NCBI GenBank assembly: GCA_025594325.1
Contig: JANHCV010000003.1
Coordinates: 2,578,355-2,642,354, forward strand
Length of the DNA: 64,000 nucleotides
Direction of reading: 5' to 3'
Source: Blastocladiella emersonii ATCC 22665
Taxonomy: Eukaryota; Fungi; Blastocladiomycota
Below are positions 1-64,000 of the stretch, in pieces. A program made the position numbers and the translations under genes. The notes beneath the pieces were generated by a model, which was not told the origin of the DNA, ran no database searches, and was given only the letters and a program-made list of their open reading frames with translations. Within the stretch, counting starts at the first letter, position 1. Every line of letters begins with the position of its first letter.

Positions 1-2389
1 GTCCCCCGCCACGCGCCTGGGCCCGCCGGTCGGTCCCTGCCGGGCCTGCTCGATCGACGCGTCCCGATCGCCTCGTGCCTCCGCGGCCGCACTCACCGCC
101 CGACCCGCGCAGCTGCCGTGTCGCCTCGACTCCGTCGAGCACGGGCATAATCAGGTCCATGAGGATCACGCCGACGGCCGCGCGCGCGGGCGAGCCGGTC
201 ATGAGCAGCGCGTCGAGCGCCTCCTGCCCGTGGGCCGCCGTGAACACGCGCGCGTACCCGGCACGCCGCAGCGTCGCCACCGTCACCCGCTGCACCAGCG
301 CGTTGTCCTCGACCACGAGCACCGCCGTGCTCTCTTTTTGTGATGGTGGTGCTGCAGCTGCTTCCTCGGTCGACTGCGCCACCTGCTCAGGGGGCGGCGG
401 CGGCAGCTGTTTCGGTGCTGGCGCTGAACTCGACGCTTCTGGCACTGCTTCCGGTGGCTGTGATCCGACGGCACACGCGTCAGGGACGACATCGGACAGC
501 TGCGCTTCCGCCGGCGCGGGCAGCACCACAGCGACTGCCGCCGAGGCCGAGTCCAACATCAGCTCCGACTCGACAAGCGTCGCCTCCTCGTCGGCGTCAG
601 CCGCGCGCGCTGCGCCGAGCAGCGGCGGCCCACCGGGCAACGTCGGCACGGGCCACCGCCACGCCGGCGCCCCGCCCTCGCCGCCAATCGCCTGCAGCGG
701 GCACGGCGCGCCCGAGGGCGTCTTGCACGGCCGCACGGGGACGCGCAGCGTGAGCAGCCCGTCGTGCGCCGACACCGCGAGGGTGCCGCCCGCGGCCTCG
801 GCGAGCGCGTGCATCTTGGCGAGCGCGGGATGGCGTTGCGTGGCCTCGAGCGGTGGCACGCGCAGGCGGACTTCGGCGACCAGGTGCGGCGTGCAGCCCG
901 TCTCGACGAGCACGCCGAGCGTCCACCCGTCGACGGTCGTATTGGTGAGAGCGCGCCCGGCCACAGCGACCTCGGCGAGCGCGCGCCGCGCGCGACGTGT
1001 CACGCACACGCACGGCGGGGTGGTCGCGGTGCGCGGCTGCCCGTGCGGCGAGCCTGGGAGCCCCGTCAGGCTCTCGGCGGCCACGTCGACGTGGTACCAC
1101 CCGTCCGCGTCCGTCGAGTCGCCCGCGTGGTCGCTGTTGCTGAGCGTGTCCGCGGACCCGGCGCGCGAGCCGTGCGTTGGTGGCACTGGCTCGAGGAGCA
1201 CGGTGCCGGGAGCGAGCGCGGCGGGCGCGGGCACCAGCGTACGAGACCACACCCCGACGCTGCCACCGCCGCCGCCGTCGCCGGTGCAGCTGCCAGCGCT
1301 CGACTCGACGCGCTGCTGCTGCTGCACCGGGCACGCCGACCCGGCGCCCGATGGACACGCTCGCACCGGCAGCCGCGCGACGAACATGTGGCCGGGGTAC
1401 CCGCGGCACGGGACGACGTCGACGGCGCCGCCAGCGCGGCGCGCGAGGCGGCGCAGGACCGCGACCTGGAGCCCGAGCAGGCGGAACTCGGCGCCCTGGC
1501 CGGGGACCGACCAGTCAAAGTGGGTGGTGAGCGCCGTGATCTTGTGCGGCGCGAGCGTCGGCGGGAGCCACAGGCGGATCTTGGCCATGGCGGTCGCCGT
1601 GGCGCCGTCGCCGAGCGCGGGGATGTACGACCACCCGTTGGCCGTGGTGCCGGGCACGGTGCGCCCGACAATGGCGATCTTGGTCAGCGCGCAGCGCGCG
1701 AGCGGCGACACGCACATGCACGGTGGCGACGGCGACGGGGACGACCCGGCGCACCACTTGAGCCCGTGCAGCGACTCGGCCTCGATATTGACGTGGTGCC
1801 ACCGCGCAGCGTCGGCCTCGCTCGCACCCGTGCTCGCCGTCGCGTCGACGGCAGGATCGTCGTTCTCGTCGCCGTCGGCCGCGCCCGTATACTCGACGAC
1901 GGCTTGGAGGAGCGCGTGGACGTGTTCGGCGGCCGCGACCACGGCGGCGCGGTCGACGTCCGTCCCAACGGCCTCCATGGTGCCCTGGATCACGTAGACG
2001 GGGTTGCGCAGCTCGTGCGCGAGGTACAGGAGCAGGCGGCCCTGCTGCGCGTTGAGCGACTCGGTCTCCTTGAGCAGGTCGTTGAGCCGCCAGTCGCGCG
2101 TGTGCTGCTCGGTCAGGTCCGTGGTCGCTACTGCTGAGGTCGGGCGAGTCTGGCAGAGCGCTGCCCGAGCCGAGGATGGCGGGCGGCGGCCACAGCAGCG
2201 TGGTCGAGGCGGTTGACCCCCGCGTGGGCTCGAGGTGGCGCGCGAACGGGTCCGACCTCTGCCGGTCACGGCGTGGTTGCGCACGCGTGCTCCTCGAACG
2301 CGCGGTCGGCGAGGAGGACAGCAGCAGGCCGAGGGTCGCGTCCGAGGGTGCTGGAGTCGGCTCAGCAACGTGCGAGCGGGCAGCGGCAT
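1..2389 (-). CDS. HK1: sensor-less hybrid histidine-kinase-like protein (HisKA + two degenerate HATPase-like domains + receiver); 3' end runs off the window
   Basis: Hand translation of an open minus frame (absent from the track because it has no stop in the window) from ATG 2389: TDLTEQ...LLLYLAHELRNPVYVIQG, FDWSVPGQGAEFRLLGLQ, then AVLVVEDN...ILMDLIMPVLDGVEATRQLR. Probable intron donor GTGAGT at 96. Start codon uncertain. Confidence 0.8.
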   Translation of the reverse strand, partial: MPLPARTLLSRLQHPRTRPSACCCPPRRPRVRGARVRNHAVTGRGRTRSRATSSPRGGQPPRPRCCGRRPPSSARAALCQTRPTSAVATTDLTEQHTRDWRLNDLLKETESLNAQQGRLLLYLAHELRNPVYVIQGTMEAVGTDVDRAAVVAAAEHVHALLQAVVEYTGAADGDENDDPAVDATASTGASEADAARWHHVNIEAESLHGLKWCAGSSPSPSPPCMCVSPLARCALTKIAIVGRTVPGTTANGWSYIPALGDGATATAMAKIRLWLPPTLAPHKITALTTHFDWSVPGQGAEFRLLGLQVAVLRRLARRAGGAVDVVPCRGYPGHMFVARLPVRACPSGAGSACPVQQQQRVESSAGSCTGDGGGGGSVGVWSRTLVPAPAALAPGTVLLEPVPPTHGSRAGSADTLSNSDHAGDSTDADGWYHVDVAAESLTGLPGSPHGQPRTATTPPCVCVTRRARRALAEVAVAGRALTNTTVDGWTLGVLVETGCTPHLVAEVRLRVPPLEATQRHPALAKMHALAEAAGGTLAVSAHDGLLTLRVPVRPCKTPSGAPCPLQAIGGEGGAPAWRWPVPTLPGGPPLLGAARAADADEEATLVESELMLDSASAAVAVVLPAPAEAQLSDVVPDACAVGSQPPEAVPEASSSAPAPKQLPPPPPEQVAQSTEEAAAAPPSQKESTAVLVVEDNALVQRVTVATLRRAGYARVFTAAHGQEALDALLMTGSPARAAVGVILMDLIMPVLDGVEATRQLRGSGGECGRGGTRRSGRVDRAGPAGTDRRAQARGGG

Positions 2390-2789
2390 CGAGATCTGGG
2401 CACAGCGGCGCACGTTCGCCAGTTTGCCGGGCCGGCTGCCGGGTGCGACGTGTCGCGGCGCGTCGTGGGTCACGGCGGATCGGCTCTGGTTGGCTCAGAC
2501 TCCATGTCACGGCCGTTGCGGGAAGTGGATTGATACATGGCTGCTGGGCAACGATGCAGACCGGCGAGAGAGAAGAGAGAGCGCGCGCACAGCGTGCAGG
2601 CCGCCGCCAGGGGCCATCCAACGCACCCCGCGCCCGCGGTGATCACGCGCACTTGTCCCTCGCGTCGCAGACGCGTCCGTGCGTCTGTTTCAAAACAGGT
2701 CTTGAAGCCATCGCCACCGTCGAGTACACAAAACGAGATGAATGAATTGCAAGGTAGCGAGCGACCAAAAAAAGGCGAGGGGGGAATAT

Positions 2790-5700
2790 TTACACGAGCG
2801 CGGCCGCGTCGACGGCGCCACCCTCGACGAGCGCCGCGACGGTACCGACGAGCACGTCCTTCTTGACGGGCTTGGTGAGGAATGCGTTGAACCCGGCGTC
2901 GCGGCACCGCGCGCGCTCCGCCTCGAGCGCGTTGGCCGTGAGCGCGAGCACCGGTAGCCGCGCGCGCGACCACGTTGCGCGCAGTTGCCGCGTCGCCTCG
3001 ACGCCGTCGAGCACCGGCATCATGAGGTCCATGACCACCACGTCGACGGGGAGCTGCTCCGGGTCGGTGGGCGAGGACCGCGCGGCGAGCAGGTCGAGCG
3101 CCTGCTGCCCGTCGTCCGCGACAAACACTTCGAACCCGGCGCGCTCGAGGAACCGCCGCGTCAGGTTCTGGATCAGCTTGTTGTCCTCGACGACGAGCAC
3201 TCGGAGCGCAGCGGCGGCTGGCGGTGCGAGGGTGGCCGGTGATGGAGCGGTTGCAGTTGGTGGTGGCGGCGCTGATCGAGGCGCTGATGGTGGTGCTGCA
3301 GCAGGAACAGGCGAGAGCGGGGACGTTGATACAGCTGGTGACGCGGGCAACGGCGTCGCGATGGCAGCCTTGACGAGTCCCGGCGAAAGCAGCGGGACCG
3401 ACTGCGGTATTGGTCGCGCCGGCGGCGGTGGCAGTCGGGGCGGCGGCTCGAGCGCGACCGCCGGGTCCACGGTGCGCGGGCCGGGGCACGCCGCGCCGTC
3501 AGCACACGGTCGCGCGGGCACGGCCAGCCGGATCGCGCGGCCCGCGCAGTCGACGTGCACGCTGCCGCCCGCGAGCGACGCGAGCAGCCGCAGGATCGCG
3601 AGCTGGAGGCCGACGAGGCGGAACTCGGCGCCCTGCCCGGGGATCGACCAGTCGAACGTCGTACTGAGCGCGCTCTGGTCGTGCTCGGGCAGGTCGGCGG
3701 GCAGCGCGAGCGCGATGGTGACGGCGGCCGAGTCGTATCCGCAGTGCGAGACGGACGTTCCGGGGACCGCGGTCGCGACAGCCTCGAGCTTGCGCAGCAC
3801 GCGAACCGCAGCGCGTGTCAGGACGAGGCACTGCGGCCACGCGCCGCTGACGTCGCCGAGGTGCGCGCCGGGCACGCCGCGGAACAGGTCGCGCACCGCG
3901 CTCGCACCGCCGTAGACGTGCGTCGGCAGCTCGAGCGCCGCTGCGCCGTCGCCGGGTAGCCGTGACCGGCTGGACAGCGACATGCGGCGGCGGCGGCGGC
4001 TCGCGGCCAGGCGGCGCGTAGCGAGCGACTCGGCCGACCCGGTCCCAGGCGGAGACACGGGCGAGCCAGTGAGCGGCGAGGATGACGGAGCTGCGGCCGC
4101 CACCGAGTCGCCCGCGTCCACGGCCTCGCGCGCCTCCATGTACTCGACGACGGCGTCGAGCAGGGTGCACACGTGGTCGGTCGCCGTAGCGACAGCCGCA
4201 CGATCAATCGCGTCGCCCGCCGCGGCCGTGGTGCCGGCCGTGTCGCCGCCGCCCTGCACGGTGCCCTGGATCACGTACACGGGATTTCGTAACTCGTGCG
4301 CGAGGTACAGCAGCAGGCGGCGCTGCTGCGCGTTGAGGAGCTCGGTCTCGCGCAGCAGCTCGGCGAGGCGGCGGTCGCGCGCGCGCTGCTCCGTCAGGTC
4401 CGTGAGGACCAGCACCTGGTTGACGGCCGGGTTGCCCGTCGGCTGCGACACGTTGATCATGGCGTCGATGCGGCGCGGCGGCGGCGGCGGGAGTGCGGCA
4501 GCCTCGAGGTCGACAAACTCGGGAGCATCGGACGCGGGGGTGTACGGGATCACGCGGACCTCGCGGCGGCCCGGGTGTAGCATGGCCGCTGTGACCGAGT
4601 CGATGAGCGGGTCGGCCGCCATGGCCTTGCCGCTCCCGCTGCTCGTGGTGCTGCTCATACTGCCCTTGGAGAGGAACTTGGCGGCGGCAATGGCCGGGCG
4701 GTTGGCGCGTGTAATGTCGTCGGTGGTCGTGACCGCAGCGGCCGCGGCAGCGGCGGACGTCACCGGTGCGGGTCCCGACCCAGCGGCCGTGGACAGATCG
4801 GTCGAGCTCGGGCACGGCGAGTCGGTAGGCGCGAGCAGGTCGGCGACGCGGAACACGTTCTGGCGGATCGACTCGGGCGAGTGGCCCGTGAGCGCGAGGA
4901 GCGGCGCGTTGACGCCGACGACGGTGCCCTTGGCGTTGACGAGGATCATGGGGTTGGGCGTGACCTGCATGATGGCCTCGGAGTGCCGCTTCCACGACCC
5001 GAGCAGGCGCTCGGTCGAGTGGAACCGGCGGAGGCGGACGAGGACGCGGGCCACGGCGACGGCGAGGACGAACCCGACGAGCGCCGTGATGATGGGCGCG
5101 GCCACGTTCCACCCGGACGTGAAGAGCGCGTTGAGCTCGGCCGACGCGACGCACGTCGCCTGGAACGTCTGCGCGGCCGCGGTGATGGGCAGCTTGACGG
5201 TGAACTGCGGCAGCGGCGTCGCGTCGGCGGGCGCGTCGGGCGGCGGCGAGTGGTACGAGAAGGCGTCGCCGAGGTCGATGGTCAGGCGCACGAGGCCGCG
5301 GGCGGCGGCGGGGCCGAGCGACGAGTCGAGGTAGCTTTGCAGCTATGGGCGGGACGAGAGTCAGTTGATGGCCACGGTCGAGGTCGAGGTCGAAGTGAAA
5401 AGCGTACGTTGAACCCAGCGCAAATGGCCCATTGTGACCCGTCGGGGCGCGTGAAGGGGCGCGAGTAGTAGAGGACGCCCGGGACCGAGACGCCGAGCGG
5501 GGCGCGGAGCGGGACGACGGTGGTGAGCTGGCCGAACCCGGTCTCGTTGGCGGCGGCCGCAACAAACGCCTCGCCACGGATCCCCGAGCTGAGGTCCCAG
5601 CCGGTGAGCGATGCGCTGTACGGGTAGCTGAGCGACACGACCCAGTACTCGTTGGCGCGCGGGCGCGGGCGCGAGGCGATGATGCGCATGTCGTCGCGCG

Positions 5701-6712
5701 CGATGCGATCGACCGACTCGAAGATGGTCACGTTGTTGGCAGCCTCCCACGCGGCGCGGCGGTCGTCGGCGACGCGCTCGAGGTAGACGAAGCGCAGGTA
5801 GCTCGAGAGGGCGGGGCTGGCCGAGAGCTGGGTGATGGACGCGTTGGTCATGGCGGGCAGCTGCGCGGCCGACGACCGCAGCAGCACGACGGGGGCCACG
5901 ACGCGGCTCGACAGCTCGCCGGCCAGGCGGTCGCCGAGCTGGCCGCACCGGTAGGTGAGCAGGGCGAGGGTGTTGTCGTCCTCGCCGCCGCGCAGGAGAA
6001 AGTGGATGAAGACGGCGAGCGTGATGGCGAGGGCGATCAGGGCGACGGGGAGCACGGCGACGCAGGCGAGCGAGGGCGTCCCGCGGCCCGAGTAGATGGC
6101 GCGCGCGAGACGGTGCCACGGGCGCTGCCACGCGGGCAGGTCGGCCAGGTCCATGTAAGACGAGTCGGCCATGGACGAGGCCTTGGACGCAGCGAGAGGC
6201 ACCGCACCGCCGAGGCCGCCGGTCGGGCTCTGCGGCGGCGGCAGCAGTGGTCCGCCAGCGTGGGCGACGCTGCGGTAGCGGTGCCGCTGCGCCTGGCCGC
6301 CCTCGGCCACGCCCGCGCTCGGCCCAGTGCCCGCGGAGACGAGCAGCGGGATGTCGGCGCCCCCAGCGCGCACGGCGTTGGGCGGCAGGGTGCTGAGGGC
6401 CCCGTCGGGCGATGCGGCGCGATGGCGGCGCGGCGGGCGAGTGCGCCCAGCAGGACCGGGAGCGCTGGCAGCGGTGTCGCGCGACGAGGTGCCGGCGGAG
6501 GCGGCCGAGTCGCCCGATACGGTGCGCGCGGCACTGGTGAGCGGGAACGAGGCGTCGAGGGCGATCAGCGGCGCGTGGTCGTGGTCGGCGTCGTCGTTGG
6601 CGCGAGCCCGCGACGGTGCGGCGGCAGAGGGAGAGCCGAGCGGGAGCAGCGGCAGCGGCGGGAGCGTCTGGGCGCGCTTGTGCGGATGGCGGGAGCGGTC
6701 GCGCGGCGCCAT
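2790..6712 (-). CDS. HK2: membrane hybrid histidine-kinase-like receptor TM-CHASE-TM-PAS-HisKA-degenerate HATPase-REC; exons 6712-5408, 5342-2790 (~1285 aa)
   Basis: Two TM helices flank a CHASE-like segment (YLERVADDRRAAWE...EYWVVSLSYP...GWDL). Intron 5343-5407 (GTACGC...CTGAC...ATAG) joins the two track ORFs in frame. Also PAS (AIMQVTPNPMILVNAKG), LAHELRNP, and REC (VVEDN, MDLMMPVLDG, LTAN, FLTKP). Confidence 0.9.
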
Positions 6713-7410
6713 GGCGGCCCCTCGTCGAGGTCAACGAGCAATCAATGTGCGAGGGTGCGATGTGCGATTGCGTTGCAGGAAGTGGGGGTTCGTGGTGGGC
6801 GACGGAGGGCGCGGATGGCAGGCAGCGGCGGCGGGTGGCAGCGGGCGGCAGCGGCGGCAGCGGCGGCAGCGGGAGCGAGGGACAGGGCGCGGGCGGCGAT
6901 TAGCGAGCGAACGCAACGCGGGCCGCCAGCGCATGCCAACCCAAACGATAACAACGCGCGGACGGCCCCCGAGTCGCGCGCGCCAAGCAGCCCGCGCCAG
7001 GCCGAGCGCGCCGCAGTGGGGCCGATGGCGGCGGTGCGGCGCGGCGCGATGCGTGCGGCGCAGACGGGCGCGGCGGTCGCGGCCCGCGGTCCACGCGACC
7101 GGGACGGGAAGGCGGGGCGGGGCGGGGCGGCGGGGCGGCGCGAGGTCGGCCGCGTCGGCGCGCTCGGCGGGTCTCCGATGCGCGACCTCGGCAGGGCGAG
7201 GCTCCTGCTCGAGCGCGAACGATCGACGCTGGTGAGTGATCGATCGGCTGCCGAGGGCCAAGTCATTGCTGGCGTTGCGCCACTGTTAATCCAACGCGCA
7301 CACCGGTATTCTCAGGGGGCCATGCTCGAGCGAAGGCGCGGGAAGCCGTGGCTGCCTGGACGCCAGGCAAGTGATCGGACGTCAGACAAACCCAGCTCAG
7401 GTCGCAGCGC

Positions 7411-7443
7411 GCGCGGGAGACAGCGGCGCGGGAGACAGCGGCG
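7411..7443 (+). repeat. 15-bp direct tandem repeat (GCGCGGGAGACAGCG x2)
   Basis: Directly visible, intergenic between the HK2 start and the FAD1 stop. Confidence 0.7.
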
Positions 7444-7504
7444 AGAGGTGGTCAACAGGTACATTTCATTGCTAGTAAAAGAGGGTAGGTAACAAGCGCC
7501 GCCG

Positions 7505-8440
7505 TCACGCGGCGCCGTTGGCCGCCTTGGCTGGCGGCGCGGGCAACCGGCCGGCGCGCTCGAGGCTGCCGTCGACAAGGCGCCACGCGGGCAGGAACTC
7601 GTCATCACGAACGCGCAGCGCCGGGTTGGGCACGGTGCGGTCGCGCGCGCCGAGCGACGTGTACCCGAGGTCGTACAGCGGGCAGTACTCGACGCGCAGC
7701 GCGAGCAGGAACAGCCAGATGTCGGCGAACCGCCAGTCGAGGATCGGGTTGACGCGCACCAGGTCGGGCCACCCCTTGTCCACGTCGCACGGCTGGAACG
7801 CCGCCAAATGTGCGCACCACGGGTCGGTCCGCCGCGTCCCGACGCACACGGCGCGCGCCGCCGGGAACGCCGCGTGGAACGCCGCGAGCCCCGCCTGCAT
7901 CGGGCCCGCCACCGTCACCATGTGCAGCCGGTACCGCGCCGCGCACTTGGCCACAAACGCCGCCTCCTCGGGGAACCCGTTGGCCGGCGCCACGTGCACC
8001 GTGATCAGCTTGGTCGCCGCAGCGTCGGCGTCAACGCCCGCGAGCCGCGCGTGCCGGTGCAGCACCGCCGCCAGCATGTGCAGCAGCACCGTGCAGTCCT
8101 TGCCGCCGTTGAACGACATGCCGAGCTGCCGCGGCGGCGGCGCGTGATACTCGAGCACCGCCGCCTCGAGCGTGGCGACTGCGCTGGTCACGATGGAGAC
8201 GAGCCGCGCGCGTGCTGCGTCGGAGAGTTGGGAGGTTGCGGGCAGCGGGAGCGGTTGTGCAGGGTCGACGAGCCGCGTCGTGGCGACAAACTCGTACACG
8301 TCGCGCTCGACGGCCGCGAGGTCGAGTGGCGGGTACAGCGGGAGGTCCTCGGGGCCGCTCTCGGCGAGGGCCGCCAGCGCGGCGAACGCGTCGGCGTCGG
8401 TGCCGAGGTCGACGGCAGTCATGGGGCCGTTGGGTGTCAT
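7505..8440 (-). CDS. FAD1: FAD synthetase (PAPS-reductase family FMN adenylyltransferase)
   Basis: SFNGGKDCTVLL PP-loop, VGTRRTDP, RVNPILDW and YCPLYDLGYTSLG motifs. ATG at 8440 (alternative 8422). Confidence 0.92.
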   Translation of the reverse strand: MTPNGPMTAVDLGTDADAFAALAALAESGPEDLPLYPPLDLAAVERDVYEFVATTRLVDPAQPLPLPATSQLSDAARARLVSIVTSAVATLEAAVLEYHAPPPRQLGMSFNGGKDCTVLLHMLAAVLHRHARLAGVDADAAATKLITVHVAPANGFPEEAAFVAKCAARYRLHMVTVAGPMQAGLAAFHAAFPAARAVCVGTRRTDPWCAHLAAFQPCDVDKGWPDLVRVNPILDWRFADIWLFLLALRVEYCPLYDLGYTSLGARDRTVPNPALRVRDDEFLPAWRLVDGSLERAGRLPAPPAKAANGAA

Positions 8441-8743
8441 TGGTTCACCGTCTAATACATGGGAGGAAGGAGGGCGGGAGAGTGAGCTGACAGATGGGCG
8501 TGGAAGCCCGATCGTCGCGTGACCGGCGCGCGCGGCAGCGTGGCGCGGAGACATTGCATCACTCTGCGTGGCGCATCAGGTGCGCGCACGTGCGCCGATC
8601 TTTCTCGCGCGTGGCGTCTCCGCTTGGCGTCTCCCCTTGGGTGCCGCGCCACAGCAGTCCCCGCTCTCCCTCCCTCGGCAACTCTGCACCGAACCTGCTA
8701 CGCATCAACGAACTTCACACGCACGCACGCACGCACCCGAGTC

Positions 8744-10092
8744 ATGGCCTCCGACTCGACGACCATGACCTCGCGGCCCGCCCACCCGCCCCGCGCGCCC
8801 GCCGCCGCCGTCGTTGGCAAGCCCGACGTGCGCTTCCTCGACGTGACCGTCGACGAGGCCGACCTCGACGGCTGGGCGCGCCGCCTGGGTGCCGACCTCG
8901 GCCTGGCCTCGGCTGCCGACGTGGCCGCTGCGCGCGTGACGCGGTGCAAGCAGGGCATCACCAACAAGCGTACGCCTGCTTGCTCCGACTTGCTGTGCCC
9001 GCGCGGCTGACCTCCTGCTCCAGTCCTCAAGGTGTCGCTGCCGAACGGCACAAAGTACCTCGTGCGCGTGTACGGGCACGGCACGTCGGCGCTGATTGAC
9101 CGTGACGCCGAGGTGCGCAACATGGCGTGGCTCGCGGCGCACGGCATGGCCCCGCCGCTGCACGCCCGCTTCCGCAACGGCCTCGTCTACGGCTTCGTCC
9201 CCGGCGACGCCGCCCACCCCGAGGCCCTCGCCCACCCCGCCGTCTGGCCCGCCATTGCCCGCCACGTCGCCGAGTGGCACGCGCTGCCGCTCCCGCCCGC
9301 CGCCAAGGACGCCGGCTCCACGCTGTTCCCGACGCTCGACCGCTGGCTCGCCATGGGTACGCCTCGCGCTGCTTTACCCGCCGGGAACTGCTCGCTGACG
9401 CAGTGCTCTGCCCTCCTCCAGTGTATGAGTCGGCCGGCCCGTCCGCGACCCACTTCCACGGCATCGCCCTCGCCGACCTGACGGCGCAGCGCGACCTGCT
9501 CGCCGCGACGCTGCCCGCCACGCCCGTCGTCTTCGCCCACAACGACCTGCTGTCGGGCAACATCATCCTGCAGCACGCCGACGACATTACGCCGCCGACC
9601 TCGCCCACCGTGACCACCTCGTCGGGCAACGACTCGGACGACCACATCGAGACCGAGTCAGAGCTGCGCACCGTGGCGCGCGCCCGCTTCATCGACTACG
9701 AGTACGGAGGCGTCGGCTGCGCGGCCTTCGACATTGCAAATTCATTTTGCGAATGGGCCGGGTTCGACTGCGAGTACTACCGCTACCCGTCACTTGCAAC
9801 GCAGCGCGCATGGCTGCGCGTGTACCTCGGCGCGTCGGCCACCGACGCCGCCGTCGACGTGTGGCAGGCCGCCGTCGCCGAGTACACGCTCGCCGCGCAC
9901 CTGTACTGGATCCTGTGGGCGCTCGTCCAGGCCACCGTGTCCGATATCGACTTTGACTACGCCGCGTACGCCAACCTGCGCTGGGCCGAGTACCACCGCT
10001 GGGCCAAGACCAAGTGCCCGCCGCCTCCGCCATGTCGGCCCGCGTCGGCCGCGTCCGCGGCCTCGTCGGCGCTGGCCGAGGGCGCAGAGTAG
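8744..10092 (+). CDS. EKI1: Ethanolamine/choline kinase; exons 8744-8969, 9024-9356, 9422-10092
   Basis: QGITNKL, LVRVYG, Brenner motif FAHNDLLSGNII, FIDYEYG, AFDIANSFCEWAGF. Two GT-AG introns restore the frame. Confidence 0.9.
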
Positions 10093-10167
10093 GAACGATT
10101 TGATAGACATGTAACTGACTTATACATTTGCCTTCAAAACTGCTCGAACAATAACGGTTTCTCCACT

Positions 10168-13100
10168 CTACGCGACGTACACGCGCGCCTGCGCAATCAC
10201 CCGGTGCCCGGTGAGGTCGACGAGCCCCGGGAACACGGTCCACGCGACCTCGGCCGTCGCCGCGCCGCTACCACCGCCCTTCGCGCCGCCGCCCTTCATC
10301 CCCGTAGTGTCGTGGACGCTGGGCCCGCCGACGACGATCATGAGCGCGTCGCGCACGGGACACCCAGCCTGCGGGACGACGAGCGCCGCGTACGCGCGCG
10401 CCGCCTTGATCCGGTACCACCGCACCGCCTGCGTCCACAGAAACTCGTCCCAGTCGATGCCGCCGCTCGCGAACGCCGCAGGGAACACGCGGGACAGGTC
10501 TTGCCGGAACTGCGCCGCGCCGACGCGCGCGACGAGCGCGAGCGCCGCAACCGGGTCGTCGCGTGCGTACTGCTGCGGCGGGTGGCCGCCCAGCGCGCCG
10601 GGTGCGAGCGCGGGCGAGGAGGAGGCGGCCGCCACCGCGTGCATCCCGGCGGGCCGCATCACGTCGCGCGCGCGCACGTCCCTTGCGACCGCGGCGATAT
10701 CGGCAAACAGGTGCGCGAGGTGTTTCGGCTTGGGCGCGGCGCGGCTTCCGTCGCGACTCACGACAAACAGCGCCGGGTGGACCACCGCGTCGAGGAACTT
10801 GCGCAGCAGGCCCGTCAGCTGGTGCAGGACCTGCGCGCGGTGCCGGCGCGCCGACGCGAGCCCGTCGACGGCGTGCAGCGACGCCGAGGCCATGACCGGG
10901 GACGCCGTTGGGTCGGTCGGGGTGAGCGGTTCCGGGGCGGCTGTCGACGAGTTGGAGACCGCAACGGCGTGCGCGGCGACCGTGCTCAGGTCCACGAACA
11001 TGGCGTACCAGTCGTCGAGCACGCCCGCGAGCGCGACCTCGGGGTCCGCGTCCGGCGACGAGTACGACGGGAACACGGACGCGAGGTCGTCCTCCTCGTT
11101 CGTCGCCATTGCGTGGTTTGCCGTGTGCGCGGGCGCGGGGTGATGGTGCTTGCGCCGCGCGGCCGTGGCCGTGGGCCGCAGCCCGAACGACGACAGCGTG
11201 ACCGAGCAGCCCGCGAGATCGAGCGGCGCGGGTTTCGGGCGCCGCTGCGACCCGGCGCGCGTCAGCGACAGCGCGAGCGACGCGACGGGCGTGGTTGAGC
11301 CGTACTCGTGGTGTTGATGAGCAGGCACGTCGCGCTGCGTGCGGCTCGTGGTCGCAGCAGCTGCGGCGGCGGCAGCCCGGTACTTGCTCCCCGACAGCGA
11401 CCGGCGGAGCCCGTGCACGGCGCCGGCGACGACGCGCAGCGCGCCCGAGGACTCGGTGCTCGCCCGCGGCATCGTCGCCGGAGTCACGAGCGCGGGGGCG
11501 GCGACGCGCGTGTCGAGCGACAGGGACACCTCGCTCTCGCGCAGCGCGGCCGGGACCAGGTACATGCTCTCCTCGGACCCGGGCGGGATCAGCAGCGAGT
11601 CGTGCGACGGGCGCTTGCGCGCCTTGGCCGCACCAAGCTCGCGCGCGGGCTCGAGGGCGTCGAGGTGCGGGCGCGGGGACATGTTGCCGTCGCCGGCGCG
11701 CAGCGACGCGTCTGACGGTGCCACGACGCCGTGGATCGGGAGCGAAAGGGCGCTCCCGCTGGCGAGCCGCTCGCGCGAAATGGACGCGACCTCGGCGCCG
11801 CCGTCCTCGTGGTCGTTCATGGGCAGCGTGTGCTGGCCGAGGGCCGCGGCGGCCGACGATGAGGCCGACGGCGTGCTGCGGAAGCTGATGGCGTACTGCG
11901 GGGCGGCCGTCGTCGTGGACGCGGTCGCGAGCGAGGCGGTCGCCGAGTCTGTCTTCTTGCCGTGACGTACCGCGGGCGACACGTCGGCCGCGCGCGCGTG
12001 CTTCGACGGCGCCATCAGGCTGCTGCCGTCGTTGGACCACGACGTGACCCAGGGGCTCGCGGGCGCGGTCCCGTTGACGGGCGTGTCGCACGGTGTCGCC
12101 GCCGAGTCGCAGGAGGCCGTCGAAGAGGAGGCAAAGTAGAGGCCCTTGCCCGGCAGCAGCGTGCCGCTGGTCCCCGTGCCCGTGCTGCTGGTCGGGCTCG
12201 CGGTCATGGCGCGGTGCGTAGTGCGGCGCGCAACGTCGGGCGACGCAGCAGCGGCGGTGGTGGCGAGGAGCGGGCCAAGCGACGCGTCGCTGGTGGCGCC
12301 GTCGCGGACCGTGTACAGGTGGGCGACGGAGCCGGGCGAAGCGGGCGAGCCAGCACGAATGATGGCCGAGGTGGCGGCGAGTGGCGACGGGACCGGGGTC
12401 TCGCACGGACCGGCCCAGCCGGAGGGCGCGCTGGCGCCGGTCGGCGAGGTGCGGGCGAAGGTGGAGCCCGGAGCGAGGACGAGGTGGTCGCGGGACGGCA
12501 CCTTGCGCGCGCGGCCGACCATCTCCTGGCGGCGGTCGTAGCGGCGCTTGCGGTTGCGACGGCGGCGGAGCAGGAGGAGGGCGGCGATGCACAGGGCGAG
12601 CAGGGCGAGGGCGCCGAGGACGGGGCCGACAATGAGCCAGGTGCGCGAGGCGGTCAAGTCCGAGGACGAGTCGTCGTCGGGGACGCTAGCACCCGTGGTC
12701 GCGGCGGTGCCCGCGCCCGTCGGGCTCGCAGGCGAGGAGCCGTTCTTGCCGCTGCCGGCGGCCGAGGCGACGGTGACGCGGCCGGTGCAGGCGATGGGGC
12801 CGACGATGCTCGAGTCGGGGCGGTTGAGGGTGACGCAGGCGGCGGGGTTGTCGTTGAAGCAGCCAATGACGGCGCCGGTGCGCGGGTCGGCGTCGGCGGC
12901 GGCGACGACCTCGTTGATACGCAGGCCTGATGGATGGCGCGGAGTAAGTCTCGATGACCATGCCACACGATCAAGCGGATGATGAGTACAGTACCAGCAG
13001 GAAGGCCCTGGAAGGCGGCGTCGCCGGGCGGGCCCGAGCAGCCGGGGTCGCAGGCGCTGACCGAAGCGCCGAGGGCGGCGGTACCGCGGGCGCGCACGTC

Positions 13101-13433
13101 GTCGACGAGGTCCGAGTGGATGACGAGGGTGCCCGAGGAACAGAGCAGGGCCACGTCCCGCAGCGGGGCGTTGTCCTTGCCGACGGTGGTGAAGGGGTAG
13201 ACGACGCAGCCGCGGATCGGGGCGGGGGCGCGCGGGTTGATGATCAGGTTGTCGATGGCGGTGCGGACGCCGGCGGGCAGGCGCAGCCAGTTGGCGGACG
13301 AGCGCCAGGCGGCGGCGTTGTGGGTCGGGCGGTACGACGGCATGGCGGCGCACGCGCCGAGCGGGAAGACGACGTCGGCGCCGGCGGGGGCGGCGGTCGC
13401 GGACGCGCGGGTCGACGAGGCGGTCGCGCTCAT
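10168..13433 (-). CDS. Single-pass membrane protein (~1065 aa): Cys-containing N-terminal region, long disordered cytosolic tail, folded C-terminal domain; exons 13433-12995, 12926-10168
   Basis: Intron 12927-12994 joins two track ORFs in frame. TM WLIVGPVLGALALLALCIAALLLL is followed by the stop-transfer RRRRNRKRR. Start uncertain. Confidence 0.7.
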
Positions 13434-14744
13434 GGCGGCAATGAGTGTGCGGTGCAGATGCAAGGGACGGCCGCGGCGGGAGAGCGATGGCTGGAGAGCA
13501 AGAGCGAGAACTCTATCGAGTCGAGATGGCGTCGCCGTCGAGTCGCCGCTGCTCACGAGTGGGTGGGCGCAGCGGCGAGGTGGGCGCGGGAAGCTGCCCG
13601 GCAGAGCAGGTCGGCGGGCAGAGGGCGATCGCAGCGGCCGAAGCAGCGAGGCAGCGGGTGGCGGTCGAGCAGAGCGGAGAGGAGGTCGGGACGGGACGGC
13701 ACGCGCGTCGCTGCAGGGACGGACAGTCTAGGGCGGCGCGGCGAGTGCAGCGACTCTACTCCATGTACATGTGCGAATCCACGATCAACGGGAGCGGGCG
13801 ACGTCGGCCGGGTGGCAACCGAAAACTCAAACGGCTACACCGCACACGTGACGCGATGGCAGGGCTCGACATGGCAGCTGCCACACCGCAGGCACACCCC
13901 ATTGCCGCTCGGAGGGGCGCAGAGGTTCACCGCGACGATGAGGTCGATCACTGACACGGCGAGGCACGCGCTCTTGCACATGCGCCGTGGTGGCCGTGTC
14001 TGCGCCGCCGTATCGCATCGGGGAGCGAGTCGGTGAGCAGGCGAGCCGGGCGTGCATGTGCCTTGAGCGAGAAAAGAGAAGAGGGAAATTGGGCGTGGCC
14101 TTGCGGGCAGCGAGCAGTGGCGACCGCGATAAGGGGGGCAACGGGGGCGGCGGCAGCGGCGCGGTCGGCCGATCAGATCGCGGCGTGGCGCCGAACGCCC
14201 GATCGCGGCCGGCGCGTCGGCGGGTTGCCTCGCGCTGTGCGCCGCGGCCTCGCGCTCGACACGGCCACCCGCCCGGGCCGACCAGCTCCGCTCACATGGG
14301 CCAAATGAGTGGCGGGTCCGCGCTGCTCCCGCGCTCGCGCGCGCGTCCGGCCGGCTGCCTGGGGGCCGGGCAAGGCGGCGCCCTCCAGGGCGCCCTCCCC
14401 TGAGCGTGCCAGGAAGCCCCAAACCGATGATTCGGCCCTCGGTGCGCGACGCGACTGCAGTCGCATTGCAGTCGCATTCCTTCCCACGCACCAGGTCGAT
14501 CCGCGGCGATCGGGCGCGCCCGCCGCTCGCCTGTCAGTGCAGCACGGCGAGTGGTGCGGACAGGAAGGCGACGGAACGGACAGCGCAGCTCGAGGCGCTG
14601 CCGAATCCGTGCGCTCCGCTGCCCCAACCCACCCCCCACCGATACGCGACGCACTTCTTTCGCAACTTGCTGCAACTTGCTCTCGGCGCGGGCGCCGTTC
14701 TCCACCTGCCCGCCGTCGCCGCCCCCGCGGCCTCCCGCCCCGCC

Positions 14745-17700
14745 ATGCCGTCCCCACCGCGGCTGCCGCTGCCGCTGGCCCGCGCGAGCACCCACTCGTC
14801 GTCTTCCCCGCCACCACCGCGCCCGTGCCGCCACCCCCTCGACCGCTGCTGGTGCCCCGGACCCGGCCGCCGCAGCAGCAGCACTGCGTCGCGCTCGCGC
14901 TCGCGCTCCCGCATCCGCGTCGACGCCGCTGCCGTCGCAACCACCGCCCCGCCCGCCGGCACCCACTTTATCGCTGTCGGCGGCAGCACCGGCAGCACCG
15001 GCAGTAGCCATCGGGACCATACTCGCCCGACTGGTCCAATCCAGCGGCCCGCGCGACGATCCTCCTCCGATGGCGACTGCAGCGGCAGCAGCAAGGGCGC
15101 CGCCGTGAGCCCGCGCCGGCTGCGCGTCCTCCGCCTCGCCTCGCTGTACGGGCCCGCGCTGCTGGTCCTCCTCATCGCCGCCGCCGCCACCATCCTCGCC
15201 CACCGCTCCGTGCGCTACGTCGAGTGGAAGAAGTTTGTCTCGGCCGTCGGCACCCGCTGCTCGATCCAGGCCAGCAAGTTCGAGTCCGAGCTCAACGGCC
15301 GCCTGCTGACCCCGACCCGCGCCATGGCCGCCTTCGTCGCCGGCCGCGCCGCACCCGTCGGCGACGACGTCCTCGCCCGCCTGTGCAGGGCCACCAACTT
15401 CTCCTCGCTCAACCGCGCCCTCGTCGCCGAGCGCGTGCCCGACGCTGACCGCGCCGCCTGGGAGCAGCGCACCGGCATCACCATCAAGGAAATCGACCTC
15501 TTTGGCGACCCGCAGTCGGGCGTCCGCGTCTCGCAGTTCCGCCCGCGCCCGCCCGGCAGCCGGCCCGAGTACTGGCCGGGCATCGCCACCGCGCCCAAGA
15601 ACACGTCGATCCTCGGCCTCGACGTCAACGATGGCGTCCGCGCCCCCGCCTTCCTCGCCGCCGCCTACCGCACCAGCGCCGACGGCGCCCTGTCCAACGC
15701 CTTCCCGCTCGTCGCCGCCGCCACCGAGCCCGACGATCCCGCCGGGTCCTACTCGTATGGCATCGTCTACTACGCGCCGAGCTTCGACGTGCCCACCAAC
15801 GCGTCGGGCACCCCCGGCAATACCACCTACGTCGTGTCGCTCGCTTTCAACCTGCGCCGCTTCATGGACACGGCCATCTGCCCGCCCTCGGTCGCCAGCT
15901 ACATGCGCTACACGCTCTACGTCAACAACACGGTCGCCTACGTGTCGCCGTCGTTCCCGACCGACGGCGCCCCCACGGGGCTCGCCGTCCGCCGCAGACT
16001 CACCCTCGGCGGCCAGCCCATCATGCTCCTGTGCCAGCCCACGGCGCCCTCGGCCGCGCTCTACCTCACCATGTGGCAGATCTACGCCCCCATCATCGCC
16101 GCCGTCGCCGGCGCCCTCCTCACCTTCACCGTCTACCGCCTCACGCGCCGCTTCCAGTGGTCGCGCAAGGTTCGTTTCCTCTTGTGTGGCTACTGCTGCC
16201 ATGACACTCGCTAAACCAAGACTTGTGTGTAGGTCGAGGACCTCCTCGGCAGCTGGCGCAGCTACTCGCAGGCCGTCATCCAGGCCAACCCAAACGGCAT
16301 GATCCTCGTCGACCACGCCGGCATGGTCACGGGCGTGAACGAGCCGCTCATGATGCTCGCCGGACACAACTGCACGTCGATCCAGTCCGTGTTCCAGATC
16401 ACGGACCTGCTCAAGCTCATCCCGCCCCCGGACGGCGACCGCCGTCACCGTGAGCGTGAGCATGAGCGGAACCAGGCCGCCGCCGACGACCACGACCACC
16501 GTGACGGCACTTGCGAAACGGACGCCCTGCTCGGCTCGCCGCCCCGCCCGCCCCGCAGCCGGTCCCAACACCACTACCGCCACGCGAACACGGACGCGCA
16601 CCACCGGCGCCGCCGCCGCCAGTCGCCGTCGCCCGAGTGGACCCGCAACCCGCGCGTGCACCAGCAGCTGCTCCTCGCGCCGGGCCGCCGCGAGGCCCAG
16701 CTCCTCGGCCCGCACGGCGCCCTCACCGACGTGGTCGTGAGCGTGTCGGAGCCGACGGACGACCCGGAGGTCAGCCAGGTGCTCGTGCTCACGGACCTGA
16801 CGGAGCAGCGCGCGCGCGACCGCCAGCTCAACGAGCTCCTCGAGGAGACCAAGTCGCTCAACCAGCGCCAGCGCCGCCTGCTGCTGTTCCTCGCACACGA
16901 GCTGCGCAACCCCGTCTACGTGATCCAGGGCACCATGCAGGCCGTCGAGTCCGACGTCGACCGGTCCGCGGTCCTCGCCGCCGCCGAGCACATGCGCGCG
17001 CTCCTCGAGGGCGTCGTCGAGTACATGGGCGCGGCCGACGGCAACGACGGTGACGCGGCCGAGGTCAGCGAGTCGGCCGAGGGTGGGTGGTACCACGTCG
17101 ACGTCGCGGCCGAGAGCCTGCACGACCTGCCCGCGTGTCCACTCGCTGCGCCACCACCCGCGGCCGCAACATCGCCCGCCTGCGTGTGCGTGTCGCCCCT
17201 TACGCGGCGCGCGCTCGCCAAGATCGCCGTCGTCGGGCGCACGATCCCGGGCACCGCGGCCAACGGGTGGAGCGTGCTCGACTCCCCGCCGCCGGCACGC
17301 GCCGAGGTCCGCCTGTGGCTCCCGCCGACGCTCGCGCCGCACGAGGTCAAGGCGCTGACCACGCGGTTCGACTGGTCAGTCCCTGGCCAGGGCGCCGAGT
17401 TCCGCCTCCTCGGGCTGCAGGTCGCGGCGCTCCGCCGACTCGTCGAGCGCGCCGGCGGCAGCGTCAGCGTGGCCCGGTGCGCGCCGTCCGAGCCGGGCTC
17501 CGGGTACGTGCTCGCGGTATGCGTCCCCGTCCGCGCGTGCCCCGCGCCGCCCGGCGCCCCGTGCCCGCTGCAGTCCATCAAGCCGCCAGCGCCGACGCGC
17601 GATGCGTGGCCAGCAACCGCACCGACGTCGCCCGTGCCCTCGCGGCCGCCATCGGGTGGCTGTTCACCGCCCGCCACGACCGCCGCCGCCGTGTCGTCCG

Positions 17701-18359
17701 CGCTTCCGGTTCCCGCGGATCCGCCAGAAACGAGGCCCGCGGCCGCTGTATCAGCAGACTTGCTCCCGCCGCCGCCGCCACCGCCTGACCCGGCCGCGCG
17801 GGCGCCCAGCCCTGTAGCGCAGTGCGCTTCGCCTCCAGCCGCTGCCGCGCACGATACCACGTCGCCCGATGCCGCTGCCGCTGCCGCTGCTGCGCCCGGC
17901 GCACCACCACCGCCGCAGGAACGCACGGCCGTCCTCGTGGTCGAGGACAACGAGCTCGTGCAGCGGATCACGGTGGCGACGCTGCGGCGCGCGGGGCACG
18001 TCGTGCACACGGCGGCCAACGGGCAGGAGGCGCTCGACGCGCTGCTGACGCCCGGCTCGCCCGCGCGCGCGGCCGTCGGCGTGGTCCTCATGGACCTGAT
18101 GATGCCCGTGCTCGACGGGGTCGAGGCGACGCGGCGGTTGCGCGCCACCGACGACGCGCATGTCGCGTCGCTGCCCGTGATCGCCATCACGGCGAACGTG
18201 CTGCGTGAGGAGCTCGTGCGGTGCTACCGCGCCGGGTTCACGGGGTTCATGGCGAAACCCGTGCCGAAGCCGCGGCTGCTCGGCGCCGTGGCCGCGGCGC
18301 TCGCGGGCACCGCGGCCGGCGGCGGGTACGAGTGGCCCGACGACCTGCTCGACTCGTGA
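14745..18359 (+). CDS. HK3: membrane hybrid histidine-kinase-like receptor TM-CHASE-TM-PAS-HisKA-degenerate HATPase-REC; exons 14745-16169, 16233-18359 (~1183 aa)
   Basis: CHASE-like ERVPDADRAAWE...EYWP...ILGLDV. Intron 16170-16232 in phase 0. PAS AVIQANPNGMILVDHAG, FLAHELRNP, REC VVEDN/MDLMMPVLDG/ITAN/FMAKP. Confidence 0.9.
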
Positions 18360-18732
18360 ACACACATACATGTAAAGACAGACACACGTCAATCAACAGG
18401 GCAACCGTTCTTCTCCCGCTTCCGCGAGCGCCAGGCCCGTATCGCGATGCCGCGGCGGCATCATGCTAGCTCCATGCCCCGGTTCGGCACCATCGGTCGC
18501 GATCGGGCGCCGTCCTGAGCGCCGTGCCGCGCGCGGGCGCAAAGGGCTTCCCAAAGTGATCGGCGCGCCAAAACGTGACGCCGGCGCCGGTTGACGCCAC
18601 GACTTGCGCCGCGAGAAGCGAAGCGCGGCAGGGGATCGCCGCAGGAAGCCTTCGCTTGTCGCCCTGCGCACACCGCGCCCATCGCAACCCGCCCTGCCCA
18701 TGTAACCTGCCGTGTCCCAACTCGCCGCAACG

Positions 18733-21494
18733 ATGCCGCCATGGGTCCGCCTCCCAACCGCCGCCGCGCGCGACGCGGCAGCAATCCACGAGCACGACGC
18801 GGCGGCCCGCGGCGGTTCGGACGCGACGCTCGTGTTCAGCAGCGATTCTGCCGCTGCTGCCCCCGGCCCTGCACCGCCACCGCCGCTAGCCAAGCGCACG
18901 CGCGTCCAGCGTGCCGCGCAGTGGGCCATCTTCGTGGTCCCGGCCGCCGTCGTCTGCCTCGCGATCGGTACGGGCGCGGCCCCTGCACCATGCGACGGGG
19001 CCCTTAGCCTAACAGCCGCGGCACGGTAGGGCTCGCCGTCTACACGCACCTTGAGATCCGCGCGACCGAGGTGCGCAATGTCGACCAGGTCTACACCTTC
19101 CGCTGCACGCAGCAGGCACAGCGGCTGCGCAACGACCTGCAGAGCCAGCTCGTCGACCCGAGCCTCTACTTTCGCACCTACGTCACCATGCTCGGCGCCG
19201 TGAACCAGTCCGCCGTGTCGAGTTTCGGGGATGAGGGCGGCATTTCGCCGTTCCTGCGCTTCGTCATCATGCAGCGCGTGCTCGACGCCGACCGTGCCGC
19301 GTGGGAGGCCGCCACGGGCACCGTCATCACCGTTCCCAACGCCATCAACACGTCGGGGGTCGGCAGCGCTGTCCGCCGCCCCGACAGCGCCGCAAGCGTG
19401 TACTGGCCCGTCCGCTACACGTGGCCGCGCAACGACACCATCGCCGGGATCGACGGCGCCTTCGGCTCGCGCGCTGTCGTGCTCAACCGCGCCATCGCGA
19501 CCGGCGAGTACCAGATCTCGGACGTGGTCCCGCTCGTCGCACCGCGCGTCTTCGCGGCACCCGGCATTGTCCTGTTCACCCCGCCCGTCGACCGCGCCAT
19601 CGACCGCACGACGTGGATCTCGTGGACCGGGTTCAACGTACGCTCTGGCTTGGTTTGGGATGTGCTCATGCGCCGCTCATCACGGCCCGACGCTGTAGAT
19701 TGTCCCGTACCTCGAGTCCACCATGACCCCGACCGCGCGCTCCTCACTGGTCCGCATGCGCGTCGCTATCAACGGCACCAGCGTGTACAGGAGCCCGGTC
19801 CCGCCCAACGACCCGCCCGACTTTGCCGCCTCGCACACGGAGCCCATCCTCCTCGGCGGTCAGACCTTCACGCTCGAGTGCGCGCCGTCGACCGCGCTCC
19901 GCGCCATCTTCGCGTCTGGGTGGGCCGCTGGCGCGCCGATCCTCGTTGTGGTCGGCGGACTCGCACTCGCTGCGCTCGTGCACCAGATCCTCAAGCGGCT
20001 TCAGCGCCTGCGAGCGGTACGTTCGTGACGGTGGTATCGTTCGATCGGACACTGACGCGCGCAACGTGAGGGGTGTAGACCGAGTCGCTCATCGGGTCAT
20101 GGAAGGGCTATACCGAGGCCATCATGCAGGCCACGCCCAACCCGATGATCATGCTCGACGCGCGCGGCGACATCTCGGTACCGTATCCCAGCACGACGCC
20201 CACTCACCTCGCAGCGCGGCTCTGACCGGTGCATGTGTAGGGCGTCAACGAACCGCTTCTCGCCCTGACCGGCCACACGCCCGGATCCGTGAGCCAGATC
20301 CGCGACCTGCGCGAAATGCTCCGCGTCGCCGAGCCGCGCTCGCCGCCCGCCTCGCGGCTTTTCGTGCGCCGCGGGAGCACCGATCCAGCTGACGAGGGTG
20401 TCGATGTGAGCGACGCGTTCTTGGCTGCCCAGCGCCGGGCGCGGGCGGCGAATGATGACGAGACCGACGACGATTACGACGAGGACGACGATGACGGCGA
20501 CGCGCAGACCCGCGCCCTGGTCACGCCCGGACGCCGCGAGGTGCACGTCCTCCGGCCCGCGCCGGGCGCCGACCCGATCGACGCCATGGCAACCGTCTCG
20601 CACGCGACGGGCAACTCGGTCGTCAACCAGGTCATTGTGATCACGGACCTGACCGAGCAGCGGCGGCGCGACCGACGGCTCGCGGAGCTCCTGCGCGAGA
20701 CGGAGCTGCTGACGGCGCAGCAGCGGCACCTGCTCCTCTACCTCGCGCACGAGCTGCGCAACCCCGTGTACGTGATCCAGGGCAACGTCGCCGCGGCGAA
20801 CGGTCAAGACGCGCCGCCCGTCGACCGCGAGGCCGTCATGACCGCCACCGAGCACATGTGCGCGCTACTCGACGGCGTCGTCGAGTATATCGAGGTCGGC
20901 GCCGGGCTGCCGCGGTGCACCAACTCGGGCGCCGCCATCGACGCGGCCGTCACGGCGGGATCCGCGCCGCCCGTCGCGCCGCCGCCGCTGCCGAGCGACC
21001 CGCTCCGCAAGCGCATGCACGTCGACCTGGCGCACGCGCTCGCTCTGCCCCCAGGGGTCGCCGTCACGGGGCTCGACCCGATTCACATGACGGCGGCCGC
21101 GCTGCGCGCGCTGTCCAAGCTTGACGATCTGACGCGCTCGGTCCCTGGCTCCTACCTCTCGTCCATTGCCGTCACGCCCGCGACTCCCGCTACCGGCGAC
21201 TGGCCGGGGCGGAGGCCGCCGCTTACCGTGACCGTGACCGCGACGCTTTCGATCGCGGTCCCCGACGACGCGCGCATCCAGTCCGTGACGGCGCAGCCAT
21301 TCAACTGGACCATCTCGGGGCTCGGCGACGCGTTCCACCTGCTCGGGCTCCGGCTCGCGATCCTCATGCGGCTCGCGGCGCTCGCTAAGGGCGGCGTCGG
21401 GGTGCGCGCCGCACAACGCCAGGCCGTCGTTACGGTGCCCGCGTGGCCGTGCGCGGCGCCGTGTCCGCGGGCGGGGCCGGCGACAGAGGCGTGA
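18733..21494 (+). CDS. HK4: TM-CHASE-TM-PAS-HisKA-degenerate HATPase without receiver; exons 18733-18967, 19030-19637, 19699-20016, 20079-20177, 20241-21494 (~837 aa)
   Basis: Four GT-AG introns of 61-63 nt join the track ORFs in frame. QRVLDADRAAWE...VYWPVRYTWP...GID, AIMQATPNPMIMLDARG, YLAHELRNP. Stop TGA directly after the HATPase-like fold. Confidence 0.85.
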
Positions 21495-21845
21495 CGGTGA
21501 CGCGCCCGAGGCGGAGGAGACACACATGTACATATAGGGACAGGACACGATACACCTGCACCTTCCTGCATCTCGCGCGCTTGTGCGTGCGGGCGAGAGT
21601 GGCGCAGCGCGTGCGCGCAAGCTCGCGCGTGACCCGTTTGATGTTCTGCAAAGCCACGGCATGTCTGTTTCCAGAACGGCTGCTTACGTCGAGTGGGCCG
21701 GCCAAGCCCCGTCCGCCGTCCTGCGCGAAACGAGGTCGCGGCCGCGTAGCCGGACCGCGGCCAGCGTCCATCGCGAGGCCGACCCTGCCCGCGCTCTCTC
21801 CGACCTTGATCAACACACACACGTATTGCACATGTAACCCTGCTG

Positions 21846-23534
21846 ATGGCGGCACCAGCACCCTCATCATCACCCACCTCCGCACCGCTCCTCGCGAGCG
21901 CCGACGACGGCGCGCCGCTCGCGGGCCTGTTCCCGGCGCAGCCCGACGGCGGCGTCCCCGTCACGGCGCTGTGTCTCGCGACCGGATCGCCGGATACCGC
22001 CGTCGCGTGCCCGGCCGACCCGCGCTACGAGCGCCAGCTCGCAGAGTGCCAGCGCGCCAAGTGCGCCGCCGCCTTCAGCAACATCAACGGCGCCGCGATC
22101 CCGACTGGTCAGCCGTTTGCGCTGCAGCGGTTCCTTGAAGGTACTTCGCGCTCTCGCTTGCCTCGGCGATGCGTCGTGTCTGACCCAAACGCGCGTGCTG
22201 TAGCGGCGACAACGCTCGAAGAGTGCTCGCTGGAACGGTGCCGCGCCGAGTTCTGGGCTGCCTCGAGCACGCTGTGCGTCCCGCTCGACAACGACCCGCT
22301 CGCCAGCAAGCGCGCGTACCTGTCGCGGCTGCCCGATGGCGCCAACGCGACCGTCTTCGGCCCGGCGTTCGGCCGCCACCTCGCCGCGCGCAAGGGGCTC
22401 GCGCACGCGCAGGCCGAGTTCCCGCAGTGGGCGCCCTCCAACGCGACAACTGCCGAGTCTGGCACGGCCCCACCACCGAGCACCCTTGGCGTGTGCGCGC
22501 CGACGCTCCCGCTCGGCTGGCCGTGCTCGGCGCGCGCCGTCGAGGCCGTTGGCGTCCCGGTCGACCCGTGGAAGCTGCCGGACGCGGGCGAGTCGGCGCG
22601 CCCGCCCAAGGCGTTCCTCGCGACGCAGGTCATGGCCGAGAACCCGGCGTTCGCGGCGTCGGGCGCCGCGCGCACCGCCAACGCGTCGGACCCGGCGCCG
22701 CCGTTCCTCCTGCGCTCGCGCGCCGCGCCGAGCGACGGCGGCGAGGCGTCCAGCGCGCTGCTCATCTCGGCCAACCTGTACTCGCTCTCGTACTGCGACG
22801 CGGCGACCGCCACGCTCGTGCCGTCGCTCGGACTGCGCGAGACGTGCACGTCGTCGGCGCAGTGCCGGTTCGGGATCTGCAGCTACCGCGGGTCCGCCGG
22901 CGCGTGCGCGTCCGGGATCAAGACCATCGGGTCGACGTACCTCGGGAACAACGCGACCGTCGCAGCGCAGACCCAGCAGATGACGGCGGCCGGCGCCGCG
23001 CCCATGGGTGCGTGGATGATCGTGCAGCAGGTCCTCGCCTTTGTCCTCCTCCTCGCCCTCGTCGTTTACTCGGTCCGGCTCAACGCCGATCGGCTCGGAC
23101 TCAGGCGCGGCACGATTCCGCGCCGACTCGCCCAGTTCTGGGTCGGCAAGGACCGCACCACGACGCAGCGAGAGATCACGCTCCGACCCGCGGATACCCG
23201 CATGCTCGACCCGATCCGCCGCAACGCCCTCGGCGGCGGGACCTCGGGCGACGCGCTCCCGCGGTACACGCCCGTCCCGCCCGGCGAGACGCCTGTCGTC
23301 GCCGCCCGCGTTATGTCCCCGCCCCCACCGCTGTTCACGAGCACCGCTAGTATCGCGTCGCCGGCAGCAGCACCCGCGGGACCGTCCCGGTTCCTCTCAA
23401 GCTTGCGAAGGGACACGACGGCCGAGATCGACCTGGCGACGGTGCGGCCCGCACAGGCCGACGCGAGTCTCGATGCGCCGCTGTCGCCTGGGCCGGGTCC
23501 CGCGGCGGGAGCAGAGGCAGGGCGGAGTCCCTGA
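21846..23534 (+). CDS. Single-pass membrane protein with Cys-rich ectodomain; probable in-frame 63-nt intron 22141-22203
   Basis: Many spaced Cys (e.g. LRETCTSSAQCRFGICS) and TM WMIVQQVLAFVLLLALVVYSV, followed by LPRYTP. The intron candidate has GTAC...CTGAC...GTAG. Confidence 0.7.
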   Translation: MAAPAPSSSPTSAPLLASADDGAPLAGLFPAQPDGGVPVTALCLATGSPDTAVACPADPRYERQLAECQRAKCAAAFSNINGAAIPTGQPFALQRFLEGTSRSRLPRRCVVSDPNARAVAATTLEECSLERCRAEFWAASSTLCVPLDNDPLASKRAYLSRLPDGANATVFGPAFGRHLAARKGLAHAQAEFPQWAPSNATTAESGTAPPPSTLGVCAPTLPLGWPCSARAVEAVGVPVDPWKLPDAGESARPPKAFLATQVMAENPAFAASGAARTANASDPAPPFLLRSRAAPSDGGEASSALLISANLYSLSYCDAATATLVPSLGLRETCTSSAQCRFGICSYRGSAGACASGIKTIGSTYLGNNATVAAQTQQMTAAGAAPMGAWMIVQQVLAFVLLLALVVYSVRLNADRLGLRRGTIPRRLAQFWVGKDRTTTQREITLRPADTRMLDPIRRNALGGGTSGDALPRYTPVPPGETPVVAARVMSPPPPLFTSTASIASPAAAPAGPSRFLSSLRRDTTAEIDLATVRPAQADASLDAPLSPGPGPAAGAEAGRSP

Positions 23535-23593
23535 TGTGTTGTACAGCAGTTTTGTTACCCCATTGCACTCCATTGCAAAGCAACCATACCGAT

Positions 23594-24843
23594 TCAAAGG
23601 TCGCCAAACAGGTCGTCGATCTCGTCGCGCGGCGCGGACGGTTTCGCCTTGGACTTTTTGCTCTTCTTGTCGTCGGCCTTGGCGGGTTTGGACTTGGACT
23701 TGGCCGGGGTGGCTGTAGTGGAAGCGGACTTGGGCTTGGCCGGTGTTGGGGTAGTGGGCGCGGACTTGGTCTTGGCCGGGGTGGGGGTAGCTGACGACGA
23801 CTTGGCCTTCTTGGCAGAGGGCGCGGCCGCGGGCGGCTGCTCAGCGACGCGCTTCTTGGTCTTCGGCTTGGCGGCGGCGGCCGGTGGTGGTGCGGGCTCG
23901 CCAAAGAAGGACGGGATCTCGAGGGCTGCTGCCGGGGCGGAAGCTGCTGCTGCTGGTGGTGGTGGCGGGTTCGAGGCCTCGTCGTCGTCGTCACTCTCAA
24001 CGGCCGCCTTGACAGCGGGTCGTGGCGCGGTGGCACGAGCGGTGCGGGCAACGACCTGGTCGCCGAGCGTGTCGAGCGAGTCGAGCTCGCCATCCACGTC
24101 GCCGGCGGGGTCGGCGAGCAGCTGGGCGGCCGCAGCGGGATCGCGCTGGATGATCTCGAGGCCAGCGTCGCCCGATGCGTCCGTAGTCGGACTAGAGAGC
24201 GCGAATCCGTGAGTCCAGCGCTGTATCACCCACAAGGCCCATAAACGCACAGTTCCATGGCCGCACGCGTGGCCTTGCTCGCGGTCAGCAATGGCGGCAG
24301 CCCCTCGATGGCCGCGGGCAGGGTAGGCCGTAGCCGCGCGTAGAGAGCCTCCATCTCCTTCTCAAAGTGCCCCGCGTACCGGTACACGCGGCTGACGAGG
24401 GCGACCATGATGGTGCAGAAGGCAATGTAGCGGTTGCACCCGATCTCGATGCACAGCATCTTGTACGCGGCCATGGCCGTGGTAGCAAGCGGGGCGACAA
24501 GCGCGTGCATCTTGGCCATCTCCTCGAGCAGCGTCTGGCACGCGGCGACCGACATGCCCTGCTCCTGCGCCGCAGCGGCCGCAAACGCGGCGTCAAGCTG
24601 GATGTGCTCCTTGACGCGGCGCAGCACGCGCACCACGGCGTGCAGCCGCTGCACGTGCGGCATGCGGCGCGTCGTGTAGTTGTACTTGTACAGCAGGCGC
24701 GCCAGCAGCCACAGCTCCTGGTGCAGCGGCACCGTGCTCAGCGACTTGGCGTGCGCCGCGAGCGCGCCGCGCGACACGGCCGTGATGCCGCCAGCTGCAG
24801 CGGAGGCCGTTGCGGCAGGTGAGGATCCATTGGATGACTTCAT
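23594..24843 (-). CDS. NEPRO/RMP1-like nucleolar protein (RNase MRP-associated N-terminal domain, Lys-rich tail); exons 24843-24251, 24191-23594
   Basis: QELWLLARLLYKYNYTTRR...LHAVVRVLRR...FCTIMVALVSRV pattern, Lys/Pro-rich tail ending EIDDLFGDL, intron 24192-24250. Confidence 0.65.
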
Positions 24844-25095
24844 GACTTGCGAGGTGGAGACCGTGGAAGCGCCGGCGGAGGTGCGAGACAAAAACCGAGC
24901 GATCGGCGTTGAGACATCTGTCACGCCGGCCCGCGTGACCTGTCGAGAGCGCGTTCCGTGACGCGTTTTCGCACGCGCGCGCGTGGGCCCACTCTGCAGG
25001 CCGCTTCTCCCACGGTCCCGCTCTCTCTGCCATCCGAGCGCCATCCCATGTAACGCCATCAAACTTGTTGCACACTTGCACACCCGCGCACCACC

Positions 25096-26335
25096 ATGGC
25101 CCAGCCAGCACCCGCGCCCGAACACTACGAGGACGAGTTTGACGCCGGGCTCCAGCACGCCCGCACCGCGTTCATGCACATGGTCCGTGCGAGGTGTTGC
25201 TTCAGCTCGGTTGAACCGCTGACGATGAAAGCGACGTAGCTCTCGGCCAAGGACCACGAGATCCTCGGGCTGCAGGAGGAGCTCGCGCGCAAGCACGCCG
25301 AGACCGAGGGTGCGCAAACTTCTACTATGCTTAGAGACGACTAAGCTGACTCTCTGTCCTTGTAGAGATGCGCCTACGCATCGCGCAGCTCGAGAACCAG
25401 GTCACGCAGTCGGACAAACGGATCGCCGAGATGGCCGCGGCCGTCCGCAAGCTGCACTCGTTCAAGCAGCAGGTGTTCGAGAGCTTCGTCGAGGAGGACT
25501 CGGTCATGACCGATCTCATGAAGAAGGCCGGCAACCTGAGCATCATCGAGGTCCGCTTCTTCGCACCCCGATCCCACCAGGATCGTACTAACGTTCGAGC
25601 TCGTGTAGGGCGACCAAACGGCCGCATCCGACTCGACCTTTGCGCACGACGCACCGTCCTTTGCCGTGTTCACTCCGAGCAGCGCGCCCGCAAGCCGGGT
25701 CGCCCGCCTGAGCGAGCCGCGCACCTCCATTGACCGAGCGCAGCGCCGCGCCATCTTTACCTCGCCCCGCTCTTCGGACCGCAAGGACCACTCGTCGCGC
25801 GGCCGCTCGACCTCGCCCACCTTCTCGCTCTCCCGCGTGTCGCCAACACCAACCGCCTCTCGAGGACGTGCACCGACCGGTGGCTACCGTGCTCACGTCT
25901 CGACCCACTCGCCGCCTCGCTCGCCCGTCTCCCAGGACTCGTCCCGCCTCGGCTCGACATCGGACGCCGCAACACGAGGACCCAACGTCAACGCTACGCA
26001 GCCGCCTCCCAAGGTGGTCGTCAACGGCCGCAGCTTCTTCTCGCGCGCCAAGCAGCTGCTGCCCTACGACAAGGTATGCGTCCCACCTCCGATACGGCGA
26101 TGACGGCCACTCACACGCCCCGCTTCGCTAGATGACGCGCGTCCTCGAGGTTGTCAAGGCCTACAACGCACGGCAGCAGTCGCGCCAGACCACCATGAGC
26201 GAGGCGCACGCTGTGTTCGGCATGTCGCACCCCGACCTGTTCCGCGAGTTTGAGCTCTTGTTCTCGGGCGAGAACGCCGTGTCCATCAAGGAGGACCACG
26301 GCACGGGCTCGGGCGCGACCGCGGTTCGGCGCTGA
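25096..26335 (+). CDS. At4g15545/NAIP-like coiled-coil protein with C-terminal PAH-like helical domain; exons 25096-25182, 25240-25309, 25366-25550, 25609-26073, 26132-26335 (~336 aa)
   Basis: Coiled coil ...VRKLHSFKQQVFESF, then VNGRSFFSRAKQLLPYDKMTRVLEVVKAYNARQQSRQTTMSEAHAVFGMSHPDLFREFELLF. Four phase-consistent introns. Confidence 0.7.
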
Positions 26336-26778
26336 TGGTCCTGCTGGGCTCTGGTCTCGAAAACTAAAAACTAAACTATTTATTTATGCGTTGCTGTGAC
26401 TCGGTCGAAAACGCTCGCTGCGGGCGCACGTGAGGTATGCGAGACGCGCCGCGCCACTCCCACTCACGTCCGAAAGCGGCGACGCGTCTCGAAACGTCTC
26501 CCGCGACGCGTCTCCACGTCTCTAGTTTTAGAGCCCGAGCCGGCGGTGGTCCAGGGCGGCCGCCCTCACTCAATGAAATGCACGTCGCGGGGCAACATCG
26601 AGTGCCGTTCCGTCGGAGCGCCCGCCGCGGCCCGCCGAGGCTGCTCCCGTCTCCTATCCTGCGAGCGGCGCTCGTGGAATGTGATCAGCGCAACAGCAGT
26701 ATGATCGGACGACTGGGAGGAAGACCCGATGCACTGGCGACCTACGCTACTACCACTCCCAGCAACGACTCCTCCGCC

Positions 26779-29700
26779 ATGTGCCGGACCGCACCCCGAC
26801 GTCCGCCGATCTGGCTATGGACCATCCTCCTCGTGATCTTCTTCCACCTCGCCGTCGCGGCGACCGTGACTGGCCAGTCCACTTCGCTGCCGCCCATCGT
26901 CTTTGGCGCCACGGGTGACTACAGCTCGCCGACGGCCAGCGTCTCCGAAACCTATCACGGCGGCATCAACGCTGCCTTCTTCGAGATCAACTCGGCCGGC
27001 GGGTATCTCGGCCGCAACCTCACGCTCGTCGTCAAAGATGACGGGTACGTGCCCGCCCGCGCCGCCGCCAACACGCGCGCGCTCATGGCCGAGAACAACC
27101 TCACGGCGCTGCTCGCGGCTTACGTACGCCTCCGCTCGCGTCCGCTTCAAGCAGGACTTTTGGCTGACGTGACGATTTTGTGTAGGGAACGTACGAGCGC
27201 TCAGTGGCCCGACACATCCGAGGTTTGTAGACTGACTTACCCCGCCTTCTACATGCGTAGCGCGGCCGTGACAGCGTCGCTTCCCGTTGCGCAGAACGCG
27301 TCCATGCCGATCCTGTTTCCCTTCACGGGCTCGACGGCGCTGCGCGTCCCCTTCAACCCGTGGCTCGTGCACATGATCGGCTCGTACCCGGACGAGATGC
27401 AGGCCATGCTCGACTACGCGCTCGGCACGCTCATGCACAACCGCATCGCCGTCGTATACCAGAACGACACCTTCGGCAAGCCGCCGGCCATGGACGCTGT
27501 GGCCGTCCTGACCCGGCTCGGCCTCCCGCCGCACTCGGTCAGCTCGGTTCAGGGCAACTCGGGCAACGTCACGGCGGCGCACGCGGCCATAGTCGGCCAG
27601 ACGCGGTATCCGCAGTCGGTCCTGTTCTTTGGACTCGCGCTCGAGGCTGGCCGTACGTTTCCATGCGTTGGTCATGCGTCCCACTCGCGACTGATTCCTC
27701 GAGACTGTAGTGCTGATCAAGAAGTACCGCGAGACGACGCCATTCCCGACGACCTTCATCCTCATGACCGTGGCCGACCTCGCCGTGATCCGGACCGTCA
27801 TCGGGCCCGGCGGCGACTTCTCCAACATTGTGGCGATCCGGTCCGTCCCCGACCCGGCCGACTCGAGCCTACGGATCGTGTACGCTTCATTCTCGCCGAT
27901 TTCACGCACCGGGCCGCACAGCTTACATGCGCTCGCTCACTCGTAGGCCACCCTTCACGGCAGCCATGATGCGGTACAACGCGACGCTCCCGCGCGACCA
28001 CTACTCGTTGCTCGGCTACATTGCGGGGCACACGATCATGCAGGCGCTGTCGCGGCACGACTCGCGGTATCCCGTCACGCCGACCTCGTTCCTCGACGTC
28101 ATCTACACGACGTCGACGTTCAACGTCAAGGGCATCGCCATCGGGCCCTACTCGCGCGGCATCGACGACGCGGGCGGCGCCGGCGCGTGTAACCAGGGCC
28201 TCCGCTCGGAATGGCTCGTCAAGGTCACGGCCACGGGCTGGGCGCCGCTCACGGGCACCTCGTCCACGTCCAGCTCCGTGTTCTCGTGGGGCCCCGCGTG
28301 CTTCTCGCCGTCGACCAAGATCCAGCGCCCGATCCTGTGGGTCCTCGGCACCAACGCGCTCGACGCGGACCCGCGAGCGGCACAGTTTGTTCTCGGTGCC
28401 CAGGCCGCGCTGCGGTACCAGAACGACGTACTCGGCGGCGTGCGTGGGATCAAGACGAACCTGATCGTCCCGACCGCCGAGAACACGGCCATCAGCAGCT
28501 TCGTCCGCCCTCCAGCCACGAGCGCGGCCGCCGCCGTGCTTGGCACCAACTCTTCGCTCGCGCGCGCCGTCTCGCTCGTGGACGAGTACATGGTGACGGG
28601 GATCCTCGGCATGTCGCTCTCCTCGCTCGGGTCCACGCCACTCGCGAGCTTCCTCGACGTGGTCGGGACGCACCCGGTCCTCGGCATGTTCGACGGCGAC
28701 CCGGCCTTCTTCACCGACTCGTCGATGCGCCAGCTCCTCCCGCAGCGCGCCGGGTACGACGTCGACGTGTTCGCGCTCCTCGACGAGCTTCTCATCAAGC
28801 GCAAGATCTCGCGCGTCGGGCTTCTGTGCATCACGCACGGTGGCGACGCGGCCGTGGTCCAGTCGTGCAGCGTGGCCGCGGGCGCGTTCGCGACCATGTC
28901 CACGCAGCCTGCGTTCACGGCTACTGTCTCGGCGCTGCCTACGGCGGCCGAGCTGGCGGCGATCATTGCCAACCCGCCGCTGCTCGACAACGAGGCGCTC
29001 AACACTCCGGTCCAGGCCGTCCTCCTCGTCTCGCACCGCGCCGACGACGTGGCCGCCGTCGCGTCTCTGCTGGTCGCGAGCGGAAACACGAAGCTCGTGC
29101 TCGCCGTCGGCACCTACGCCGGCCTGTCGACCGTGCAGCCGTCCGCCGTCGAGGTCCTGTACACCCGCAACACGCCGCCGCGGTCGGACACGGACGCGGC
29201 CAGCTTCTACGCCGCTGTGGACGCGGTCGCCGCGCTCGCGGGGCTCAGCAACGACACGATCAACGCCAACGGTTTTCTGCAGGGCTTCTTCGCGGGGCTC
29301 ATCGCGACGCAGGTACTCTACTCATTCCATCGATGATGTGGTCGCGCCGCTCACTCCCGCCTCGTGTAGGTATCAGGCTCGGTGTCGGATCCGTACGGCG
29401 GGTCGACGTTCCTGCGCGGCCTGTACCTCAGCCACGAGACGTACGCGCTCGGCCTGCACTTTGGGCCGTACCTCGACACGCCGACGTGCACGGGCGCGAG
29501 CTGCGCGTCGTGGTGCCGGCGCGGCCACTCGTCCGTGTACGTACAGTCGTCGAACGCATCAGCAGCCGACCAGCCGAGCCAGTACAGCTACACGGCGTGC
29601 GGCACGCCGGTCTCGGCCGCGCTGCGGGCGCACTACGATAAGTGCGACATCCGGCACAAGTACGGAAACAACATGTGGACCAACTTCCAGCGGCCGCTGC

Positions 29701-32040
29701 GGTTCAGCGTGGCCGGCGCCGTCCACTACTCGCTCTTCCTCGCGGCGTTTCTCGCGGCGACCGTGGTCAGCGGCGGGATCGCCCTACGTTCGCTGCGCGA
29801 GAAGAGTCGAACGAAGATCAAGGTCGGGTCGCATTCAGCGCCGCACATGACCATCACACTCGTCCGACCGTCACCCGCGAACCAGGTCGCGCTCGTGTCC
29901 ATCGCGACGGATGTGCTCGAGTACACGCATCTGTTCCTGGTACGCCTCGACCGTCGCGGGCGTGCTCGGTTCAAACTGACGTGATCCACGCACCATGTAG
30001 CCCGAACGAATTGCTTGGGTTGGCAATCTCGTCCACCTCGTGCTTCCGTTCAACAAGTCGACGAGCGTGCAGCCCAACAACTGGTTTGGCGTGGCCGTGT
30101 CGTCCGTGTGGCTCTTCTTCGCGGCCATCTTCCTCAACAAACGCACCTTCCTCAAGCTGCAGAAGGAAGCGCCCGTGATCCTGTCGGCTGGCGCCTTCTA
30201 CCTGCCGATCGGCGGCCACCTGCTCATCACGGCCGTGGTCCAGAACTTGCTCTCCGTGTTCGACGTCAGCTGCACCAACAACGAGTGCTTCCTGTCCGAA
30301 GACTGCGTCGGCACCGTCTGGAACACGCAGCACTGGGTCACCATCGCCTTTTCGACGGTCCTGCTGCTCACATACGCGCCCATGTACGCTGCTCCTCGCT
30401 GCCATGGGCGCTCCTGCGCTAACGGCGAAGATAATCGTGTAGGGTGATTCTCTACAGCCAGGTCTGGCAGCGGTTGCAGGGCCAGCTCGACATCATTGTG
30501 GCCGGCTGGATGAACGTCGGGTCGAACGTGTGCAAGGTCCTGCTCTGTGTTCTCGCGGTGTGCATGCCCAACCACCTCGTCAGCGTGCTCATGATCAACG
30601 TGGCCACCAACCTCGGCCTGATCGTCGCCGTGGCCAAGGTCAACCCGACGCGCGTCGTGTGGTACTCGTCTCCTGCCGATCAACGGCCGCGGCCTCGTAC
30701 TGACACGTCTCGCTCGCCCATAGGTACCCCATTGTCAAGACGACCGGCCTCCTGCTCTCGCTGTGGGCCGCGCTTGTCGGCCTGATCACGCGCTACTACA
30801 AGATCGAGGACCCGCTGTGGCCCGTCATCGCCATCACGGTGCTGTGGGTCGGGACGCTCGTCGGCGGCACGCTCTTCTTCCGCCGCCGACACGCGCTCAT
30901 GTTCCAGCCGATGCCGCACCGCGAGAACAAGGTCAGCCGACTCGTCAAGCTGTTCAAGACTGGGTATGTTGCTGGTGCATCGAGCGGCTTTGTTGGTGGT
31001 AGCAGTGGTGCTGGTGGTGGGGCACCACCGGCTGCGGGCGGCGGGGCCGATGCGCAGCAGAGGTCAAAGGCTGACCTGCCGCGTGGGTTTAGCGGGCCCA
31101 CGTCCGGGTTCACGTCTGAAAACTCGCTGAGTAACGGGTCCGAGGGTTTGTCGCGGGTACGTCAGGTCGAGTGGGCAGTAGTGCATCAAGAGCTCACCAC
31201 GTTTGAACTGTGTAGATTGCGCAGAACACGATCAACAAGTGGATCCTGACGCTCGAGCGGGCGGGCAACCTGACGACCGCCGAGGCGACGTGGCTGCTCG
31301 TCGACACGAGCCGCCCGACGGCCGGGATCGCGCGCGGGCTGTTTGAGGCGAGCGGCGACGATCCCGAGGCGTTTGCTGCGTTTTTGTGCCAGAAGCCCGT
31401 CCTCGAGATCATCCGCAAGCAGCTCGCCGTCGCCGCGGCAAAGCCTCGGCGCAGCACGCTCAACATCTTCGGCAGCGCAAACAACGTCGAGATGCGCCGC
31501 GCGCACAGCGGCGAGTCGGGCCGCAACGTTCCTGCCGGCGGCGACCGTCCCGCCCTCAGCGTCTCGACGGGCGTCGTCGCGTCGGCTGGCATGTCGACGG
31601 GCACTGGGTCACCTACGGGCGGTGGCACACGGTTCCTTGACCCGGCGATGCTCAGCGGACTCGGCGCGGGATCCGAGGCCATGCCGGTCAAGTCGTCGAC
31701 CCACCTGCGCGTGTCCGAACCGATCCCCATCAAAAACGGGGCCGGCGAGCGGATCCTGTTCCTGCGGACCATGGTCGAGGAGATCCCCGAGGAGCGAGAA
31801 GACCGCGAGGACGGGCAGAGCGGCGAGCTCGGCGGGGACAAGAAGAACGACGCGAGCCCGGCCGACGCCGAAGACGCGGTGGTCGAAACCAACAGTTTGC
31901 TCGACCCGGCTCACCTGCGCTCGACGCCGTCCAACAGCCGTCGGCCTTCGGTCCGGAGCGAGGGGACAGGCCCGTCGTCGCGGAGGAGCAGCTGGAGCAG
32001 CGACCAAGGCCGGCGCGGCTCGTACACTGGGGCGACGTGA
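26779..32040 (+). CDS. Large membrane receptor: signal peptide, two periplasmic-binding-protein type I (Venus-flytrap) domains, ~8-9 TM helices, cytosolic tail; exons 26779-27123, 27186-27190, 27261-27652, 27711-27879, 27947-29312, 29370-29822, 29886-29939, 30001-30383, 30443-30661, 30724-31156, 31216-32040 (~1547 aa)
   Basis: IVFGATGDYS...GGINAAFFEINSAGGYLGRNLTLVVKDDGYVPARAAANTRAL, RIAVVYQNDTFGK and SLLGYIAG match LivJ-like/Peripla_BP_6 proteins. A second lobe starts at RPILWVLG...GAQAALRYQNDVLGGVRG. All junctions are GT-AG and phase-consistent. Confidence 0.8.
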
Positions 32041-32359
32041 GGAGATGACAAATGCACTAGCTTAGGTTCTGATACGGCTCCAATCGCGGCCCTCCTCGCG
32101 GGATCACTCTCGATTCTCGTTGCAGGAGCTACAGGGGAGGTATTTGTGCAGGTTGTACGCGACGAAGGAGCAGCGATCGACGTCCGAGAACTTGATCGGC
32201 AGTGTACTCAGCAGCGGCGGGAGAGCCGAGGGACGCGTCGATTTATCATGTGATGGTGCGCGTGAGCTCGGCGCGGTGCGATCCCGAGCGACCGCTTTCC
32301 CTCTCCTCCCTCCGCTGCCGCCCATACTCGCATACACACCTCTGGCAACTAGCCACCCC

Positions 32360-33032
32360 ATGCAACTTGCTTCAACGACCATGTACTCGACGCCGCGCCC
32401 CTGGACCGCCGCCAAGGCGACGTCGCGGTCGCCCGTCTCGCCCGCGCTCGCGCACCTCGCCGGCACGACCGCAACCGCGAGCCCGGCCCTGCGCATCGAG
32501 GAAGTGCGCGCGATCCTCCGCGCGTGCCGCGACGCACCCACGCGCCCGCTCCCGGCGTCCCTCGTCGCCGCCACGTCGCCCAGTCCCGATGCCGCGGTCG
32601 AGGCGCCGTCCGACATCGCGGTACGGCGGCGATCCGCTCTGCCGTCGCCGGTGACGATACGATTCACTGACACTGAGGCCCGTGTAGCGGTATGCGCCCG
32701 ATCTCGCGCTTGACCTGCTCGTGCGCCGCGGCGAGGCCGGCCGCGCTGTGACGCTGGCGTGCAAGGTGCTCGACCCGCTGTCACACTCGACGGCCGCGAT
32801 CCCGTGGCCGCAGCTCGACGTGCTGCGCGCGTGGCTCGCCGCGGCCGCTGGCGTCGATGCGGACGACGTGTCGGTTGCCGGCCTCCTTGCGCGGGACGTG
32901 CACGGCGACATGAGTGGCAGCGACGGCGACGGCGAGGACGACGAGTCTGCGGACGTGCTCGCGGCCAAGGCGCTGCGGGACCTCGACCGAGCCATCACGG
33001 AGTACCCGCACACGGTCCGCGCCGCGGAATGA
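32360..33032 (+). CDS. Hypothetical protein (~201 aa); exons 32360-32620, 32688-33032
   Basis: Intron 32621-32687 (GTACGG...CTGAC...GTAG) joins two track ORFs in frame. GC3-rich codons, no recognised family. Confidence 0.5.
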
Positions 33033-33176
33033 GGAATACAGCGCTCATTGCACGTCTCAGAGTGAAACGCGGGAGACAGCATGACGGGGGGAAACGTTCT
33101 GGTTATCATCAAATCGACACGTCACGCAAAAAGCGGGGGAGAGGGAGGGAGAGGAAGAGGAGGAGAATCTCGTGGT

Positions 33177-36100
33177 CTATGAGTTGACCATGCCCGCGGC
33201 GGCCGAGACCGACGCCAAGGACGGCGGCGACGACGGTGGCGCCGGCTGTTGCTGCTGCTGCTGCTGAGCTGGCGTGGTCGTGGCCGCTGCCTGCGGGGGA
33301 GGCTGCGGTGACGGTGGCGGTAGTGGTGGGCCGGATCTGACCGTCACGGCGACCGTCGCGATGGCCGTGCTCGCGACCGTGACCTCGGCGATGGGTGCCG
33401 GTACGCTGCCGCCCTCGACGATCATCGGAGCTTGGGCCGCCGGGGCAGCAGGCCGGAGCGCCGCGGCGGCAGCAGCTGCTGCTGCCTGGGCCTGCGCCTG
33501 CGCCTGGGCCAGCGCCTGCGTGTGAGCTTGAGCTGCAGCATGTGACGCGGCAGCAGCGTGGGCGTGCGCCTGCGCTTGAGCCGCGGCAGCTTGAGCCGCA
33601 GCGAGCGCGGCCGCCTTGGCCGCCGCAGCCTTGGCGGCTGCCACCGCGACCGAGGTCTTGCCGCTGCTGCGCTTGCTGTTCGCGCTCGCCGGGCCCGCGT
33701 GGTACCCGTCGCTGGGCGACGACGACGCCTCGCGCGGCATGCTGAACACGGAGTAGTCGATGTTCTTGCGCTGGCGCTTGGGCCGGCCGTGGTGCATCGC
33801 GGCGAACCCGCCGGGGGTATCCGCATCGTCGCCGCTGCCCGCGTGCGCCGCGTCGGCGTCGTCGAGCGCCTCGGCGTACGTGCGCCGCCGCGAGCCGGCC
33901 TCCGAGTCGGACCCGTCGTGGGACGCGACCGCGCGCGAGTTCCCACCGCGCCGACCTGGAGCATGGAGATGGTGGTGGTGGTGGTGGTTACCCGAAAACG
34001 AGCTGGGCGGGGGCGGGCGGTGCATGGGCGCGACGGCGCCCGCGCCGGCGGCCTCGGCGACCTGCCGCGTGACCTGATACTCGTGCTGCAGCTCGCGCAG
34101 CTCGGCCATGACGGCGTCGACCACGTCGTTGATGCACGCCACCGACGTCGCCGTGATGAAGGCCGCCGCCGTTGACACGGGGCCCGTTGGCGTGGGTGGT
34201 GGCGAGGACGTGGGCGCGAGCGCGGGCGTGGTCGCGGAGGAAGGGGAGAAGGAGAACGGCTTGAACGCGGACCGCACGCGATCGAGGAGCGCCGTGACGG
34301 TCGCGGCACGCTCGTCCGAGTCGCGCACCGACTCGGGCGCGACGGCAATGTGCAGCACGCGCGAGTTGGCGATCAGCTCGCCGAGCTGGCCAGGGTTCGC
34401 GCGCGCGTACTTGACGAGCACCGTGTTGAGCTGCGCGCGCGCCTTGGACTGCGCCGCCGTGATGCGGGGCACAGGCGGCGTGGGCGTCGCGTTCGAGGCG
34501 GGCGCACATGCGGCAACGATGGGCGTAGCAGTCGCCGCATTGGACGAGGCCGTCGCTGACGGCGGACCCGACGTCCCAAACCCGTTGGTCGCAACAGCAG
34601 CGGCACCGCCGCGTGGTGTGCCCGGCGCGGCGGATGCGGACCCGTTGGTGGGGGCGGGCGGCGAGCCGTTGGCAAGCTGGTCGCCGTTGACTGCGCGCGC
34701 CGTCTCCTCGGCTGCTACCGCAGTAGCCGCTGCTGCTGCCGTAGCCGCCGCGCGGTTAGCGGCCGCCATCGACTTGAGCGAGGATTTGCGCGTGCGCCCG
34801 TTGGCGAACGTCGACGACGTGGGCGACGTGACGGAGAGCGGAGCGGCCGTTGTGGCTGTGGGCGAGGTTGGGAGCGACGGCCCGCCGTTCTTGCGCGGGG
34901 ACGTCAGGGCTGGTGCGCCGGCGGGGGCGGCGCGGGCAGAAGCAGCGGTGAAGGGCGGCGGGCCAGCCGCGGGTGCGCGAGCCGCGGGCGCCGTGTGGTT
35001 CGCGAAGATCGCCAGGTTCGGGTGCGACACGGACCGGTGCAGGCCCGGGGCCGCGGCGGACAGGTCGAGCGGGTGTGGGCGAGGCCGGCCCGAGCTGCCC
35101 GGCGGGTCGCTGTGAGCGTGCGTGGGCGGCGGCGAGGGCGGGTCGACCGAGAAGGCGCGGGCGGCGCGCGATGGTGGTGGAAGCGGGGCCGGGTCGATCG
35201 CCATGGGGGTCGCCATGCCGGCGGCGTCGTGGCGCAGCTGGAACGTGTCAGGGAGCGGAGCTGACCCTGCACGGGCACCACGCGTCGGGCTCAGCAGGAT
35301 CACGTCGGGCGAGGCGGGGACGGAGCTGAGATCGTCGTCATCGTCGTCGGACCCGTCACCGTCCTCGCCCTGGGCTGCACCGCCATGCTTGGGCCTCCTG
35401 CTGCCTGCCATGGCGCTCGCGAGTCCGTGCAACGGTTTCGCGCGCGGCTGCACCGACGGCGCGGAGGACGAGGGCAGGTAGTGGTGGCGAAACTGCTGCG
35501 GGGTCGGGCCGTCGACCTCGGGCAGCCCGTCGGCCTCGCCGAGGAGCGGCGGGACCACGGTGCCATCGAGCCGCTTCGGGCGGCGCCGGTTACGCGTGCG
35601 CGGAAGGTCCTTGCTCTCTTCGACGTAGAAGAAGTTGCCGAGGCTCGATACCTCGCGCGACGAAATCTGCCGCGCGCGGTTCCCGTTGGCGCTGCCCGTC
35701 GCGCTATCGGCGCCGGCGCTGCTGGATCGGTCGTCGTGGTGCGCGTGAGCGTGCGCGTGATGATGGGCGTGAGCACACGGGTCGGCGCTGCTGCTACTGC
35801 TGCTGGTCGTGTCGAGGAGGACGGCAAAGTCGCCCGAGGACGACGACGCCGCGGCAGTCGACGTGGACGAGACGACCGAGGAGGAGGACGGGTTCGAGAT
35901 GAGGGGCGGTGGCGGCAGCGGCAATCGTGGTGGCGTTAGTGCGGTTGACGCGGGGTCCACGTCCATGCGGTCGTCGGTGGCGGCGGCGGCGGTGGTTGTG
36001 GTGGACTCGGGTCGTGAAGGTGCGGGAGATGGTTTCGGCTGCTGCTTGACGGTCGCCTTGCCCGCCCTCCGCGCGCCCCCGGCCTTGGTTCGCCCGCCGC

Positions 36101-37749
36101 GCCCGCGAGCGGCTGGTTTTCGCGCCGGCGCCAAATCGTCTCCGGTACCGGGCTCGCTCTTGATCTTGACGGCGCCGTCGGCGTTCCGGGGTTTCCGTGG
36201 CGCGCCGCTGTTGGCGCGGCGCGGGCGCACGGTGCCGGGGAGCGGCGGGTCGCTGCCAATGGGCGGCGCCGACGGCGTATCGTCCTCGTCGTCGTCGTCC
36301 GACTCGGACTGCGAGATACGCGGCGAGAAGTTGTGCGAGGTGCAGCGGTGGCGCCACCCGCGCCAGATGAAGCCGTTGGCGGCGACGCCCTCGTGCAGGA
36401 AGCGCAGGGCGCGGCGCACGCCGCGGTTGCGCTGCAGCTCGGCGGGGTTGCGGAGGAAGAACCAGTGGTACATGGGGTCGTTGCCCGTGAAGATCTGGAC
36501 GTCGGCCTCGAGGACAATGGAGCTACAGGACGCCGTTGCAGTCAGTGGCGTGCAATGGAGGGAGCGAGAGAGTCTAGATGAGCACGCACAAGGTGTTGTC
36601 CTCAAAGTAGCGCACGTAGAGCTCCTTCTCGCCGATGGGAGCCTGCGGAGCAATGTCGGCGTCGCCGGGGATGTCCGAGACGGGGATGACGGCAGCGGGC
36701 CACCACAGGCGCTCCTCGTCCGCGTTGAGCGGGACCTCGTCGATCATGCGCTGCAGGGCGGCGGGCACGTCGTAGTCGGGCTCGGTGGCGAGCTGGTGCT
36801 GGCGACGGCGCACGTTGGGGTTCTCGTCGACGGCAGAGCCAGCCGCGCACATTGATGATGGTGAAGACGACGACGACGACGGGGGCGAATGCGAGGAAGA
36901 TGGTGCGGGGAGGGTGGTGACACCGGCGACGGGCGAGGACGAACCCGAAGAGGCGGCTGAAGAGGACGACGAGGTGGATGCGGGTGATGGAATGTCGTCG
37001 AGGTCGTCGAGGTCGTCCAGATCGTCGTCGTCGTCCAGGAGTCCCGCGGGTCGGGGAGCTCGTGGCGCTCCGCCCGACGCAGCCGGAGGGCCGACTACGG
37101 CACCCGGAGCGAGCGCGTTGCGGGCAGTCTCGGACCCGGCGGTGCGCGTGGTGCCGGTGGCGAGGTCGTCATCGTCGTCGTCCACATCCGAGAGGTCGTC
37201 AATGTCGATGAGGTCGTCGGACGAGAGCGACAGCGAGGTGACGGCGGTCGGCTTCGCGGCAGGTGCTGGAGGAGAGACGACGGGCCTTGGCGGGAGGGCC
37301 GAGGTGGGCGAGGTGACGAGCGGGAGGACGGGTGGTGGCGCAGCGGCTCGTGGTGGTGCCGTGGGCGGGACGAACGGGACGCCCGATGGAGCCGAAGTCG
37401 GCGAGGCGAGCGCGAGCGACGAGGTGGACGAGGCGCGCGAAGTTGCGGCGGACGAGAGGGTCGAGGTAGTCGCCGAGGTGGACAGCGAGCCCGAGCCGTG
37501 CGGGCGCTTCCGAGCGAGAGCGCGGCGGACGCGGGCGCGCTCCTTGGACTCGAGTGGGTCGATCCAGACGACGACGGGGTACCACGGCCAGGCGCGCAGG
37601 GCGTCGGAAGGGAACGGCGCGGTCGGCGGCGGAGGTGGCGGACGCGTCGTCGTGGGTGCGTTCGCGGGTGCCGTCGCAGGTGCCGGGTGCGGCAGTGGTG
37701 GCGGCAGCGGGTGCGGCGCGGGAGGAGGGTGCGGGGCAGCCGAGGTCAT
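33177..37749 (-). CDS. Large low-complexity nuclear protein with PWWP/Tudor-like domain; exons 37749-36590, 36522-33177 (~1500 aa)
   Basis: LWWPAAVIP...LYVRYFEDNTFSIV PWWP-like signature spans intron 36523-36589. Basic motifs RTRNRRRPKRLD and GRPKRQRKNIDYS. Start uncertain. Confidence 0.7.
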
Positions 37750-38625
37750 CCCGGCATACGCGGCGCGCGGGTGGCGAGGGGGTATCACGGAGGGAGGGGG
37801 GAGCGCGGGCGCGGCGGCGACCAGGGCAGCAGCGGCGGCAGGGAGAGCGAGCACGTTGGGGGGAGGCGCGGGGGAGGGAGGGCGAAAAGGCGGCGGGTGG
37901 GCGAATGGGCGCCGTCGTGGTGGGAAACGGGCGGGCGGCGGCAAGTCGGCCCACACGCGGGCAGGCGTCGTCCTGCGGGGTTTCGGGGCTCGCAGCAGGG
38001 TCGGCGGGCACGGTGGCGGCGGGTGGTGCGCTGGAGTTGCGGGAGAACTAGCGCAGTCGAGCGGGCATGGCCAGCGGGGCGGGGTGCGATCGGTCGCGCG
38101 TCGTGGCGAGGGGCGGCTACACGGCGAGGGGCGGTGAGGACGAGGGCGGCGAGGGGCGGCGATCGAGTAGGCTGTACCGGCGAGCGCACGGGCGTGCGGC
38201 GATGGCCACGGCTCACGGTGGACGCAGGGCAGGCCGGCGCAGGCGGGCGAACGCGCACGCGCGGGGTCGGGCACGGATGGGAGCCGGTCGCAGCGGCCAG
38301 TCGGACAGCCGGTCGGTCGGGCGCGGTGCGAGCGGCGCGAGGGTGTCGATGCGTGGTGGTGGATGCGTGGGTGCGTGCTGCGTGCGTGCGTGGGCGAGAC
38401 CGATGAGCGGGCGGGGCGGGCTCTCGAGCGAAGGGAGAGGGAGCGGAGCGCAGAGCGGAGCGGCCGGCCGGCCAGCCAGCGCAAGGGACACACCGCTGCG
38501 CGAGCGCCCAAGCACAGGGGCGAATGAAACGGTGAAACCGCGGCCACGTGCGCGCCCGTGCGGCGGTTTTGGCTGCCGCGAACCGCGTGGCCTGTCTTTT
38601 CTCCTCCAAAACCCCCACATCCGCC

Positions 38626-39381
38626 ATGTATCAATCATCATCACTCGCTGGATTCGCCCGCGCACACCTCCTGCGCCGCGGGTTTGCCTCGGCCGCGCCC
38701 AAGAAGGCCGCGAGCGCCGCCGCCACCGCGGCCCCGACCGAGATCCTCGTGTACCGCACGACGCGGCCCTGGATGCCCAAGGCGGCCGTGGCCGGCGGTC
38801 TGGGCCTGCTGCTCTTCTGGGCCAACGTTGCCTACACCATGAACGAGCTGCTCAACGCCACCACCGCCGTCTCGCTCGCCTCGCTCGACCCCAACGCCAA
38901 GGACGCGCCCGCCGTGACCTCGACGGCCGCGCGCCTCCCCGTCTTTGTGCGCCGCGCCGCCGGCACCTCCGAGGCCGATGCTGCTGCTGTCGCCGCCGAG
39001 GCGAGCCACCACATTGAGCCGCCCTCGCCGCTGCGCGCCAAGATCGTGGCCGGCGTCGCCGTGGCGCTGGGCGCCGGATCGGCCGCCCTAGCCTTCCGCT
39101 TCGCCTCGCGCATGGTCTCCGAGATCCGCTACGACCGCACCGCCCGCGCCGTCATCCTGCGCCACGGCATCCTCGGCGACAAGACCCTCCGCGTGCCGCA
39201 GAAATCCGTCGTCACCCGCCAGACCGTCAGTGACATGGTCCTCAAGGGCAGCCCCGTCATGTTTGTCAAGCGCACCCCCTCCGAGGAGGTCGCCGCTGGC
39301 TTCATGCTCGACAAGAAGGGCGACTTCCCCAATGACGGCAAGCTGATCGATTCGCTCTTTTACATCCCGCTCAAAAAGTAG
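38626..39381 (+). CDS. TMEM223-like mitochondrial inner-membrane protein
   Basis: Arg/Ala-rich presequence, two TM helices, RMVSEIRY and FMLDKKGDFPN...DSLF C-terminal motif. Confidence 0.65.
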   Translation: MYQSSSLAGFARAHLLRRGFASAAPKKAASAAATAAPTEILVYRTTRPWMPKAAVAGGLGLLLFWANVAYTMNELLNATTAVSLASLDPNAKDAPAVTSTAARLPVFVRRAAGTSEADAAAVAAEASHHIEPPSPLRAKIVAGVAVALGAGSAALAFRFASRMVSEIRYDRTARAVILRHGILGDKTLRVPQKSVVTRQTVSDMVLKGSPVMFVKRTPSEEVAAGFMLDKKGDFPNDGKLIDSLFYIPLKK

Positions 39382-39448
39382 GCATATCCCGCGAGAACCA
39401 CAAAATACATTCCCATAAGTGTATTCGCTCGCTCGCCCGTTGCTCGGT

Positions 39449-41244
39449 TCACTCAATGCGCTCGAACCGCGCAACCTCGTTCCCCTCGCCACCGTGCACC
39501 ACGAGCTCGATCCGACGCTGCACCCGGCGCGCCGCCATCCAGGGCATCTCGCCCTCGCGCATCGGCGACACGGACCGCACCGCCACCGTCGAGCTCGACC
39601 GCGGCAGCTGGAACGTGACGGTCAGCGGGTTGGCCACCGAGCACGCCACGTACACCTTGCTCGCCTCGCCGCCGACGAGGTCGCCCGCGGGAACCAGCGG
39701 GACGCACATGTCGGGCGCGCGCACCAAGCGCATGCCGCCGTCCATGCCGCGCACCACCGACACGCTGCCCCACGCCTGGTGCACGTACACGCCCGCGACC
39801 GCGTCCTTGGTTGTCTCACCCGCCACCGACGCCGCAGCGCCGCGGACCGTCTCGACCTGCTGCACCGCGCGGAACACCTTGGCGTGCGGGATCACCCCGC
39901 GCAGCGCCGCGAGCGTGTACCCCGCCGTCTCGCGGGCAGCCGCGCGCAGGACATGTGCCGCAACGAGCGGGCCGAAAAACGCGTGGTCCTGGTTCTCGGC
40001 CACGCAAACCGCCACCTGGCTCGGACCCGTGCCCGACACGGCCGTGTACACGGACGATCCGGCGCTCCCGCCCGCGTGGCACCGCGATCCGTCGCCACGC
40101 ATGTGCCACCCGCCGATGACGCACGGGTTCCCGCGCGCCTGCGCGAACAGGGGAGCCATGGCCGGCAGCGACTCGACGCCCGCGGCCCAGTGCGCCGCGG
40201 CGCGCGACGTCATCCACAGGCCGTCGACGCCGAGGTAGTGGCGGTGCGGCGCCTCGAGCTCGGCTGGGCGCGGGACCACGGGCCAATTGCCGCCGGCCAT
40301 GCGCTCGATGGAAGCGAGGACGGCGGGATCCTGACTGCGACCAGTGAGGACCGCGGCGGCCGACGCGTCGACGGCGGCCGAGGTGGCACCCGCGAACCGC
40401 TCGGAAAACTCTGCCGGGGTCCACGCGAGCGTGTGCCCGCGAGCAACACACGACGATGGCGACGACGATGGGTACCACGCAAAGTCGCCGTCCTCCTCGT
40501 GCAGCCCGAGCGGACCGAGGACATGCTTGGCGACAAACGCCGGGAAGTTGCGCGGCGTGTCGTCGAGGCCAGCCGGGCGCGCGGCGAGGACGCGGTCGAC
40601 GAGCAGCGTCAGGAAAGCGTACGTCGCGTCCGTGTCGATCACGTCGGACCCGAGGTCCTCGGCGATCTCGAAGCGCAGCAGGTGCAGCTTGTCCGAGTCG
40701 AAGAGACGGTGCGCGGCGCTCGCGTACTCGTGCTCGGCGAGCACCAGCCCGTCGACGTGCCGCGCAATGCCCTATAAGCGGTGGACAGGGCGAGTTAGAA
40801 ATAGATGACCGACGCGTGGAATAGCGCTTTGAAACGTACGGCGCGGTGCATGACGAGGTCCTCGACGGAAACCCGCTGAATATTCGGCACGCTGCTGACC
40901 TCGGGCACGACCATGGCGACGGGACGGTGCCACGCGAGCTTACCCACGAGCACGAGAGTGGCGACGGCGGCCGCTGTGACGGTCTTGGCCAGGGTGCCGA
41001 CCCGGAAAAGCGTCGTCGCATCGACAGGGGTAGGATCGGAGGTGGCGAGGCTGCCCGCGGCGTGATGCAGAACGACCGCGTCGCCCACGGTCACGGTAGC
41101 CGCGAGGCCCGGGATCTGCAGCGCGTCGCGAGCCTCATCGAGGAGAGACGTGAGAGCGGCAGCGTCGAAGCAACCGTCAGGTTTGCAGCGGGCGCGCGCA
41201 AAGGTTGGCGATGAGGGCGGCGTGGCAAGCTGAGCGGCAGACAT
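39449..41244 (-). CDS. Beta-lactamase/AmpC (serine hydrolase) fold protein with altered catalytic motifs; exons 41244-40840, 40771-39449 (~575 aa)
   Basis: QIPGLAATV...TPVDATTLFRVGTLAKTVTAAAV...VEDLVMHRAG, CHAGGSAG, and a C-terminal VAGVYVHQAWGSVSV domain. Intron 40772-40839. Confidence 0.8.
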
Positions 41245-41794
41245 GGTGGTATCGTTGAGAGCGCTGTGACGAACGAGGGAGGGGGAGGGGCCTGGCTGCG
41301 CTTTATACTCCTGGCCGCGGTGCGGCAGTCTGCACCAGGCCGTTAAAAATGGTGCGAGCCGTTGGGCTTGGGCGTCCAAAGTTGACGCCGAGCTCCACCA
41401 AGTCTCTCGCTTCCTTGGCATCCTGCATCTCGCGCAGGAGAAGAAGGTTCCCCCCGATGGCCCAGGGTTGGCAAGTACAAGCCGTGTGCGCGCGCGATGA
41501 GCGTTGCCACGAGCGGCGGAGCGGAGCGAGTTGCTACATCTCATGCGGGGAGAGCTCCCTGATCCGGCGCCTTTGCTGCAGCTCAAGCGAGCGTTGTCTC
41601 GCGGCGCGAGGACAAGCTGCACGCGTCGCATTATAACGTGGAGGGCGCGTGACCACCGTCGTCAGCTGTCTCGCGAGTGCGTGCGCGTGAAAACGGCCTC
41701 GCGCCGCGACTCCGCCGCCACGCCCGCCGGCAGCCCTTCTCTCTCCTCTCCACCTCGCACGGCGACCCTTCCCTCCCACGCACAAACGCATCCA

Positions 41795-43345
41795 ATGTCA
41801 ACGCAGAACCAAGTTGCGCAGCGGCCGCCCGCCCAGCTCACGGCCCGCCACCTCGTCATGGGCCTCCTCCGCGCCGTGCGCGCCTGGCTCTGGCGCACCG
41901 TGTTCGCGCACCTGCCGATGCCCGCGGCGGTGCGTGCATGGATCACGGCGGGCGGCACCTCGGTCGACGCGGCGCTGTGGCTCGTTGCCGTGGCCGTGGC
42001 CGCTGCGGGCCTCCAGCGGTCGGTCGTGCCGTGGGTCGCGCAGCGGCTCGTCGAGGCCACCACGCTGTCGGTCGCCGCCCTCGCCATGAGCCACCCCAAG
42101 CCCACCGCCGTCCGCAGCAGCATCACCGCCGTCATCCGCGTCCCCGGCCCGCCGCTCGCCACGCGGATGGTCATGCGCAAGCCCATGCGCGTGGAGTACA
42201 AGGGCAAGCTCGTTGCGCGCGCCCGCGTCGTCGGCCGCCTCAACGTGCCCGCGGGCGGCGGTGTCGTGCCCATGGAGGCCGTCATGGAGATGGTGGACGG
42301 CAGCGAGGACACGCGCGACGCCTTCTCGGCATTCTGCCGCGATCTGGTGCTCGCCGACGCCGACGTGCCCTTCACCATGACGGGCGACGGCATCGAGGTG
42401 CAGCTGTTTGACGGGCGCGTCGCGATCCCGAACCTCGCCATGACCAAGACCGTCTCGCTGCCCGGCATGGGCGGCCTCTCCAACATGTCCATTGAGTCGG
42501 TCCTGCTCGTCGATACCACGGTCCACTCCATGACGCTGCAGACCGTGTGCATCGCCGTCAACCCGAGTCCCGTCACCATGGCCTCGGGCACCGTACGCTT
42601 CGCCATGACCACGCCCGAGCTGTGGGCCGAGAGCGGCGCCACCTCGGGCGCCGACGACTTCCCGTATCTCGCCGAGGTGACCATCCCCGACATGGTGCTG
42701 CGACCGGGCGCGAACCGGCTGGTCGCGACGTGCACCATGCGCCGCCCGCACCCGTCAACGATCGGCGACGCCCGCGTCGTTGCCGCCGGCCTCCGCATCC
42801 TATCGCGGTACCTGCAGGGCGACGCGTCCGACGTGGTGGTCGTGGGCCGCGCCGCCGACGCTGCGAGCTACCTCACGCCCGCCATTCAGTCCGTGGTGGT
42901 ACGCACCACGCTCCCACCCCTTGCCCCGCGCGGGACGCAGCCGCTGCTCGTGCAGACGACGCTGGCGCTGTCCCAGGTCAACCTGCTCGCGCAGTCGGTC
43001 CCGGCCAACGTGACTCTGGCCAACCCGTTCCCGCTCGGCATGACGGTGCGTCGGATGCGCGCCCGCGCCACGCTCCCGCGTGCCTCACCGACGGACGCCG
43101 CGCACCCCATGGGTGGCATGGACGCGGCCGTGATGATGTACGTTCCCGCGCACGCCACGGTCACGCCCGACGAGAGCGTACCGATGCAGCTGCAGCTCGG
43201 GCTCCCGCAGCTGCTCGCCGTGGCCGGGTCGGGCGGTGAGCTGCGCGTGGACGTGGCGTGCGAGATCGACTGCCGTGTCGGCCTGTGCGCGCTCAGCGGC
43301 ATCGAGTACGTGCAGGAGAACGCGCGCGTCGTGCTCCGGCTCTGA
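41795..43345 (+). CDS. Membrane-anchored LEA-2/DUF3712-type repeat protein (Tag1-like)
   Basis: N-terminal TM followed by repeated beta-rich modules (VNPSPVTMASGTVRF, LANPFPLGMTVRRM). Confidence 0.65.
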   Translation: MSTQNQVAQRPPAQLTARHLVMGLLRAVRAWLWRTVFAHLPMPAAVRAWITAGGTSVDAALWLVAVAVAAAGLQRSVVPWVAQRLVEATTLSVAALAMSHPKPTAVRSSITAVIRVPGPPLATRMVMRKPMRVEYKGKLVARARVVGRLNVPAGGGVVPMEAVMEMVDGSEDTRDAFSAFCRDLVLADADVPFTMTGDGIEVQLFDGRVAIPNLAMTKTVSLPGMGGLSNMSIESVLLVDTTVHSMTLQTVCIAVNPSPVTMASGTVRFAMTTPELWAESGATSGADDFPYLAEVTIPDMVLRPGANRLVATCTMRRPHPSTIGDARVVAAGLRILSRYLQGDASDVVVVGRAADAASYLTPAIQSVVVRTTLPPLAPRGTQPLLVQTTLALSQVNLLAQSVPANVTLANPFPLGMTVRRMRARATLPRASPTDAAHPMGGMDAAVMMYVPAHATVTPDESVPMQLQLGLPQLLAVAGSGGELRVDVACEIDCRVGLCALSGIEYVQENARVVLRL

Positions 43346-43580
43346 GGTCGCGCAAGGATGGGCGGCGTGTGACTGGCGCCGCAGCGTGATGGTTTGTAAT
43401 CGAATCTCGATATTTTTGCCATTCAAGTCGGAGGCTCATAGAGGGAGAGGAGAGAAAGTACAAGTCGCGCGTAGTCGGGTGCTGACGGGACGCAGGCGCG
43501 CGACGCGTACAAATTCGGGCCACGGCCCCGCAGCCCCCTCCCGCTCTCCTACTGCACATTTGCTCTCTTTGTGACCAACC

Positions 43581-44963
43581 ATGTTCTCGCGCCTTCGTGT
43601 ACGACCACGACCACGACCGCCGCCGTGCCCGATCCGTGCTCGGCCGCGTCGCACTGCTCGCACACAGGCTCTGATCCGTCCCCGACTCGTAGCCCGCCAT
43701 CGCTCGCGTCCGCCAGCTCAGCACCCAGGTCGACGGTGGTGCCAAGGGCGGACTCAACAAGAGCCTCGTCGGCGCCGGCGTCGTCGCCGCTGGTACGCTC
43801 TTTGCTCGTCGCGACTCTCGCCTGCACGGCAACGCGGGATCTCCTCCCCCCTCCGCCCTCCCTCCTACACGCCTTTGTCCGCAGCACAGCGCGGCTTTCG
43901 TGGCGTGCTCGAGCGCCGCTCCCGGCGGTTCGCTGACTGGCGGGCACGTGGCGGTTGCGCTATGAACGATGCGTGCACGCATGCGGTTCGCTCGCTGGTC
44001 AGTCACGGCGGCCGCGATCGAGGTGCCGTCCGCCCCGCCCCTACAAAACCTCGCCGTCCCCTCCGCCTTCTCTCTCCGCTCTCGCAACTCACCCCTCTTT
44101 GCAACGCATCGCACTGATATCCAGCCGCTGCCGGTTACTACCTCATGTCGCCCAACGCCTCCGCCCCCGCCGCGCCCCTCCCCGCAGCGCTCGACCCCTC
44201 CGAGTTCCGCGCCTTCAAGCTCGCGGCCATCGAGCCTATTTCGCACAACACGGCCGTGTTCCGCTTCGCTCTGCCCCACGCCGAGCAGACGATCGGCCTG
44301 CCCACCACGTCGTTTGTGCTGACCAAGTTCACGCCCGAGGGTGCCGACGCGCCGGTCGTCCGCCCCTACACGCCCACCTCCACCGACGACACTAAGGGCC
44401 ACTTCGACCTCCTCGTCAAGCGCTACGACGGCGGCGCCATGTCGTCGCACATCCACAGCCTCAAGGTCGGGGACTCGCTCGACGTGAAGGGGCCGATCGT
44501 CAAGTACCAGTTCACGACTGCCAACCAGCACAAGGAGGTTGGGATGATTGCTGGCGGTACCGGTATCACGCCCATGCTCCAGATTATCAACAAGCTCATC
44601 CGCGACAAGGAGGACAAGACCAAGCTCACGCTGCTGTTCGCCAACGTGTCCGAGGCCGACATCCTGCTCAAGAAGGAGCTCGACGCCATCGCCGCCGCCC
44701 ACCCCGACCGCTTCCGCGTCCACTACGTCATCGACAAGGCCACGACGCCCAACTGGACCGGCGAGACGGGCCACATCAACAAGGACCTGATCAAGAAGTA
44801 CATCCCGTCGGCCCAGACGCTCGGCACCCAGCTCTTCGTGTGCGGCCCGCCCGGCATGGTCAAGGCCATCTCCGGCTCCAAGGCGCCCGACTACTCGCAG
44901 GGCGAGCTCGACGGCATCCTCAAGGAGCTCGGCTACACCAAGGAGCAGGTGTTCAAGGTCTAA
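43581..44963 (+). CDS. MCR1: Mitochondrial NADH-cytochrome b5 reductase; exons 43581-43598, 43693-43792, 44125-44963 (~318 aa)
   Basis: Spliced N-terminus MFSRLRPAIARVRQLSTQ...LVGAGVVAAAAAGYYL (presequence + TM), RPYTP, GMIAGGTGITPMLQ, FVCGPPGM. Confidence 0.92.
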
Positions 44964-45239
44964 GGGGAGACTGTGGTCGTCGACGACGGTCGCGCCGCTC
45001 GGCGGATCGGGCGGCCGACTGGTCTACATGATTGAATACACATACCTATTTCGCGCAGCTGCTTGAATCGTGTCCCTCGCCCTGAAGGTGCGACCCTGAG
45101 AGATGAACACGGTGCGGCCGCGGGCCGGCGTCAGCAACCAGATCAGCGACGCCGCCCTGTCAGGACGCGGCGGGTGGCACCTCTCGACGACGCGTCGATC
45201 ATCCCGGTCTTCGCCAAGGATGCACAACGCTCGCCAACC

Positions 45240-46445
45240 ATGAATCTTACACGCCCTCAACTCATCGCATTGCAGATATCGGCGCTCGCGGTCACGCTCC
45301 TTGCCCTCGCTGCGGCCGCAAGCGCGTCCGAGGGCGACCGCGCACACGACTACGCCGAGTGCGTCGCCAAGTGCGTCGGCACGCGCGTCGCATACACGGG
45401 GACCCAGCCGTCGCGTGCGTCGTACCGGTTCTACGGCGCACTCGGCGAAACCCACACCATCAGCTGGCCGCTCAGCCCGTTGCCCGCCGACGTCCCCGCG
45501 GCGGCGCGGTGCGCCGCAACGCTGCCGCTCGAGCTCCAGCTCACGCGGTGGACCTGTCGCGACGACTGCAAGTACCGCTGCATGCACGGCAAGACGGACG
45601 CGCGCCAGCACAAGGTCGTGCAGTACCATGGAAAGTGGCCCTTCCGCCGTATCCTCGGGATGCAGGAGCCAGCCTCGGTGCTCTTCTCGCTCGGCAACCT
45701 GATCCAGCACGTCCGCGGGCTGTGGCGCCTTCGCGGCGTCGCAAGGGCGCACGGCACCTCGGTCGCGCCCAAGCGATGGTGGACGTGTCTCTGGTGGGCC
45801 TCAACGTACGCGGTCCTCTCGATGGTCCTCTGGGTACTCTCGGCGCTGTTCCACGCGCGCGATACGTGGTGGACGGAGCGCGGCGACTACCTCGGCGTCG
45901 CGCTCGCGTCGCTCGCATCCATGCAGTGGACGGCGGTGCGGCTGCTCCCGTCGTGGATCCCGAGCTCGCTCACGGCGCTCCCGCTCGCCGTCGCCTTTGT
46001 CCGCCACGCGTACTGGCTGCTCGCCTTCCCGCGCTTCGACTACGAGTACAACATGAAGTTCAATCTCGCCATCGGCGCCATCCACAACGCGATCTGGACC
46101 GCGTACGGCGTCTACCTGTACGCCGCGGGCGCCTTCTCCAAGAACCCGACGATCCGCGCCACGCGCAAGCAGCGTGCGCGGTGGTGCCTCGGCATGTCCG
46201 TCGGGTTGACCGCGTCCATGGTGCTCGAGCTGCTCGACTTCCCGCCCCTGGCCGGCCGGAGCCTCGACGCGCACGCCCTGTGGCACCTCTCGACCATCTT
46301 CATCATCCCTTCCTGGTACAAGTTCATTGCGTCCGACGCCGAGGTCTGGGCCGTGTCGGGTACGCGCGGCGGCGACGGCGTCTCGGACCTCCCGCACGCG
46401 CTGGTCCCCGGCGCGCTGGCGGCCAACTACGGCAAGGTGGACTGA
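45240..46445 (+). CDS. PER1: GPI-anchor remodelling protein Per1/PGAP3
   Basis: Signal peptide, SEGDR...YAECV..C, WTCRDDCKYRCMH, VVQYHGKWPFRRILGMQEPASVLFSLGN, LELLDFPP, DAHALWH. Confidence 0.93.
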   Translation: MNLTRPQLIALQISALAVTLLALAAAASASEGDRAHDYAECVAKCVGTRVAYTGTQPSRASYRFYGALGETHTISWPLSPLPADVPAAARCAATLPLELQLTRWTCRDDCKYRCMHGKTDARQHKVVQYHGKWPFRRILGMQEPASVLFSLGNLIQHVRGLWRLRGVARAHGTSVAPKRWWTCLWWASTYAVLSMVLWVLSALFHARDTWWTERGDYLGVALASLASMQWTAVRLLPSWIPSSLTALPLAVAFVRHAYWLLAFPRFDYEYNMKFNLAIGAIHNAIWTAYGVYLYAAGAFSKNPTIRATRKQRARWCLGMSVGLTASMVLELLDFPPLAGRSLDAHALWHLSTIFIIPSWYKFIASDAEVWAVSGTRGGDGVSDLPHALVPGALAANYGKVD

Positions 46446-46801
46446 ACGAGTCGGTGCGGGATGATACAAAGAACTTGTTGACACACTCGCCTTCTATGAG
46501 GTGCGCTTGGAGAACACGGGCTCTGCAGTGAGGGCTGCAGCGGGGCACGCGTGGCGGGAGACAGACGCGTCTCGCCGTGCGAGACAATCTTGTCTCTTCT
46601 CCCTCCCTCCTCACCACCCCGGGCCCATGTTATACCGATGCACTCCATGCAACCGCCGCTCGGCCCCTGCTCCGCTTCCGCCACGAACCAACCGGATCGG
46701 CGCTCTGCTAGACTAGACTAGACGCATCGGGCGCCCCTGGCCCGTGATCGCCTCGCGCTTCATGTAACGACCACCAGCAACCCGTCCTCCCGCCCGCCTG
46801 C

Positions 46802-49800
46802 ATGTCCTCTGCCCAGGGCTCGCCATCTCTCGGGCCCGCTCTCGTCAGCGCGGGCCCCGCAATCCCGCCGCGAACCTCGTCGCGCGGGCTCTCGGGCTCC
46901 GCGACCGACTCGCCGCAGCTGTCCGCTTCCTCGGGCACCGCAACCCCGACGGCCCCTGTCTCCGACACCACGCCACGGCAAGCCCATGCGCTCCCGGCGC
47001 CGTCCATCGAGGAGTGGAGCCGGTCGTTCGACTTCAGCCTCGAGCGCAGCACCGACCTGCGGCCGAACCCATGCTACCTCGCGTCGGCCGACGATCCGAG
47101 CACTGCCAGCACGCTGTCGCACTCGAGCCGGTCCTACACCACGGCATCGGCTGGCGGGTCCGAGACGGGACTCTCCACGTCTGCCTCGGCTTCGCGTCTC
47201 GTGCGCGGCGGCAGCGGCGGCAGCGGGAAGCTCCTGCGCGACAACCTGACGCGGCCCAGCGGCGCCGTCTCGTCCGATGCGCTGACGTCGAGCTCGACCG
47301 CGCGGCCGTCGTCGGTCTCGATTGCCGATCTCCTGACGGTCGTGAGCCACGCCTCGATCATGGCCGCGCGCAGTACCCCCGGGTCGCGGTCCTCGCTCAA
47401 CCTCGCCAGTGGGAATCGACACCGCCGCACCGCGAGCAGCGACGAGGCCGGCGGTGACACCGAGAATGACGACGACAGCGACGGGGCCGGCGAGCAGATG
47501 CGCCCGCGCGGCGTCGTGACCAGTGTCTCCATGTCGGAGCTCGCTGCGCTCCGCATGGCCATCTCGACGGCGACCTCGACGCGCTCCGCGACCGAACCTC
47601 CTGCTTCGACATCCCAGCCGGTCGATGCAGCGTCCGATGGGCCACCGCGCGTACGCACCGACATGCTCGACCGCGGGAGCTCGCGGTCGGGGACCCTCCC
47701 GACGCAGCACCACTCGCAGCAGCTGTACCAGCCGCGCGACCGCTCCACGTCAACGTCCACTCTCGCCTGCCCGCCCTCGGCCTCCACCATCACGTCCCAG
47801 TCGACGGTGCGGTCCGGCGACAGCCGGCGCTCGAAGCTCGACACGGTCCGGCGCGGGCTCAAGCGCGTGCGCCACATGTTTTCGGCGAGCTCGCCGTCCA
47901 TCCTCGTCGACCCGCTCGACAACGGGAGCGGCTTCCCGACGGACGGCCGCTCGTCGTTCCTCGCGCCGGCAATCCCGACGACGGAGCCCATGGAGCTCAC
48001 GTCCTACTTTTTACCGCAGTCCGAGTCGTTTGCCAACCTGACGGACCGCGCCACCATCAACCTCTACTTTGCCGCGGACACGGCGGCGCTCGAGTTCACC
48101 TTTGATGTGAGTCTCTCGCCCAACAAGTGCCTGGCAAGCATCGACCTCGTGCGGTCGCGCGTGTACGAGACGCTACGGCTACTCCCGATGCCGAGCACGC
48201 TCTACTACTACGACCCGAAGCTGCCCGGGCTGCGCATCGAGGCCAAGCACTCGGACAACATCGACGCGCTGATGCAGGCGCACCACGACTGGCGGCTGAT
48301 CCCCAATGACCACGTTTTCACGCTCGCCGTCGCTCTGCCAAGCAGCGACCGCGTCCAGACCATCCAGTACCAGCGCGACCTGCTCGTCGCCGACGCGGTC
48401 GCGCAGCTCGCCGACGTGTTCCAGCTTACACACGTCACGGGCAACACCAACAACCTGTTCGTCAACTCCAACGTCGGGTACTGGCTCGAGCCGACGCGCC
48501 GGCTCGCCGACTACGAGTTCAAGCCCACCGACAAGGTCGAGCTGCGCAGCAACTCGGAGCTCGTCTACGTGCGCGTCCACGTCCCCGAGCTCGACACGCG
48601 GTTCGTCGTCAAGTCGCCACCCCACTTCAGCGTGGCCGAGTTCGTGTCGCTCATCAAGTACAACCTCAAGTCCAAGAACCTACACCTCCAGCACAACACG
48701 CAGCAGTACTCGCTGTGGATGACGCACGGCCACCAGTGGCTGCAGGAGCACGACAAGATCGGCGACCACGCGGCGCTGCTGTCGATCCGCGAGATCTCGG
48801 ACTGCGGGCTCGAGTTCCGCGTGCACCACCGCACGCTCGACGTGCAGTGCCCCGCGCTCGACGCCGTCGCCTACCTCAGCGCGTCCGAGTCGGCCACGCT
48901 GCGCGACATTGACACGCTGCTGTCGCTCGACACGTGCACGGCCGGCGACGACAACCTGCTGATCGCGTCACTCGCGGGGGAGGAGCTCAACCCGCTCGAC
49001 AACGTGTGGGACGCGCTGCGCCAGTGCGCGTGCAAGAGCGACTTCAAGCTCCGCCCGCGGTACCGGCTGCTCATGGTCACGACGTCGGTCGACATGGCGC
49101 TGCCGAACGCACGCGTCGCTATGGAGCTCGACTTTTGCGTGCCGCTCGCCTCGCTCGTCCCGACCATCGCGCGCAAGCTCGGGCTCCGGCCGTCGCACAT
49201 CCGCCACTTCCTCGTCAACGAACGCCTGCACGACCCGCTGCTCCTCGACCGTCCGCTCGGCGAGCTCAACCTGCGCCCGCTAGACTACCTGATTGTCGAG
49301 ATGAACGAGGACCAGTGGCGGTCCGACGGCAAGCGGCTGCTCGACGAGTGGGAGCTCGCCGAGAAGACCATGACCTCGATCTGGGCCGAGGGCCCCGACG
49401 CGCCGCACAACATCCAGGTCAAGGAGAATACGGTCCTCGCCGGCACGCTCAACAAGCTCATCGAGCGCGCGACGACCGACGTGGTCCGCGACTTTGGCGA
49501 ATGTGCGTTTCTCTCTCCGCTGCTGACTTTGGTGCGGACAGCGACTAACGGTCGTGCTTGCGCGTGTAGACACGTCCTTCGTGCAGACGTTCTTCCTCAC
49601 CTACCACTCGTTCACGACGCCCAAGGAGGTACTCGCCAAGCTCATCGACCGGTACCACGTCCCGCGCTTCGGCCACCAGTCGCTGCAGGATTTCGAGCGC
49701 CTGCGCGTCAACATCCAGTCGCGCGTCTGCAACGTGCTCAAGACGTGGACCAAGTCGTACACGACGGCCTTCATGGAGAACGACGGCAGCGAGCTCGTCG

Positions 49801-51538
49801 CGCAGCTGCTCGCCTTCACCGAGAACGTCATGGCGCACGACAAGCAGTACACTCTCGGCAAGCAGATTCGCCGGAACCTGTTCAAGCTGGTACGCTCGCG
49901 CAACCGCTCCTCGAACGAGGTGCGTGGGAGCAGACTGACACCCGCGTTCACTCTAGTCCACCATGGTCGCCGAAAACACGCGGCGCAACCACAACATCGC
50001 GGTTCCGCTGCCCAAGATCCCGCGCGGTCTCGCGGGCGGCATGGCGAACCTGTTCGTGTGTGACCCCGAGGAGGTTGCCCGCCAGCTGTGCCTCAGCGAG
50101 TTTGGCGTGTACCGGCGCATCAAGCCGACCGAGCTGCTCAACCAGGCGTGGATGAAGCCGGACGGGCAGTCACACTCGCCCAACATCTGGTACGCGCTCT
50201 ACGTCCCACGTCCGCGCTCGCGCCATGGAGCCTCTCTGATCGCACGTCTCGTGTAGGATCCTCACGCAGCGCTTCAACTGCCTCGCGCGGTGGCTCACCA
50301 AGTCACTGCTCCAGCTGCGCGACCTCCAGCAGCGCTCGCTGCGCATGGAGTGGTTTGTCGAGATTGCCGTGGTACGCTGCTTCGTCGCTCAATCGGAACG
50401 CGTGCTCATTACTGACGGCCGTCGCTGCGTGTGTAGAACCTCCTCGAGATGCGCAACTTCCTCTCGCTCATGGCCATTCTCGCCGGGCTCGGCAGCGCAC
50501 CAATCGCGCGGCTCAAACACACGCGCGCGCGGATGAGCGCTCGAGCTCGCAGGGTTCGTTTGGTCCTCTGGATTGACGACACGCCTTGTGTTCGCTCACG
50601 CCTCGTTTCCCGGATCGTGTAGAAGCTGGACGAGCTCGAGGAGGTCATGAGCCCCCAGCACTCGCACAAAAAGTATCGCGAACTGTACAAGTCGCCCCAC
50701 CTCAACGGGAACATGGCGCGCATCCCATACCTGTACGATTTGGTTGCTCCCGGTTGGTTCCCGCGCGTCGCACTGACTTAAGCGCGCTCCCGTGGTTCGC
50801 TTGTGTAGCTCGGTGCACCTGAGCGACCTCGTGTACGTCGAGGACGGGAACCCGGACAAGATCGACGGGCTGATCAACGTGAGCAAGCGACGGCTGGTCT
50901 ACGGCGTCATCTCGACGGTCCTCGAGTTCCAGGACGAGGACTACCACTTCGCGACGGTCAGCGACATGCAGCGCCAGATCTCGCTGTGCTACGTGCCCTA
51001 CGAGCGCCGCGAGGAGGAGCTCTTCCAGTGGAGCCTCGAGGTCGAGCCGCGCGGGTGGGATGGGATCACGCCGCTCGCTGTACCTGCGGCCATGCAGGCG
51101 GCAGCACACGCACTCGCGACTGCGCCCTCGCCTGCTCCTGATCGCGCAGCGACTGTTGCCGCCCCGATGCCCATCTCCGTGCTCGCCGCGCCACCACCAC
51201 TTCCAGCGGCGACCGCCTCGCTCGAGCCCAGGTCGCCCATCGTTGAGCCCAAGTCGCCCGCGCCCTCTCTCGCACCGCTCGTCATCGAGACCTCCCTCAT
51301 TGCCGGTCCCAACGATCCGCTCGCGCTCGGGATCACTGAAGAGGACGACGACGAGTCGTGCGACGCGCTGAGCACGGCCTCGTCGCGACGGGCCTCGTCT
51401 TACAAGTCGGCGAGCGAGTCGGCGAGCGCGGCGAGCGAACCTGCATCCCCCGTTACGGCCCGACCACCACCGTCTCCCGGGGCACGATCGCCGTCACCGT
51501 CAAGCACGCGCGCGCCGACAGAGGACGAGGAACCGTAG
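46802..51538 (+). CDS. Ras guanine-nucleotide exchange factor (REM + CDC25 domain) with N-terminal ubiquitin-like modules; exons 46802-49502, 49570-49889, 49957-50189, 50257-50371, 50437-50553, 50623-50732, 50809-51538 (~1441 aa)
   Basis: AGTLNKLIE, FFLTYHSFTTP, RVCNVLKTW, DPEEVARQLCL, RNFLSLMAILAGL, IPYL...DLVYVEDGNPD...LINVSK. Six phase-consistent introns. Confidence 0.92.
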
Positions 51539-51584
51539 CAGGCGATTGAGGAGATCATTTTGGAACAGTCGATATATAACTAGG

Positions 51585-52441
51585 TTACTGCGTCTTGCCT
51601 GCGGCCGCCTTTGCCTGCTTCTTGGCATGCTCGGCGTAGATCTTGGTGAGGTGCGGGCCCTACATCGCGTGAATGAGAATTGTCAGCTTCGCGGCCCGAA
51701 CGGCGACGTGTACACCGAACCTCGACAAACTTGACGCTGAACTGGAACACGGCCCACATGACAGCCGCGAGCGCGTAGCCGACGAGCGACTGCTTGAGGA
51801 CAGCGTACCCGAGGCACGCGATCGACGTGCCAACGTACTGCGGGTCGTTGAAGAACTTGTACGGTCCGTCGGTGACAATGCTGTCCATGAGGTACCCTAT
51901 GGGTTGTAGTTGCGGGTTAGCGCGCGGCGGAGCGAGAGGAGGTCGAGAAGATCAGGTACCGAAGCTGTCGCCGTTGTACATGTTCTTGATGCCGAGCGCC
52001 TTGAGCGTCCACAGGTTGATGAGGATGCCCGCGACAAACAGGCTGTAACCTGCGACGTTTGCCACGGTTTGCGGAATGAGCACAAGCTACAAGTATCGTG
52101 TGTCAGCGGAGCGTCGCAGTTCAACTGTAGTAGGTGTCGAGGAGGCGTACGGAGTACAGGTCGTTGTCCATGGCCAGCTCGATCACGTAGTCTCGCGCAA
52201 GGGCCGACAAGATCAAGTAGACGGCGTAGACGTAGATTGCGTTGCTGCCGAGGATCTACGCGCAGCAGGTGGCTCAATATTGCGTGTGCCGGAGCAAGCA
52301 CCAGCTCCGGACCTTGGTAAAGATGCGCGTGGCATATTCCAGCTGCGCTGTCAGGTTGTAGTTGGCGACATGCGCGACGATCGCCAGGACAGCGTAGACG
52401 GTCGGCACAGCCAGCAGGTTGCCGGTTGCAAGAAGTTCCAT
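51585..52441 (-). CDS. OPI3: Phosphatidyl-N-methylethanolamine N-methyltransferase; exons 52441-52313, 52255-52151, 52086-51960, 51896-51721, 51659-51585 (~203 aa)
   Basis: ALGIKNMYNGDSFGYLMDSIVTDGPYKFFNDPQYVGT and FVEGPHLTKIY motifs of the PEMT family. Four introns of 57-64 nt. Confidence 0.85.
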
Positions 52442-52818
52442 GTTAACTATTTTACTTGATGCGTAGCGCAAGGTTGCCCGAGGAGAGAGCGAGGACTTGC
52501 CGAACAAAGCTCACGGGCTGGGCTGACGCTGACAAATGCCACGCTCCTCGGCGGCGCCACTCACATGCTTGGGCGCGTCGCGTGCTTCGGCAAGAAAATA
52601 ATGTATTTGTAGAAAATGGCCTGTTACTCCTAGTGACGACGCGTCTTGCGCTTGTGGCCAAAGGTCGGCTTACGCTTGGAGCGAGGGGGAGCCATGGAAG
52701 CTTGGTTTGGACGACTAGCAATGTTTCTACGAGTGCCGTACCAAGTCTAGTGAATCAGGGTAAACCGTTTGACTGTACAGGGCAGGATATACACGTGAGG
52801 ACAAAACGCAGGGGAATC

Positions 52819-54174
52819 TCACGCCTTGTAAGAGTTCATGAGCGAGGCGTTGCTGGTGCCGGGGACGCCGCGGTGGAGCAGGCGGGGGCCGTCGCCGATG
52901 CGGGCGTGCAGGATGCGCTTGACGCCGCCCTCGGGCTGCACGGGGACGCGGGTCTGGATCGCGGCGGCGACGGGGCGCGGGGCCGGGTAGTTGTCGAGGA
53001 TCGTGTACGGGTCGGCAAAGTAGTCGAGGGCGGTGACGCCGGCGGTGCGCGGGAGGTAGTGGTTGAGCCACAGGAGGACCTCGGGGACGAACTGGCGCGG
53101 CAGGTACAGCACGGCGTTGGGTCCGGCGTCGTACGTGTACGCGACCTTGTACTTGCCTGCGTAGCCCGGGGCCGGGGTCGCGTTGTAGTCGTTGACGAGC
53201 TGGATGATGGCGCGGCTCACGTCGTTGAGGTAGAAGATGGGCGGGAACGTGTCGAGGCACACGGCGTGGAACTGGTTCGAGTCCTTCATGGTGAGCTCGG
53301 CAAACGCGTCAAAGTCGCGGGCGTGGATCGCCGCCTTCATGGCGGCCATGCGCTCGGGGACGACCGTCGCAAAGCGGTGCGCGGCGAGCGTGCTCGTGTC
53401 GACGGTGGTCTGCATGCCGCTCGTCGAGCTGACGCCCTTCTTGCCGTCGTGCACGACGAGGACCAGGGCCTCGATCTCGGGCCAGTGCGACGCGGGCGCC
53501 ACCTGCACGGCGACGCTGTCGCTGCCGTCGGCGGCGGAGCCCATCTCCCAGCTCACGAACCCGCCGTACAGCGAGCGGCACGCGGAGCCGGACCCGAGGC
53601 GCGCGAGCGACGAGAGCAGCGCGCGGCCGGCACCCGACTCGGGCTCCGAGGCGGCGGGGAGGCCGTACACGTGGGCGAGCACGGCGACGAGCGCGGCAAA
53701 GCCCGAGGCGGAGCTGGCGAGGCCGGCGGCGGTCGGGAAGTTGTTCTCGGAGACGAGGCGCAGGGGCCACGTCGAGATCTTGGGCAGCGAGGCGTCGGCG
53801 GCCTCGAGGGCGCGGCGCTGGGCGCGCAGGGCGGTCACGACGTTGGCGAGGCGCTTGGACTCGGAGATGGGCTCCGGGTGGCCGTTCAGCCACAGCGCGT
53901 CGGTCGGCAGGACGCCGTCGCCGCGCGCGGCGGCCGCGGCATCAGCGGGCGTCGACCACGCGGCGTCGGCGCGGCCCGTGGTCTTGGAGTGCAGAATGTC
54001 CTGCGACAGCGTCGCCGACAGCGACGAGTTGGTCGGCAGGATCAGCTTCTCGTCGCGCTTGCCCCAGTACTTGATTACGGCAATGTTGACGGGCGCTGTG
54101 ACGGTCGCCTCGATGGCGGTCATGGACGCCGGGTCCTTGGCGGCAGCGGCGGCGGCAGCGGTGGTAGACGACAT
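52819..54174 (-). CDS. MVD1: Diphosphomevalonate decarboxylase
   Basis: TAPVNIAVIKYWGKRD, NNFPTAAGLASSASG, RLGSGSACRSLYGG, DSNQFHAVCLDTFPPIFYLN, YTYDAGPNAV. C-terminus ambiguous (see findings). Confidence 0.95.
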   Translation of the reverse strand: MSSTTAAAAAAAKDPASMTAIEATVTAPVNIAVIKYWGKRDEKLILPTNSSLSATLSQDILHSKTTGRADAAWSTPADAAAAARGDGVLPTDALWLNGHPEPISESKRLANVVTALRAQRRALEAADASLPKISTWPLRLVSENNFPTAAGLASSASGFAALVAVLAHVYGLPAASEPESGAGRALLSSLARLGSGSACRSLYGGFVSWEMGSAADGSDSVAVQVAPASHWPEIEALVLVVHDGKKGVSSTSGMQTTVDTSTLAAHRFATVVPERMAAMKAAIHARDFDAFAELTMKDSNQFHAVCLDTFPPIFYLNDVSRAIIQLVNDYNATPAPGYAGKYKVAYTYDAGPNAVLYLPRQFVPEVLLWLNHYLPRTAGVTALDYFADPYTILDNYPAPRPVAAAIQTRVPVQPEGGVKRILHARIGDGPRLLHRGVPGTSNASLMNSYKA

Positions 54175-54573
54175 GGTATGGCGGTGGTGTTGGCAAGCGA
54201 GCAAGGCGTGCGATCACAGAGGAGGGAGAGGGTAAGAGCACGGGTCGGGCGACAGGCAGTCTCGTCGTGCGCTAGTGATACAGATGCATGGGTGTCGCAA
54301 AGACGGTTCACAGTCGCAGGGGAGAGAAAGCGAGAACTCTTTGCGTGAGCAGTCCCCTGAAGGACGCGCCTCTCTTCGGCGCCCGCCACGCGGCAGGATC
54401 GCAGCTCGACCGCCTCGAGCCGGTCACGCGGGCAGCATGTGACCGCGGTACGCGACGCGTTTTCTCGGCCGTCTCGCACCGCGCAGCCGTTTCCGCGAGC
54501 GGCCTACGTGTCTCCCGTATCAACTGACCAGACGGCGCAGAGCGAAAGAGTTTGCAAGCAGCTCTGCTCGTCA

Positions 54574-55627
54574 ATGCCTTCACGCTCTCGTAAAGCCGAT
54601 GCTTTCGCAGCGGGCCATGGAGGCTACCCGTCTGTTCCAGGAGGCCAGGACCGCCTTCACGGCGGGGGCACCAGTCTCCCCGCGCTCGCCCATCGCAGAG
54701 TCGGCGTGGCAAGCCGCATCTTCGACGTAACGCCGAGTGGGTCGCGTCGCCAAGGCCTGGTGGACCACCGTGCCGGCTCTTCCGGCTTCGCAGCGCGCAC
54801 GCGATCGGTGGGCCGCGGCGGAGCGTCACCCTGCGGTCATCGCCATGTCAGCGCGGCTGGGGCTTCCGCCGACCGCCATTGTCGCTATGCTCGCCGCCAT
54901 CGCCGCGCTCCTCGTCGCCCGCGCGCCGCACCGCGTCCTTTCGTGGACGCTCGCGTTTGTCCCGATCGCACGCACCATCCGCGCACCTGAGGCGCCCGCG
55001 CAGGCCACGCCCGGTTCGTGGGTCGCCAATGCCGCCGCCACGCCGCACGCCGACCTTCTCAAGACGTGGCTTGTGTTCGCTCTTCTCTCCACGTCGTGGC
55101 CCGTTCGCCGCGGCCGCCCGTCCCTCGTCGGCACCCTCGTCTGCACCGCGCTGCTGCGGCATGCCCCGGCCGTTTACTCGCAGGCCCTTCGCCCGTTCTT
55201 CGCCGTCGTGGCTCGCTCAGTTGCGCCTGGCCTGCTCGGTTTCCCGGCTACCGGCGAAAGCACGGCTGTCGGCGGCGCAGCTGACGCGCTCCCCGCATGG
55301 CTGTCTCGTGTCCTCGGCGTGGTCACCGCTGCACATCCCGAGTGGAGCGACTACTTCCCGTCGTCGCCCGACGTGGTCAAGGCCTCCGCGGAGCTCGTCA
55401 CGGGCCTCGCGCGTACAGGCTCACTCGCCGCCGCTGGCTCTGACGAACTGACGCCAACGGCTGCTGCGGCGACGCCAGCTCTCCTGTCGGTCGCTGCTGG
55501 CGGCAAGCTGCCATCCCAGTTTATCGACTGTGACGGCGACGCACCTCCCGTGGCGCCAACCCCAAGCGCGACGACGGGCAAAACCCCGACAAGGGGCGTC
55601 CGTGTTGGTTCGGTCATGGCTCAGTAG
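54574..55627 (+). CDS. REEP/Yop1 (TB2/DP1/HVA22)-like ER-shaping protein; tentative exons 54574-54726, 54794-55627
   Basis: Hydrophobic hairpins, DLLKTWLVFALL, AVYSQALRPFF. First exon and intron 54727-54793 are tentative (no clear branch site). Confidence 0.55.
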
Positions 55628-56049
55628 CGACGCAGGCGTATCAAATACATGGTTTGGTCGACCTGGCGTGAAAACAAGAGGAAGAGCGTTCCACAAGACC
55701 ATGCGCACGCGTCCGTCGCGTCTCGGACGAGAGCTTTGCCCTCCCGTGCTCCTCTCCGGAGTGAGCGGCCGTCGAGATGCGCATCGCCTCGCGCTCATTC
55801 ACGCCCGCCGCGGCCAAGCAGCCATCGTACGTTAGACTTGTCAGCTCACCCTGGCACTCGGATTGCGCTATCCTCACTCCTCGTGCTCGTTTGTGAACTT
55901 CGTCGCAGTCCAATCGTGCCCCATTGGCGCCGCATCTCTTCACGCGGGGGCGGGCGGCGGCCCTGACGCGCGTCGCTGCACGGCCGGCGAGACGCGCCCG
56001 CGCCACTCGAGCACATCACCGACTGCGTGTGGGATGGGCCTGTGCCGCG

Positions 56050-59000
56050 ACGACGTCCAAAAAGCTTTCCGACGTGTTGCGCGCGTCGCACACGGCGCTG
56101 CTCGCCCTGCTCACGGCGTGCCTGCGCACGCGGTCCGCGCCTGCGTCGTGGAAGTCGGGCCTCATCTACCTGATCCCCAAGTCGAGCACCGGGATCACGG
56201 ACCTTGCCACCAACTCGCGCCCCATCACGCTGCTCGAGACCGCGTCTAAGGTGCTCATGAAGATCCTGCTCGATCGCATGCACCCGGTCCTGCGCGAGCA
56301 CGACGTCCTGCAGGGCGCGCGGTACTCGGCGATCCCGGGCACCGACACGACGACGCCGATCGCGATCCTGCACGCCGCCGCGCTCAAGGCGCGCATCGAG
56401 GACGGTCCGCTGTGGGCCTACTTCGAGGACAAGTCCAAGGCTTTCGACTCGGTGCCGCACGCCCTGCTCAAGCGCGCCATGCGGCGCATCCGGCTGCCGC
56501 CCGAGTTCGTCGACTTCTACTTTGACGGCATGCTGCACGGGCGCACGGCGCGCGTGCTCACGGCGTACGGCCTGTCCGACGAGGTCCGCATCGAGCGCGG
56601 GTTCCCGCAGGGCGCCGTCGAGTCGCCGCTGCTGTGGAACCTCTTCTACGACGTGTGCCTGTGCGAGATCAACCGGCTCCCGGTCGAGACGGGCGACGCC
56701 GACCACGACGAGGACGCGCGCGGGTTCGGCATCACGCTCAAGGCCGGGTCGGGGCTGCGCCACGTCGGGCCCAACCGCGGGTTTGCGGCGCCGCCGTTCA
56801 CGTTTCGTGCGTCGCACCGCCAGCTCGACACGCTCCGCGTCGCCGCCGTCGCCTACATGGACGACGCCGTCTTCTATGCATCGGACCGCGACCACCTGCA
56901 ACGTATCGTCGACATTGTGGACGACTTCAACAGGCTCACGCGCCTCAACGCGAACCCGGCCAAGGGTGCGGTCCTCCGCATGCTCTCCAAGTGGGACGGC
57001 GGCGCGCTCACGGGCGGGCCCAACGACCCGCGGAACGCACCCCTCGTCGTGCGCGGCGTCGCCGTCCCCTTGGTCAGCAAGTCGTTCCGCTACCTGGGCG
57101 TGTTCATTGACCACGCCATGCTCGGCCGCGGAGCAGCAAATACGTGCCTCGCCCTGCTCAAGGATCGCCGCATCACGGGCAAGGCCGCCGTGTACCTGCT
57201 CAACGCCGTCTTCTTCACCGCCGCGGCGTACCGCTCGCTGTTCCGCGTGCCGTCGCTCGCGCAGCTCGACCGCATCGACCAGTCGGCGTGCGCGCTCGTG
57301 CTCTGCAAGTTCAAGCCGCCCCGCACGTTCCCCACGGCCATGCTGCACGACCGCGACATCATTGGCCTGCACTCGCTCGCCGACCTGATCACGCAGCAGC
57401 ACGTCGCCGACCTGTGCGTGATGCTCAACGACCCGCGCCCGCACGGCGTGCCCGCGCGCCACGAGCTCAGCATTCTCCAGCTCCAGACGCAGTGCGCGCT
57501 CTCGCCGCTCGAGCGACCCGACCTCGCACTCGTGCCCATGTCCAACCAGTTGCCGTGCGTGTGCTTCGACAACCTGCTGCTGCTCATGCGGCGGCGCAAG
57601 ATGTCAATCGTGGACCGCCTCCGCGACTACAACCTCATCGTCGCCGGCAACTGCACGCCCACGGTCCTCGTCGTGCCTGACATGACGCTGCGCGGCAAGT
57701 AGAACCAGGACCGCGTCTGGACCAAGAACCTGATCCGGTGGCTGCCCCTGTACACGCTCGAGACGCTGCTCGAGTACCCGCCCGACAACGACGACGGCCT
57801 CGTCGGACGCAAGTACACGCTGCCGATGCTCCGCGGCATGAAGTCCAAGGACGTGAAGCAGCTTGTCAAGGAGTTCCCCGTGCCGCTCACGGACAAGGGC
57901 AACGCACACATGAACGCCGACGACCGCCGCGTCGCCCGGATCATGCTCGACGTGGCGAACCGCAACCACGCCCAGATCACGGACATCAGCCACGGGCAGG
58001 AAATGTACCCGCCCGCGCCCGCCAGCGCGTCGCCGCTCGTCTTCCGCCACACCCGCCCCCGCCCCGCCGCCGCGCTCGTCGATCCTGTCCGCGCCATCGG
58101 GTCTGAGATCCTCCCCACCCCGCGCGGCATCGTCGTCGCGTACACGGACGGCTCGTACTACGCGGACCGCCCGGGCCCCGAGGGCGTCACGCGTGCGGGC
58201 TCCGCCGCCGTGTTCTCGCTGCCCGACGGCTACGACACGGCCAAGCGCTTCGCCGCCGAGTGCCGCGCGGTCGCCAACGGCGTCATGGACGACGACATGG
58301 GCCACATCGCCCCCACCAAGCTGCCGCCCGGCCCGTTCTCGTCGACGCGCGCCGAGATCCACGCGTTCGTCCTCGCCGTGTCGCAGGTCGCCGCCGGGAC
58401 CGCGCTGCACATCTACTCGGACTCGCAGGCCGCCATCGAGGCCGCGCGCACACAGCTCTCGCCGACGTCGACGGTGCGCCAGCGCGTCCCGTGCGCATCG
58501 AGCGACCTGTGGTCCGCACTCCGCCTCGCGCTGCGCGACCGCAACGTCACGGTCCCCTTCTCGTGGGTCCGCGGCCACGCCGACGACCCGACCACGCCCA
58601 ACAACGTCGCCGACCGCGCCGCCAAGGCCGCGGCGAACCAGCCGCCCGCCACCGACGCGTACCTTTCGAAACGCACGCGCACCGAGTCGGACCTCCACCA
58701 CGTCCCCGCCTTTTTCGACCACGAGATTGGCAGCGACCCGCGCGAGTTCATGCGCGACCTCGCGCAGGCCGAGTGCCGCGACGCGGTGCTCACCGAGAAC
58801 GTGGCGCACCTCGCGCTCGCGCCGCCGCCGCCGCCCGCGCCCGAGCCTGGACCCGCCAACGCCGCTGCGGCCGCTGCTGTGTTCGCGACCCGCGTCGCGG
58901 CGATCCCTGCCTGGGCAATCGCGCGCCGCGACGCAAAGGAGGTCGGCCAGCCGATCCCGGGCGAGGACGCGCTGCTGCCGCCTCTCAACTTGCCCGACGC

Positions 59001-59226
59001 CGCCGCGATCCGCCTGTCCTTCTGCGCCATCATGCGCGGCGCGATGCACGCGTGTCGCGAGTTCCGGCAGCCCGGCCGCCGCCGCCGCAGCGACCGCGCT
59101 CCACCCGCTCCCGTCCCCGCACCGCCTCGCCGCTCAGCTGTGCGACGCTGCCGCACCGAACGGGCGCGCCTGCTCGCGCCCACGCGCCAGCGCCCCCGCG
59201 GTGAGACCCGCAACCACCTGCAGGGC
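56050..59226 (+). mobile_element. 5'-truncated, decayed non-LTR (LINE-like) retroelement: RT, RNase H and frameshifted C-terminal Zn-knuckle remnant
   Basis: RT: WKSGLIYLIPK, RPITLLE, DKSKAFDSVPH, RGFPQGAVESPLLW, YMDD, FRYLGV. In-frame TAG at 57700-57702. RNase H: YTDGS, STRAEI, IYSDSQAA, WVRGH...NNVADRAA. No endonuclease domain seen upstream. Ends approximate. Confidence 0.88.
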
Positions 59227-60180
59227 CAGGGCCGCGCCGACGTCGGGCTCGTCGGCAACACGTTCGCGCTCGCCGCCGCCGGGTACACGTCGACGGTCGA
59301 CGCGCTGCAGTTTCTCCGCCACTTGGCCAGCGAGCGCGAGTACACTGCCCTCAACGCCGTGGCCGAGGAGCTCGCGCACGTCAAGACGGTGTGGGCGCTC
59401 AAGGGCGACGCGGTCAACGACCAGCTCGCGGCGCTGTCGCGCGCCATCTTCGCGCCCGCGGCGCACCGCGTCGGGTGGGACTTCCCCGAGGGCGAGTCGC
59501 AGCTCGACGCGCTGCTCGACGCGCTGCTCCGCCAGCTCGTCGTGTTGGTGGCCTGGCTCAGCGGCGACAAGGAGGTGGTGGCCCAGGCCAAGGCGCGCTT
59601 CGCCCGGTTCCTCCAGGGCGACGCCACGGCCGTGCACCCGAACCTGCGCGGTGCCGTGTACGTGATCGTGCTCAAGAACGCGGCTGTCGGCTCGCGCTCC
59701 GAGTTCGACGCCGTCAAGGCCATCTGGGAGAACGAGTCCCTGTCGGCCGACCAGCGCCTTGCGGCGCTCGGCGCGCTTGGCCGCGTCCCCGACACCAAGT
59801 TCATGGCCGAGCTGCTCGAGTACTCGTTTAAGGGCGGCAAGGTGCGCCCGCAGGACTTCATGTACCCGCTGCGCTCGGTTGCGGGCAACCCCAAGGGCCG
59901 CGCGCTCGCGTGGAAGTTTGTCCAGGACAACTAGGCCCAGCTCGAGGCGCAGTTCAAGGGCTCGCTGTCGCTCCTCGCGCACTGCGTCGGCATCGCCGCC
60001 GACTGGGCCGACGCCGAGTTCGCGGACCGCGAGGTCGAGGGCTTCTTTGCCGGCAAGGACATCAAGCACGTCGACCGCGCCATCCAGCAGACGCTCGAGA
60101 AGATCCGCGCCCAGGCCACCTGGCTCAACCGCGACCGCGACGCCGTCGCCGCCAGGCTCGCCGCCAACGTCCAGAACTAG
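59227..60180 (+). pseudogene. 3' fragment of an M1 (puromycin-sensitive/Ape2-like) aminopeptidase, ERAP1-like C-terminal domain only
   Basis: VGLVGNTFALAAAGYTST, VHPNLRGAVY, KVRPQD, GRALAWKFVQDN*AQL (TAG at the conserved Trp, 59932-59934), RAIQQTLEKIRAQATWLNRD. No catalytic HEXXH domain. Confidence 0.85.
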
Positions 60181-60426
60181 GCCGATGCCGCGCGGGATCA
60201 GATCGAGATGAGGGGGAAGAAGAGTTTTGTAACGGTGCAATGTAAGAAAACGGGTTTTGCTGACCAATCGGCGACCCATCGGCAAGAGAACGAACAGCCC
60301 GCGCGACGAGGTCGAGCGAGCGGCGGGCGCGAAGCAGAGGCGACGCGGCAGCCTGCGCGGCACCTCGCAATCCACTCTCTCCCCGCCTCAGCGCTCTTCC
60401 AACCTCACGCCAAAGCACTTGCAGCA

Positions 60427-61221
60427 ATGGAAGATAATGAACAGGAGCTACCTATTGAACTCATCGAGAACATCTTGGTGCAGGCCGTCCGAGCCGACGG
60501 CGACGCGACCAACTACCCGGCCTACTTTGCCGTTCTGGCGCCGCCCAGTCCGGCGCTCTGCGCGGTCGCCGAGTACCGCCTCAAGAATGAGCTTAATTTT
60601 GTCCTGCATGCCGCCATAACGCAACCCCACCGCGCCCTGCTCGACCTGTGGCGCTACCTCGACCTGCCCGTGCGCGCTGTGATCACGTCGCCGCTGATCA
60701 GTGACCTCTGCCGTGACGGCCACGCCGACGTACTCGAGTGGATCGTGCGCGCGAGCGGGCCCCTCTGGCACTACACGGTGCACGCCATGAACTTCGCGTC
60801 CATGAACGGCCACGTCAACGTGCTCGAGTGGTGGAGGACGTCGGGCAACCCGCCCATGTACTCGCAGCTCGCCTTCACGGGAGCCGCCAAGAACGGGCAC
60901 GTCGCGGCACTCCAGTGGTGGCGCGACTCGGGGCTACACGTCGGCGGGTTCACGGACAAGATCATGGACGTGGCGTCCGAGTTCGGGCAGGTCGCAGTGC
61001 TCGAGTGGATGCTGCGCGAGTCCGGGTGGCCCGTCGAGTACTCGACGGCGGCGGTCGACGCGGTCGCGGCGGCTGGGCGAATGGAAGCGCTGCGGTGGTG
61101 GAGCAGCTCAGGGCCCCCGATAAAGGCGTCAGGGAAGGGGATCACCGAAGCGAGGAGATACGGGCACGCCGCCGTCGTTGCGTGGTGGCGAGAGGCGGGC
61201 CTGCCGGATCCAGACGCGTGA
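60427..61221 (+). CDS. Ankyrin-like repeat protein (ASxxGHvxVLEWW repeats) with N-terminal LPIELIENIL motif
   Basis: Repeats ASMNGHVNVLEWW, AAKNGHVAALQWW, ASEFGQVAVLEWM. Intronless. Confidence 0.85.
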   Translation: MEDNEQELPIELIENILVQAVRADGDATNYPAYFAVLAPPSPALCAVAEYRLKNELNFVLHAAITQPHRALLDLWRYLDLPVRAVITSPLISDLCRDGHADVLEWIVRASGPLWHYTVHAMNFASMNGHVNVLEWWRTSGNPPMYSQLAFTGAAKNGHVAALQWWRDSGLHVGGFTDKIMDVASEFGQVAVLEWMLRESGWPVEYSTAAVDAVAAAGRMEALRWWSSSGPPIKASGKGITEARRYGHAAVVAWWREAGLPDPDA

Positions 61222-61517
61222 GCACCAGTTTTCGTCTGCTGCCGACGTTGCCCGCATCAACAATCAACACGGGTCCGAATACAACTGAGGGCCACCTGGT
61301 TTCTCTCCCTTTGATTCGAAATGTCTCCCGATCTTGAAGTAGCTGCGCGATACCAAACCCTTGAGAGCCACCCAACGCACCGTTTCGACCGACCGCGTTG
61401 CGCCACACTGGGCCGTCACGCAGCATCAGATGATCCGTGTTGAAGCGCTGTTCGATGCGACCCTCGCTCCAGGAACCGCGCAACTCGCTCTCATTCCTCC
61501 TGCAACGTTGCACAGTC

Positions 61518-62348
61518 ATGAGATCCAATGAACAAAGGCTACCCACCAAGCTGATCGAGTCAATCCTCGCGCACGCCGTCCAGCTTGGTAGCGACACGGC
61601 GCACATTGCAGCGTACTTTGCTGTGACCTCGCCGCCTGGCCCCGTGCTTCGTGCACTCGACAGGTCGCGGCTCGCGCAGCAACCCAGCTCCGTCTTCAAC
61701 GCCGCCGTCGAGTGTGGGAACGTTGCCGTGCTTGATCTGTGGCGCGCGCTTAACGTACCGCTTCCCGTCGATCCCACGCGGATCGCCAACGCGGCGAGCG
61801 AACACGGCCACGTAAACGTGTTGGCGTGGCTCGCCAGCTGGAACTGTACTGAGCTCGAGTATAACGTGCACGCCGTGGCGTTTGCATCGATCAACGGCAG
61901 CACAAACGTGCTCGAGTGGTGGCGTATGTCAGGGTACCCGCTCAGGTTCACCCAACGCGCGATCCGCGGCGCTGCGCGCAACGGGCACATTGGGACGCTG
62001 CAGTGGTGGCGCGACTCGGGGCTCCTTGCTGACAAGATGACCTTGAACCTCATGGACGCCGCGTCCAAGGTTGATGTACTCAACTGGCTGCTGCGCGAGT
62101 CGAGGTGGCCCGCCTTGTACTCTGAGGCGGCCGCGGACGATGTCGCGGCTACTGGGCGGATCGACGTGCTGCGCTGGTGGCGCAACTCAGGCCTTCCACT
62201 CAAGGCGTCGACCAAGGGCATGGCGAGGGCGAGGAAACGCGGACGCGCTGATGTGATTGCGTGGTGGCACGAAGCGGGGCTTGCCGAGCTTGATGAGGAT
62301 ACTGCCACTGGTTTTGATTCTGAGTCCAAATCAATGTACTGGCGATGA
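61518..62348 (+). CDS. Ankyrin-like repeat protein, tandem paralog of 60427-61221
   Basis: LPTKLIESIL, ASEHGHVNVLAWL, ASINGSTNVLEWW, AARNGHIGTLQWWRDSG. Colinear with the upstream paralog. Confidence 0.85.
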   Translation: MRSNEQRLPTKLIESILAHAVQLGSDTAHIAAYFAVTSPPGPVLRALDRSRLAQQPSSVFNAAVECGNVAVLDLWRALNVPLPVDPTRIANAASEHGHVNVLAWLASWNCTELEYNVHAVAFASINGSTNVLEWWRMSGYPLRFTQRAIRGAARNGHIGTLQWWRDSGLLADKMTLNLMDAASKVDVLNWLLRESRWPALYSEAAADDVAATGRIDVLRWWRNSGLPLKASTKGMARARKRGRADVIAWWHEAGLAELDEDTATGFDSESKSMYWR

Positions 62349-63879
62349 GCAGTGAAGTGGATCTGTACTTGAGCAAACCGCTGGAGTTTGATCAGCAGCA
62401 AGAAGCAAGCCTGAGTCGAAACCAACTGACGCGAGCGACGGCATTCACGCGCTGCTTCAACAGCGCGGTCTACACTGACCGAGTTACCTCGGGCAAGCGG
62501 GTTGGGACCGCTGCGCGGGGATGAGCTATCTGATCTCAGCAGCGACTCGGTCGCGTACAAGATTCGCGAGTTCGCCAGCTAGATGAAGGGCAGGTTTGAG
62601 AGTGAGCAGCGGCAGCGATAGCCAAGATTGGTGGGGACGTCAAGGGGTTGCAGCACGTACTGCCACAAAACATAACAGGCGCGGCTGCAGCAAGGAGGTC
62701 GCGTTGGTAGTCGCGTGATGCTCGCTCAAGGCCGCAGCAGCCAATATCGCTGGGCGAAGCCAAAATTTTTCTGCGACAGGCTGATGCTTTTCCCAAGCTG
62801 CAGAGACCCGCGGGTGTATTGGTACGCGAAACGGCATCAAGCGATGAGTCCCCAAACGGTGCGCAGCGGCGCGTGTTTGTATTATTAAGCCGCAGACCAT
62901 CAAGTCGCGTGGAATGGCACGAACCAGTAGAGGGGCTTGGCAGTGTGCGCTTGAAGGCGTAGCAGGTCATGGATGTGTTTCGCAAAGAGCGTGAGATTGT
63001 GGTCGCGGCCAGCTTAGTTAGAGGTGCCCGAGTCCCGACGCCACGCAGCTAAGTATGAGGAGCTGGCCGTAAATGAGGTCTCGCCGATGAGCGCGAGCAC
63101 AGCATCGTGGTCTTCGCCCGCAACGAACGCGGCGACGGCGGGCCGTTACCATACACGCACGGAAGTGGCGCGTTAGGAGACTCAAGAAGCTGCAACGACA
63201 CGAACATGCACCACTCAGCCAGCCCATCGTCAACAGGGAGGACCTCAAGCGTGGTAGTAAACCCGTGATCACCCCCAAGGCGGGCCAACACGAACAGCGG
63301 GATGGGTGGCGCGGAACACAACAACACTTGCTTCGTATTCCTGCGTTTGCTGTGACACGTGTTTAGTGCACGAACATGGTGGAGTCGCACGCGAGCACGA
63401 CATCAGCAAGTTTGCAAACGCCACAATCGCCGCCGAACCCGCCCGCGGACCAGGATCTCCTTGCCAATCACGTCGTAACTCATTTGCATCAGGTTACATT
63501 GAGAGTAGTGATATCCAGTGTGTCGAACCAACAATGGAAGAGTCGAGTCCCGGAGTGACAGCGGCGCGAAGTCATTGGTCGGCAGGTGTGGCGCCGTTGG
63601 ATCACGCGATCGAACCGCCAGTCGCGTCAAGACGCGTCAGCCAGGAGATTTGGTAGATCGAATGCCGGCGAAGGCGATGAAGGGGGTCTGTTAAAGCTTG
63701 AGATTCATGTCACTGATTGCAACCAGACGATGCAACGGGATGCAGCTAGTGGCGAGGTGTGAAGATGAAAGACGGCGCTGGCTGGTCTGAAAATGCGCGC
63801 GAGCTTCGTTTCCGCAGCGACGGGTTCGCCGCTCAATCACACCCCGTCTGAACAGGACATTTTGGGTACAGATACGGGT

Positions 63880-63965
63880 GAAAGGAGAAGGAAAGAGGGA
63901 GGAAAAGGGGGAAGAGAAGGAGAGAAAGGAAGGGGGAGGGAGGGAGGGAGGGGGGAAGGGGGGAC
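63880..63965 (+). repeat. Polypurine (G/A) tract with G-runs
   Basis: GAAAGGAGAAGGAAAGAGGG...GGGGGAGGGAGGGAGGGAGGGGGG is directly visible. Confidence 0.7.
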
Positions 63966-64000
63966 ACTTTGAACCGCCATATCTCCCTCGGCTTTTGTCC

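Follow-up and report, generated by a model that had tools for sequence, protein, structure and literature searches.

Predicted pseudo-histidine kinase transmitters in a tandem cluster of CHASE receptors from Blastocladiella emersonii

Analyses of a tandem cluster of five paralogous CHASE receptor genes in Blastocladiella emersonii gave good support for their transmitters being pseudo-histidine kinases, as the DHp hairpin and a predicted CA-like fold were kept and the nucleotide-binding residues were lost. Judged from the sequences, Mg-ATP binding and autophosphorylation should be impossible for the cluster proteins, and the receptors probably act by taking phosphate away or handing it on, and not by generating it.

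Organization of the receptor cluster

The window, meaning the whole stretch of 64,000 nucleotides that was analysed, forms the terminal part of a 2.64-Mb contig in the B. emersonii genome, which is 72% GC. It contains four paralogous genes of CHASE-PAS-HisKA layout (HK1 to HK4), and the fifth (HK0) lies upstream. The first-pass annotation had described four kinases without ATP-binding boxes, which was correct for all four, but the count fell short of HK0 and its variant, FDWSVTSQGATF, of the motif described below. The coordinates that follow are those of the window, except for those marked L001, which refer to the locus directly upstream of it (G000:C15:2568355-2578354).

HK0, about 3-8 kb upstream of the window on the same contig, main exon L001 4988-7594, minus strand: complete REC
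HK0 CHASE exon, L001 about 7665-9692, minus strand
HK1, 107-2494, minus strand: truncated, rearranged paralogue without CHASE or N-terminal PAS
HK1 DHp H-box, 2000-2017, minus strand
HK1 first degenerate CA, 1355-1801 (motif 1484-1519), minus strand
HK1 second degenerate CA, a tandem copy lacking the FDW motif, 725-1099, minus strand
HK1 REC, 143-322, minus strand: ends after the phospho-Asp, without the T or K
HK2 main exon, 2790-5291, minus strand: end of CHASE, TM, PAS, DHp, degenerate CA, complete REC
HK2 sub-parts, minus strand: H-box 4281-4298; CA 3504-3923; motif 3621-3656; REC 2865-3200
HK2 CHASE exon (upstream continuation), about 5400-6700, minus strand
HK3 gene (NCBI H9P43_003728, 1183 aa), 14745-18359, plus strand: protein maps to 14745-18356
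HK3 DHp (HisKA) hairpin, 16791-17024 (H-box HELRNP 16896-16913), plus strand: Pfam, AF2
HK3 degenerate CA-like domain, 17088-17543, plus strand: covers the stretch flagged in the first pass (17195-17545)
HK3 N-box helix without Asn, LTRRALAKIAVVGR, 17193-17243, plus strand
HK3 G1 equivalent, LWLPPTLAP, 17313-17339, plus strand
HK3 vestigial F-box/lid/G2, FDWSVPGQGAEFRLLGL, 17367-17417, plus strand
HK3 end of CA domain, VPVRACP, 17523-17543, plus strand
HK3 receiver, 17931-18263, plus strand: Pfam Response_reg, 76 bits
HK3 receiver residues, plus strand: E-D 17931-17951; phospho-Asp in MDLMMP 18090-18107; Thr in ITAN 18186-18197; Lys in AKPV 18252-18263
HK4 gene (NCBI H9P43_003729, 822 aa), 18778-21494, plus strand: TM, CHASE, TM, PAS, DHp, degenerate CA; no REC
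HK4 sub-parts, plus strand: H-box 20748-20765; CA 21012-21452; motif FNWTISGLGDAFHLLGL 21300-21335

HK3 has an N-terminal region followed by TM, CHASE, TM, PAS (with a low-complexity insert), DHp, the degenerate CA, a Pro/Ala linker and REC, and its single intron is short and in-frame (about 63 nt, near 16215-16298). Pfam placed the CHASE domain of HK3 in the ORF at 14406-16214 and matched CHASE in the genomic matches for HK0, HK3 and HK4. The HK4 protein terminates at its degenerate CA, and HK1 may be a pseudogene. A bacterial origin for these genes, considered on account of the 72% GC and GTG-rich ORFs, was rejected, as the best matches were B. emersonii proteins and the genes have introns.

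Several neighboring genes were relevant to the interpretation of the cluster:

HPt gene, Ypd1-type, four exons, L001 about 4239-4855, plus strand: the genome has no other HPt gene
PAPS-reductase-like gene, 7544-8356, minus strand
Choline-kinase-like gene, 8828-10014, plus strand

The HPt gene is convergent with HK0, with about 130 bp between its 3' end and the stop codon of HK0, and a tail-to-tail HPt/receptor pair is also present in Catenaria. Synteny with Catenaria anguillulae extends over the kinases, HPt, PAPS reductase and choline kinase, which lie in one block, as determined by tblastn of the Catenaria locus (L002) and Pfam labels, with five receptor copies at the syntenic locus in B. 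emersonii and one in Catenaria. Adjacency to an HPt gene was not found within 10 kb in Sorochytrium and Paraphysoderma. Because of that absence, and because the larger block holds unrelated genes, we regard the adjacency as weak functional evidence.

The ATP-binding site is degenerate in all family members

Pfam searches of HK2, HK3 and HK4 found HisKA and Response_reg and returned no HATPase_c match (PF02518) at E<=1, in a profile comparison of the kind that the first-pass annotation had suggested. Nine fungal relatives were likewise without a HATPase_c match at E<=0.01. The missing match is not an effect of the high GC content, since HATPase_c in canonical kinases of the same genome scored normally (51-96 bits).

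To our knowledge, every GHKL ATPase has the N-box Asn and the G1 and G2 glycines. Alignment with canonical CA domains confirmed the reported loss of the N-box Asn, as there was no Asn on the helix at the N-box position in any family member, an assignment with which the predicted fold agreed. The two G1 glycine columns were gaps in all 12 family members, compared to D, G and G in 8/8 canonical sequences. The earlier claim that the DxGxG of G1 had been lost therefore held for both glycines but not entirely for the Asp, which occupied its column in four of the 12 members, HK2 and HK4 included, and in none of HK0, HK1 and HK3. In the G2 box the middle Gly was kept in 9/12 members, and the flanking Gly columns were mostly Leu and Gln.

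The motif F[DN]W[ST][IV][PS]G..., which the first-pass annotation had noted as common to the four genes of the window, was located in frame at 1484-1519 and 3621-3656 on the minus strand and at 17367-17402 and 21300-21335 on the plus strand, in each case 0.5-0.65 kb downstream of the HELRNP H-box. Chance is not at issue for this repetition because the motif-bearing genes are paralogues. The motif had been presented as a new conserved element. Instead, profile-profile comparison of the CA half aligned F[DN]W..G.G..F.L.GL with the canonical F-box/lid/G2 (hhalign 95.5%, E 1.4e-8), and on this alignment the motif is what remains of an F-box, an ATP lid and a G2 box.

Predicted fold of the degenerate catalytic domain

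An AF2 model of the HK3 DHp and CA (pLDDT 78, pTM 0.73) contained two long DHp helices (model residues 3-50 and 58-82), and for the degenerate catalytic domain it predicts the CA (Bergerat-type) alpha/beta sandwich. In the predicted fold LTRRALAKIAVVGR and VRLWLPPTL fall on the N-box helix and the G1 strand/loop. Foldseek matched the model to HK853, an EnvZ chimera, DivL, RetS and ChpT (E about 1e-6, 240-270 columns), and VIA gave structural matches to solved kinases with Z of up to 12.5, the latter over 190 aligned residues (rmsd 3.5); the matches from both programs span model residues 1-250. CA-only matches in VIA had Z of about 7, and the HK-related domains of phytochrome A matched with Z 7.5-8.1. 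A search of solved structures with the family profile was non-significant (E about 1), with the H-box and G2-helix aligned in the right order. A complex prediction that paired the DHp-CA dimer of HK3 with the receiver of the same protein had a score of 0.00, a value that counts neither for nor against binding.

Phosphotransfer residues of the DHp and receiver

The H-box, reported as intact in the first pass, was indeed invariant as HELRNP in an alignment of six sequences, one from Catenaria and one from each of the five paralogues, so that the His, the Glu at +1 and the Asn at +4 are kept in HK0 to HK4 and in the Catenaria orthologue. Pfam HisKA scores were near the cut-off (22-27 bits). In HisKA proteins the Glu adjoining the His is required for kinase activity and an Asn or Thr at His+4 (E/D-x-x-N/T) is the phosphatase residue (PMC3510030). 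The DHp of all five paralogues has this E-x-x-N motif, for a putative phosphatase activity.

A complete REC was found in HK0, HK2 and HK3, with VEDN, (M/L)DLMMP, (L/I)TAN and (T/A)KPV and scores of 76-91 bits. The claim that REC residues are intact wherever a receiver is present thus stood for these three but not for HK1, whose REC ends after the phospho-Asp; with HK4 having no REC, the domain is incomplete or absent in two of the five genes.

Conservation in the Blastocladiomycota

A search for the family in fungi, suggested in the first pass, yielded conserved relatives, but these were limited to Blastocladiomycota (B. emersonii, B. britannica, Catenaria, Paraphysoderma and Sorochytrium) and were all without HATPase_c. 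A homologue search that started from the Sorochytrium member found nothing but distant canonical kinases from bacteria. For the cluster proteins, the best matches were Catenaria P0001 and P0002 (E 1e-45), and P0001 is, small gene-model differences aside, CaHHK4 (Text S1 of PMC5285503).

Between Blastocladiella and Catenaria, dN in the C-terminal half of the CA (0.41-0.56) was about as low as that in the receiver (0.41-0.42). The corresponding NG86 dN/dS for the CA half was 0.29-0.34 with dS saturated, and no part of the protein was more constrained than the DHp (0.10-0.15, dS likewise saturated). The first-pass annotation had held the degenerate domain to be conserved and had named a ratio near 1 as the sign of neutral decay. 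The ratio of about 0.3 against Catenaria, for which dS was saturated, is not near 1, and the conservation claim was upheld by the low dN, the predicted fold and the retention of the domain across Blastocladiomycota genera. Comparisons of paralogues within the genome (NG86, GC3 about 0.9) gave 0.4-1.1 for the CA region and do not discriminate, because REC itself gave 0.5-1.0 by the same method; these high REC values are probably a product of the GC3 and compressed dS. Our argument for constraint uses the comparison with Catenaria only.

Not all relatives have kept the phosphotransfer residues. The B. britannica protein P0006 has the motif and REC and has lost the His. Among the other CHASE-PAS genes of B. 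emersonii, at least four (L014, L015, L016 and an L016 duplicate at C15:1079960) are without the His, and no receiver was detected in these four. The loss of both His and receiver from other CHASE-PAS receptors of the genome implies that the wider family can signal without phosphotransfer.

By eye, the Spizellomyces member keeps the N and G1 boxes, and the Gigaspora, Basidiobolus, Allomyces and Catenaria members are without them.

Proposed function and alternative explanations

We infer a role for the cluster proteins as ligand-modulated phosphate acceptors or phosphatases acting on HPt. The receptors have a TM-CHASE-TM-PAS layout joined to a pseudo-histidine-kinase transmitter, and the phosphate source for HK0, HK2 and HK3 would be external only. 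Under this proposal the four canonical hybrid kinases (HisKA, HATPase_c and REC) encoded elsewhere in the genome would charge the single, Ypd1-type HPt, and phosphate from HPt~P would pass back to the receiver Asp of HK0, HK2 and HK3, where it would then be lost by hydrolysis, aided by the DHp E-x-x-N, or be parked on the His. Binding of a ligand by CHASE would change the DHp geometry and thereby the rate of the drain, an activity that would amount to the phosphatase half of Arabidopsis AHK4 without its kinase half. HK4, with no receiver, and the truncated HK1 would be dimer partners, if they are active at all. That the receptors are pseudo-histidine kinases which set the level of HPt~P as ligand-modulated phosphate sinks or phosphatases is the reading that we favor, by a little over even chances.

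A broader version of this idea is that every CHASE receptor of the Blastocladiomycota is without kinase activity, with the cluster being a reversed phosphorelay in which extracellular ligands set the drain on HPt (Ypd1), the removal of phosphate would be the signal and the F/lid/G2 vestige is a docking surface for the receiver or HPt. We put this forward tentatively and consider it doubtful as a whole. It would give B. emersonii a repertoire of at least 11 CHASE-receptor genes versus four canonical kinases. As judged by eye, the dead ATP site may also occur in Glomeromycotina and Basidiobolus members.

Phosphorylation may instead play no part in signaling by these receptors, in which case the module would be a dimeric conformational transmitter or a scaffold for the recruitment of other effectors, comparable to DivL, the subfamily-2 ethylene receptors and the plant phytochromes, the receiver would be a protein-interaction domain and the F/lid/G2 vestige a binding surface. 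This would accommodate the CHASE-PAS genes without His or detected receiver (at least four), the state of B. britannica P0006, the absence of a receiver from HK4 and the similarity of the model to DivL, RetS and phytochrome HK-related domains. However, retention of the His, the Glu at +1, the Asn at +4 and the receiver residues of HK0, HK2 and HK3 would be unexpected if phosphotransfer were irrelevant, and the strong constraint on the DHp relative to Catenaria also speaks against it, such that we consider a purely conformational role unlikely, though deserving of serious attention. A related architecture, a DHp with His and a CA-like domain without ATP-binding residues, is that of the histidine phosphotransferases ChpT and Spo0B, and the cluster proteins could be enzymes of this type fused to a sensor, with the DHp His shuttling phosphate between receivers (their own and those of others) and the receptor gating a relay step with no drain. 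The intact His and receiver and the ChpT structures (4fmt, 4fpp) among the Foldseek matches are in keeping with this, but a dedicated HPt gene exists next door and the invariant Asn at His+4 suggests phosphatase chemistry; we give this explanation little credence.

It is similarly improbable, in our view, that the proteins are still kinases, either by binding ATP in an unconventional manner or because the CA of a canonical kinase, joined to them in a heterodimer or a larger assembly, phosphorylates the His in trans. The invariance of the Glu beside the His, the Asp at the G1 column in four of 12 members, among them HK2 and HK4, and the existence of four canonical hybrid kinases in the genome could be cited in its favor. 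Against this, the N-box Asn and G1 glycines are gone from all members, G2 keeps its middle Gly only, and the family profile (A1) found no canonical kinase of the genome at E<=0.01. Heterodimers with the canonical kinases are unlikely because the H-box and DHp of the cluster proteins are very different from theirs, and no paralogue can serve the others because all five are dead. Lastly, the genes could be decaying pseudogenes of a former kinase cluster, for which HK1 provides the best argument with its missing sensor, duplicated CA remnant and receiver cut after the Asp. HK0, HK2, HK3 and HK4, by contrast, have long stop-free open frames, other genera have conserved the degenerate state, the prediction of the fold is a confident one and dN/dS relative to Catenaria is about 0.3. 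A pseudogene reading is unlikely for these four of the five genes, and for the cluster as a whole it is highly improbable.

Comparison with known systems

The first-pass annotation had considered the cluster a candidate for an undescribed system, which it is not entirely, as an orthologue has been published and the group to which it belongs is known. In Herivaux (2017, PMC5285503) CaHHK4 is listed as a CHASE "cytokinin receptor homologue", and in Kabbara (2019, PMC6324907) the CHASE hybrid histidine kinases of early-diverging fungi are group XIX of fungal HKs. CaHHK4 is a direct orthologue of the cluster genes, with the same H-box (HELRNPVYVIQG), the same FDWSISGQGSEF motif, a CHASE-PAS-HisKA-REC order and choline kinase, PAPS reductase and HPt genes as neighbors. 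The group XIX layout (CHASE between two TM, then PAS, HisKA and REC) was found in the cluster, with the exceptions of HK1 (no sensor) and HK4 (no REC). Where available, the text of both papers classes such proteins as hybrid histidine kinases or receptor homologues and makes no mention of a loss of ATP-binding boxes, although the figures may show the missing HATPase_c.

One proposal for the CHASE hybrid kinases of early-diverging fungi is that they are plant-like cytokinin receptors for sensing plants (PMC5285503, PMC7700396). This idea assumes kinase signaling, whereas a dead ATP site would mean signaling via phosphate removal, relay or protein contacts, and would alter the choice of sensible assays and of yeast complementation designs. 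As read from the sequences, the ATP site of the Blastocladiomycota receptors has been dead for a long time, with the His, phosphatase motif and receiver kept. If the broader version of our proposal is true, the published label of "fungal cytokinin receptors" would belong to ligand-gated phosphatases or sinks and not to kinases.

The closest functional precedent is Arabidopsis AHK4/CRE1, a CHASE receptor with a transmitter and receiver that dephosphorylates AHPs (HPt proteins) via its receiver Asp when hormone is not present (PMC6963811), and it is this phosphate removal that we propose for the cluster. Unlike the cluster proteins, which are without the canonical N, G1 and G2 residues, AHK4 is a kinase as well, with its catalytic domain intact, and sequence similarity between them is negligible outside CHASE, HisKA and REC. 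Eukaryotic receptors with a folded, degenerate histidine-kinase module are also known in the subfamily-2 ethylene receptors (ETR2, ERS2 and EIN4) and the plant phytochromes, and according to PMC5285503 the degenerate module of ETR2 and EIN4 is followed by a receiver. These have other sensors and other signaling partners and have mostly lost the His, in contrast to the cluster, where the His, E-x-x-N and receiver residues are kept. In bacteria, DivL, a repurposed kinase (PMC4211667), RetS, ChpT and Spo0B similarly reuse a DHp and CA-like fold without productive kinase activity for binding or phosphotransfer, and DivL (4q20), RetS (6dk7) and ChpT (4fmt, 4fpp) were among the best structural matches of the HK3 model. 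None of these bacterial proteins has CHASE; DivL has Tyr in place of the His, and ChpT and Spo0B are soluble, without sensor and receiver. The Blastocladiomycota family would thus be an example of a pseudo-histidine kinase in a eukaryotic membrane receptor, and B. emersonii has a graded series, with His and receiver kept, His without a detected receiver (one gene) and both lost, that is useful for the study of pseudoenzyme evolution.

Genes of the Cluster and Their Setting

A six-frame scan of the window identified the HELRNP H-box followed in frame by the F[DN]W[ST][IV][PS]G motif four times, always in the same order and at the motif positions reported in the first-pass annotation. These pairs belong to four paralogues of the CHASE/PAS/HisKA type (HK1-HK4). 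A HisKA search of the whole genome revealed a fifth member, HK0, just upstream of the window in locus L001, with the architecture of the other members and a variant motif, FDWSVTSQGATF. The initial count of four genes is correct for the window, and the cluster comprises five. The family profile (A1) identified the five cluster genes and one weak outlier on the same contig (C15:253k). The best protein matches of the two rightmost members were:

HK3 protein: hypothetical protein H9P43_003728, B. emersonii ATCC 22665
HK4 protein: hypothetical protein H9P43_003729, B. emersonii ATCC 22665

The window, the last 64 kb of contig C15, has a GC content of 72%, because of which bacterial-style ORF lists are misleading here. 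Other ORFs encode eukaryotic domains (talin FERM, ERAP1), and the host is a Blastocladiomycota fungus, as the initial guess of a fungal setting had it. Among the ORFs outside the kinase genes are the following:

10168-13353 (-): 1061-aa ORF in the gap that divides the kinase cluster in two, without a Pfam match
26437-27969 (+): ORF with a bacterial-type periplasmic binding protein domain (Peripla_BP_6)
46802-50155 (+): long ORF with a talin-head FERM F0 domain
57826-59934 (+): ORF with an RNase H match (residues 161-270) and an ERAP1-like C-terminal domain (residues 473-702)

The second and third lie within the sensor-rich subtelomeric region, and the last could be an odd fusion or reflect an unrecognised intron or gene boundary.

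Pfam searches (E ≤ 1) of the HK2, HK3 and HK4 ORFs identified HisKA and Response_reg, and PAS too in HK2; CHASE sits in upstream exons. The H-box, H-E-L-R-N-P, was unchanged across six aligned sequences from the cluster and Catenaria. In HisKA proteins the acidic residue beside the His is required for kinase activity and the Asn/Thr at His+4 for phosphatase activity (PMC3510030). The receivers (REC) of HK0, HK2 and HK3 have the acidic pair, phospho-Asp, Thr and Lys (Pfam 76-91 bits), so that the earlier description of intact REC residues holds for these genes and fails for HK1, whose REC breaks off after the phospho-Asp. The HK4 protein stops directly after the CA-like domain (CA, catalytic ATP-binding domain). 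HK1 also has no CHASE and no N-terminal PAS, and carries a second, tandem degenerate CA copy (725-1099, -), which is more decayed and no longer contains FDW. The gene could be a pseudogene, or its product a soluble adaptor.

The PAS domains are split by a long low-complexity insertion that differs in each paralogue (HK3, 16380-16800), being His/Arg-rich in HK3, His/Gly-rich in HK0 and Asp/Glu-rich in HK4. The dN of this insertion between paralogues was 0.9-1.6.

Fate of the ATP-Binding Site

No HATPase_c match was found in the flagged kinase ORFs at E ≤ 1, a profile check that the first-pass annotation had proposed. This miss is not compositional, because canonical hybrid kinases encoded elsewhere in the genome score 51-96 bits. 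Only four such kinases were found, and their N, G1, F and G2 boxes are of textbook form:

Canonical hybrid kinases (HATPase_c, 51-96 bits)
C11:578k
C19:524k
C16:504k, duplicate of the C19 gene
C11:1727k

We aligned 12 family members, from the HisKA hairpin bearing the phospho-accepting His (DHp) to the domain end, with eight canonical DHp-CA sequences (six proteins from the exhaustive profile search and two B. emersonii kinases). Global profile-profile alignment of the two sets gave 99.9% probability, and the CA parts alone, with the DHp removed, aligned locally over 78 columns (95.5%, E 1.4e-8), from the G1 strand through the last strand. In a joint MAFFT alignment FDW fell on the F-box, GQGAE in the ATP-lid segment and FRLLGL on G-x-G-L-G-L, while the helix and strand after the motif (VAALRRLVERAGGSVSV) corresponded to the canonical post-G2 helix and strand. 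The G1 Asp was present in 8/8 canonical sequences but in only 4/12 family members, and both G1 glycines, present in 8/8 canonical sequences, fell in gap columns in the family. The middle Gly alone of the three in G2 was kept, in 9/12 members, and none of the aligned family members has an Asn on the helix that takes the place of the N-box. These column counts bear out the residue-level loss of the N, G1 and G2 boxes described initially. The alignments also recast the "new motif" as what has been conserved of the F-box, lid and G2 box.

Two well-conserved cysteines flank the CA-like domain (HK3, 17181-17183 and 17538-17540, with the same columns elsewhere), one just ahead of the N-box helix in C-x-C-V-S-P or C-L-V-L-T, and one in a closing P-x-R-x-C in 9/12 members. 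Neither occurs in the canonical kinases of the alignment. The pair may form a disulfide or metal site.

Predicted Fold of HK3

An AlphaFold2 model of HK3 residues 662-920, built with a six-sequence alignment (pLDDT 78, pTM 0.73), begins with two long helices and continues with strands and helices in the order of a CA domain. Foldseek identified at least 85 PDB matches at E ≤ 0.001, the best 50 of which were all DHp-CA structures; matches spanned 240-270 columns and included HK853, an EnvZ chimera, DivL, RetS and ChpT. In VIA comparisons the model aligned with 4kp4_B over 190 residues (Z 12.5, rmsd 3.5), its residues 98-249 matched isolated CA domains at Z about 7, and against the HK-related domain of phytochrome A, a degenerate plant module, it scored Z 7.5-8.1. 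The modelling shows the predicted CA fold to be kept.

Relatives and Constraint

An exhaustive search with a profile, covering 1.84 billion representative proteins, identified only 27 at E ≤ 0.001. The nine matches at E ≤ 1e-10 were all from Blastocladiomycota, as were the weaker P0011, P0013 and P0025 (B. britannica, Sorochytrium). The family is present in B. emersonii, B. britannica, Catenaria anguillulae, Paraphysoderma sedebokerense and Sorochytrium milnesiophthora. HATPase_c was absent from 9/9 fungal relatives scanned with Pfam, the sole match in that scan being weak (20.6 bits) and in a metagenome protein, P0020. Based on this absence, the ATP-binding residues were most likely lost before the lineages with the family split, the domain being retained since.

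Relative to Catenaria, dN was 0.41-0.56 in the C-terminal half of CA, 0.41-0.42 in REC and 0.23-0.32 in the DHp, against 0.72-0.83 in linkers and about 1.4 in the PAS insert; the N-terminal half of CA evolved much faster than the C-terminal half. The corresponding dN/dS, a check suggested with the pseudokinase reading, was 0.29-0.34 in the CA half, 0.35 in REC and 0.10-0.15 in the DHp (NG86, with dS saturated). Comparisons among B. emersonii paralogues are uninformative, because REC itself gave 0.5-1.0 at GC3 about 0.9.

One B. britannica member, P0006, kept FDWSRPAQGAAF and the receiver but lost the H-box His (FVAASMVAPL), and therefore the motif can outlast phosphotransfer.

The HPt Gene and Further Dead Transmitters

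A Pfam profile and a self-search with the main exon detected a single gene for a phosphotransfer protein (HPt) in the genome:

L001 4239-4855 = C15 about 2,572,593-2,573,209 (+): Ypd1-type HPt with GHFLKGSAAALG, four exons, 5 kb upstream of the window

It is convergent with HK0, about 130 bp separating the 3' ends. In Catenaria the orthologue P0001 (CaHHK4) likewise has a convergent 151-aa Hpt gene next to it (L002 14288-14990, -), with an exon structure identical to that of the B. emersonii HPt. The pair is part of a larger conserved block, ordered choline kinase, PAPS reductase, kinase, HPt in Catenaria; in B. emersonii, where the order is unchanged, HK2-HK1-HK0 stand in place of the single kinase on one side, and HK3-HK4 are an addition on the other. 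The adjacency was not seen at the loci examined in Sorochytrium or Paraphysoderma, and as to function the linkage is suggestive only.

Beyond the cluster, at least six B. emersonii genes have dead transmitters:

Further B. emersonii genes with dead transmitters
L009, C15:0.253 Mb: CHASE-PAS; His and receiver kept
L013, C19:1.569 Mb: CHASE-PAS; His kept, no receiver detected
L014, C15:0.52 Mb: CHASE-PAS; His lost, no receiver detected
L015, C1:2.89 Mb: CHASE-PAS; His lost, no receiver detected
L016, C15:1.21 Mb, duplicate at 1.08 Mb: CHASE-PAS; His lost, no receiver detected
L010, C11:1.606 Mb: separate gene; Phe replaces His, receiver intact

Interpretation and Comparison with Known Systems

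The sequences show a family that has been conserved for a long time with its ATP-binding residues gone and with an intact His, E-x-x-N and receiver. We infer that the cluster receptors are unable to autophosphorylate, and their pseudo-kinase status is well supported, in agreement with the first-pass annotation: the ATP-binding residues are gone, the predicted fold is retained and the family is lineage-wide. A ligand-modulated phosphatase or sink mechanism is plausible. The four canonical kinases would generate HPt~P, which would donate phosphate to the pseudo-kinase receptors; it would then be lost through receiver hydrolysis, with the DHp assisting, at a rate modulated by the CHASE ligand.

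This mechanism has rivals. The receptors might instead retain residual kinase activity, or kinase activity in trans, a reading opposed by the missing N-box Asn and G1 glycines. Gene decay, for which the truncated HK1 speaks, is opposed by the dN/dS of the CA half relative to Catenaria. A phosphorylation-independent scaffold would fit the loss of the His in P0006 and in other dead transmitters, but fits less well with the H-box and receiver residues kept in most of the cluster. In a ChpT-like relay the receptors would pass phosphate on; the phosphotransferase ChpT is among the structural matches of the HK3 model.

CaHHK4 appears in PMC5285503 under the label CHASE "cytokinin receptor homologue"; group XIX of the fungal kinases is made up of such proteins (PMC6324907). 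Both papers and a later review (PMC7700396) treat them as hybrid kinases, and their text, as far as accessible, makes no mention of the missing ATP site. In Text S1 of PMC5285503, inspected by eye, CaHHK3 and CaHHK5 (Catenaria), AMAG_01137 (Allomyces), GrHHK7 (Gigaspora) and a Basidiobolus CHASE kinase have no canonical N-box Asn, G1 or G2; SPPG_01597 of Spizellomyces still has the Asn together with D-T-G-E-G. Loss of the ATP boxes may reach beyond Blastocladiomycota. To the initial observation our analysis adds the fifth gene, the lineage-wide family, the retained predicted fold and the neighbouring HPt gene, and these bear on how fungal "cytokinin receptors" are to be understood.

Pseudo-histidine kinases are an already known class, and degenerate kinase modules are found in ethylene receptors and phytochromes too. 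DivL is one example of the class (PMC4211667). Reverse phosphate flow has been demonstrated by experiment in AHK4 (PMC6963811), whereas for the cluster receptors we infer it.
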